From Botryllus schlosseri (taxonomy: Eukaryota): DNA of 64,000 nt. The stretch spans positions 19,160,001-19,224,000 of the forward strand of contig CM119372.1 of NCBI GenBank assembly GCA_051294905.1, given 5' to 3'. The notes beneath the pieces are model-generated. The model ran no database searches, had not been told where the DNA came from, and saw only the letters and a list, made by a program, of their open reading frames with translations. The translations under genes were made by a program, and so were the position numbers. This document shows, one piece after another, positions 1 through 64,000 of the stretch; positions within the stretch are counted from its first letter, which is position 1, and every line of letters starts with the position of its first letter.

Positions 1-2894
1 ACCGTTTTTCACTCCGAAATACCCGTCGGAGCTTCACTTCTGTGCTAATTTGCGGCATATCACTCGCAATTTGCTATAAATCTGACCTAAATTTTCAAAA
101 AAGAGGACAAAATCTCAAAAAAGAGGACAAAAGGGCGTCCTCTGAGGACACTTTCAAAAAAGTCAAAAAAGAGGACAAATCCTCTTAAAAGAGGACGTAT
201 GGTAAGCCTACCTTATCATATTCACACACGGCCCTACTTGAAACGGGCAACAACTGCTATATCGCAATCTTATACTCAGCATTTGAATCTGCCACTATAG
301 CCATCCGCTTACACACCATGTTAGCTTGGATTGCAGCTAGAATCAGTACCGAAACAGCATTTCGCCACACCATTCTCACAAATGTTTTCTTGCCCCCCCA
401 TAAGACGATCAATAAAGCTTGTGGCGGGCAAAGTCCCTCAGACCCCCTTTAACGACCGGGCTTTTCACAAGAACTGGAAACACGATTTGATGCGATATGG
501 ATTCGCTGTGTATTTACTGTCAAGTCGCGCCAAGCGCGAATATTTAGGCACGTAACTTTCAACTATAAATGTATTGTATGTTGTTAATTCGTGACCTCCT
601 GTCTACTATATGTCAAAAGATATTGGAGTCGCCCAAACGTAGCAGACGAAAAGAAAACTAAACGAAAAACTTTCGTGAGACGCACCCAGAAATTGTCATT
701 TATACTTGCGGTTCATCATTTTCCTCAGTGGGTGCCCCCGGTGGCATTTGTATTGAGGGGCAGAGATTGAGAAGACTATTCTTCGCAACCATCCAGCGCG
801 GCTATGGACAAATACACAATGTTTCGGTCAATGTAGCATGTCTTGGTGTGTTGCGGCGCGGTATTAGCCGGCGGTGTGTTGCGGCGCGGTATTGGCCGGC
901 ACCGAAATGCCTATTTCTGCGTAAATCATGCAATTGTATATTATGTCATATACAGGAAATGACGTCATGATGTCTCATTTAAAAAGAAAGACCTTCTCTC
1001 ATGAGGCCTTTTCATCGCATTGTTGTCTTCCAATGATAGCTTCTCAGAAGCAAAATAAATGTAATCGTGAGTAATCGTGATTACTTTTCCAAAGTAATCG
1101 TAATCGTAATCGACTACTTGCGGATTTTGCTGTAATCGTAATCGTAATCGTAATCGCGTGATTCAGAAGTAATCGTAATCGCAATCGATTACATTCATGA
1201 AGTAATCACCCCATGTCTGGTATTTATATCTTGATGTTGTGTGAAGGCGGGTCAAGCTCACAGCGGAGAGTGACTACATATTCACAAGCGGAAAGGTGGA
1301 TATTTCTAGCAAACTTTTTCATCAAAGCAAATAAAAAATTTTAGATTGTCAAGGTGCATGCTCGTTTAGTATTGATTTTTGTATGCTGCCAGCGTCATGC
1401 ATGGAGTGGCCCGCAGTTGAAATGCAATAAATTTCAACCAAAGATGGATGTTGTAATGACGTGAAAATTGAGATATATGAAAAAGGTTCACAGTGCAGAA
1501 CATACCAAGGTTCGTGTGTGAACGTGAACCTCTAAATTTCTGAGGTTCACACACAGAACGCGAACGTGAACCTCACGTTCACATCATCCCTACTAATAAT
1601 CTATATCATCTCTGAATCACTTGTAAGCGTTCTATTGACTCGATGTTGGCCGCGTGCAATCGCTAAGCTCAGTTCCCCTATCGCCCGGATACTAGGATGG
1701 GGTTCGTACCTTTGGCCGTCTTGCATCAGTTCGTTCAAATCATGGATCGTAGAGTTGAATACATAGATCGTCTAGCGCAGCCTTGGATTTGATGATGAGT
1801 GGGTTTGGTTCGGTTTATTTAACACATACAACAGTGGTGTTTATCGCCTATTAAGGTCATGTACACCACGACAATGATATCAGTAATGTTCAGGTTCTTT
1901 GCTTTTCCGTATTCTTTCCGGACGACTTCCACACTCGCGCGCTCCCAACTTCAGTGTCTCTCTCTCTCTCTCTCTCTCTTTCATGCATCCTGACTTGTTC
2001 TATACTGCCGACTTCTTACTGGCGCGGTCACCATCATACTGGGCTTTTCGAGACACTGCTATTGCAGTGAGGTTAGCGATGAGAAGCTCAGGTAAACCTC
2101 CGACACACAGAAGATGGTTCGAACCGGGTGAGAGTGGGTACGAAGACGCGGTGTTTATTGTAGTGTAGAAAGCGCGCTCTGCTGTCTCGAAAGTAGCGCT
2201 AGATTCCCGCATGAATTTGTCAACATGCTGCTTGCTGAGCACCTCTTGATTGGATGCTTGCAGTGTTGCAATATAGTATCATGATACCATATCGATGTCA
2301 GTCAGCCCTTGTGTTTTTTTAACTGACTGTTGTACGTATCCCAGAGTGTCTGTCCAATACTTGCATTGAAGTTTGAACGAACGACGATCAACTGAATATA
2401 ATCCAGCAAATCGTTAATAAAAACACTATGCCCGCCCATACACCTGTGTTAAACGTCGGCGATTCCGAGGGTTCCAACCATTCCATATCGCATACGCTGG
2501 CTATACTGGGTGCAAATCGTCCGTGGGCTCATACTACAGGTTTTTCTAAAAGTATTTACACAATTATGGCATAATTAGTTCTATAACACTTTTTTAATTT
2601 TTTTCAATAATTATTTTTCAATCTTGTTTTTTAAACCGTCAGTATCATATGCAGGGCTGTGGAGTCGGAGTCGGAGTCGGTGGAGTCGGAGTCGGAGTCG
2701 GGGTCGGAGTCGTGGAAAAAGTACTGACTGGAGTCGGAGTCGGAGTTAGTGAAAATGACCCCGCCTTCGACTCCGACTCCGACTCCAACTTCTTTATCAT
2801 GTAAACAATTTCTTTACAAAGATATCTTTTATATTACTAATATCAACTATAATAGGATTTTTATGTACTATCAATCACTGTTATTAGTAACGAT

Positions 2895-5429
2895 TAGGGA
2901 TGGTGTGAACCTCTGAAAGGTTCGGGTTCGTGTGAACGCGAACCTTTTTGAAAGGTTCTGTGTGGACACGAACGTGAACCTCGTGACGTCATATTGCTAA
3001 TTCCAACCCTATCTTTCAATGAAGTGATAGCCTTCAGGGGCGGGCAACTTCTCCAGCCGGCGGCCCGGATATAGGAAAATTAAGTACTTGGAGGGCCGGA
3101 TTGCTGAATCGACACATTATTCGCCCATTTATCCAAATACACAAGGAATAAATCGTATTTAATGAATGTATTTTAACGACAGTAATGTCACTTCAAAGCC
3201 ATTTCTCGCCGATAATGACGAGGATATAATGTGGATTTGAGAACAGCATTGTCATACAGGCGCCGCCATGTCTGCTTCTCTCTGATCATACATCTCTGAT
3301 CAACTATATGGTGTGGACACAAGCAAATCTCACGGCTCAGTGAAATTGGTCTACGTCACACTTTCCATTTGGTCAAAGGCAATTTGACGGTAGTTTTTGA
3401 CCGACTTGCCGAGCATTAAATTTCATAAAACGGGTATCAATCGAAAGCTATCGCGGTGCTGATTGCGAAAATATAAATTCTATTCTGCTCGAGGTTATGG
3501 AACCCCCAAAATCAGCCTTGAATGTTGCATTGTAACGGAGTTTCGTATTGTGACGCAGCCATGCCGTCTGAGCAGCTTAGGAGCAAGCGCGCACGAGAGT
3601 TAGAGTATGAATGCTCAATTGCTCAATCGGTTGCGCAGCAATGGCCAATACGCACGCGGTTTACTCTGCTCCTCACCTGCTCCCAGACGGCATGGTTGCG
3701 TCACAATACCAACCTCCGTTACAATGCAACATTCGAAGCTGATTTTGGGGTTCCGGGACCACGAGCAGAATAGAATTTATATTTTCGCAATTAGTACCGC
3801 GGTAGCTTTCGATTAATACCCGTTTTATCAATTTTCATGCTGGGCAAGCCGGTCAAAAATTACCGCCACATTGCCTTTGACCAAAGGGAAAGTGTGACGT
3901 AGACCTATTTCACTAAGCCGTGAGATTTGCTTTTGTACACACCTTATAGGACACTATACGCTGTGCTCAATCAACTCACGGCTCAATCCGTAATTATTAT
4001 TTCAAGGTGTTCGATAAGCCCGGTACCCCAAATTTACCAACATATCAATTCATTAGGGCTGAGTAGGTGATGAGATAGCGTAGTTGTTCATCCATGTGGC
4101 CTATTTTATCTCGATAATAAATTCATGCGGACCGCGGCATCTACGAAATTTGAAAAGTGGCCCGCGACCCGTTTTGAGTTGGCGTCCCTGGCATAAGCGG
4201 TGTCTTACAAAAGCCTACAAGTGTGCCGTGCTACAAGTCGGCGGTTACGGAATCAAAACTTATAAATATCGGTCTGGTGTAAATGACCATTGTAGTCTAC
4301 CAACACCATGATTTCCACAAACGATATTAGGGTTGAGTACATCGTAAGTGCCGATAATGCAAGTCTTCTCGCTTCGACGAACTTACGTGCAAGCTCCACT
4401 CGCACGCTGCGCATACAAATAACATACAGTCACTAAAATTTGAGGAAGTAAGCAAGTAGCGGGGTATCTCGGCAGACTGTAGCCGCGGGCCACATTATAA
4501 TATAAGACGGAAAACTGTCCGCGGACCGGACAAAATCACTTCGCGGGCCGGATCCGGGCCGGATGTTGCCCACCCCTGGCCTATATTAACGTACACGATA
4601 CCTAGCGAAGACTCGGGCCACATAATGTCGCATTGCTGTAGTAGGCTACATATTGGCGTTTTAAACGTCGCTAAATGTATCAACCGCGGTTATCAAAGGA
4701 TATAATAATCTCATGAAATCAATACATTCCGTCGCTTTGCCAACAATTTCGACGAGGACTTACCAAGCTTACGCCTCAATGGTCTTAGCCAGACCGGACA
4801 ATGTGTTCGGAGTCTGAGTATTGCTACATTGATGTTGAGCCGAGTGTAAAACGGGTTTCTATACTCGCTACCGATACCATAAACAACAAGTTATATAGCA
4901 GTAGCCAGCACCTTAATCGCACGGATTTGGTTTTAATGATACAGTAAAGATATGAAGTCAAGATTGACCCCGTACGCCCACTCGATATTTTACATCAGAA
5001 AACGATATCGATGTCATTGATTGGTTGAATAAGCATCATTCGCTGACTACGTATATCGCTCGTGATGTTGTGTGATTGCGGGTCAAGCTCACAGCGGAGA
5101 GTCATTAAATATTCAAAACGGAACGCTGAATATTTCGAGAAATTTTTGGTAACAAAAAAGCAAGTAAAACCTTTAAGGTTGTCATGGTGCATGCTCGTTT
5201 AGTGTTGATTTTTTATGCTGCCAGCGCCATGCATAGAGTGACCCGCAGTTGAAATGCAATAAACTTGAACCAAAGAGATCTTATAACGAAGTGCAAATTA
5301 CAATTTACCAAAAAGGTTCACAGTGCAGAACCTACCAAGGTTCTGTTGTGAACGCGAACCTCTAAATTTCCGAGGTTCACACACAGAACACGAACGTGAA
5401 CCTCACGTTCACAGTTCACACCATCCCTA
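2895..5429. mobile_element. Nested hAT element (TAGGGATGGTGTGAAC TIR)
   Basis: 8-bp TSD GTAACGAT; its right arm is also present at ~1225-1593. Confidence 0.85.
3304..3957. mobile_element. Foldback element (P/Galileo-like family), left terminus eroded
   Basis: Long inverted arms homologous to 46067-46652. Confidence 0.75.
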
Positions 5430-5448
5430 GTAACGATAGCCTACAGAT

Positions 5449-6306
5449 CAGGGTAAGCCAGACCGTGCCCCCCGCAGGCCAAATGTGGCCCGCGAGAAGG
5501 TTTTGTGTGGCATGCGATGTAATTCTCGAAATTAGATATAACATCTGGTAAAATTGCAAGGCCAACCAACATTTGATTAGCCTGACATCGAAATTTGATG
5601 ATGACTGAAACATCAGTCTCGATGCATTGGCGTAACCAGGGGCCAGCCACATTCAGCGCAGATCTTCGTATATGACCATAAAGTAGAATATTCCGTAGCA
5701 GATTTATTTGACTTGAAATTTTTCTTAGCACTTCGCATGATTTATTGTCACATTTCTTGCATTTAGTAGTGGAAACCCTCCTAGAGATTATAAATACGCG
5801 TAATTTAAAGAATTGAGTCCAACTATACTCGCAATTAGGAGATAAACTGATAAAGTGTCGTCCAACACGGGACTTCGCTTGTGCGCTCGAAGCGAGATCG
5901 TCGGCGATGAATCAAGAGCGGGTTCACCGAAACTGCCGATATTGCTATGTCTAAAACGCCAAATAATCTTGTCCTAGCGAAATGATCCCCTTGCTATACA
6001 GTAGGCCTAATGGTCCAGTAATATATTTATTGATCGAACTAATTCATCACCTTGAAAAAATTTCGTGCTTCGCGCGACCAGGGCCTGACTGCACAGTGCA
6101 CACTCTGTACAGTTGCACACTGAGTTTTCATGACATAGTTGTTATCAATTTTAAAACGTAGTCATATAAGTCTTGTTTTCAATGTTACCGAATTCGGTTC
6201 GTTCCTAATGGGAGACTCTAAAAAAAGGTTATCAACATTCAAGTTGCCCGCGCAATGGTTCGTAAATCTCATGCGACCCTTTAGCCGAAAAGGTTGGCCA
6301 CCCCTG
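5449..6306. mobile_element. Charlie-like hAT MITE
   Basis: CAGGG...CCCCTG ends, GGCCCGC subterminal motifs, degenerate TSD. Confidence 0.55.
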
Positions 6307-6982
6307 ACATAGATAGAATTGAACATTATTTGCAAAATACAATTCAGTTGCATAGAGGAAGAAAGAAGCAATATGCATCTTCGCGATGCAGTCACAAATT
6401 GATGCAATTTTTGGATTTATACCATGATATTGTGACAGAGTAAATATATCGTTTGGTTGTAAAATTGATGTAAATATACAACAGACGCTCCTTCCCACTT
6501 GACAAAAGTAAAAATATTTGTGGTTTAGCTTAGCTGCTTGGGCCGAACAAATGATTAAGAAAGACTGCTAGTCCTGGTCCTTGAATACTTGACTAAGTGC
6601 GTTGCGTAGACTAGACATATGCTATTTGGCTACTTCCTAAATTTCGTTTATGACCGATGTCTGTTAGTAGTGAGAGTGTGTGCGCTTGTAATCAGTACAG
6701 TGTGTAATGAGAAAATTAGTAAGTTACATCTCTGGCTGACTCATACACAAGAGCAACACTTCGATTGTTTAATCTACATTTTAATTATACAGTATATGGG
6801 GTATGTCGTGGTCGAATGATTCATACATATTAGGTTAATAAAGAGTCCATGTTATGAAAACTGATAAAATATAAAGATTTTTTTTTTTTAAATGTAGAAA
6901 GGCAATCTTTCATGCATAGTGAATAATTCGAGCTGTGCCACAATGAAACAATTTTGCGTGGCATCCTTGCATATGTTTATTG

Positions 6983-7340
6983 GGGGGAGATAGCGTAGTG
7001 GTGACGATAAGCGCCTACCAAGCAGGCGGTTCTGGTCGATTCCCGTCTGAGGTTCATTTGGGCTCCTCTCCCTCGCTATCGTTCTTACGGCCCAGAAAAA
7101 AAAGACCCGAAGAAAGAGAGCAAGCACTCACAAGGAATGGAAAGAACTAGTAGAAAGGGCCGCCCGCGGCTTCAAAAAGATCAACATCGAAAAAGAACTC
7201 TAGGCCGTGTTTGAGTACAGGATCGCTACTGATCCGTGTCGTTCGACATCCTATCTGTTCGTTACATTGCATTGTGTCTTATCACATTGTATGTGTAGCT
7301 TGTTCAGATGAAAATTATAACCGAATGTATTATTGTTATA
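6983..7340 (+). mobile_element. tRNA-derived SINE, family A
   Basis: A box TAGCGTAGTGG and a B-box-like motif; body shared with 22416, 27270 (-) and 35315. Confidence 0.75.
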
Positions 7341-8980
7341 TGATAGTCATTCAACCATCACTCTGGCATATTATATTCGAGGTAAATTGGTAATACTGTT
7401 GGAGTCGGTATTTTTAAAGACGATGGAGTCGGAGTCGGTACGTTTAAAGACCCAGGAGTCGGAGTCGGAGTCGGTGCTAAAATTTACCGACTCCACATCC
7501 CTGATCATATGTGTCCTCTTTTCTCGCATTTCGAGTCAGTGGCCTTGTATTTATTTTCAAGAAATTACTGTAGCTATGAAACATGCTGAATTGCTGGTTC
7601 AAATAGCCTTTTCAACAAATTGCTCTACCAATCCTACTTTCTTTGATTGTCGTTGCAAACATTCTCTGTCACGCGTGTGGGCCTTTACATGCGAGTAGTC
7701 TATCTGGCGCAATTTCTAACTTAACAAACCCTAACGAAAGAACCGCTATAAAACGCAGTCGCCTCGACAAGTTCGTTGTTTTACATGCGCGACATCATAA
7801 TTCGTATACCTAAGTGTTGGAGGTTTATCTAGGCTCCCCATCACCACCTCATCCGCGTAAGCGGTGTCTTACAAAAAGCCAAGAAGTGGGCGGTGCTATA
7901 AGTCGGCCGTTGAGGAATAAAAATGAAGAATATCGGCCTGGTGTAAATGACCATAGTAGTCGACAAGCACCATGGACACAAAACACCTCAAAACAAACAA
8001 ACAAGCCGGGTCCACGATTACGCTATCTTATCGTTGCTGTATGGGATACTTATTACGTCGCGAATACTGTGGTTTTGGACCGGTCATGCCATCCCAGTCG
8101 TTTTACCTTTCCTTCGGCAGCTATTAGCCTGCTATAGGTTGGCATCTGCCAAACATAATATTACGTAGTTTTCTTGGATGATGGTCCGGCAAGTTATTTC
8201 TACGAAACTTTGACCTGCATAGAGTGTAGGGATTTGGTGAGCTAATTCCAGCGCTGCAATAAATATTTCCAAATTGAACCCTCAGCGAACGAGTCATCAG
8301 TGGTCGAGCTTCGAGCTATATTTCCACGACAAGGTTTCAACAGTTGAATTCATTATGATGTCAGCGTAGCTACTGAACATAACATGGAAGGTCTTGAGAT
8401 ATTCCTATGCCTGCGGACCGAAATCGGAAGATTGCAAGCTAACGTGTGAGCCAATAGTTGTTATTTCTGCTCTACTTGAGTAGCATTGCGGACTTCCTTG
8501 ACCACCTCTGCGTAAATCAGTCATCAAATACTGACACGAGCCATTCCGTAGGGGCTCTCAGCTTAGCGCTGGAGAAAATCAAGCTGGGTGATGCATGCAT
8601 TGGACGAATACCGACAGAAGACAGTTGACGCATTTTCTACATTCAAGTGTTTTTTTTTTCAACAAATTACTCGTTACTCATTGACAAAAGTGCATGGCTA
8701 TACAATATATATACTGCAATAGACTACGTAATTCAGGCGAGAAACGCGAAGGACACGTCTAGGAACCGTAAATAAATTTTGCACGAGTTGTTCGCAGTCG
8801 TGGCATTGAACGAGCATGATGAGCCGGCCGCAAATACAACATATGGAAATCAGAGAATTAAAATCGTGTGTATTATTCGACAATACCAACTACGCAACAT
8901 CGGCACCTTACTATACAGGCTGGTAGATAAGTGGGAAAGGTAAACTCGTACCAGATCAAGGCTCAGAATTAGAACTTTGT

Positions 8981-9061
8981 CTAATAATACATTTTGTGAC
9001 CCTTCTTCATCTGCTTCTTCATTTTCTTCATCCTCTTACGCTCATGTTTCGGGAGATGTTT
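8981..9061 (-). CDS. PRR13: PRR13-like protein, last coding exon (KHLPKHERKRMKKMKKQMKKGHKMYY*)
   Basis: TTGTTCAG acceptor, phase 0, TAG stop at 8981-8983; the four exons total 513 nt = 170 aa + stop. Confidence 0.8.
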   Translation of the reverse strand, partial: KHLPKHERKRMKKMKKQMKKGHKMYY

Positions 9062-10442
9062 CTGAACAAGATCAATTATTACGTATACTATGGCTTCCAC
9101 GGAAACGAGTGACTCGTTGATAAAGTCATCGCCAAACGCTTGCAGAAATTTAAAAAAAACCGTGACACTAAAAGGGCCGTATTCGTAATACGGGGTCGTG
9201 TGCAAGCAGGTTTTTGCAAGATTGTGATATCTTGTTAACGTTACACGAGTCAGCACGCGAGAATAGAAGGAATCGGCTGTACATGCGCATTGTCCGTAGA
9301 GCGTCACCTCACTCGTGTCTCGGCATATATCTACTCACTCGCTTTATACTTGTACTGGCGTGGTCCGAGCTAATATTTGCTATATTAGACAATCGCCATC
9401 ATTAGCGGTTACTCTGTAGCGTGACCAGTACAATTGAATGTTTTATGGATTCAAATCCGAGCACACAACACCGTCACAAAGTGAGAATATGCTGCGCCAG
9501 GTCAGTCGCCTACACCTACTTCACGGCGCTAATGATACAATTCCTTTTTCAGTCACAAAGCTTTGAAACCCAATCAAGATAGTCTGTTAACGACCGACAA
9601 ATTGTGACGTAATTGCAGCAGTGGCGCCACAGAAATTAACATTTTGATCCGTGGAGGAAGATTTACTGCACTCGTTCAAACTTCGTTCTCGCATACTCCG
9701 GCTGGCAGCAACGCCCGTGATCAGAAGGGCTGGTTGCCGGCCACAGATTAACCCCGATAGAATACTCGAATCCACAACAACTGTTATTTCTAATGATTCG
9801 ACTCGAGCAGTGGAAGTCGATATTTACAAGCACTGAAACTACACGCTCCTGCAGAGTTAGTTAATTATTCAACGCTCATTACAGCTTCCATACTATCTTC
9901 ACAGTGAAAGGCTGTAAACCGCGGACGTTAGTGGAAATGATGTATCTGTGAAACCTGGATCAACCCAAAGCACTGTCTAAAGTGCAATGAGATTGGCATG
10001 GTCAAAAATTACAAAATAATATTCAACTGGCATTATATTCTTTCGCAGAAATACTTAACGCAATGACGCCGCATAGTCGTAATGCAGCGCCTGACAGCAA
10101 GACACGAAATTCACCTGGTGTAGGTCATTTCATTGTAGTTCAAGTAGATGTTGATTGCAGCAGGAGCTTAAGTATAATTCCACTAGTAATCACGAGGCTC
10201 GACTGACACATCTAAGGTAGTGACGACTCAAGCGTGCATTACATTTACAACTCTAAAACGAACATTTATAATGAGAACATTACCAGAACCACAGCAGAAG
10301 ATGAGCGTGGCTTGTTGAGCAATCGATCGTTGCTATGCGCAACCAATCACGTGACCGAAGTCCCGCAGATAGCCCGACGACGTCTGGTCGTTTTAAAACA
10401 CTCTCAGCAACGAAAAATGGTCATTCAGCAGCTGCTAACGAG

Positions 10443-10636
10443 CAATGTTCCCTCGAAGCTGCGCGCGTGCGCAAATGCGCAGTGCTGACACGGTCTCTGG
10501 GCGCAGAAAATCCAACTTGCGCACGAAAAATCCGAAGTGATGACCTTTATTTTCGTCGTTACGCACTGTTTTCCAAGGGTCTGCGCAGTGAGTTGATGAG
10601 TGTGCGCAGACTCGTCAAAAATTAGAGGGAACATTG
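10443..10636. mobile_element. hAT MITE (CAATGTTCCCTC TIR family) in PRR13-like intron 3
   Basis: TIRs plus 8-bp TSD CTAACGAG; homologous to 62791-62991. Confidence 0.9.
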
Positions 10637-11034
10637 CTAACGAGGCTAACATATTCAAATTCGCTCGGATAATTCCGGCAGTGTCTTCAGGCATTACTCG
10701 GGGAAAATTCGGATCCAACCAGGCCTTGTGCTTAGCTTTACACGGAAGATTCCAATCGCAGCAAGGCGATGCAAGCACGTCCGTCGTACGCGTATATGTA
10801 TAATTGTATACGGATGATAACTTAGCAGGTTAGCGGATGTTGCTCTTACGACATGTACAGCACATATAACGTCATCTTATTTCTGCAGACGGATAAATTG
10901 ATGCGACGCGCATGGGCCGTCACATATTGATAAATCTAAAGTACTTTAGATGATGTAGCTGCACTACAAACGATTCTTATTGCGATTATCGGCCTCAACC
11001 AGATGCAGGCACTCACCCAGCGGTATAATATACT

Positions 11035-11605
11035 CAGGGTTGTAACCAAATCACAAGGCTCCGAGTCACAAGTCAATCTGAATTTTATAGTTTTGACTTG
11101 AGTCAAGTCGAGTCATTTTGAATTCACCACCTAGTCAAGTCCGAGTCCAAGTCACCGAACAGAGGGTCGAGTCCGAGTCATGGTATTATGACTCGAGTCA
11201 GAGTCCAAGTCATTGTGTTGACTGCTCAGTTTCCAGTTAAAGTCTTGTTAAGCCCACTTTTTATAACTCAGTTTGGTGTTATCCAACGGTTCGCATTTAT
11301 AATTTACTAATTTTCCTCACTTTTAGTAGTTTATGGTCGCATTTTCAATTACCAGTACTGATAGACGAAATCCCAACAGTGTAGTAACTTGACTATTCTG
11401 TGAAATTACAATGAAATGTAGGTCTTGGCCGTCTGAGTCTCGAGTCATATGACTTGGTTCGAGTAATGTGCGATGACTCAAGTCCAAATCGAGTCAATAC
11501 ACAGATTGACTCGAGTCGAGTCATTTCCGTATTTTGAGAAAATGACTCGAGTCATCCGAAAATCGTGACTCGAGTCGAGTCATGACTCGAGTCATTACAA
11601 CCCTG
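11035..11605. mobile_element. hAT MITE with GACTCGAGTC subterminal repeats
   Basis: CAGGGTTGTAA TIR; 8-bp TSD AATATACT. Confidence 0.9.
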
Positions 11606-12006
11606 AATATACTTCCCGACAGACAAAAAGCCGCAAAAGTAGCTGCTGACCCAATTTAAATGATGGTATGAGAATGAACAAAAGTTTAAAGAATGAGGAA
11701 TTCAAAACCTATCCCATCGACATGTTCACACTACTCTCAATTTGAATATCCTGAACTAGCCCAGTAAAAGTATTACGGTATATATATAAGTGAAGTTGAA
11801 GCACATGGAGAAGTAGGTGGAATAATGAAAATGATAGTAGTGATATCATTGTTTATATGCCGAGTGCGGTACGGTCTCTTTGTGACGTCAAAAATGGCGC
11901 AAAAACTGCTTTCCTCACTGCCGACCACGCCTTCTTGTCAGTCATAACGAACTCATTTCCTAACTTTCTATGCTTCTCGAGCTGATGTAAGCTTATCAAA
12001 ACTTAC

Positions 12007-12158
12007 GTATTCATCGTCGCTGCTGCTCGAGCTTGATGAAGACGAGCTAGAATGCTTCTTTCCATGCTTATGGTGCTTCTGGTGTTTGTGATGCTTGTGG
12101 TGGGCGCCATACGCCATTGCGCCTCCAGCCATAGCGCCAGCCGCCATTGCATAGCCTC
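12007..12158 (-). CDS. PRR13: PRR13-like protein, coding exon 3 (GGYAMAAGAMAGGAMAYGAHHKHHKHQKHHKHGKKH-S11-DDEY)
   Basis: TTAAG acceptor, GTAAGT donor at 12006, phase 1/0. HKHQKHHKHGKKH followed by poly-Ser and an acidic end closely resembles the vertebrate PRR13 C-terminus as I recall it. Confidence 0.85.
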
Positions 12159-13818
12159 CTTAATTCAAAGGAACAGTCATTTCTTTGTGAAACTCATTTG
12201 CTAAACTGAGCCGTGACTTCTGACACAGTCACGGGGATTTGGTAAAATGCAGAATATATCGATGTCTTGAGAGAGGTGAGGTACGGTAACTAAGTTAATT
12301 TCAAGGTAATTTAACACTTTTGATCTTTGGCCAATCAACAAAAACACCAAATTAGCGTATGCATGACACCGTCCACTCAGTACTTCCTAGATAATTTTGA
12401 GACACGCCCCTTTAATGATAGTTGAAAATTTTGCGCCCTACACTACCATTATCACCAAAAAACACGCAATAAAGCAAACAACAAAGCTGTTTGCAAACGT
12501 CTCACGATAGAGAGCTGCATAACTGATTTGACAAGCCAACCAGGACTCTGTACTTGATAACAAGCACCTTTGCCTGAATTTGGATATGCATTCGGCCAAC
12601 GCAGGTTTCGTGCTAGGTTTGAACATCCCATAGTGAACTTGAGTGCCACTTTCATATGGTATTCGTTAAGAGAGTCGTCCGTTAAGAGAGTCGCCCATTA
12701 CTTTTGGTCTGCCTTCATATGTGCCGCTTCTATAAGAGTGACATTCTACCAAGTGCGTCCCAATTGAGGATACTAGACGAGGCTAAGTTGATGTTGTTGA
12801 CAGCTTGGATGCAAAGCTTTGTGACTTAGATTCACAAGGCGTTGGGTACGACGTAGTCGTGCATCGGAATAAAAGCCTATCATAATCACAAGGAAACATT
12901 GAATTTTGCAAGACTTCCTGCCAAAGGACGGATAGCCTCTGGCGAATGGATATTATTCGGCCGTTACTTTCAACTCATGTTTTCTGGTTGGTCTGAGATC
13001 AGGAATCAGTCAAAATCAAGCATCAGTGCTAGTGCACATGGATGATACGACACAATGGTGACGATAAAAATCAATTATTGCCATTTTTAACCACTTCCAA
13101 GTTTCAGCACAGCTTCAAGCTCATTCCCAATTTAAGAAAGCTTTGCTTCCCCGTTAGAATCTTCCAGGTCACACCAAGGAGGCCGCGCCCCCCATTTCAA
13201 GAATCACTGCTCTATATTAGAATCGAATTTCAACAATTTATCTGTGTGTGGCTTCTTCTTACATCCAGTTCCAGCAGTTGAGTGATGACTCGAACCTGCA
13301 TTAGCAATACCATGATGTCCTACTCACAAAACGATCTCCAAAAGAAATAAAATGATAGAAGTGACTAGATCAACTGAATCTCCACGGCGCACAGCAGACT
13401 GCAATAACTGAGCAGAATGTGGCAATGACCAAAGTTGATATAAACATTGAGCTCATGGTTTTCCATTAAAAATGAACACGCATTAATCACATTGCAAATC
13501 TGATGGATGTGATGCTGATAGTTGATACATCATTTCTCTATACAGACACAATCAAACAAGCTAAGAAATCATTTGGAACCAGTAATAATTGCCTTCACGT
13601 GGGACCACCCTAGTGGGCAATTAATACTAGCATGATCAATAAAGAAAATGGGAATGCACTACATTCTTAGTCGGTCTAAATTTCTGTTATAATTTCACAC
13701 CATAAAACTAGACAGAGGTTCAATGACTAAATTTCAATACAGAAAATAGCATCATCACCGATTGGCATAATGCTGAAAACTATAGCAATGAAAAAAGAAA
13801 ACAATTGACGACACATAC

Positions 13819-14019
13819 CATGATGTGCACCATGATGTCCTCCGTGAGGGTACCCATGCTGTGGAGGGGGTACGTGTCCTGTTGGGTAAGCGCCAGGTGG
13901 TGGAGGACCACCAGGGTGCGGATAGGCCCCCGGCGCAGGTGGGGGTGCATATCCGGCTCCTGGTGGAGGAGCATATCCCGGAGCTCCCGGTGGTGGGTAC
14001 CCTTGGGGTGGTGGGTAAC
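13819..14019 (-). CDS. PRR13: PRR13-like protein, coding exon 2 (GYPPP repeats ... HGGHHGAHHG)
   Basis: TTTTACCAG acceptor, G|GTATGT donor, 201 nt, phase 1/1; lies within ORF 13727..14101. Confidence 0.85.
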
Positions 14020-14385
14020 CTGGTAAAATGATACCAGAGTAATGACTAGTGCGGTCGATTACAAAGCATGATATAAACCACGAGTTTGCAGAGAAGTACA
14101 TGGCTATAGGCCTTTATATGTAAAAGACTGACTCTGGATATAGGCCTACTTCGGGTCAGGGGTTGGGGTTAGTACAAAACACCAGAAGAAACGTAATACT
14201 GGTATAATGTAATGCTAGTAGCGTGTCAAAGCGATTTTGCATAGTCTATCAATCAAACGCCTCCCTTGAACAAAAGATACCGACATAAAAAGATGAACGG
14301 GTTAAGACAGGGTTGTCAAATCCAATTTGGGTCAAGAACCTACCCACAAGTATTTTTCTCATTTGCTCAACATTGCCTCACAGGT

Positions 14386-14886
14386 AGGGATGGGCACAAT
14401 GATTCGAGTACTTGAATCTCAATCGAGTATTAATTCTAATGATTCGAGTCGAGTAGTAAAAGAGTAGGCCTACTGAAAATATACGCTCGACACCACTGTA
14501 AGTTAATTTTTCAACGAGAATTTTAGTTCCGATACTATTTTTCACTGTGGAACATGGAAACCTTGATTGGCCGTATACGAAACACATAGTACGAGCTACT
14601 AGCGTTACTGAAAATGACGTATTTCTGAAGTCATGATCAATACCCACAATATTGTCACAAAGCACAATGAAATCGGTTTGGACGAAAAATACCAAAGTAT
14701 CTTCAATGTGATGGAGAACAGGCATTATATTCTCCGTGGATGCATAGAACATACAAATTTGAACACGGACATCTTACATACTGCCATTACGTCATAATGA
14801 GTGATACTCCAATACTCGACTCGAAGCATAATGCGTGATTCAGAATCGAATCACTCAGGTAGCCTACTCGATTTTGCCCAGCATTA
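14386..14886. mobile_element. Old hAT-like MITE in PRR13-like intron 1
   Basis: TAGGGATGGGCA / TGCCCAGCATTA ends; internal part shared with ~41020-41265; no TSD seen. Confidence 0.5.
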
Positions 14887-15678
14887 ATTAACACACCACA
14901 CTATTGTGTGCAACTAGTAGGCCTAGTCTTTCAATCAGACGACCACTTTGGCCTCGAGCCTGCAAATAAGAGCCATGCACGTGGGATAAAAAGAAATAAC
15001 GGATTCAAGGACTAGTGATGAAAATGAATGTGGCACATGTCGATTGGCGAGGCCTATATGTTACATCGCGATCCGTTAATCTTGACGGCTGACTAGTAAT
15101 CATTAAGTAGAAACTTCTTGCATTTCTACTTTGATGTGGACATGATTGACAACTGTCTAATAGTCGTCAAGTCGAGATACTGTTCAACCGGACTGGAAGA
15201 AGTGGTTGTTTTTGTCAATAAGTTGCGTGCGACAGAAGGGTTTCTAGCATAGAATAATAATGTACTTGAACGGAAAGTTGTGCGTGACGTTGCCACTAAT
15301 TCCACTCGGGCTGTTCCACAGTTGTGGTCCATCAATGCAACATGACCACGACCAGAAATCCAATGCAGATAGATGCTTCATTGTTTATGCAAAGTAAGGG
15401 TAACAAGTAAATTTCAACGAATTTCATCGGTGTTCAGAAAGTCAAATCTCAATAACTTCGAGCTCATTAGCTTAATAATACCATATACACTGTAAAACCT
15501 AGAAAAACATGAATTTTGATCACGACAAGAAAAGGAACGAAAGAATAACGTTATCTGCGACTTTATACTTGAAGTTCAATACTATCACAGGCGTCACTTC
15601 ATCCGTAGGCGTAGGGTAACCAAACAGTATACCGGTATATATTTGAAAAACATGCGAAAAAAGCATTCTTTTTCTCAC

Positions 15679-15757
15679 CTTGAGTTGGATAGCCTTGCGG
15701 GTTGGGATGCGGTGGCGCAGTTGGATAACCGCCTGGTTGTTGTGGATAGCCAGACAT
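15679..15757 (-). CDS. PRR13: PRR13-like proline-rich protein, coding exon 1 (MSGYPQQPGGYPTAPPHPNPQGYPTQ-G)
   Basis: ATG at 15757; G|GTGAGA donor at 15678; phase 1 matches exon 2; same GYP-repeat composition as exon 2. Confidence 0.8.
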
Positions 15758-17559
15758 AGGGAGCTCGATAACTCTTTCAGCTACTAAAATAAATACCGTT
15801 CACCGAGCTAAACTGAAATTCTGTTGTAAATATTTCCCGATATTTTGGCATCGGATGTCAATCACGAGACCATGACGATAAATCTATTGATGCGTGTCAT
15901 GGAAAAAAATTGAGGAAAAATAATTTATAACGAGTTGACACCACTGGGCTATATAAACACGCTATAATACCGTAGCCTTTATAAAGTAGGGTTACCATTA
16001 CCATACGTCCTCCTTTAGGAGGATATGGGTGGAGCCCAATTCTTCTCCTCAACGAAGTACTGCTTAAATGCGAATCTCCACTCAACTAAAAATCGATTGG
16101 TACTCAGCGTTGAGTTATAGATAACTAAGGTAAACCTAAAAACTAAGGTTTACCTTAGTTATCTATAGTTGAGTGCGCGCCAATTCTCTCTGCTCAGCTA
16201 AGTATCGATTTCCAGACGTCGTTTTCCGAGATAGCGTTGCCAGATTTTTTTCGCCTTCGATCGGACACGCGTGAACGATTTTGTCATGACAACACGACGC
16301 TGTCGTCATTATTTCGTCACTGATGTAAAAACTAGACGCAGTTCTCACTGATTTATCTAAATGCAATGAATAGCCTCAGCTGATCCACACTCTTTGAAGA
16401 TGACCCAATAGAAATATATAAATCCTTGAAGATACCCGGGACGTTCCTATGCCCCACAGAAGTATATTTGCAAGACGCTCCATGCCCATTCGAAATATAT
16501 AAAGATAAGTTTCACAGCAGGCGAACACGTAAGTGCAGGCCTGAAATAACAAAAGAATGCATCTATATCGTGAACATAAATTGAAAAATTAACATATTTC
16601 CAGGATTTCTTTCCAATTGAAGCTCCTCTTTGAACCATTCACTTTGCCCCTCTACCATTCAACTTCCCGATATAGCTAGACCCACCCGACATTTTCTCCC
16701 TTAAATATCCAGTATCTCCTATTTCCTATATCTTATGGCAGTGGCTATTCGTCCGGAACCGGACGAATAGCCCGCAGCCACAGTGCAGGCTATTCGTCCG
16801 GAACCGTGTGACGTAACTATCCGAAATTAATGTTTCGTGTGACGTAACTGTTAAAAACCAACATACTGCATACGCTGGCATTATTGAGTATTGAGTATTG
16901 ACGGACTTCGGCTGTTTGTGTTTAGGTTATCGCATCGGTACACAATAGCGCCATGCTCTTAAATATATCGAATACATTGCTTATATGGCAGCACACAGTG
17001 AATCTCAAAGACACAGTACACGATGCGTGAGCAATGAGCATGAGCAGTGAGCACGCGGTACATTGTGCAGTTCAATGATTTCCAGTCCAACATTGTCCAC
17101 TGCTATGCGATGGTACCATCCGAAGAAAAAATTAAGCAAAGCACCGCATCTCTGCTATGCTACCTCTGCTTTGCAGACTTACCGACAAATAATCGCCGTC
17201 TTCTCCCAAAAGCAATTTTTGTGGTGCATTGAACTGATAGAAAATGCTAATAAACCGAACTGAACTGATACTAGACCTGGTATTTGGACACTGGTTCAAC
17301 TCGCCCTGTTTTCATCTCTATCTTTCCAGTCCAGCACGTCTGCTAGAAGATGAAGTTATATATCGTAACACGCATATATGTTCCTACAGGACTATTGCCA
17401 GTAGCGAACTCGGCACTTGGTGAACTTGGTAACAATTCGGCATATATCGATAAATATCATGTAACTGTATGGTATGCACAGGAACATGAACAGACCAGGT
17501 GATGATCCGACTAATATAATCCTATTGTTATCTGAGTATATTCATAGTTCCAACAGGGA

Positions 17560-17563
<4 letters not shown>

Positions 17564-17608
<45 letters not shown>
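17564..17608. repeat. (AG)n microsatellite
   Basis: Read directly from the sequence. Confidence 0.95.
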
Positions 17609-17610
<2 letters not shown>

Positions 17611-18529
17611 TTAGTTAGTCGGACACCCCTAGCAAGTTAATCAGAGGCATTGGTTATCAGCACATTCTAACCCTAACCCTAAATTTCATGATTTGGCAGC
17701 TATTTATTTCCACTATGCATTGGTCTGTGATTATTCCAAATAAAAGTGATGGTCGTACGATTAATCAGTCGAAAGCTACTTTCAATCTGTTCAGGTCGCT
17801 GAAAATACATGAAATCATCCTTACAAATAGGGAACGGATGGCATTGCATTGAACTTGCGCAGCGCGATGATATAATTAGTACCGGTACACCGGAACACCG
17901 GTGCACACCGGTATTCACGCTGCGCCCCAATTGTTTAATTGCGATGTGTCGAGAGGAAAACTACATGTTTATTGTGCGATTCGCAGTGATAACCAAGCAA
18001 AATGTGGCTTATGAACTGTTGTAAATTCAATATCAAAGGCTTCAATGACTGTATGAGTGTATTCGACGACTATCAGGCTCCACTTTCACAGCTATCTCGT
18101 GTCGTTTGAGTGAAATATAGGATCTGGGTTTATTTCGCCTCCACATCTGGGTTTTTCCGAAATATCCCAGTGGCATCTCTGCTGCAGTCGCGCTGTATCG
18201 AAAGGATCGGGAGATCATCATAGAAACGAATGCGAAATAAGCAGTGTTCAGTTCATGCAGGAGTAATTTGATGGTATTGTGATAGAGAGCAACTGCGATA
18301 ACTGCCAGAGTCTTCTTACTACTCGTAGTCTACCTACGTGGATCCTCCAATCGCCAATCCAATCTGTCTATTTTATGAGGTATAGAATGCACGTTATATT
18401 TGATCACGGCGCTTGTAATTCAATTTCGTAGTGATTATCGTCGGGTCATACATTTTCAAATACACACACGTAAAATGCGATATACATGACATAATCCCAG
18501 CAAACACCATATATCTTTTGAACCTGTCA

Positions 18530-18860
18530 GGATATCTTTTTCTTGTCCGCTAATGTTCAAATCATATCTTGTGCATACCTTGTGCTGAAGTACAACTTAA
18601 ATATATCTTTTTCTTGTCCAGTCATGTTCAAATCATATCTTGTGCATACCTTGTGCTGAAGTACAACTTAAATATATCTTTTTCTTGTCCAGTCATGTTC
18701 AAATCATATTTTGTGCAAACCTTGTGCTGAAGCACCACTTAAATATATATTTTTCCTGTCCAGTCATGTCCAAATCATATCTTGTGCATACCTTGTGCTA
18801 AAGCACAACTTCAATACATCTTTTTCTTGTGCATACCTTGTGCTGAAGCACAACTTTTTC
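18530..18860. repeat. 71-bp subterminal tandem array (~4.5 copies)
   Basis: TCTTGTCC recurs at 18541, 18612 and 18683. Confidence 0.9.
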
Positions 18861-19138
18861 TTGGCTAAATTTTGTCGAATGCTGAAAATATATTTGTGAG
18901 GAATATCGAATTCGATTATTGCTTCCTATTATGGTAGAGTGGCGTTTATAAATGTCAAGTAGATTATATTGAATTTTTACTCTTATAGGGCGAATTAGTC
19001 ACCTATAGCATAGTCGTTTACAGCAGTAAACGTGCTGTAAACGACTATGCCTATAGTGTCACTACCGAATGTTCCACCTAGTGCCACGCTGTTCTTGCGA
19101 TTTTGCAGGCTAAACTTCAATATCATATTAGCCCACAT

Positions 19139-21290
19139 CAGACATGGGGTGATTACTTCATGAATGTAATCGATTGCGATTACGATTACTTCTGAATGAC
19201 GCGATTACGATTACGATTACGATTACAGCAAAATCGGGAAGTAGTCGATTACGATTACGATTACATTGGAAAAGTAATCACGATTACTCACAATTACATT
19301 TATTTTGCATGTTTGAATTTTTATTGGAACACAATATATGGATTGCGCTGAAAACGCCTAATGAGATAACAAACTTCCTTCAAAAAGATGCGTCATTTGC
19401 TTGTTACGTCATAATGTACATGTTGCCCATTTTTATAGTGGACGATTTATCGCACCCAACGATTTGCATTCTTGCCAGGTTCATGACTGACCAGTGCCCA
19501 TCCCACATTTCCCAATAGGGCGGGGAGCGAGCTCGAAGGGGACTCAAAAGTACTTCGTAAACCAACATAAATCATAGAGTATTTTTGAGAGATTTAAATA
19601 ACTTGAAAATTGTGTTTTTTCAAGTTGTAAAATTATGCCATATTTGTGTAAGTGCTTTCGAAAAAACATGTTGTATGAGCCTACGGACAATTGCCACCCG
19701 ATGTAGCCGACATACATCGATATAGGAGGGTTGGAACCCCTCAAAATAGTCGGTTCAACAATTATATTAAAGATATTTCGTCAAATGAGCTATATTTCCC
19801 CTATATTTTCAATTGTCAATCTCAATCCACATTCGTGACGCCATTGCTTAAAAAAGAATCAATAAAAAACATGCTTTAAACAAGGGCCTTCTTTTAAACA
19901 TGTTTGCTTTAAATTGATTTTGTTCTAAAAGCACCCCTAATTTATAGTAATGGGCATTTAGGTTCCAGTCAATACCGTGCCACGACGCACCAAAAGACAT
20001 GCAGTTTCGACCAACACGCGACTTCACGAAGTGTGCTACTAAAGAGAGACCTTGGCCGAAACTTGGGGTATGTGCCCATTGTCAATAGCCACGCTGGGTG
20101 GTCGTGACTAATAGTCTGGTCCTTCCAATCTGAATCCACAATGCAGAAGACACTCCCGGGCACCCACAGCACATTAAAGACATGACAATTTGTGTGTACG
20201 TCTCACAAAAGTTTTTTCTTTTAGTCTGCTACGTTTGGGATACAACAATATCTTTTGGTTATATAACAGACCGGAGGCCTTGAATTAACAACATACACTA
20301 AAGTAATTATAACAAGATACCAGACGTAAATCTGACTATCGGGGGCAGAGAGAGGATTAAAAATTAATAATAATATAATGCTATTACCAATTTTATTGAC
20401 GACATTCAGTCTTCAACTTGAAAATACCACCCAATGGGGGCCAAAGACCAACGTTTGGACTGGGGGACGAATTGTTGTTTTGGTTCTGATTCTAGGTATA
20501 TCCAACGCTAACATGATATATAAGTCCATGGCTATGACGGCAGTAGAGTCATACGAGAATAAGATGCGGAGAACATAAAACTCTACCTTGAACTTAATAC
20601 AGTTATGTACTGCAAGCTGCCGTTACGAGAAACGGCAAAAACGGCTCGGTTATGATATGTATCAGTAGTTGTTGATGTTTAATGCTTCGTTTTATTTGAC
20701 GAGTACAAAATTTTAAATCTTTCTCCGGTGAACGTACGTACTACATAGGCCTACTGCTCGCCAATCAGCAACGGTCAAACTGCGTTTAACTAAGCATAAC
20801 CAAGCATTAATGCACAAGTTACTATTTTAAACTAGGCAAAGTGGTGATTAATTATCCTGCTGCGGGGTACTATGGCGTGTGAGACGTGTTGATAAGCTGA
20901 TAAACAGCACAGCGGCTGTTCTTACAATCACACTAATGTACGTACATCGAATATCTATTTACCGTGGCACGCAATGACCAGCAAAGCTAATAGGCTACCT
21001 CTGACGTAATAATGGGCAATGGCATTTGAAAAGCAGACGTTTGTGCTATCACGTAACTGGTATAACATCTCTTCCTTGTTCTCGAATATTCAGTTCATGT
21101 CATAGTCCTTGTACAAATAAAAAGTAACCGTTCTTTCACAAAGGAATCGATTAGATATGGAAAGTAGTCGATTACGATTACGATTACTTCGGAATTTTTT
21201 CGATTGTAATCGATTGCGATTACGATTACTTGAAAATGCTGTAATCGTCGTAATCGATTACGATTACTAATCGCGATTACCCCATGTCTG
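19139..21290. mobile_element. hAT element with (CGATTA)n subterminal repeats
   Basis: CAGACATGGGGT TIR; 8-bp TSD GCCCACAT; partial relatives at ~1060-1219 and ~42830-42947. Confidence 0.88.
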
Positions 21291-22141
21291 GCCCACATCA
21301 TCGCGCTCCGCACCATCCGCTGCTTTCGGTGCTTGGGTATTAGTGTATTTAATTGGTATTACGCAGCCGGATTCTAAATCCTCTGGAGATGATCTGATTC
21401 CCAAATTTTGGAATCCGAATCCATCCGGCTCTAGGTGGCAATTTGAAAGTCCGCAAAATCCGGCTGGAGAATTTCTAGTTCTGCGTTCGAAAAACTTCTG
21501 TCAAAATCATGATATAGTATTTAAGAATATAAGTATAAGCATCTTGCTAAAATCCCACTGTCGGAACAAATTCAGAATCCGCATCCAGTCCGGCTGTACT
21601 GTATCGCTGAAATCCTGCGCCGAATCCGGCTCCTGATCCGGAGTGTAAACGAGAGGTCATTTCTCCCACGCGAATACAAGTCTCGGCGCGAAATATATTA
21701 CTGGCTGACAAAGCGCTCTGATAATGGCGGCTTATATAGCTACAGCTGTGGGTTTGGTTTAGTTGCGTTCAGGAATTAATCATGGTGAAGTGAGGCTCAG
21801 CCAACCATTTCCTTTGGAGGATTACCTAAAACTGTGCATGGTTATTTATATATGCTTAATATTAAACATAGGTACGGTGTATGGTATAATGTCATAAAGT
21901 ATAGACCTTGGTTTGGTTTGCACTTTTGCGAATATCATGAGCTATAGTGACAGTACTGAATTATCATGACGTGGTGGTCGCTCAAATCATGCGCTCTGAT
22001 TGAATGTTTGGCACTTCTTCGATGGCAGTCAGACATCGAAAAGTGTTCACCATGATCACCGATGAATGTTTTCCATGAACACGAAAAAAAAATTATAAAC
22101 GTCAAAATATATTTTTTTTTGTGCCTTTCGAAAGACGAATG

Positions 22142-22415
22142 TTAGGGTTGGGGTGGGGGGTCTTAGGGTGGGGGAAAGGGGGATATTAGGGTTGTCGGAG
22201 GTGATATTAGTGTTAGGATTGGTGGATGGGGATATTAGGGTTGGCGGAGGGGATATTAGTGTTAGGATTGGTGGATATTAGTGTTAGGATTGGTGGATAG
22301 GGATATTAGGGTTGGGGTGGGGGGTATTAGGGTGGGGGAAAGGGGGATATTAGGGTTGGCGGAGGGGACATTAGTGTTAGGATTGGTGGATAGTAATATT
22401 AGGGTTGGGGGAGGG
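22142..22415 (+). repeat. G-rich minisatellite of ATTAGGGTTGG / ATTAGTGTTAGGATTGG units
   Basis: Read directly from the sequence. Confidence 0.85.
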
Positions 22416-22681
22416 GGAGATAGCGTAGTCGTAACGATAAGCGCCCACCAATCTGGCGGACCCGGTTCGATTCCCGTCGGAGGTTTATGTGGGCTCCTCT
22501 TCCCTCGCCGTTGCCGCTCTTACGGAGACAAAAAAGACCAACGAAAGAAAGCACTCACAAGGAATGGAAAGAACTAGTAGAAAGGACCGCGGCTTCAATA
22601 AGATCAACATCGAAATGAACTGCGACATCGGGCACGGCTTCGATAAGATCAACATAGAAAAGAACTGCGACATCGGGCACT
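22416..22681 (+). mobile_element. SINE family A, 3'-truncated, with an internal ~45-bp duplication
   Basis: A box and B box GGTTCGATTCCC; the CGGCTTC..ACATCGGGCA segment is duplicated. Confidence 0.75.
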
Positions 22682-23011
22682 CTAGTACGACGCCATTTCA
22701 TACGAGTATAAATACAGCAATTCGATGGTGGTTTGAAGTTGAAATCTGGTCCCCTCGAAAAAACTATTTTTCACAATTTGCAATGTCGTTTTGCAGTCGC
22801 GGTCTCGACATTGCCAACGGAATCCGATTTTTGTGCTCCGCTCGTATTCCGCCATATCGCCATTGCATTCGGGGCATCGCATTTGTTTCGCAAGCAGTCC
22901 GTGCTGTCGGCACCAAGCAATTGCGCTTGCCTTGTCGATTGTCGCCAAAGTCAGCTCCCTCCAATTTACTTTAGAAAGACTCGGATATACATTCGCCCCC
23001 GCCATCATCAA
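22682..23011 (-). pseudogene. Merlin/IS1595-type transposase N-terminal Zn-ribbon fragment
   Basis: AIAWCRQHGLLAKQMRCPEC...FRWQCRDRDC...IVKNSFFEGTR; truncated before the DDE domain at a SINE junction. Confidence 0.75.
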
Positions 23012-26000
23012 CTCAATGTTACTCGGTCAGGGCGGCATGGTATTTAAATACGTACGGTGAACATTGTGACGTGTTTTGTTTTCGATCGCTGGATGAAGCC
23101 GAATACAGAGTCAACTAGGGGGCAACGCGGCAGTGAAGACTTTAGTGACTGAAAAACACATCGATGAACTCTCGTCGGTGTCCTTTCAATGACAGCTCTA
23201 ACCCGTAGTAATAGAGGGTCAAAGGACGAAGGAAATTCTTCCACTTCAAGTTCGAGTACATTTTATCGACACACACTATAGCCTACTGGTTGCATTTTCT
23301 GCATACTTCTACTTCTACTTGAACAGTTTTCGATTCAAAACAGGCCTATAATACTGACTTTCTACCAAGTTTGAAGTCGCTACTTGTACTACTTGAGTAG
23401 CAACGTTGATTACTCTTATCACCGCTACCCATAGTTGAATGTCTTCTCTGTCACAACTCAAACATATAGGTCGCTAAGGGAATAAATTCTGGTTGCGATC
23501 GCATTAGCGCGATCGTTAAACATTTATGTGATATTTGTTACATATCATCCAACAATGTCCTATGTAGCCTACATTTTGTATATTTTCAACGTCACTGTGT
23601 TGGGTACCACAGGTCCACAGCCAATGATCCAGAAACGCTGAAAAGTGGTTACGGCAATACGGATTATTAATTATGAAGACGCTCGACTAATGCACGGACA
23701 GGGTAGAGCGAGTTAAAGACCATATGATGCCCATATAAACTACGTTTTCTACGTCCGACACACAGTCAGAGTTCAACAGCTTATATATCTTGACTTCAAT
23801 AGCTATTCATGTGCATTACGTTAATTATTTCACTGAATACTGTTTTTGGTCTCTACGTTTTCAACTTGAAGTTCACATTAAACACGGTTTGTTCCTTGTA
23901 TAGGTGGAGAAATAGGCGAATAGTATTATGATTGAGGAAAGCGTTCCGCAAAGTACTTCATTTTCCCATATCAGCCCACGCCCGCCATATATGATAGGTT
24001 TGTAGATGAACGTATAGTCAGAATAACGATTCGTGTATTGTCAGACCTGGTGTCATAGGTTCACGGCATTGAATAAATGTTGAGTATTGCGAAATCGAGA
24101 GACCCGTATGCCGAGTCAACCGGAGGTCAACGCAGCTGCTAAGACAGATTGCTATATTGGTGACCCTGACATCGCACCTGAAATCCATCTAAAGAGAATT
24201 ACGTCACTCGGTATCGCCATGCAATTTCAACGCGTATACTTGCAAATTGTTAATTGCTGTATGGAATCGACACGATCTCTACTGTGTATACTTCACAATA
24301 TTTTGAAGAGTAGTTTTGCCTACTGGTAGTTCAGAGACGTCCAGCCAGATAATTTTGAACTTTCAATTTGCCGTCGAGAAAATCAATATTATTAGGTTGG
24401 CAATGAACATTCCAAAGTCCCGTTCACCAAGACATACCGCGCCTTTATCGTGTAGCACGCAATAGACATTAGAATTGACCGTAGCGGTAGCCCAATTACG
24501 TTCTATCGACCTAAATATATTATGGACGTATACTATAGATAAGTTTGAATATGTCATTATGCAATATTGGGTTGGCTAGTGCCAATTTTCTGATGACATT
24601 CGTTTTCTGTGTGACACAATGGATTCCGATGAAGATCATCATTCTTCGAAGGGTATATATCGCCTTGCCTCAGTTGGTCGTTCACGTGCTGGCAGAAAGT
24701 CCGGTCCACTATAACATTATTAAGGTCAATCTCTATCCCAGCGATGCAAGCCTATATAATCTTGATTCCATTATAGATAATTAACTAACATACGGTAGGT
24801 CAGTTATCTCTAATTCCATATGGTCGTGTTAACCATGAATGCGTGTATTGACTTCACCTCTCGATTCGAGACTTTCTATCTATATGTAAAATATATTCGA
24901 TATTGAAATACGCCGTGGAAATAAGTTTGGGAAAGACATCGCTAAAAGCCTCGAAGGCCATCCCGACAGTCGTCAAGAACGTCCACATTCAAATCTCAAT
25001 TTGATATATCGGCCCATCATTCCGAAACATGCCACTTCATTAGGCTATCATCCCATCACTTCTGTTACTTTATATTCAGTGTCCAACTGCCCATCCTACA
25101 AGGCTACAACGACGTAAGTGCCTCTTTACATTGTCTTATGGCTACAGGAAGTGTGGTGTCCGAATGTCCGGTTTCAACGACTACTAAATATCGTTTCAAT
25201 ACCTTCCAATTTTTTCGTTCAATCGCAATCTTTTCGTGTATTCGAAAGGATGAAATATCAACATACTGATTATCATCAGTTTGCTCCAGCATCACCTATC
25301 GCAAAGTATGTCCTAGCGGCACGAGCCTGCAGGCTTGAATTCACCCGCTTATGTTTTTCCATCGTTTGTAATGATGACTCCGCGTGAATTGACGTAACCT
25401 ATTGATTCAATAGGCATCATATTAATCACTCGCTTATATTTGAATCAGTTTTGTAATGAACTAGAACGATCTACCAAACGATCAACCAAACGCATATAAT
25501 TACTTTTTCTCTACTGCTATAATCAATCAAAGTAATCAATTCATTTATGTTATAGGATGACGATAAAGGGGAAACAGGAGCAAGACTGTTATCGAGGAGG
25601 CTGAAGATTTCGATACCGATAACATGGACTAATGCTAATGCAGAAATATTTGCTGAAGTGATTGCGCAGTTCTGTATCAAGGCCCAATTCTTGCTAACGT
25701 ATTTTCTTCATCCAAGTTTTTTTTGGCGTGTTTTGTACTGATTTCATACAGAACAGAAAGCCATAAACATGATTTTTAAAATTGGCGATTAGTTTTCATT
25801 CTGAATCAAGGCCTACCTCTTGCTAACGTATGTTGTGTGTTGTGTCACGGACTGTTATTTTACCGTCATTCTTCATCCATTTTTATTCCAATTTTCCGTC
25901 GAGGTCTAGTCCAGTGTATTTTTTTTGTATTTTAAACTGGTATAATACAGAACAAAATGCCATACATGATTTGTAAAACTGGCGATTTGTATTCGTTCAA

Positions 26001-26081
26001 ATGTGAAGTGCAGCATATAGCAGGTTCAACCAACCAGGGTTCAGGGTCACACAGGGTCGAGTTCTACAAAAAATATCTTCT

Positions 26082-26187
26082 AGGATATCTTTGAGGATGT
26101 TTATCAGGATATATTTGAGGATGTTTATCAGGATATCTTTGAGCATGTCCATCAGGATATCTTTGAGGATGTCCTTCAGGACATCTT
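26082..26187. repeat. 24-bp subterminal tandem array (AGGATATCTTTGAGGATGTTTATC, ~4.4 copies)
   Basis: Read directly from the sequence. Confidence 0.9.
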
Positions 26188-26193
26188 ATTCGT

Positions 26194-26442
26194 CGCAGTG
26201 GAATCAAAGTATCTTATGTCCATTTTACAGATTTTGAGAAAATTAACTTTGAGTGAAGTTTTCAGCTTCTTTCAGCCATATATTGACCCCGATTAACTTT
26301 GATACACTCAAACAGACATAACTATGGCTAAGATATGACCGAAAGAAATGCAAAAATTTTCGAAAAGTATATTTCTTTCAAGTTTGAAAAAGGGAGCTTC
26401 AAAATTTGAAAACTGGACATAAGATACTTTGATTCCACTGCG
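26194..26442. mobile_element. MITE with ~30-bp TIR (CGCAGTGGAATCAAAGTATCTTATGTCCA)
   Basis: Perfect inverted ends; TSD ambiguous. Confidence 0.8.
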
Positions 26443-27269
26443 TTTCTGTCGACAAATGTATATATTTTGCACATGATTGTAGGATATCTTTTGAACTCAT
26501 AGAAGATGTTTTAAAAATATCTTTAATAAGTTTTGTGTTTGCTGGGATGTGATGTAATGAACAGAACAGACATTAGGATGCCGGAAGACCATAGTATCTC
26601 AATCCGGTTTCCACCTCAGCTTCGTGTAGGTTCGATCTTGATCTTGTCGCGTCTTCCATTTTCAGACAGCCCTTACTTTCTCGTTTTCATTCGATTCTTT
26701 GTTCCGTAATGTCTATAGTTCCGGTCCTTCAACTAGTCTCCTCTGCGCTTATCGACGACTTAGGGCCGAGTAGTACTAGGCTAAAGTAGCCCAGATAATC
26801 TCTGGTAATTGAACCCAAGCCGCTAGCGTTGTAGGTGGCGGAAGTCACCATTACGCTGGAGTTCCCTTGTTTGGATATTAGTAGAGATAGGTAACCAGCG
26901 ACAGTATTATGTTCCGGTAATATACAGCGATAAACTAAACACGCAAAAACGCAGCCGACCCGAAGTCCGTCAGCTCAGCAACGTCAGTACTCAGTATATG
27001 CCGGCGGCGCATAATTACGTCAGACATCAGATGCTGGCGGTGCTTAGTTACGTCACACAGTTCCGGACGAATAGCCTGGACTATGGCTGCGGGCTATTCA
27101 TCCGGTTCCGGACGAATAGCCACTGCCATATCTTATTGCTGCTATCGTCTAAACTGGCTTGAAGGTATAGCGACTTCATCCTAACCCTGATAGTACCTGG
27201 AACTCTATCTGCTGAGGTTCATGCTGGGGGTCTTTTCAAGATGTTTCATATATTTAATTGTGGAAAAGA

Positions 27270-27590
27270 GCATGCGTAATAATAATAATCGTTAAGCTAT
27301 ATTATTCATCTGAACAAGTCACACACAATGTAGAATGCGATAAGACACAATGCGATGTAATGAACAGATCGGAGGATATCGAACGACACGCAGTTGCGAT
27401 ATTTTTTTATACTGACATCCACCTCGGCCTAGAGTGCCGGATGTCACAGTTCTTTTCGATGTTGATCTTTTCGAAGCCACGTCCCTTTCTAGTTCGTTCC
27501 ATTCCTTGTGAGTGCTTTCTCTTTGTCGGGTCTTTTTCTGGACTTTTTTGTCGCCGTAAGAACGGCGACGGCGGGGGGATGCTAGCGCAT
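27270..27590 (-). mobile_element. SINE family A body
   Basis: Reverse-complement similarity to 7080-7340. Confidence 0.65.
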
Positions 27591-30270
27591 TGAGACTGCA
27601 GGAGTTACCGTTCCGGTATACCGGGATGCCGTACGACAAGAAGTCGAAAGGGTACAAGATAATTACAAATACAATAAACACAACATCCGTCCAAGCGCCA
27701 CTGATTTCATTTGCTCAGCAGAACCTCACATCACGAAATAGTGCACCTATATCAGCTATATACGACAGTACCGGTACTACGGTATTTGGCGGGTGTTGCC
27801 TGCAGTTGGCTGCTCGACCGTGAAAATTGACACTTAAGTCTGGTGGTGCGCTGACTTAGATTTGAGTGCCGATCTGGACGCATTTGAGTGTGAGTATACT
27901 TTTTGGCGTGAGTTGAGTAACGAAATCGTTGCTGAGTAGAGAATCGCTACTCAGCAGAGAAATTGGGCTCCACCCTATGTCCTCTTTTTTGAGGTTTTTG
28001 AAAATGTCCTCGGAGGATGCCTAGTTGTCCTCCTTTTTGAGATTTTGTTTTCTTTTTTGAGAATTTTGGTTAAATATAGGGCAAAATTCGATTGAGATAC
28101 AGTAAATCAGCACTCAAGAAACGCTCCGGTGGCTATATCGGCAGTTGTGCGAGAAAGTTGACTTTTTTTCAAGTCAACCGACCACGCAGTGGTAAAAATT
28201 TACCATTTTTTCAAGATTTTCCTCCGGTATTCTAAGTTTGAAAATTTTGAAAAAGTGTCCTCTTTTCGCGATTCCAAAATATGGTAACCCTATTATAAAG
28301 GCTATGATAATATCCATTAAGAAATGATATGCAATACACCTTTGCGATGTATACATTTTTATTATACATTCTTTGTGATGTCGGGTTACCATATTTTTCT
28401 GGCCCAAATTCCTGACGCTCTTTAGCGCCTACTAGCGGATTTCAAAATGAGCTATGAGCACATTGTCGATCGATTTGCCGTCACACCAGCAAAGGTTTGT
28501 CTATCGACAAGAGGTGGTCACGATCCGGTTCAGGAGGATGTGGTTGTGCGTTGTAAGTTGTAACCAGGACCGAAGCCACATTTGTTCAGCCCCCTCCCGC
28601 CCAAATAAACACTGATCTTGAGCCCACCGCAGGGTAATCGATGCCACTTCCGGGATTTACTGTATGCCTCTGGTCGTTAAATGACTTGAATGAATTATTT
28701 CAATAATATTGGTTCTTCCATATATTAATGTATAATTTTGATCCTCTCTCCACCCAGATGATCAGAGTTTGCGGCAGTGGCAGTGGCGTGGCAATCACTT
28801 GGCGAATATGGCTCTGCGTCATATGGGCGGCAGGCTACTAGGGGCGGCAAAATGTGAGGTGATGACCTTTTTTTAGTAAACACAACAAGATTTCCAGTAA
28901 CTGCGAAATTGAATAGATCGAAACTATTACAAAATTTGACGGCATTTTCAACGAAAGTCATGGGCGGCAGCTTATATGCTGCTACGCCACAGGTTAGCGA
29001 TAGAGCTGGTGGAGGGGAATGACTTCGAAAATACAAGGAGCGTAATAGTAGCCTACATCGTTAAGTCATGTTCATATCACAACGATAATATTATTTATCA
29101 GTTTAAGGCAGGTGCGCACTGCACCACTGAGCTATATAAACACCGCACATCCGGTGATTTCCAACCTTTCATGGTCGCGACTCCATTTCCAATTTGAAAA
29201 TGTTCCGTGGCTCAGCTCAAAATTGGATGAGCTGATTACAAATTAAAGGTCGGCATATTTGCTAAGACTTACTCACGGGCTATTTTGGAAGATGATTTCG
29301 TTCAGCATCTTCGTGAACCACAGAATAAAGGTAAACTACCCCAGGTTTAGAACCACTATCTTCAAATAATGTATCCAAACGGCCTAAACCGACTCTGTGA
29401 AATTACCGTTATCTTGTAATTGCGATAACAATTAGACTTGAAATGAATGTCATTTCTACTTATTTTTGATCGCAGTTTTTGCGAGGGTGGTAATCCCCAT
29501 ATATTAAGACTAGAGGTCGACCGATATTGATTTTTACAGGCCGATACCGATACCGATATTTCGACGCTCACAAGGCCGATAACCGATATCATAGGCCGAT
29601 ATTAATATGGAAGGAGCAGCCCAGCAAACACAGTACAGACCAAAGATGTAGAAAAGCCGAGCCGATATAGTAGATATTAGATCTCGGCAGGTCGTAGAAA
29701 GGGGGATTTTGTGTCGACTCAATTCAACGTCTTTTCCATGTCCTTCAATAATGTAAATATTATGCAGATGCTACAGCCTTTAAACATGGTGAGTAGAATG
29801 TAGATCCTACGTTAGAAGAAGAAGATCCTGATATAATAACCTGTTTTCTACCACTATGGGCTTAACCTGATCACGGCTGCGTACACACACCACATTATTT
29901 ACTACATATTAATCACATTTGTGATAATTTAATTTCAAACGAATTGGCAATAATGCCGTTATAAAAAATAAAACGAACAAACGAACGAATGTCTTTAGAA
30001 AGAAAGTGAAAACAGTCCTTATAATCAGGTTTCATCTTCTGATGAGCCAGTTAAATAACCAGCATGCGGCCTTTTCTTTTCAACACCCTGCAGAAATAAA
30101 ATGAAAATGATGATTAATAGCTAAGACATTCCTATTGCGAAAATGGCAGAGGTAGCGACTAACGAATGACTCCTACATTTTTTTCGCCCATACCTACTAA
30201 AATGGATTCGATTCTGAACTATTTCCACTCAAGTTTTCAAGTTTTATTATTATATTTTTTAATATTATAT

Positions 30271-30480
30271 GACTAGAGAACTGACTTCAATCGTCACTTC
30301 TACTTGATTATCAAGATCAACGATGACTACTTCAGCACTCTTTGAAAACAGCCACTAACACAAAAAGAATTCTTGACTAGAGAACTGACTTCAATCGCCA
30401 CTTCTACTTGTGTATCAAGATCAACGATGACTACTTCAGGAATCTTTGAAAACAGCTACTAACACATATTGTCACTTGAC
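30271..30480. repeat. 104-bp tandem duplication
   Basis: GACTAGAGAACTGACTTCAATCG at 30271 and 30375. Confidence 0.9.
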
Positions 30481-31871
30481 TATATTGCGGGCTTGTTGTA
30501 TTTCGCTGGGCTAAGTTTGCGAGGACTGGGCTATTCGGCACATGGACATATCGATATCGAAAGATGCGAGCAGCATGCATCAATCATTTCGTGCCTAGGT
30601 TTCATAGTCGACGGTCTTACTGCGAGCGCAAACTCAATGTCGCATATGTTGAACGACAATTTGTCTCGTAATCGTGAATATAGTTTGACTTAATCTGATA
30701 CAGTAGGAGTTCTTCCATTTTCACAAAAGGGCAACAATATTAAAAACAAGAAATCGAGTGACAACATGTTGCGCCAAGCTTGTAGAAAATTTTTACCTTT
30801 GATAAATCTATCGCTAATTATTCTGCTTTATTGTAGTGTACGAAGATATACCAATATGTGAATGGCTGATCGATCTGTCAATGTGCCGGAACTGATATTT
30901 TAGTCATCACATCTCAAATGTTGCGGCCAGACCAATCAAATTTTTGGTTGGCCTTGCATGTTCAATTGCAATCAATTTTTGATGATATTAGAAATTTCGG
31001 AAATTGCCTCGCGGGCCACTCAAAACCTTCTCCCGGGCCACATGTGGCCCGCGGGCCACGGGTTGGCCGGCCCTGATTTACGGTGACCGATTCTTTGTTT
31101 ACTTATTAAAGTTGTGCTCACCGTAAGTACTATTTTATTAAAATCCAAATTTTTCGACAGCAATAACTCCGCTTCCACTGGTTGGAATTGAACCAAATTT
31201 GGTGAGCATCGTTTCTATAGACAGCTTAACACTTTCATGGGGTTAACAGAAAATCTTCAAATTTTTTATTATTCATTTTTATATAATAAATAGGAACTTT
31301 CTTCTCTTGTAGCAAAGCGGATACTGGCTGGAATTGAACCAAATTTTGTTTGTAGGCTTAAATTAGGTAACCTAACAATTTTATCAAGTAGCCAGTACGA
31401 TTTGAGAAAAAAAGTCATTTTTGAAGAGCCCTACTGTTCATGACCGTCCACGTTTAGAGTTGCATCTCAAAGATGCTAAAATAAGCCTAAATATAATCCA
31501 AGAAATACGATCGTCCACTTTGACTGACTGAATTTCTAAAAACACCTTGATAGCTTCCACATCTTACGTTTATATATACCGTCTGCTATCGGCACAACAA
31601 AGTAGGCCTATTTAAAAATAACAAAACAGATTCAACATACCACATCTCTTGCAAAGGCTTTTGCTTTCATTCAATTTGCCATCAAATCTCTTTAAATGCT
31701 CCTTTGTGGTGAGTTGCTTTGGAATTCTTCTAGGATCAATTCCGATATCGTTTTATCATGTACAATCTATGGCGGAATAAAAGTTTCTGATAAGTTCTAA
31801 AACGAACACAATTTTCCACACAAAAGTCAATTGCCACACGAAATGCCAAATGCTACGGTCTCATTTTACAA

Positions 31872-33050
31872 GGTATGGCGAGGAAACGTAGTGGTACGTT
31901 CCATTATAGCTAAACACCAATGAATTGCGGGTTCGAGCGTGACACGTCGACTCCATAATTCCTACCGAAGTGTTGGCCGTTTATCTAGGCTCCTCCTCGC
32001 CATCTGATTCGCATAGCCATGTCTTAAAAAGCCTAGGAGTGGGCCGTCCTATAAGTGGGCAGATGGTTGCCGATGCACTCGGCACTTGGTGAATTCGGCC
32101 GCACAAACTCGCCACTTGGTGAATTCGGCCCTCGGGAAATTTTGAAATGAAGTGTATTAACAGCTATTAATATGAATTATCAAACTAATAATAGTATTAT
32201 CAAGTGATTCGTCAATCTTGTAAGGAGGTCAGGGCATCCGTAGATCGCGCAGTCACGGCGTGATTAGACCACGGATTGCGTAGCCACGGGAAATAACACA
32301 GCGCTCATATACCGACCACGCGCGGTCTGCTTGGAATCGATGGCGTGAGTCACGGGCCTGTGTCGTGTAAGTTTTGAGAAGATGGATCTTGGCGTTGTAT
32401 GTGAGATCAAAACTGTGGAACATCAAGCGGCGCTTCTTCGTTTATCGATCACGACAAGCCAGTGTTCCTCATCAACAAATGTTTCGCATGATCACGTCAA
32501 AATAAATTATTTTTGCCTTTGGAGAGACGATTCCACTCTGGGATTAGGGTGTCTCGATAACACGGTTGAAGGATCCCAAGATTACGAGATCTACCTTGAG
32601 CCACGTCATGTTTAAATTTCCTTTTTGATACTGTTCATTCATATTAAATGCATTTCTAATGCGAAGGTGTTCTAGTGCCAATTCCTCCAAGGGCCGAGTT
32701 CACCAAGTGAAGAGCGTCGCGTTATTTCCCGCAATTACGCAATCTGTGATCTAATCACGCCGTGACTGTGTGATCTACGCATGCCCTGACCACCGTACAA
32801 CATTGACAACCACTCAAAGTGCCAAGTTCACCGGCAAACATTCCAGTAACCAATAATGGTGACCGGTACCGCTACGAGATCTACCACGGCCGAATTCACC
32901 AAGTGCCGAGTTTGTGCGGCCGAATTCACTAAGTGCCGAGTTCACTGGTAATCGGGCAGATACGGAATAATAATAATAAGAACCGGCCTGGTGTAAAATG
33001 ACCAGTGTAGTCGAACCACCACCATGAACACCACAAACAAACAAATAAAC
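31872..33050 (+). mobile_element. tRNA-derived SINE family B, split by a MITE
   Basis: A/B-box-like head and (CAAA)n tail; partial copies at ~4190-4320, 7800-8005, 40835-41010 and 50845-50975. Confidence 0.7.
32065..32953. mobile_element. Merlin/Mutator-like MITE
   Basis: Inverted ends with repeated CACTTGGTGAATTCGGCC; 8-bp TSD GGGCAGAT. Confidence 0.8.
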
Positions 33051-35314
33051 ATCTAACATGGAAAAGAAATTACCTTTGCAGCCTTTGACAAACATGCAGT
33101 TACCATTGAAACCAGCAATTTAGGTCTTATTCGAAAGCAGAATAACAACTGTTTTAGTGGACATATCAAATCAAATGTTGGAAAGTTCATGTAAAATAGC
33201 CCAAAATATTATCTTACTGTGACCATATTCCATCAATATGGTCTGGCTAGCCAAATTCTCTGGGCCAACATAAACAAGCTGCGTTTGGTTTCAACGATTA
33301 ATAATCTTGTCACTGGATTCGAGGTATAATTGCACTCAAATATCAAATTTTGCTCCATTAATCAACATCAAGTTGAAAATGTCCATTCTTGCACCAACTT
33401 TTATAAAATCATGAATCAGTGTTCTACAGGAATGTATCTATATGACTTATATACCTAGAAAATTCAAGCATAAATATTATGATATACCGTAGGTATAGGT
33501 ACCGGTAATTCAGATGCTTAAAGCGAATTATAGTGGTCTAATTTCACTAAATTAGAGCGAAATGCCAGCAATATAATTGTAATCTAATTCGGAAAAAACG
33601 GTTTAGCTCTAATTCTAACCTGGAAAAGCTGAAACTTTTCTATAGTTGTCTACACCTGTTTTGTAGAAAGTCAAACAGCTCTAGGCGTCATATACTACAG
33701 GCAATTCGAAATACCCCATAAGCTATATGCTACTGCATATATACCTTTAACCCGCTACCTCAGTCAGTCACAATTCCTATATATTTACGGCATTTACCAT
33801 ACAGAAAGAGCGAACTGTGCCTGGCTGCGACCTGTTGCGCGTCAAATCTTTGTATGGCGCGATGACGTAAAATTTGAATCGCCGAAATATTCTAGAAGTC
33901 ACGCATCGATAATCATATTCCTAAACGTACAACATCTGACTTATTTAGTTATTCTCTGAATAAAACTATTAGCCATACTCGTTGAACATGCGAGATTACC
34001 GAAAGAGCGAATATATATATAATGAAGATCATATATATCAGAAGAAAACAGAACTATTCGACCTTAGAGCAACAACACGAATATACAACACCGGTGACAT
34101 CCTCACGCAATAAAACGAAGGGAGAACATTGTTTTCTAATAGATAGAACGAAGCTACCGCATGAGATCGAACAAAACCGGATAGAATTCATCGTGATTGA
34201 ATGTACCGACAAAGTCATCCTTTCTACGTATTTTAGTCGTACCCTCGAGAGATAGAAAATTTGCATTATTAGGTTAACTACCGGATATAACGAAGCCTAA
34301 TGCATGAGATGGAACAACACCGAGTATGAATTTATTCTGATTGAATATAACCACAAGACCATCCTACTACGTATTTTAGACATTCCCTCGACACTTAGAA
34401 AATCAGAACCTAATCGAGATGATCCCGGATGATCCTTTTACGGTTTTGTGTTTGCTGGGAGAGAACTATTTCGCCAAAAATATTATATATTAGGCAAGGT
34501 GGCACTTGTTCATGCCACAGAAAGGTGAACAACAAACGAGAAAACTGAAATCGAAAAGACTTATTCCTTAATTGTGAACATTCGTTGAAATTTGGGATAA
34601 CCCGAAAATCAAAACATGATACAGAATTGCAGATCAGTTCAGAAAAGGTAGATTGTAGTTAGATATAAAATATCGGTCGCGATATCGGCCTAGATTGGCC
34701 GATACCGATATTCGAGAAAGTTCCAAATATCGGCGCCGATAATCGGCCAAGCCGATAATCGGTCGACCTCTAATTAAGACCGACATGTGTGATACTAAAC
34801 TACGAGTGGCGCGAAAAAAATCATGAAGCATAGATCTGCCCCCAAATTTTTTTATTTATATTGATTTACGAAAAAATTATGAGCTTACTTCAAGCCTTCA
34901 AAATTCCGGACATTTCTGCATATTTTTGAAATTCGTCCCGGACGCAGTTTCAACAGTGAAATTCCGGACGTATGGTAACCCTGATGTATATATATATTAC
35001 TATAAATCTTTATCCTCTCGGAATTGTCAGATTTTCCGGTAGAGCTGCTGAGTGAGGTGTCGTCTTCGGAAATGCAGGGCACGTAGAAAGAAATAAACGT
35101 ATTCGTGTGGGCCTGTTGAAATAATTACTTCGTTGCCAGGATCGTAACTAGCGCACCCCAAACCACCCACTTCGGGGGCGAGCTCGAAGGGGGCCCAATA
35201 TTATTTCGTGAATTACCAAAAATTATAAAGTTCTTTTTTTGAAAATTTATGCAACTTTTTCAAAATTAAAAAAAAAGTCATTGCGGACCGGGGATTGAGA
35301 ACGACCGATTTAGG

Positions 35315-35660
35315 CGGGGAAGATAGTAGATACCGTCGGGGTGATCGACGGCGCCATCTAAGCAGGCGGACTGGGTTCGATTCGGGCCGTTACCGTTGTT
35401 TTTACGGCGACAAAAAAAGACCATAAAAAGACCCGAAGAAGAAAGGAGAAGAGCAAGCAATGGCTTCTAAAAAGGACCGACGAAGAAAGGAATACACCGA
35501 AGAAGACAGTGGCATCGAGGTGGATGCCAGTTAAGGAGACCCCAACTAGTTGGTCGTTCGGCATCCCTCTATCTGTTCATTACATCGCATTGTGTATCTT
35601 TTATATCGCATTGTACATTGTGTGTGTGTCTTGGGCTGATGAAAATATAACCTGACGATT
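35315..35660 (+). mobile_element. SINE family A copy
   Basis: B box GGTTCGATTC and shared body/tail. Confidence 0.65.
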
Positions 35661-36106
35661 AATCGAACATATTAAGACATCCAATTAGTTCCACAAAATA
35701 TGATAGCTATGACTAGACGAGATAGTCACAGTGCCACTCACGAAGTCATTCTATAAGTATAAACTTTTTTGTAGTTTCTTGGCGATCGTATATTGCCCTT
35801 TCACGGACCCCCTAAAACCAGCTCACGGCCCCCGGAGACAGTCGGTGCCTAATATAGTCCCGCACGCGCGGTCTGCACACTCATATACTGAAGCATCCCA
35901 ACGGCCTCAAGCGATATAGTAACAGTAAATTCCTCGAAGCGCAACAGAGACTGTTTTATTGAATAGAAGAAAAACTTCTCAAGCTGAATAAATCTCTAAT
36001 TCTCTACTTCGAATACTTACCAATACATTGGACCTATAGCAGTCGGCAGGTAATTTTGATAATTACCGCACTGGTTATTCAGAACCTTCGGTCCGTGGGT
36101 CACTTT

Positions 36107-37352
36107 CAGAGGTGGTCAGTAACGAAGTATTTCTACTTGTTGGAAGTACTTAAGCAGTTTTCCTCTACTTCTGGTACTTACGCAAGTAGATCTGATTTTC
36201 TCTACTGCTACTTCTAATTCGTAATATTTTGTGATCTACTTACTTGCTTTTCGCTATTTTCACTGTGTCGAGTAGAAGTAGTTTAATCCACCAATCAGGA
36301 AGATAGCCCGAGGAATTTCGAGGCTGTTTTCACGGATTATCAACATTTAATTTTCATAAAAGTTGAGTGAAGCTCAGAATTTTCGTTGCGCTTGGCGCTC
36401 AGTGGATACGGTGTAATTAACCATTATGATTCCACGAAAGTATCGGTCAATGTAATTTAGGTAGCGGGTTGACGTGGCTCTGATCAAATCGGATTGCCAC
36501 CCTTCGCCCATATGAAATATTTCATCTCATTATATATGGCTCATCATAACATTTGAAACCGATGTTTCGCAATCTAGCATTTACTTATCATATCGTATTC
36601 TAGCAGTCCATGGCGTGTCCTAATCTGGAAAAGAGGACGCTGACTTTTTTTTGTAGTTTTAGAGCTGTGTTAGCATAGCACCTTTGAAACTTTCTGGAGT
36701 AAAGACATGAAATATATTTTCCGCTTAAGAAGTAGGATTTATATTTTACTTTTAATTCCCCGTATCATATGCTTTGAGCTCTAATTACTATAAGTTCTTT
36801 TGCCTGGATAACATACATGTTGAAGTATAAAAGCAAGCGTAGTAATGCCTTTAATTTCCATATTTCTTATAAACGTTTACTAATCACGCAAAGTGTTTAC
36901 ACCGTATCCTATACAACTTCTCCGTATTGCTCTTCGGCTAAACTACGGGCCTGATAATATGGGGGAGTGCGCCATACCATGATAGTTTCTAAAACGTGCT
37001 GTTCGATTAAACAAAGAATTAGTATCGCATTTCCATTTCAATACTATCATTTTCATCCCATGATGCGGACGAATGCTCATGCTGTCGACAATTGAATACC
37101 TCCTGGTATGCATCAATATGAATCAAGCTCGGCACCTTTTGCATAGCTCAATTCGCACCTTTTGACAATCCATGAGAACAAATTGCGATCGTTGTCACAA
37201 CTACTTACTTGAATAGATTTAAAGTCAGTCAATTCTACTTCTACTTCAAATAGTTTGAGGTTGCTTATGGAAGAAGTACTTCTACTCGTACTTGAGTAGA
37301 TCTTTCCTCGCTACTTATACTTCTAGTTTCGTGACTACTTTGACCACCTCTG
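36107..37352. mobile_element. Old TIR element (CAGAGGTGGTCA) with TACTT subterminal repeats and decayed coding-like cargo
   Basis: Inverted ends; interior homologous to ~50030-50661; no TSD retained. Confidence 0.65.
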
Positions 37353-40188
37353 ATTGTGCAATGTGCATATGTAAATTTCGATATCACGGGCTAAACTTAC
37401 TTCACTTCTATGTCATTCACCTCGGTCTAGCTATAAGTAAGTGAACTAGCATATTATTATATAGGACACAAAAGCGCACAGCGAAAAGTACAGGCCTGCG
37501 CAATGTTTGTTACCAGGCAAGTGAATTGAGCGAATCTCTGGCTCCGCCGCGATAATAAGATTAAACAAAGGAATACGCTACCAGTGTGAGCTGAACAATA
37601 AGGCGCGAATACGAGACAGAAATGCTTTCTTTTACTACAGAACATGCATAGATCAACTCATCCATGTTTGTTTCGCGTGTAAGCGTTCACAAGGAGGCTC
37701 GGGACAGACCTTGATCAAACATACAGTTATTGTCTTGTTTAATCATTTACTCTTCAGACGGTGTTATAGTTATAGTTTCACCGGGGTTAGGCCATCGGCA
37801 ATCAATATGTTTATCGGCAGATGTAGTTACTTACTAAATGCCTATTAGATTCCCATGTCACGTATCGACCAAGGAAATGGATTTCCGATATAAAATAGTC
37901 CGATTCGAAACGGATGTAATAGTAGCCTATATTGCAACATTTTAAAATCAAAAGTCTGCGGAAACAATGTTGGTAATTGTTTTTTTTTTAACAAACATGT
38001 ATTCATGTTGTTTATAAACGGGGGTCACTAATCGAAGATGGCCTGATGCGTAACAGAATGCATGGATTGGGCATGCGATTTGAAGCTCGCAAAGCCAACG
38101 ATGCAGTCATGATCTTGAACTTCTTGGTGTATTTTCATTTATACCATTATCTTGCTCCCCACCCGGGATGTTTTATTTGCGTTAACGTATTTATATATCA
38201 ACCCACAATTCCGTTGCGACATCCCTTGCTAATCACAGCTCCGACCACCGACTAAAGTGATTCCGGCACAGTGTCCTCGTAATCTGAACTGCCGACGCAG
38301 TAACAACCGATCGGATTGCTTGTTGTATTTCCGCATCTAGCAGGTGGCCTGCAAGAAATGATAATGACTTGCCTATGTCTTCACGATGTGCCAACCTAAA
38401 ATGTAGCCTTTAGCGATTGACTCAAGAATTTCATCCTTCTCTTACCATGTAATAATTCTATTTTACTGTATTGCACGGCCTTTCATTTGTTATTTGCTGT
38501 GCCGCAACTCCGCAAGTCGTAAATTCCGCCAAAGTAAAATGTAAATACTAGCTGAGTACGCATTTCACGCACTTGAAAGTACTTTATTGTACACTCTTGT
38601 GCGTACTAGTATCTGAAAATAACCTTTCTATTTAACGAGATCTGTTGGGCTGTCATGGTTTATTTCACCTCATTCGCTGTCAAAGGACGCCATATAATGT
38701 AAAGGCAGGTGCGATTATATTCAATTAGCAGGTCACTGAGCTATACGTCCGTAAGGGTTTTGACCGATCTATTGGAGTATTTGGCGTTCATATAAGCAAT
38801 GTAACTAAGTACAGAATATCGTCTATTTGCAGATAACAGGAAACGAAATTTGAAATGATAAACAACTTCTCTATCTACGGATTTTAGGTATTTGTCTAAT
38901 AATGGTATTATATTTACGATGTCTGGCTGCGATCTCAGGGCACATATCGTATTACTGGCGCGACTGGTGTGTCAAAGGGTCCTTCAATCGGACATGAGCA
39001 TAACTAAGGCACTTATGTTGTATGGCCTAATTGATCGAAGATAAATGGAATCTTATATGAACAATAAAGCCACGCTCAGCTAGATCATGCGCGTACAGAC
39101 GCTAATACTGAATGGAATATTGAGCTGAGGCCGTAAGAATCGATCACTTCCAAGAAATCTAGAATCATTAATCGGCTATGGCTTGTGACAGGGTATATTT
39201 AAAGTGAGGTAGCAGGAGTATACACGCCAGAGAGTTTCATATAATAGTGTTCAAGCGCCTTAATACGGGCGTTGCCGTGAATTAGCACGTTTGGCGATGT
39301 AGAAACCATTGGATGTTGGTGTTTGCTTAACCCGGCTGTGTTGATATCTCCCAGCGGTAACGAATATAATCTATTCATAAGCAAGGTTTCATGGGATAAA
39401 TTGCTGACACACATCTGGCTTTGTATGAATTAAGGTATGTTGTTTAATATTTGATTTGAATTCTTTTTCTTGGACTTAGATAATCACAAATATCATGGCA
39501 GTCAATAAGTATCGCGGAGAGGTGGAGATAGCATAAATCGTATACTGTCCTTCATTGCGAGTGCATCGTCATGTTGTACAGTTCAATAACCTCATTAATA
39601 ACAGTACTTGATTCAACCGATCTAAGTTAGTATATTTGTTGGTGGCTAAGTTACCACTACTTTAATTGTTCTGAGGCGTGAGCTATGTTGAGTTCAAGGT
39701 AATGAGAATGCACTGGAACAGTGTGCGAATGGTGGCATTCGTCTATTGAGTGACTTCTTATAGGGTAGCTAGGTATCCAGTGGTATTAAACAAGGTATTT
39801 GTTTTAAATATCGTGACGATGGCCTCTGCCATGTCCGTACCTTCGAATTCGTTGAATCTATCTCTGTTGCAGAAAATTGTTATTCGGCGAGCAATGAAGC
39901 AAACAGAATGACGTGGTTCAGTTGGATTCGTATTATTTTGATTATCCCTGGACATGGCATATAGCTATAGGATGGAAAAGGCACCCTTGCCCCTTCATCA
40001 TTGTCTGCTTTATAACTTGTGTCTTCATATTTGTTACGTTCACACGGCATAGCCGTGACGTCACGTCATCTGTCTCTCGCAAACCCGTTTGGTTGAGTTC
40101 TCGTACAATGACATAGGTCTATGTCACACAATGTACCAATTGATGATAATTTTTGCCTTTATTAGGGTCTACACTAGAACGAAGACAA

Positions 40189-40256
40189 ATGTCGGAACTC
40201 GAGTTGAAACGACAGCTTTTCGAGGCAAAACAAGAGACAAAAAGATGGCAACTGAG
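40189..40256 (+). CDS. Uncharacterised coiled-coil protein, first coding exon (MSELELKRQLFEAKQETKRWQLR)
   Basis: Acceptor TTTATTAG at 40165, ATG at 40189, AG|GTGATC donor; phase 2 fits the next exon. Further upstream coding exons cannot be excluded. Confidence 0.65.
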
Positions 40257-41271
40257 GTGATCAAATACTCGCTGTCTTTGTATCAGCAAGTGTTTTGAGA
40301 GTCATATATCCATTATTTCACTACTTAAATTGTAATCCTTTTCATACACTGCATACCATGTTAATAATCTCTTGGTGATTACTTGCGCGTGAACGTAGCT
40401 ATTAGGAAATATCGATCCTTTCCAAACCACTTATTTATTACCTTTACAATTAATATCAAATTAGCCACACATTTGAAAAATTGCTCGCAACGCGATAGCT
40501 CACTGCATAATCATGACCTAGCTTCCTACATTTTAAGACTGTGGAAATCTAGGTCTTCACCTATAAGAAGCCAGAGTAAGCAATCTAAGCACACATAAAA
40601 TGCAAAAATATCAAATCGCATTCTCCGAATTTGAAATTCAAAGTCCTAAAAAATCCGCCTGGTGAATTTCGAATTCTTATTCCGAAGAAACCTACATAAT
40701 CCTTCTAATTCCTTCATATTTCAGTGGAAAATCCTGCTACAATCCCAATTTCCAAGCAAATTCGAAATCCGGATCCAGTTAGGATTTATATATAAAATCG
40801 ATGAAATCCTGATTCTTCTTTACCAGATCACTTCCACTTTAGGCTCTCCCTCGCCATCTGATCCAAGTGAGCGGTGTCTCAAAAAAGTCAAGATATACGG
40901 GCCGAGCTACAAGTCAGCAAATACGTAATCATAATAAGGAGTGTCGGCATGGTGTAAATGACCATTGGTGTCAACAAACACTATGAATACCACAAAACAA
41001 CAAACAAACCTATGTTTGCAGAGGAAATGTGAACCTCATGATCACCCGCAACATGGTCACAAAGTGCAATGAAATCGGTATGGTCGTAAAAAAATACCCG
41101 AGTATCTTTAGTGTGATGGATAATAGGCATTACATTCTTTGTGGTGGCGTAAAAGGTACATATTTGAAATTTGACATATTACATTCTGTTATGACGTCAT
41201 AATAAGTGATACTCCAACTCGAATAGCATATTACGTGATTCAGAATCGAATCACTCAGGTAGGCCCTACTT

Positions 41272-42756
41272 CAGCGGTTCTCAACCGGGGGTCCGCGGAC
41301 CCCTAGGGGTCCGCGAAGCAATTTCAGGGGGTCCGCGAGACCTCCAAATTTTTAGTATGGTTGGTATTCTAATTTTCATTTTTTTATTTGAGAAAGCATG
41401 AGGCAGTTTCGCACAACAACTGCTAAAACCTCATGACTCATATCATCGTAATAATCGTCTGACATGATCCTAGTGTGGAAATTCATCTTCATAGCCAATT
41501 TCCCATTAACCTGCTGATGCAAACATTTGCTGTTTAGAGACGTTTTGTTGGGGTTTGTGGAAAAAGTAAGAATATGGAGATAGTAACGTCAATCAGGGTG
41601 ACTTCGAAATGTCTGCGAAACCTTCTCGATTTGAAGTTGTCAGTCTCATCAAATTAGTGAACAGTCGTTTGAAATAAAAGGTTCCGGATTATTTCACTAA
41701 TTTGTCCCAATGCAGGGATCGAAACCTCGCCCCAAAACCCATTTTATCCTGTGATATACATAACCATTATTTGAACAGCTTCTTGGAGGCACAGAATTTC
41801 AATATACAATTGAATAGTATATTCATTATTCATATTGAAATGAACCCGAATATTTTTGGCTGAAAGCCGTCATAAATCGGACAATGGTATACATGCTCCT
41901 AAAGCTGGGCTATCAGATTTGGCGCATTCTGATTGCGGATCCCCTATCGACAAGGCTCTTTTTTTGATGAACAAGGAGTGTTTCGTTGCTATCAAAGCAT
42001 TACGCTCCAACCCTGAGATTCATGTCACCAGTTACATTGGTATGCAGCAGCCTTGTCCTGTTAATGTTCAATTGTTCATGGTCGAAAATGTTCGCTCGTA
42101 AATATATATGTAAAACCGAACAGAACAAGTAGTTTCATGACAGTCTTTCTCAGGTTGGAAAACTTGGATCCATTCTTTGGCGCATAAAATTTGTCTATAC
42201 TTTTAGATTAGGATTTTACCTTGACCTCGGAAACTCTCTACGGGCCGATCAAAATGCCGTCGCGGGCCGAATCCGGCCCGCGGTCTATTGCCCGTCCCTG
42301 CGCTAGATGCTGGACGTGATATGTTTATAAAATATATGTTTCTTCATTTTGATGCCATAAATGTTGCGATCGCACCAAAAGTATCGTCGAAGCGTTATGC
42401 GTTAATATTGCATTAGCCCCCATCTATCTTTGCGGAAATGGTTTTCGGCACTCCTCGTTCATATCAAAACGAAGACGCGAATTTTCAAGACACGACCACG
42501 TACTTCAAGAAATACAGCAGCAAAATTAGCTTTGAAATAATAGAAGTCTACCAATTTCTACATAAATAGTATGATGTTATTTGCATGAAAAATCATTATT
42601 TTGCTATTCATCACAAGCCTACAGTTCATATTTGCACAAGACAGATATGAAGGTTGCACCATAATAGAGCTAAAATTGAACTAAAACTTCAGGGGTCCGC
42701 GAGAGTCCGTGACGGTCAAAAGGGGTCCGCGAAGCCAAAAAGGTTGAGAACCACTG
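41272..42756. mobile_element. Charlie-like hAT element in intron 1 of the coiled-coil gene, containing a probable PLE fragment (~41860-42030)
   Basis: CAGCGGTTCTCAACC TIR; 8-bp TSD CCCTACTT. LSDLAHSDCGSPID...ECFVAIKALRSNPEIHVT resembles the Penelope pre-RT region. Confidence 0.85.
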
Positions 42757-43141
42757 CCCTACTTGATGTTGCCCAACAGCCTTTCTTATAATATCTTCGA
42801 ATATTTGTGTCTGGCCTAATTTCGAGGAAATCGTGATTACTTTTCCATGCAATCGTAATCGACTATTGCAAGATCCTGCTGCAGTCGTATTCTGTCTTGA
42901 TCGTAATCGTGATCGATTGCATTGGTACAGTAATTGCCCAATGTCTGATCGGTGTCATATCGCTGGTCAACCCCTTGTTGTAGTAATGTGCTGAAATAAG
43001 GATGGTAAGTCTCTTTATGTCATTTTAATACCATTCAGCATTATTTCGTGATATTTCAAAAATTTTAAAGTTCGGTTTTCAAGTACAGCTTGTTCTAATT
43101 TTAATTAATTCAACTAATCAATTACTTTTTCAATTTACTAG

Positions 43142-43296
43142 ATGCAAGAAACTAACTGCAGAGAAGGATTTGCAATTGAGGAGCATCGAAATGAGTATGT
43201 TGCTTCTCGAAGAAGGGATAAAGAATGAACGTGCACGAATCGTTAAAATATTAACGCGGCAATCTCATCAACTCAAGCAGCAGCAGACTAAAATAG
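43142..43296 (+). CDS. Coiled-coil protein exon 2 (CKKLTAEKDLQLRSIEMSMLLLEEGIKNERARIVKILTRQSHQLKQQQTKI)
   Basis: TTTACTAG acceptor, G|GTATTG donor, heptad-like L/I/E/K/Q pattern, phase 2/1. Confidence 0.75.
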
Positions 43297-43368
43297 GTAT
43301 TGGCTGTAGTTGTGCAATTTACTCTTTCGATGATCCCTTTCTTGACAAACGCAATTCTTCATTTTCAG

Positions 43369-43420
43369 AAACGCTTTCCTCCGCAAATCAGAAACTTGTA
43401 GCAGCCATGATGGTGTTAAG
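43369..43420 (+). CDS. Coiled-coil protein exon 3 (ETLSSANQKLVAAMMVLR)
   Basis: ATTTTCAG acceptor after a 72-nt intron, AG|GTGAAT donor, phase 1/2. Confidence 0.7.
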
Positions 43421-44056
43421 GTGAATTAAGTCTTAATTAGCATTGATTTTAGGGTGCTGTGCGACTTGTTCACGGAAATCGATTGTTATCAAATCCTGAA
43501 TAACTAATTATTATTGTGTGAGGTTGTGAAGCGCATATGTAAATCCTTAACCATGTCACACAACGAAGAAACTGAAGGTATAATAGGTTTATGAATATAT
43601 TTTCTTACACTTCTTAATTTTATGCAAATATATCCGTATTTGACGTGGATTTCTCAATGACGTCAGCGACGAGTCGAACATTGCAGTAAATGACCCCTTC
43701 GTAATCTTTAAAACATGACGTCATAATATGCGTATCATTATGGATAGCGACTTACATTTGACCAGAGTGGAAATGCAAAATTTAATATTTTTCATAATGC
43801 TGCCAGCAAAATAATTTGAAAACGAATATATTGATACGTATCAGCTATGTCATTATAGTCCTAAAATAAAACAAAATCGCTTAGAATATATGTGGCGTTA
43901 TTCAGCTGCACACTGCGCAGCTACTCAGAATACCGAAAGAGAGCCATCAATGGCTAAATATAGGCTACTTCTCAGTAGATAATGCATTGGACTTCCAATA
44001 TAGGTGCTATCGTGCATTCTGCATTACTAACGTTCACAAGACATACTGTTCTTCAG

Positions 44057-44363
44057 ATACAAGAAACCGGTAAAATACTCATCAGTCAAAAATAGAGATG
44101 AGAAACGCAATGATTCCGCAAGTCCAAAGCATTCACGTACGCTCGAAAAGAAGGAACGGAGTAAGGCACCGAGAACTCATCCAATCGAAATCAACGGCAG
44201 CGATTTAATCGCATGCCGCGCGAAATCGTACGCTGATCAGCATGTTGAACGATCGATATCGGAACGAAGCCCGAGAGAATCTTCATCTGGTCAAAAGGAA
44301 AAGAAAAACAAGGCCCATAGATCACATAGCCTTCCGCAAGGTACTCGTACCATCATGCTATAA
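44057..44363 (+). CDS. Coiled-coil protein last exon: basic/Ser-rich disordered tail (YKKPVKYSS...RSHSLPQGTRTIML*)
   Basis: TTCTTCAG acceptor; the phase-2 frame stays open to TAA at 44361-44363; joined CDS is 582 nt. Confidence 0.7.
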
Positions 44364-45662
44364 ATGCGCATGCTGTGCGGAGTGCAGAAGGCGCTATAGA
44401 GCGGATAAAGAAAGTATAGCCTACGTGAGGGATTGGTATTGAGAAGTGTTCGTATACGAACAATGTAAAATCGTAGGTATGCGTGCCAAGAGTTTACTGT
44501 CTTCCTGCATCCTTGAGTCTTTAAAAGTACTTCTCGGAGAGATTTATCTGTTTGCTTCCATTCTTGTGTTCGTCCTACTTTTTGTCACTGTGTAATTTAC
44601 TTTGCAATATTTACAAAACACGAATGAAATCTGAGTATATAGTCAAATGTCTGCAGAAGAACAGAGTTTGAATCTATATATTTGAAATTGAATACGTCTT
44701 AGGTCAATTTTTCGAGCTAATCAAATCCTGCTGTGAAACTAGTGTTTCACAACTAAACAGCAGAAAATTTGAACAGAACATAGCAAGGTCCGGCAACAGA
44801 GGTGGTCAGTAAAGAAGTATGCTTCTACAATTTTGGAGTAGGTTTTGCCAACTAACACTACTTACTCAATTATTATGATTGCATACTACTTGTACTTCTA
44901 CGTATAGGCCTGGACCTAAAATATGTAGAATTGTGATAGATACTTTACTTTCGGACCTGGTTACAACGCACAGATAACCAGGTAACCGCACCACCCTCAC
45001 ACACTAACAGTATTACAGGACTGGGTAACACACGGGCGGATATGGCCCGCCAGACCACTGAAACTATATAAACAGACGATTTGATCCGGACATGATATTC
45101 CTTTTCGCCTGCACCATCGAAATGCTTTGACGACGGAGATGCGACACGACCGTGAGGTCACCTAGTCTGCACCCCCGTTTTTTCTCCTCCATGCTCATCC
45201 GTGGTTGCTGGGCGCGTAGCAGGGTAGCTGCGGATACCAATTTTCAAGTCTTTGGTATGACCCGGCCAGGAATCGAACCCATGCCCTACCGCAGGGTTGT
45301 AATGACTCGAGTCATGACTCGACTCGAGTCAGACTCGAGTCACGTTTTTTTTGTGACTCGACTTGACTCGAGTCATTTTCTTGAAATGGGAAAATGACTC
45401 GACTCGACTCGAGTCAATATTTGGATTGACTCGACTTGTACTCGAGTCATTACGCATGACTCGACCCAAGTCAACGACTCGGCTTATTTTATATGACTTG
45501 AGGATGAATAAATTTGCGAATCGTAATGGCTAGTTCAACACATCTGACGAATTCTGCCGACATCGCTATTTGTCACCACTGCTTTCGTTGCACTCGTCTG
45601 ATATCAGATATGCCGCCGCAAAAACAAGAGACAATGGTACCATAGTGTCCTATATTATAGAT

Positions 45663-47327
45663 CAGGGGTCACCAACCCGGTGCCCGCGGGCACCAGGTAG
45701 CCCGCGAGGACTCGATGAGTAGCCCGCGAGCCCATTCCAAAAAAAGGTGGAATAGCAGCATTCACCAATATTCGTCAGATTATTACCAGTGAGCTTTAGA
45801 TATATATATAGATTGATTGATTCAGCTATTCTTGTTTAAAACACACTAACATGTAACTTACATATATAAACACTTAAAAATATATTCAATTACAATTAGT
45901 AATATATGGATGTATGTAATAGAATCACCAGAAATTCAAGATACGGCGCATTGCTTATACAGACGAGATGACGGAATGCCGTTCACGGTCTTCTCGAAAT
46001 GGTGAGGGGTTCCGTTACGATATAGCTCGACGACCAGGACAATGTCAAAGTAGTAAACAGTATTACCATAGTGTCCTATATGGTGTCGACACAAACAAAT
46101 CTCACGGCTCAGTGAAATTGGTTCACGTCACAGTTTCCACTTGGCTACAGGCAATTGGACGGTCATTTTTGACCGGCTTGCCGAGCATTAAATTTGGTAG
46201 AATGGGTATCAATCGAAAGCTGACTCGGCACTGATTACGAAAATATAAATTTTATTCCGCTTGCGGACCTGGAACCCCCACAATAAGCCTCGAATTTTTC
46301 ATTGTTATGGAGATTGGCATTGAGACGCAACAATGCTGTCTGGCTCCCTTTTTCTTGAGCACCTGTCTCGTTTCGCTAGACAGCATTGTTGCGTCCCAAT
46401 GCCAATCTCCATAACAATGAAAAATTAGAGGCTGATTGTGGGGGTTCCAGGGCCGCGAGCGGAATAAAATTTATATTTTCGTAATCAGTACGGCGGCAGT
46501 TTTCGATTGATACCCGTTTTATCAAATTTGATGCTCGGCAAGTCGGTCAAAAATTACCGTCAAATTGCCTTCAGCCGAATGGAAAGTGTGACGTGAACCA
46601 ATTTCACTGAGCCGTGAGATTTGCTTGTGTCGACACCATATAGGACACTATGGTATTACTATTCGAAGTCAGATAGCCGTGAAGTACTAGCAGATTTTCA
46701 ATATCTGTAGGCTATACCCATTGCGTATTGCATCTTTTGGCACAGCTTGTTTCTGTTACACTCAACGCAGTTTAATATACCATGTTTCTAACTTTCTGTA
46801 TTCGTTGCTGCTGTCCGGTATAATGAAATCTTGTCATTTCTGGATGCTGAACAGTTGGAGATTGAAATTCTAACACTGCAAAATGACCCCCACCTCGGTC
46901 TGCAGCAAATGTTTCGTGTCTTGTTGATACGGAAAAGTACAGTGGTGTATGCGCAGCAGCTATGAAGGTTGCAAGCGTCTATGGTTCGACTTATCGTTGT
47001 GAATCAGCCTTTTCGGACATTAACTTCATCAAAAACAAACACAAAACACGCTTAATTAATGCACATCTGGAACTCTCGCTCAGAATTGCAGTGTCAACGT
47101 AAATACCAGAGTACAGCGCACTAGTTGATATCATACAATGCCAGGCTTCCCACTGGCTACTATAGAAACAGATAACATGATGCCCACTGTCCAGTCATGC
47201 CCGGTGCTATGAATATCAAAGCGGAAATTCAGTGTGGTGCGAGTAAACGGCGGGAGTAAATAGTAGCCCGCCGCTTCAATCATTACGCAAAAGTAGCCCT
47301 CGGTTGGAAAAAGGTTGGTGACCCCTG
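45663..47327 (+). mobile_element. Charlie/SPIN-like hAT with a transposase C-terminal remnant (~46930-47155)
   Basis: TIR CAGGGGTCACCAACC; TSD TTATAGAT; translation MKVASVYGSTYRCESAFSDINFIKNKHKTRL..HLELSLRIAVS...QCQASH. Confidence 0.88.
46067..46652. mobile_element. Foldback element, P/Galileo-like
   Basis: ~280-bp inverted arms starting CATAGTGTCCTATATGG; 7-bp TSD GTATTAC. Confidence 0.85.
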
Positions 47328-47829
47328 TTATAGATAGATAACTAACCTACGTAGGTTAGTTATCTATACCTATATGGTGTCGACACAACCAAATCTCACG
47401 CCTCAGAAATTGATTCACGTCACAATTTGGATTTGGCTACAGGCAATTTGAAGGTCATTTTTGACCGGATTGGCGAGCATTGAATATGGTAAAACGAGTA
47501 TCAATCGAAAGCTGACTCTGCACTGATTACGAAAATATAAATGTTATTCCGCTCGTGGCCCTGGAACCCCCATAATCAGCCTCTAATTTTTCATTGTTAT
47601 GGAGATCGGCATTGGGACGCAATAATGCTGTCTGGCTCTTTTGCTCTTGAGCTACTCTCTCGTTTCGCCAGACAGCATTGTTGCGTCCCAATGCCAATCA
47701 GGGTAGTACCAAGACCAACTACCAACCCTGCTCTCTCTCTCACTCTACAACCATGCAATTAGGCACACTATCACTGTCAATTACTTGCGCGCATTAGTGG
47801 AAGCATTGAAAAATTATATTTTAAAGCGT

Positions 47830-48476
47830 TTTGCAGGAGTGTTTGTAAATGTGAACACGATCACAACTGATAAGTCTTTGGATCGGCCTATCGGTAATCC
47901 CAAACCGTTTGGTGAAACCAACTCCTTCACATCATGAGTGTTCGATCCGAAATTTGCTTTCCATTAGATTATGGATCTAAATTGCTCAGAACAATCCCGA
48001 ATTGCACTGCGGCAGAAAATAATCGAGTTGATGATGACTGAGGCTGACACTCATTCATACAGGATCACCAGCCAAGGTACAAAATAATTTGACGAAGAGG
48101 TACTAGATCCTCCACAATCAAAGTATTTAAGACTTTTCAATTATACAAGCAAACAATCGAAGCAAAGTTCAATTAGAGCCAACCTAATGACTCAGATAGT
48201 CAAGAGACTGATACACGTGTGTAGATTTGATGATGCTAGATGTGTAGATTTGAAAGCGATGATTCTTTGCATTTTTGGGCGTCTCGAAAGAATGAGTATC
48301 CTATGCTCTTCAGTGCGGTTCAAAAATGCTTATCAATTCCTGTATCTAGTGCACCAGTGGAACGTGTATTCAGTAGAGGTGGATTTATTCTAAGGCCATG
48401 CCGCTCTACTATATCTGAGGATATCCTTTCCACTTTGGTATTCGTATTTTTAAAGTGTAACTCATCATTGATGTGA
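47830..48476 (+). pseudogene. hAT transposase C-terminal dimerisation-domain remnant
   Basis: LHFWASRKNEYPMLFSAVQKCLSIPVSSAPVERVFSRGGFILRPCRSTIS; upstream part frameshifted. Confidence 0.85.
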
Positions 48477-51400
48477 TCTGCTGTCTGTGAAAACACACAA
48501 TACTCTCTGTCTAATTGAGGTTTTGTTAGGTATGTGCATTTTGCACGTGAGTAATAATGAATGGCTAATGCTGCGTGATGTTTGTAGGATAGGACTGTTC
48601 AAAAGTAACTTATTTTTTATTGTACTCGGTGGCTACTTGATGAAATTGTTACGTTGCATAAAAAGAATATTGAATCTGGCTCAATTTTAAAAAGTAGAAT
48701 CAATGATATGATAGGAGAAAATTTTGGATTTGAAAAAAAATGAAGTATTTTTAGTGAGAGATTCTTTTATATAATATAATTACATACTAGTAGTAAGCCG
48801 ACTATTTTTTCATATCCAAAGTATTCTACTCTAAAAACTTTATTTCTTCTAGTTGGAATTTGCTATGAATCATATTTTTACACAATGTAACAATATCATG
48901 AGATAGTCGGTAAAATTCGAGAATCTCTATTTGTAATTAATCTAAAATTTTATTTCATAGCATTGCTTTCTACTGGTTGGAATTGAGCCAAATTTGTTTT
49001 TTTTAGGCAATCTAACTATTTTAAGAAGTAGCCGGAAAACTTGAAAAATGTTTTTGAACAGCCTCATTGTACAATTATTTCTCCAATGCTGTAACTGCGA
49101 TGTAGTCTGTAATGCAATTGGGAAAACCTTAAGTAGACCTAATATCAAAAGGTATCTACTTTTTGTCACTGCACAATGCACATAGCTGCATGCACGCTTT
49201 TACAGCATGCTGGCTTGGTGTAAATATACCTCCACATAAACATGCATCTGTTGATTTTCTATCAGCTGGTATCTTGACGTGAACTCGTTGGTTCCCTATC
49301 AGCAATTTCTGAGCTATCGTCGATGTGCTTATCATAAAAACTGAATGCTTGAATTGGTGATCGATGTATCAGACTGACAAGACAGAAATTTGATTTTACG
49401 TTCTAACTTAGTGTATTTATCTCTAGCATCGGTAAATGAGGCCAGGACCTGTCCGTTAACTGCCTCAATAAACACGTCCCAAAACTCTGATGGGGACAAA
49501 ATGAGCATGTTTGGCTTAAGCTAGGAATTTGATATCACGCAAGCAGGATTGAAAACATGAGCTGAACATGACTTCAATACTGTGACTTGGACTCGACTCC
49601 AGTCATAACACTATGACTCGGACTTGACCCTTCAAACGGTGACTTGGACTCGGACTCGAGTCGGTGATGAATTGAAAATGACTCGACTTGACTCGAGTCA
49701 AAACCACAAAAGTAAGATTGACTCGTGACTAGGAACCATGTGACTTGGTTACAAACCTGCCCTACCGATCGAGAAGCCGGACGCATCACCATTACACTAT
49801 CTCGCAGCAACATGTCCGTCGCAGACCCTATACTGTGACGCCATATCGACATACAATGTGTTCATACCTCATTGTAAATCCCGCAATTGGGCGTTAAAGA
49901 ATGTCCATAATTTGAGTCACAAAAATATGGTAACCCTAATCTAGCAGCACATGGCATGCCCTAATCTCTAAAAACGGTCCTCATCGACTTTTGAGCGTTA
50001 GATCCTAATTTACCAAACCATCGTTGAATATTTGTGGACAAAAGACATGAAATATATTTTGCGATCTGTTCACAACAGTATTTGGATTTCTTTTTATACA
50101 GCATATCATTACTTTAAGTTCTTTTGTCTGGAACAAATGCTGCTTGAAGTTCAAAACTAATTGCCTCTATTTCCCGGAAGTAGAATAGAATGTAAATGGA
50201 ATTTTATCATGCAGTATCCGATACAACTTCTCCGTAGTTACATTTTCTTAATTACGGGCCTTATAACACTGGTGAGGCCGCCACTCCATGGCATTTTCTG
50301 AACCGAGGCGCTGGAGTAAATAAAAGTTAAGAACCACTATTCCATAACAAAACTATCACTGCATCCAAAGATGCATTTTAGTCCTTATGCTGTGGTAACT
50401 CGATATACCTCCCGTGATTTAGCAGTACAAACTCAGCTCTTCGCACCCTCCGCCTAGCTCAATGTCCGGCGTTTGACAATCTATGAGAGCGTATGAGCAG
50501 CTTGTCAACACTACTTACTTCTGAGTAAATTTAAAGCCAGCTAAATCTACTTCTACTTGAAGTAGTTTCGAGTTGTTTATTAACGCACTACTTCTACTCG
50601 TACTCGAGTAGAATTTTACGTCACTGCTTCTACTTCTACTTGACTACATTGACCACCTCTGGTGTTCACTGACTTCTCGCTTACCAAAAGCTATAGGAAT
50701 CGCTCGCACCTTACCAGAACAAACCACAATATAAAGGCTTGCAATCGGGATGGTTTTCTCTGTTCAGTGTTCATATAGTTTGTCCAGCGATTCTATGCAT
50801 TCCTGAGTTTGTGTTTCTAGCAGCAAATCCATTGCTCTATCCGTGCTAGGGTGTCTTTTAGACTATTACTGGGTCGTGCTACAAGTCAGTAACCACGGAA
50901 TAAAAATAAAGAAAAGTGGCCTGGTGTAAATGACCATAGTAGCCGAAAAACATCATAAATACCACAAAACACACATTACTCTATCTACGTTCCGAGATTG
51001 CATACGTTGATTGTTGATGATCATTACCAAGGAGTCGATTGTCATGATTAATTCATTAGGCTGTTGTCTGGATTACATCAGCTTACGAAAGACGAGATTT
51101 GCTTCGACGAGACATTCTTGTTAGATTTGGTATACATGAGTGGTTTCTGGAAGCGTTTGCATGTGCGTTTGGTAAACAGGCTGTGATGCAAATCGCAAGT
51201 TGAGGCTGCCATCTATCTAATCAGAATTTCATGAAAGTAGTCGCAGAAAGTTCTGTCACGTGATGCACAGATACCCAGGAGGAATGCGCTTCGTTAGGAT
51301 GTGAGGGATAATGCACGAGGCTGTACGTTTTTATTAATCACAGTTGTTATAGTGATTGTTAAACCAAACGGTTCGCACCCTTCATACGCTTTCACCCCTC

Positions 51401-51616
51401 CGTTATTTTCGCGCAATGAACAAGAGCTGATTTTGAACGTGCGGGACACTCGTCATCGCTATGTTGCAGTCATTCTTGTTAGCTTTGTTCAAATGTGCTA
51501 AAATGATTCGTATTTCATAGATCTGGTTATAAATACACTTCAAATTCATATTGTCTACAGAACGTCACGTATGTTTTCGTTAGCGTATCCTTCGGACATT
51601 TCAGCAGAATCACGTT

Positions 51617-51677
51617 ATGACTTTCGCTTGTCTAGTTCCGCGTACCACTGGCGCGTTGTTGAGCAGAAATGATCAGG
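51617..51677 (+). CDS. Kelch-repeat protein exon 1 (MTFACLVPRTTGALLSRNDQ-G)
   Basis: ATG at 51617 after an in-frame stop; strong G|GTAAGT donor; phase 1 fits exon 2. Confidence 0.5.
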
Positions 51678-52470
51678 GTAAGTGTTCGAAATTTTGTAAT
51701 ATAGTTTCACGACTTCTAACCATATGTAAGTAGGCGACAGCTTATTTACCGAATTCGCGGATCCGATAAACCAGTGGTACTACACCTTATATTTCCTCCG
51801 GCGCCTCTTTTCAAAAACACTCAGGTCTTCCCCCCTATATTTTAAGGACTATAATGGGGAAGTTATCGTAGTTTGGTCGGTCTTTTCGGGTTGGGACTTT
51901 ACTATTGGATATATTTTGCGCTTGAATCGCGCGCGATGACCACTCGACTAATCAACGATATAAAAATGTGCAATATTCGGGATCAAACAGCCATCGGTCA
52001 ACCATCTTGGTCAAAAATCTTCAAATCGTCTTCAATGTACAAAAGGGCCCTAACTCTTCGATTTCGAATCGCTGTGCGCTGCTGGATACTATCTCTAGTT
52101 CGAAACATTTTTTGGAAAATAACCCGAGTTAGCGTGACGGGAGTGTTTTAACGGAGAATTGGTGATCCGCGATGAATAATTTCAAGACTGCAGAGTTCCC
52201 ATGGGATATATAGAACTGCTGTTCTACTAAGACGTCATTTTTCTTCAGCGTCACCCATATCGCCCCCTGAGCGTTTCCGCCCCCTTGGAAATCCAAATCG
52301 CCCCTGGGGGACGCTGGAGCCCAGGTTGGTTACGGACCACTGCGTTAAACGGTGGTCGGCCGATCTTTACGTCCTGGCGCTGAGTGAAATACCAGTTTAT
52401 ATACAATCGCATTCGGTTCGCTCGCTTCTAGAATAGAATAAGAAATACTGAAACTAATGACGACTCGCAG

Positions 52471-52605
52471 GTCCTGGTCAGGAAGTTCTATATGTGCTTG
52501 GCAGAGGTCGCGATGGTTCGAACAAAGCTGGAGGCAATGTTCTCAAAAGTTACGACTTCGGTAAGAACAAATGGAGGATCGTGGACAAAAAAATGGGCCC
52601 GGAAG
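52471..52605 (+). CDS. Kelch-repeat protein exon 2 (GPGQEVLYVLGRGRDG...KSYDFGKNKWRIVDKKMGPE)
   Basis: CGCAG acceptor; LYVLG...YD....W kelch pattern; G|GTATTG donor. Confidence 0.65.
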
Positions 52606-52650
52606 GTATTGATATTCCCCTCTGTGCATTTTTAATGGAATAATGTATAT

Positions 52651-54746
52651 CAGGGGTGGGCAGACCTGCTTCATGCACGAGCAGCATAGCAAAAATCTAC
52701 GTTTTAGCAGAACCACAACACAAAAATCAAAAATACGAATTCATTACGTTAGAATGAAATGTAGGCTATCGAATTAGGTTTATTATTGTGTGGTGATACA
52801 GTGCATCCCCAACTGGACTGCAAGGTGTTTGAAATCAGACAGCTGTAACGTCAAGGTAGTGAGAAGCAGTTCCTTCAAGTGGTACTGAAGTGGCCTATGT
52901 AACGTACGTTTAGTCGTTGCTTAGTCAACGACCATACGTTATATTTGGATTGGATATTCGGCTATAAGTTTAGCTCGTCTAGAAGCTTACCAATTCAGCC
53001 GCAACCCTAGTCCAGTGTTGGGATGACTCGTGTCATGACTTGACTCGAGTCAGACTTGAGTCACCTTTTTCGCATGACTTGACTTGACTCGAGTCACTTT
53101 GTTGAAATGACTTGACTCGTGACTCGGACCAAAATTCACGAGTCAATTTCAAGTCATCAAGTAATCGGTGTGGATAAACATCACTGTATCTTGCATATAT
53201 TCGGATTGTTTGCAAAACGCTGGTGTAACCCGTGAGAGCGAATAATCATTCAAATATTGTGCGTTTCACAAAATCTCGATTGTTCTCTCACAAATAAATA
53301 GTCCGCAAATGATCAGGAGCTGCGCTATCGTGATTAATATATCCAATTGAACATGATGATTTATCATTAATGACAAGATATAAATGCATGCACCATTGTT
53401 GCGTGTGGAACGTTTGTGTGAACTCGATTCGAGATGTGGTGCCAATCCCTACATTTTACAAAATAACATCAGGACAGAAAGAACACGAAAACAATACGCA
53501 TGTTGTTATTGCGTGATAGAATGCATCAATTCATATCCCGGCTAAACCAGGGGTTCTCAACCCTTTTTTGGTCGTGGCCTATTTTGCGGTTTGAAAATGT
53601 TCTGTGGCCCACCTCTTATCATTGAGCCATAGTGTGTGGTAATCTCTGCTGCCGATATGCCCAATTCTATAAAAAATGCGCAGTTTTCTCTTACTAATCA
53701 TATTTGAATCTAAACCTGTAGGAACAATAATTTGCGCGAAGCAATTGGGGGTTTGGGGTGCGACAGCTACGGCCCTGGAAGATCGTACAACTCTTCTGTA
53801 CATCTGCTGAGTCGCGTCGCGAAACCCAATGATCCAATTCCTGCATCCACTGTGTGATTGGGGTTTTAGTACCACTATGGTGGGGAATAATAAAACCATT
53901 CTAAGCCTGCTTCAAACAATTCTACAGAGAAGTGGACAAATAATATTTAAATATGCTAGCTGCACAATGTATAGCCTACAATTTGTACGGTACATAGTAT
54001 ATCATGTGCATTGAGGTTTTAATGTCAGAACATTAAATCCAACGAGACAATCAATTCATGTTACTCTTACTTTATGTACAATGATTTCAAGTCCGGTCAA
54101 TTTTAGATTTATGTGCTCCACTAAATCCGCAATCCATGATGACTCGACGCGGTGGTGCCGTATACTTCCACAGGAAGTTGATAATTAATAATGAATTGCA
54201 ATTGTGGCTCTGTTTATGTTACTACGATACAACCAAATACCGTAAATCTACATCAAATGCACTTCACTCCAGTTTAATGCACACCGTCTTCAAGGGCACA
54301 CGGCGTATGACACTGCCGGAATACTTGGTTACTTCAGCATTTACTTCCAGTCATTATATAATCGAAATTATTTTCGTTTTCTGTAGGTAGTATAGGTTGT
54401 CATAGCCGGGGAACAAAAGTCACAGTTTCCCGGCTCCCATTTTCGAGTTGTATAATTGCGACTACACATGTGTCACTAATGTCACTATATGTCATGAGAG
54501 AGTCGGATGTAAAGCTTCATGTAGCCTACGTATAATTCGACAGCATGAATATGTTTTTGAATGTATGCTCATAGCAAATATAACTCAACTTTCACTAATT
54601 CTACAACTTTCCTATTAGCTCTGTGGCCCACCTCTAATTCCTCCTGTGGCTCACCCTCCGAGAACCCCTGGGCTAACCTCTTGCAAAATGGCAATCAATA
54701 ACGAGCTGCAATCAAAGGCTCAAAGAGCTGCAGTTTGTCCACCCCT
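52651..54746. mobile_element. hAT MITE in kelch intron 2 with a nested hAT at 53548-54670
   Basis: The inner element has a CAGGGGTTCTC TIR and TSD GGCTAAAC/GGCTAACC; the outer TSD is degenerate. Confidence 0.6.
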
Positions 54747-54863
54747 AATAGATATGATACTATACTGACTGATCATTTTAACGATAGCCCGAATATTGGC
54801 CCACCTGTTGCCGAAATTTGCCCTTCGATATTGTCATCAACGTGAATATCAATTTTCTTTTAG

Positions 54864-55078
54864 TAGGATTTTTTCCGCTGTCGTTGTTTACGAGGAGTGC
54901 ATTTGGGTCATTGGTGGTTGTATATCTGATAGCGGGCCTACCAATTCCGTTGTTATATACAATCCCAAGACAAAAAAATGGAGCGATGGACCTAGCATGG
55001 AGCACGATAGATTTTCACTGCGTGCAGTTGTGGTGGGAGGTGCCATTTATGCGGTGGGGGGAACCAACGAAACGGGAA
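54864..55078 (+). CDS. Kelch-repeat protein exon 3 (RIFSAVVVYEECIWVIGG...YNPKTKKW...AIYAVGG)
   Basis: Canonical kelch GG/Y/W motifs in ORF 54796..55182; TTTTAGTAG acceptor; A|GTACGT donor. Confidence 0.85.
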
Positions 55079-55508
55079 GTACGTCCTTTTCTTGTCGTAA
55101 ACAATTATATGATTCGGGTTCTGATTTCACCGTTTCGCCTCAATATCGGCCTGATCCTGGCAGCAGTTTTACGATCCATTGACCAGTAGATTTGAAAAAA
55201 ATGTATATTTTCGCGTAAATATTATTGCACGTAATAATAAACTGAGCATAGGAATTTTAATTGTAACTTCCCGTCACAAGTGGAAACAGAAATGACTGTA
55301 ATGCCATGGTACTGGTCTGGTTGGTCCTGAAAGAAGCTTTACGTTCGTGGGACCAGCGAATTTAGATTGTGTTTATTGGGTCCGGCGATCCGTAGCCTAG
55401 GCAGACGATACAAATATTCGAAATGTGTGTGGTTGCCAGATCAGAGGTTGACAGAACTGAAGTGTATTTTTTCACGCGTGCGTGTTTCTCCCCTCCATTC
55501 TATTTCAG

Positions 55509-56059
55509 ATCTTGATCAAACTGAATCGTGTAACGGATCAGGATGGTGTGAAGAAAACCCAATGCAATTTCCGAGGAGCAATTTCGCAATCGCAGCAAGT
55601 AGTGAAACGATGTACGCGTTGGGCGGGAATTCCGAAAGACCAGCTATAAACCTTAGCGTAGAATCATATCAGGTTCATGCGGTTTGCAGATCCTGGCAGC
55701 TTGATGATGTAGCCATGAAAAGCCCGCGTCGGAAGCCCAAAGCCGCTGTCGTCGACGATCAGCTTTACATTTTGGGCGGTGACGACAGAAATACGGTGGC
55801 TGTTAAAGATTTGCGTGCTGTAACATCCCAACCATGGGTCCTCGTATCTCTATTACGATTTGAATCCTGGGACTTTGATGTCGTGGCATTCGAAAGAAGG
55901 CTGTACGTCGCAGCAACGATCATGTTCGAAAATGTACACCGTACCATCTTCGAGGTGTTCGATACGGAGATCTACGAGTGGACGGATTTGCCGCCGCCAA
56001 CCGGGAAACCTATTCACAGTATATCAGCTGTTATTGAGAAAGAATATTCTCGTCTGTGA
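55509..56059 (+). CDS. Kelch-repeat protein last exon (MYALGG, LYILGG, LYVAA repeats)
   Basis: TATTTCAG acceptor in phase 1 with exon 3; three further kelch repeats in ORF 55367..56059; TGA stop. Confidence 0.85.
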
Positions 56060-57091
56060 AAGCTCGATCGTCCTTTAGAAACCATATACCACATCAGCAA
56101 TTAAATGTTATGATCGCATTGATGCAACCTCCTATTTTTGTATTTGACAAACCACTCTGTGGCGAATTGCAGGAATAAGCTCCTAGGAACGTAGGGATAG
56201 ATGATAATGTTAAAGTTTCAATCCAATTCGGACGTGTCGTGTCGTCTAAATTGCTTCGGACCAGGTCTTTGGAGACGGAGCCGCACATTTTTAGCGCAGC
56301 TGGAGCCAGAGCTCTACATAGAATTCAAGTGGAGCCGGAGGTAGAGCCGGTTGTATGAACATTGAACAGTAACTCCAGCTCCGATGTATTTTATAAGATG
56401 CTATGCTTTCATATTGATGCCTGAATTCGCATACTTTCACGATAATCACTCTTTAAATGAAGAACTGTTGCCTCGTTTGCACAATCTTTTCTAACTAACC
56501 AGTAACCATGTTCAATTGCTCATAGATATAGGCGCCAAACCTGGGTAGGCTGGATTTGCCGCGCTCACTCCGTAATTATTGTATTACAGACATAGCCTCT
56601 ATTTCGTCATCAGCACAACACCGATGACCAACGATGAGGTTCGAGAAATAATGGAGACCGTGCATGTCCCAGAACTGGATTGATGCTTATGTGAGCTCGG
56701 CAATTTACCTAATTAATAACGAGACGAATATATAAGCGACGCCATAGGATATAAACATGACCTTGCTGTACACATGTACATGTTTTTTTGGATACCGCAC
56801 CCCGAGAAACATTGTTTCCTTTCTGCGTTGGATGTGCAAATGCACGTTTTTCGTTCCTACTACTTAATCGTAGCGCAAAATTGGACATTATGTTACCGTT
56901 TTTGTCTACAAATTGAAATTCACTCAAGTAACGATTTGCGACGTAAATAGGGAAATGCATCTGTTTCTGCGCGGCAGTCTTAGTCCTGCGCTGCCGATTA
57001 TAGGCGCAGAAGCCTGTCTAATGGGGTTATCTGCGGATGTTAATCGTATTAATTATACACGTATTCCATGACTTTAATAACACAATACCAC

Positions 57092-57540
57092 TAGGCTTAG
57101 CATATTTTGGAAATGTAAAAAGAGGACACTTTTTCAGAAATTCGAGACTTGCAAAACCGGAGAAGAATTCTCAAAAACCGGTGAATTTTTCCCACTTTGT
57201 GACCGGTTGACTAAAAAAAAAGGAAAAAAAAGGTCATCACTTTGCGCTCAGAGCCCAAAATACCGTTCTTTTCTCCGCATTGCTAGGTGGATGACTAAAA
57301 AAAAAAGTCATCTTTCCGCTCGAAGCTCAATATAGCGTTTTTCGCTCCGAAATACCCTCCGGAGCGTCACTTCTGTGCTAATTTACGGCATATCACTCGC
57401 AATTTGCTCTAAATCTGACCTCGATTTTCAAAAAAGAGGACAAAAGCTCAAAAAAGAGGACAAAAGGGCGTCCTCCGAGGACACTTTCAAAAAAGCAAAA
57501 AAAAGGACAAATCCTCTTAAGAGGACGAATGGTAAGCCTA
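57092..57540. mobile_element. hAT MITE (TAGGCTTACCAT family); another copy covers 1-210
   Basis: TIRs; TSD AATACCAC/AATAACAC; near-identical to the window start. Confidence 0.85.
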
Positions 57541-59173
57541 AATAACACGCTCAAGACGGATTCGAATGACGATAGCTGACAAATAGTGTAGCAACAGCAA
57601 CTAACACACAGCTTGATGAAGATAGCAGGCACGTAGTGCAGCAACGGCAACAGACGACCGAATGAACGTGATGACGTAAGTAAGATTTACAATTAATTTT
57701 GCGACAACGTAAATAACCAACAGATGGTGGTCCGCAGACGCTTTATATAGCGGTAAGAACAGCCTATCTGAAAAGGCTTGATTACAAATGATTACTAAAA
57801 TCGGGATTAAGAACATGAAAGCCCTGCAAATCGCTATTGTAGTGTGCATACAATTGTCGCGACGCGAGTTGGTCAATGGCGACGTCCGAACCCTGCCCAG
57901 TTGTCGAATATAATAGGGCAGTGCTTTTCAACCTTTTTAAGCTTCATTCGCACTTTTTTTGTAAAATAAATTTCATTCGCACAAACTAACCGAAAATTTT
58001 TATACAAAATGAAGATGAAAATACAACATTTATTTGATCAGATTTGCAACAAATTGCCTACTATGTATCTTAAGCAATCAAGTGTTTCATTAAAAAGGCT
58101 ACTATTTTCGCTCGTTTTGATTTCAACAATTTCACTAAAACCCTTCTCGGCCAAACAAGTTGTTGAGTTTTGTACAAGAAGGTTTATTAGTGCTTGGGTG
58201 ACCAGGTCTTAAAATCTTTTCTGCATTCCCATCCAAAATACGACGTATTTTTTTCACAATTGAAAAATGCTTGCTGGATGAAATCGATTTTGAAAGCTGA
58301 CAAAAAGGTCTAGGAGGCTCCAGTATATCGAAAGGGTGAAAAAACCAATTGTTTGTGTTGTGACTTTTGCATTATGTCTTGGAAAATTAGGTCCAAACGA
58401 TGAAGGAGAGTGGGCACATTAGAGCTCGCCCCCTTATGATAAGTTGCTCCATTTTTTTTTTCGATTTCCCATTTTCTGTCTCGCGAGTATGTGGGAAGAA
58501 CAAATGAACTCACGATACTGTGTGTTCTTCTCTTGAGCTTACTCTAACTAAATACTAAATACAGTAAATAACTAAATACAGTCCATCCTCAAGATTACCG
58601 GACCACGACTGACCTATCGATCTCGCTTCCAATGACATGCCGCCCTATTTCTTGTCGCTTTCTTTTTCTATACTATCTTCTTTACTTTCATTCAGTGTGC
58701 ATGCCGCCTCCTTACATCGCCTAGGCCAAGGTGGGTGTCCGATTCCATAGACAACTCCTAGTCGCTTCGACATCTTCCTTTCTCTTCATTGTATCGCATT
58801 TTTTGTGGTGCATTGAACTGATAAAATTGCTAATAAACCAATGAATGATGATGATAACTTGAGAATTCATAACAGTTTAATAAAGTCAAAGCAGCTTTTT
58901 GGGCTAGCAGCTTTTTGGGCTAACACCAAAATTTGAGTTTTTGCGGCATCTCACGACCCGAGCCTCACCCATGAAAAGGATTTCAGTTTTAATATTACAG
59001 TAGTAGCCTATATGCTACGATCTTACTGACATGTATGACATACAGAATGACATATGTCTGACGCACGCGATCTCAAATCAGGGTGAATTAAATTCCTCTG
59101 CGTGTCGCAGTTGTATTACTGCAGTCTACTCAGATTGCAAGAACCGTACTATCCCTTGCCTACAACGGAGCAG

Positions 59174-59940
59174 TAGGGTTGTGACCAAGTCACATTGCTC
59201 CGAGTCACGAGTCAATCTTACTTTTGTGGTTTTGACTCGAGTCATTTTCAATTCATCACCGACTCGAGTCCGAGTCCAAGTCACCGTGTAAAGGCTCAAG
59301 TCCGAGTCATAGTGTAATGACTCGAGTCGAGTCCAAGTCACAGTATCGAAGTCTTGTTCAACTCGTGTTTTCAATCCTGAATTAGCTTATAGCTTATGGA
59401 GAATCAACGAATTCATCCTACATGCTATCTGATATATAGAAGCAACGAATTCACGTATAGATACCAGCTGATAGAAAATCAACAGATGCATGTTTATGTA
59501 AACGTACAGTTTTTCTTCCACATTATCAGGTGTTCGACTAAAAAAAAAGGGCAGCTTTCCTCTGCTCAGCTCCCGAAATAGCCGCCGGAGCGTTACTACT
59601 ATGAGAGAAAATTTTGGATTAGTTACAAATAGAGATTTTCGAATTTTACCGGCTACCTCATGATAGTGTTATATCGTGTAAAAATAAGATTCATAGCAAA
59701 ATTGGCTCAATTCCAACTAGAAAAAGCGAATTTATTAGAGTGGAATATTTTGGATATCTCAAAATAGTCGGCTTACGACTAGCATGTAATTCTTAATTAT
59801 ATTATACGAAATAATTTCTCACCAAAAACACTCCCTTTATTTTCAAATATAAAATTTTCTCCTCTAATATCATTGATTCTACTTATTAAAATTAAGCCAG
59901 ATGCAGTGTTCTTTTTATGCAACATAACAATTTTAATATA
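59174..59940. mobile_element. One arm of a GACTCGAGTC-family hAT element, truncated at the PLE 3' end
   Basis: Inverse homology to ~48640-49759. Confidence 0.7.
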
Positions 59941-60362
59941 CATTTTAATAATATATTCATATTAAAACCCGAAGCTTTTCGAGCTGACACTTTTCAAGGG
60001 CAATCGTCAGCAAATGGAGAATTTCAAAAACATGCATCTAGCTACATTGCATACAACCAATTATGACGTCATAGAAACAAACAACATGAAATACAGGCAA
60101 ACCGCGAGCGCAGCTAGTGGCCAATTTTCAGATTCACTAAAAATTCCTTCTGCTGACACAGGCGCGGTCGGTGGATTTTAATATAAGTCGATTCCAGTGC
60201 AGACAGATGGAAATTAGTGCGGCCTCTGCCTAATATAGAAAATCTTTCATCGCAATAATTTTTAGCGCAAGTTGCATTCTCAGCCAAATGCTTGCCGATG
60301 GCAGAGTTCATAGCCATGGCCTGATTACGTTCTAGTAATCGCAGATCAGTTACGGCTGCGTC

Positions 60363-62991
60363 CAATGTTCCCTCTAATTTTTGACGAGTCTGCGCAAACA
60401 CGCCAACTCGCTGCGCAGGCCCATAGACAACAGTGCGCAACCCGGTCCTTCATATGGTGATAACCCTAATTTCTGGGGGGCTTCGCCCCACAGACCCCCC
60501 TCGGCCGTTGCGATTTTTGCCGCTACTTTTAATCTATGTTGCGTGTCCGCTTAGTGGCTCTGTAGCCTGGACGCGCGAAGCGCGAAAAAATTATATAATT
60601 CATAATTTAATCGGTCAAAATGATCGGGATTTGCATATATATTGCTATCAATTTTGATTCTCTCTCTGCTCACGTAACCAGACTTACCGGTAGAGCTGAT
60701 CGAGTAACGTGTGTTGAAAAAGGTAGGACCCCTAAATAATATCAAATATCTTCGGGCGTACCCTTTCGGTACATGATGCTCTTTCGTGTCCTCCTATCTG
60801 CTGTGTCAAAAGATACTGAAATCGCCCAAACGTACTAAACTAATACGTACACGATTTCAAATTGTTATTTTTGCTTTGAAAAAGTTGCATAAATTTCCAA
60901 AAAATTACTCCATGATTTATGTTTATTCACGAAATAATTTGGGTTCCCATTCGAGCTCGGGTCGCCCATTTGGGGGGTTCGGGGTGCGGTAGTTACGGTC
61001 CTGTGCGTAACACCAGACGTGCGTGTATCCATTCGAGTCACATGATTCATTGATAGAATCAAAATACAGCATTTACATTCAGTTTTATTGCATTACACCA
61101 GATAATCACATTATGAGTGTAGATGGGGAACTGCGCTCTAAACATGATGTGGTTGAAGTTAAAGCCATTGAGGGCATTTATTCTTCTCAGAACTCCGTCG
61201 CGTTTGGGCTCCCGCTGAAATATTTTCGGGATATGCACCAGCACACGTGCGACTCTGTGGTGTCGCAAAGGGCTAAGAAGCATTCACCCGCAATTGCGAT
61301 AAACCTCGACATCATGGATATCGCACGTGTTCTGTGGTGCATATATTGAGGGTGTTTTGGCTACAGTTCGAGTGCGGTGGCTTTCTGAGGAAAACGAATG
61401 TTATTCTTTTCCATATTTTGCTTCTCCACATACTTTGCAGAGCACACCTTTATCGCTCGAAAAAGATAAATTCTCACCTAATTTTACAGATTTTTCTTCC
61501 GTTTTCACATGCCCCGACAACAGCTATGTTAAACGAATCGCATTTTTTGCCAATTTGGCTTGGTGAGGAGATGAGAAACTACCCATTGTTTTGCCATTAA
61601 TAAAAGCGGCCAGTAGAAACAGTGCTAAGCAGAATTTGTGAGTATTCGCTCAACGTTGGCCACACCGGCAAGCAGCTAGGAGCTAGCCAAAACACTTGTA
61701 GCGACACAAATGGACGCCTGTAACCGCAAGTACCATAGACGGCGAATCCTGTTGTTGTGCGCCCATCTGTGACGTCACAATTAATCAGTGTACATATGGT
61801 GACATACTATGGATTACCAGTAGACAGACATACACGCACGAATATCAATATATTCGAGATAGTGTAATGGTTATGCGTCCGGCTTCTCGAGCGGTAGGTC
61901 GTGGTTCGATCCCCGGCCGGGTCACACCAAAGACTCGAAAAATAGTATCCGCAGCTATCCTGTTAGGCGCTCAGCAATCACGGATAGCATGGAGGAGAAA
62001 AAAAACGGGGGCGCAGACTAGATGACCTCATGGGGCCGTATCGCAACTCCGTCGCCAAAGCGTCTCGATGGTGCGGCGAGAAAAAATATCATATCTATGC
62101 GATCGATGTAGGCCTATCGCGTTAAAAATTGATGTGACGTCTCAATACCGGCAGATATAATGATACGAATATTCAAGTCTGATTGAAGCAAGAACAAGAT
62201 CAGCGAATGACCTTATCGACAGAAGATACCCGTGTAAACGAATCGAATAAAATCACAAATTTGTGCTGCTCAGAAGCTGATCTAATGCAATGCCCTACAG
62301 TGCATATAGTCGCAGTGATCTACCTTTGCAAAGGGATGGATTTTTTCAACAATATTGGTGCTTGTACTTGCATATTATGCATATTATCCTATGTTACCAT
62401 ACATGATCAGATTTGCCTGATGGTAGTGTGGACTTCGAAAATTCGCGGCATGTAATTGTACAGTAAATCTTACACAATGTTCATGCCACGCGGAGAAGAC
62501 TATTCGTTGGTTTCTCGCAGTTTACCTTCGAGCTATCCCATTGTTATTTATAACTTTGTTAAGTCAAGTTAAACCATGTTATTTCGCCATTCCCACAAAT
62601 GATTGCGCTATTGAAATGATATCAGTATCGCTCACGCGTACGATACCATTCTAAAAGAAAAATCTCTTTCGTGAGGCGCACACGATTGCAAATTCTCATT
62701 GCTTCACGGAAAGCAATATTTACCTTTGCGGACCGCATCTGTAGGCCTACCTCGGTTTCAGACTTCAGCAATAGCACTATTTACCCCTGGCAATGTTCCC
62801 TCTCATTTTTCTCGAGTCTGAGCGCTGGCGCGGTGCCTTGGACAACAGTGCGCAATGATTTTAAAAAAAAGTCATCACTTCGGATTTTTTGTGCGCAGCC
62901 TGCCTAGATTTTCTGTGCCTAGATTTTCTGTGCGCAGAGACCGTTTCAGCACTGCGCATTTGCGCACGTGCGCAGCTTAGAGGGAACATTG
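60363..62991. mobile_element. Non-autonomous hAT-type composite insertion in the PLE endonuclease
   Basis: 15-bp TIR CAATGTTCCCTCTAA; 8-bp TSD GCTGCGTC at 60355-60362 and 62992-62999. Removing it restores the frame ...REDAAVTDL... Confidence 0.9.
61856..62095 (+). mobile_element. SINE family C (MetaSINE-like), intact
   Basis: A box TAGTGTAATGG, B box GGTTCGATCCC, core GGGTCACACCAAAGACT...GGCGCTCAGCA. Confidence 0.75.
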
Positions 62992-64000
62992 GCTGCGTCT
63001 TCGCGAGAGTCCAGTGTGCGTGATCTAATAATGCTCGGAACATGTTGTTTGATGCGTTCCTGCAAGCGCTGAGTTGTTCCTCCCACGTACCGACAATCAC
63101 AGTGGCACTTGAAATCATCGACTATTGCTTTGTTGAGAAGCAGGTAGAACATCTTTGCGCGTTGCAGGAAGCAATTGTTTGGTGGTAAACACAACATTCG
63201 TTTTTACGTTATCGTAACAACGATTGACAGCAGAAATCAATTGCTTTTCAAACCGGGAAGAGATTGGGCCCAGCCACGGTAAATGTATATATACATTTTC
63301 CTCAGATCGTGTGTTCGTGTTTTGTGACTTGTTGGGATTGAAATTCCTGAGTTTTCTGTCAACAGAACTCTTGATGATGTGTTCGGGGTACCCGTTATCG
63401 ATTAGAATTTTGCGGATATATTCTAGCTCCGCGTTTAATTTTTCCTCCGAACAAATCATCAAGGCTCTGTGCACCAACGTGCCAATCAAATTTAGTTTAC
63501 GGCGATTCGGGCTAAAAGAATTCCAGCGTATATAATGCTCTGTAAACGTTGGCTTCCGGTAAATCGAAGTGACAGAGCTAATACCCCGTTTTTCCACTAG
63601 AACGTCTAAGAATGGTAACGAGTTAGCACGCTCTTTTTCAAATGTGAATTTTAAAGACGAGTGTAGAGAATTCAAGTTATCAAAAAAGTCATGGAACTCC
63701 GTCTCATTTTGACAGATAACGAAAGTGTCGTCGACATAGCGACGGTACATGAATGGAGGCTTGGTTTCATCTGTCGCGAAAAGTCTATTTTCATGGAATC
63801 CCACAAATATATTGGCTAAAATCGGGCCAAGAGGGCTACCAATAGCTACACCGTCGGTTTGCATGTAGATGGTATCGTTAAAACTAAACTCAACAGAGCA
63901 AGTAGCCGTATTAAGAAGTTCAACGAACACTTTACGCGAGAAGGAAGGTGGTGCTAAATCACCACCACCATAGAGCGCGTCCGCACAGATATTAATGGTC

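Follow-up and report, generated by a model that had tools for sequence, protein, structure and literature searches.

The 41-nt hairpin at positions 19009-19049 is probably a donor-site repair scar, left behind when a P-superfamily element of the 7-bp-duplication type, like Galileo, was excised from a copy of a dispersed host repeat. Specifically, a longer parent element would formerly have occupied the site, a P-type transposase would have cut it out, and polymerase-theta-type joining would have closed the junction; that this parent belonged to the P superfamily is likely. The scar reading is supported because the low copy number of the hairpin and its varied, arm-templated junctions match the repair products of the Drosophila P element. 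The hairpin lies in a 64,000-nucleotide stretch of Botryllus schlosseri DNA (the window), together with three other hairpins and a longer element of the same end type. Scars of this kind would record the loss of elements, which is rarely visible in genomes, and hairpins of 35-52 bp are easily mistaken for tiny MITEs.

Structure and Genomic Context of the Hairpin

Two copies of the 7-mer CCTATAG, at 19002-19008 and 19050-19056 (both on the + strand), bracket the 41 nt, in which fully complementary 17-nt arms, the candidate left (19009-19025, + strand) and right (19033-19049, - strand) retained ends of the element, surround a 7-nt loop at 19026-19032 (+ strand). The loop has the same letters as positions 19037-19043 of the right arm. 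The exact repeat, the 17-nt arms, and the loop that copies an arm had all been described in the original prediction and were confirmed in the sequence. A scan of the whole window for inserts of <150 nt with perfect arms of at least 8 nt and a direct repeat of at least 5 nt returned 14 rows, in which this hairpin (hereafter family A) is counted twice, in two registers, and most of the rest are simple-repeat MITEs; each of three order-4 Markov copies of the window returned 0. The fold has a z-score of -12.2, with none of 200 shuffles equally stable. Elsewhere in the window, the arm has no further occurrence with up to three mismatches, and Rfam gave 0 matches between 15500 and 25500. A single copy cannot separate the letters of the arm from those of filler, although the pairing spans 17 nt.

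The window is rich in repeats, with 26% of it matching itself, and tandem arrays with periods of 71 bp and 12 bp lie at 18532-18886 and 26058-26201. The hairpin itself is inserted in a high-copy repeat: in runs X1, X2, and X10 the summed contig depth reaches thousands on both host flanks versus 27-345 over the hairpin. The limits given here for this dispersed host repeat (18890-19138) are those of the stretch compared and not the true ends of the repeat.

Empty Sites and Length Variants in Public Sequencing Runs

Contigs of four of the 16 listed public runs (X1, X2, X10, and X11, from three samples) were compared with positions 18890-19138, that is, with the 249 bases around the family A hairpin only, leaving out the other three hairpins of the window; such contigs can show presence, not absence. 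One contig of X2 and one of X11 represent the empty site: they skip exactly 48 nt and hold the 7-mer once, its letters fitting either side, and the X2 contig has 89 letters on its shorter side and a depth of 641.5. Because the empty site holds the 7-mer once, the CCTATAG duplication is a true target-site duplication, as had been supposed. Two further 7-bp duplications, ATGGTAG in X2 and CCGTAAC in X11, were read among the listed loose ends of contigs and put these hairpin copies at sites of their own. A donor-site scar is flanked by both copies of a 7-8-bp duplication, and this is what the empty site, present in two of the four runs, and the two further duplications reveal. Moreover, such a scar is made up of two ends in inverted orientation that bear no relation to the flank, and the family A arms indeed recur between unlike flanks and are foreign to the empty site, which in strict register is weakly palindromic at most (8 of 21). 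A hAT-type flank-hairpin footprint is a palindrome built from flanking host DNA, the ends of the element being lost; this candidate was rejected on the foreignness of the arms to the empty site.

The hairpin is covered by 10 contigs (six of 16 in X10, two of 180 in X1, one of 19 in X2, and one of 15 in X11), and a loop deletion is listed in nine of them. The depths of the deletion-bearing contigs sum to the entire hairpin cover in X10 (345.5) and X1 (26.9), and likewise in X2. The remaining copy, in X11, has other flanks and carries no deletion or substitution among the rows listed; it may represent the same 41-mer inserted elsewhere. The window's own family A allele was not seen in the four runs compared, and the idea of a fixed germline allele finds no support, since all hairpin cover in X1, X2, and X10 comes from other lengths. 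Among the indels listed, the hairpins measure 35, 36 (three contigs), 37 (X1 and X10), 38, and 40 nt, which together with the window copy makes at least six family A lengths between 35 and 41 nt, a narrow range that is partly built in, as the comparison detects hairpins near 41 nt only and decayed copies less than 85% alike escape it. No substitution inside the hairpin is listed in the contigs of the four runs. The 36-nt form occurs in three contigs of one run of the four; its perfect palindrome probably breaks contigs made from 31-letter words, and therefore the three contigs may represent one to three sites.

A MITE is defined by high copy number and uniform size and sequence (PMC3698922), and family A departs from this definition with one to six contigs per run and six lengths. 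The expectation of heterogeneous loops, as opposed to an amplified mini-MITE, thus held, with hairpins of the same arms in five lengths besides that of the window copy and at low copy number, although the X11 copy may repeat the loop. Variable junctions with microhomology and templated inserts are a further mark of donor-site scars, and they are found here as six lengths with filler copied from the arm.

Related Inserts in the Window

The original prediction had announced two more cases in the window; both are present, together with a third, decayed one. The family B hairpin (16116-16167), found by scan and folding, is 52 nt long with perfect 22-nt arms and a 7-bp GTTGAGT duplication (16109-16174 in all). 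The family C hairpin, of 40 nt, spans 45649-47375 with its CCTATAT duplication (copies at 45649-45655 and 47369-47375) and is split into the pieces 45656-45662 and 47336-47368 by a later hAT-type element at 45663-47327; its 40 nt correspond to a 36-nt palindrome plus a 4-nt duplication. The decayed family C copy (24772-24812; 24765-24819 with the ATTCCAT duplication) measures 41 nt, made of 19 + 18 letters and a 4-nt extra, and folds weakly (z -1.6). An end-pair search also identified family D, a palindromic MITE of 586 bp with CATAG ends at 46067-46652, flanked by a GTATTAC duplication (46060-46659), which shows that long elements with this end type exist in the window, although A, B, and C do not stem from it. 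The split family C hairpin sits in the end of a family D MITE, and the intact sister at 46067-46652 holds the family C 7-mer once, therefore providing an empty site for family C inside the window.

The window contains five complete inserts that combine YATAG ends with a 7-bp duplication; four measure 40-52 nt, and the fifth is the 586-bp element. Across the duplications, including the two read from contigs of X2 and X11, 12 of 16 half-sites have either T in the second place or A in the sixth (uncorrected P 0.0002); the place pairs 1/7 and 3/5 show no enrichment.

Several other mobile-element structures were observed. Positions 45641-47699 form a four-layer nest, in which a family D end contains the family C hairpin, which contains the 1,665-bp hAT-type element with its 8-bp duplication, which in turn contains the intact 586-bp family D MITE, and the nest gives the order of events. 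Long palindromic MITEs with 289-nt arms are present, as is a palindromic element with internally repeated arms at 32067-32951. End pairs that start with CAGGG or TAG-G and are flanked by 8-bp duplications, some of them nested, lie at 2652-7503, 2895-5429, 11035-11605, 29511-34772, and 53548-54670, and are probably hAT-type non-autonomous elements. Lastly, a 37-nt insert (16762-16798, within 16742-16806) has 11-nt arms and an 8-bp direct repeat within a duplicated motif; it was left out of the counts because of its other ends, its 8-bp repeat, and its place in the larger duplicated motif.

Search for a Parent Element and Its Transposase

Longer elements sharing the 17-nt termini of family A had been anticipated, and none was found in the window, where no long element with family C ends was found either. 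The exact 17-mer of the family A arm has four matches in viral contigs and 52 in metagenome contigs, and that of family C has two in viral contigs; none of the 52 metagenome or six viral matches is accompanied by the partner arm, and all were taken as chance. The comparison with run contigs is probably blind to elements that match by 17-20 letters only. Among the 100 longest of the 174 stop-to-stop frames of the window, there were 0 P-type Pfam matches, the hits being Kelch repeats and a piece of reverse transcriptase only, and two weak matches below the cut-offs were taken as chance. The Kelch-repeat coding pieces and the reverse-transcriptase fragment lie at 54769-56059 (+) and 63118-63999 (-), and a proline/glycine-rich frame at 13727-14113 (-) has no Pfam match.

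That no transposase is linked to these ends agrees with an origin outside the P superfamily, be it a hAT flank-hairpin footprint, an unclassified element with a 7-bp duplication, or a local template-switch inversion. Such an origin is nevertheless highly improbable, as the arms do not derive from the flank and are found again between unlike flanks, and the window's hAT-type elements differ both in their ends and in duplicating 8 bp.

Apparent Length of the Retained Ends

The Drosophila P transposase is described as cutting one strand 17 nt inside each end (PMC7776569; PMC10983969), and the 17-nt arms had been read as the conservation of this geometry. This finds no support: the hairpin arms seem to exceed 17 nt, the sole measured P cut, with two families apparently needing at least 19 letters of the end and a third 22 or more. 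Specifically, letters 17-20 read ACGT in the perfectly palindromic 36-nt form of family A and likewise in the 36-nt palindrome of family C, which is unrelated to it. The filler ends in CG in the 38-, 40-, and 41-nt forms, where the join to a CG-ending tail would fall. Tails of 17 nt would call for a repeated CG insert in both A and C, and letters 1-17 of the family C arm offer no CG to copy. The simplest account of the compared joins is a tail of 19 nt (join at CG) or 20 nt (join at ACGT); given the scar reading, the odds that the tails measured 19-20 nt and not 17 appear about even. The loop at 19026-19032 would then consist of 4-5 nt of templated filler, and its final 2-3 letters would double as the tip of a right end of 19-20 nt, that is, the 17 paired nucleotides plus 19030/19031-19032.

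Conversely, a P-type transposase could mobilise the 36-nt perfect palindrome itself as a micro-MITE, and the other lengths would then be later changes at its unstable tip. Two unrelated families with the same 36-nt size and ACGT centre would suit this, as would the X11 copy, which may carry the 41-nt loop at another duplication, and the fact that the parents of A and C were not found in the sequences searched; furthermore, most of one filler is common to the 38-, 40-, and 41-nt forms, which could all go back to a single mobile hairpin. A micro-MITE is nonetheless unlikely. The 36-nt form is confined to its three contigs of one run, perhaps one to three sites; five of the six lengths are not 36 nt, yet no arm substitution is listed; and the arm serves as the template of the filler, just as it does in P repair products. 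Moreover, family A hairpins of 36-41 bp are far smaller than the P-type mobile units of the cited literature, as 138 and 216 bp of the ends are required for the mobility of Drosophila P and Anopheles P-MITEs keep <100 bp of each end (PMC1562414), and internal transposase-binding sites would not fit in them.

Of the three families, only B has a visible longer member, a loose end of 115 letters in X11, which the hairpin at 16116 matches at 23 of 24 left-hand and 21 of 22 right-hand letters; because the match extends that far, the 16116 copy appears to keep 22-24 letters of the end. At the same place of the host repeat (19061-19062), X10 has family B ends that would overlap to a 34-nt hairpin (16 + 22 - 4). 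The X11 and X10 sequences would constitute a before-and-after pair, but this draws on two separate contigs, each displayed over 30 letters or fewer, and is also compatible with a long element with one changed letter. This family B insertion lies a few bases from the family A site, and the host spot near 19061 may be a preferred target.

Another explanation, which suits family B best, its 16116 copy keeping more of the end than A and C do, derives the hairpins from longer inverted-repeat elements by extreme internal deletion, through aborted gap repair or the cutting of long cruciforms, and leaves the arm length silent on the cut site. The presence of palindromic MITEs with 289-nt arms speaks for it, and in wild-type flies most products are reported as partial gap repair followed by end joining (PMC2895639). 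However, no insert of the YATAG end type of 53-585 nt was found in the window (n = 5 complete inserts), and an identical join position in two unrelated families suits a cut site better than random deletion, which makes the explanation rather improbable.

Returning to the donor-site scar, the retained ends apparently amount to 19-20 letters in A and C and 22-24 in B, versus the 17-nt rule. A more far-reaching and distinctly tentative possibility is that the P-superfamily transposases here cut with a longer, family-specific stagger than that of Drosophila, of 19-20 nt in A and C and 22 or more in B, and that the tip palindrome steers repair into stereotyped hairpins. If so, natural scars would read out the cut sites of transposases never studied in the test tube. 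No report of a stagger other than 17 nt, or of natural P-type scars outside Drosophila, was found in a literature search that covered subscription journals and the older Drosophila footprint papers thinly. As a whole, the excision-scar reading of the original prediction stands on the true target-site duplication, the varied loops, the low copy number, and the 586-bp CATAG element, while its two additions, the fixation and the conserved 17-nt geometry, find no support.

Proposed Mechanism

In the proposed course of events, a P-superfamily element would insert into the high-copy repeat and would later leave, when a P-type transposase would cut one strand at the end of the element and the other strand some way inside, and each side of the break would keep a single-stranded 3' tail of the element's own end. 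The two tails, identical and not complementary, would be joined in the germline through microhomology-mediated end joining. Joined directly at the small tip palindrome (CG or ACGT), they would yield the 36-nt perfect palindrome; if templated extension first copied the arm as far as CG, aborted, and then annealed to the tip, the 38-, 40-, and 41-nt forms would result. Templated inserts after transposon excision are described as dependent on polymerase theta in flies (PMC2895639) and worms (PMC4490562).

Comparison with Known Systems

The P-MITEs of Anopheles (PMC1562414) and BuT5 (PMC3698922) are non-coding and have P-type ends and target duplications, and family D is of this kind. In these accounts, P-MITEs keep from tens to 100 or more bases per end and are homogeneous in size, whereas the hairpins here retain about 17-24 letters with a variable join. 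Galileo is described with duplications of 7 bp, sometimes 8 bp, and the consensus GTANTAC (PMC4168063); the family D duplication, GTATTAC, matches this consensus, and the T2/A6 bias corresponds to its centre. In contrast, target specificity looks looser here, and the likeness is drawn from the duplications and not from the end sequences; the text consulted of the same source reports no excision scars or cut sites for Galileo. The excision of Tc1 in the C. elegans germline likewise leaves inherited scars with microhomology and templated inserts and involves polymerase theta, but its cut is of the mariner type and leaves no long retained ends; fewer than 10 deletions at known transposon sites are given for 45 wild isolates (PMC4490562).

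The closest counterpart is the Drosophila P element, from which this type of scar is already known, and the hairpin most likely works like a P donor-site scar. Table 1 of PMC2895639 gives 66 isolates of donor-site repair from the P{wa} assay in Rad51 mutants, of which the 45 that keep both duplications were counted, 20 long-microhomology joins and one deletion past the duplication being dropped. The commonest product, with 19 of these 45, is a perfect palindrome 30 or 32 nt long whose join lies at a 2-nt microhomology close to the tip; most of the remaining isolates have templated inserts, and 14 of 45 are 35-44 nt long with inserts, often copied from the arm (PMC2895639). The two systems share both duplications, both ends set tail to tail, and arm-templated inserts, and the size of the fly insert class overlaps that of the hairpins here. 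They differ in that the flies have an 8-bp duplication, 17-nt tails, and palindromes of 30-32 nt, shorter than twice the tail (34), versus a 7-bp duplication, a palindrome of 36 nt, and at least 19 letters of the end here. Furthermore, the Drosophila scars are laboratory events in Rad51 mutants, whereas these are natural, inherited alleles of several families. The 17-nt stagger stands out as the strangest step in P transposition, and the literature found gives its value for the Drosophila enzyme only; if a single animal carries such inherited scars from several unrelated families, sequence alone can test how general long staggers are and whether their length is fixed.
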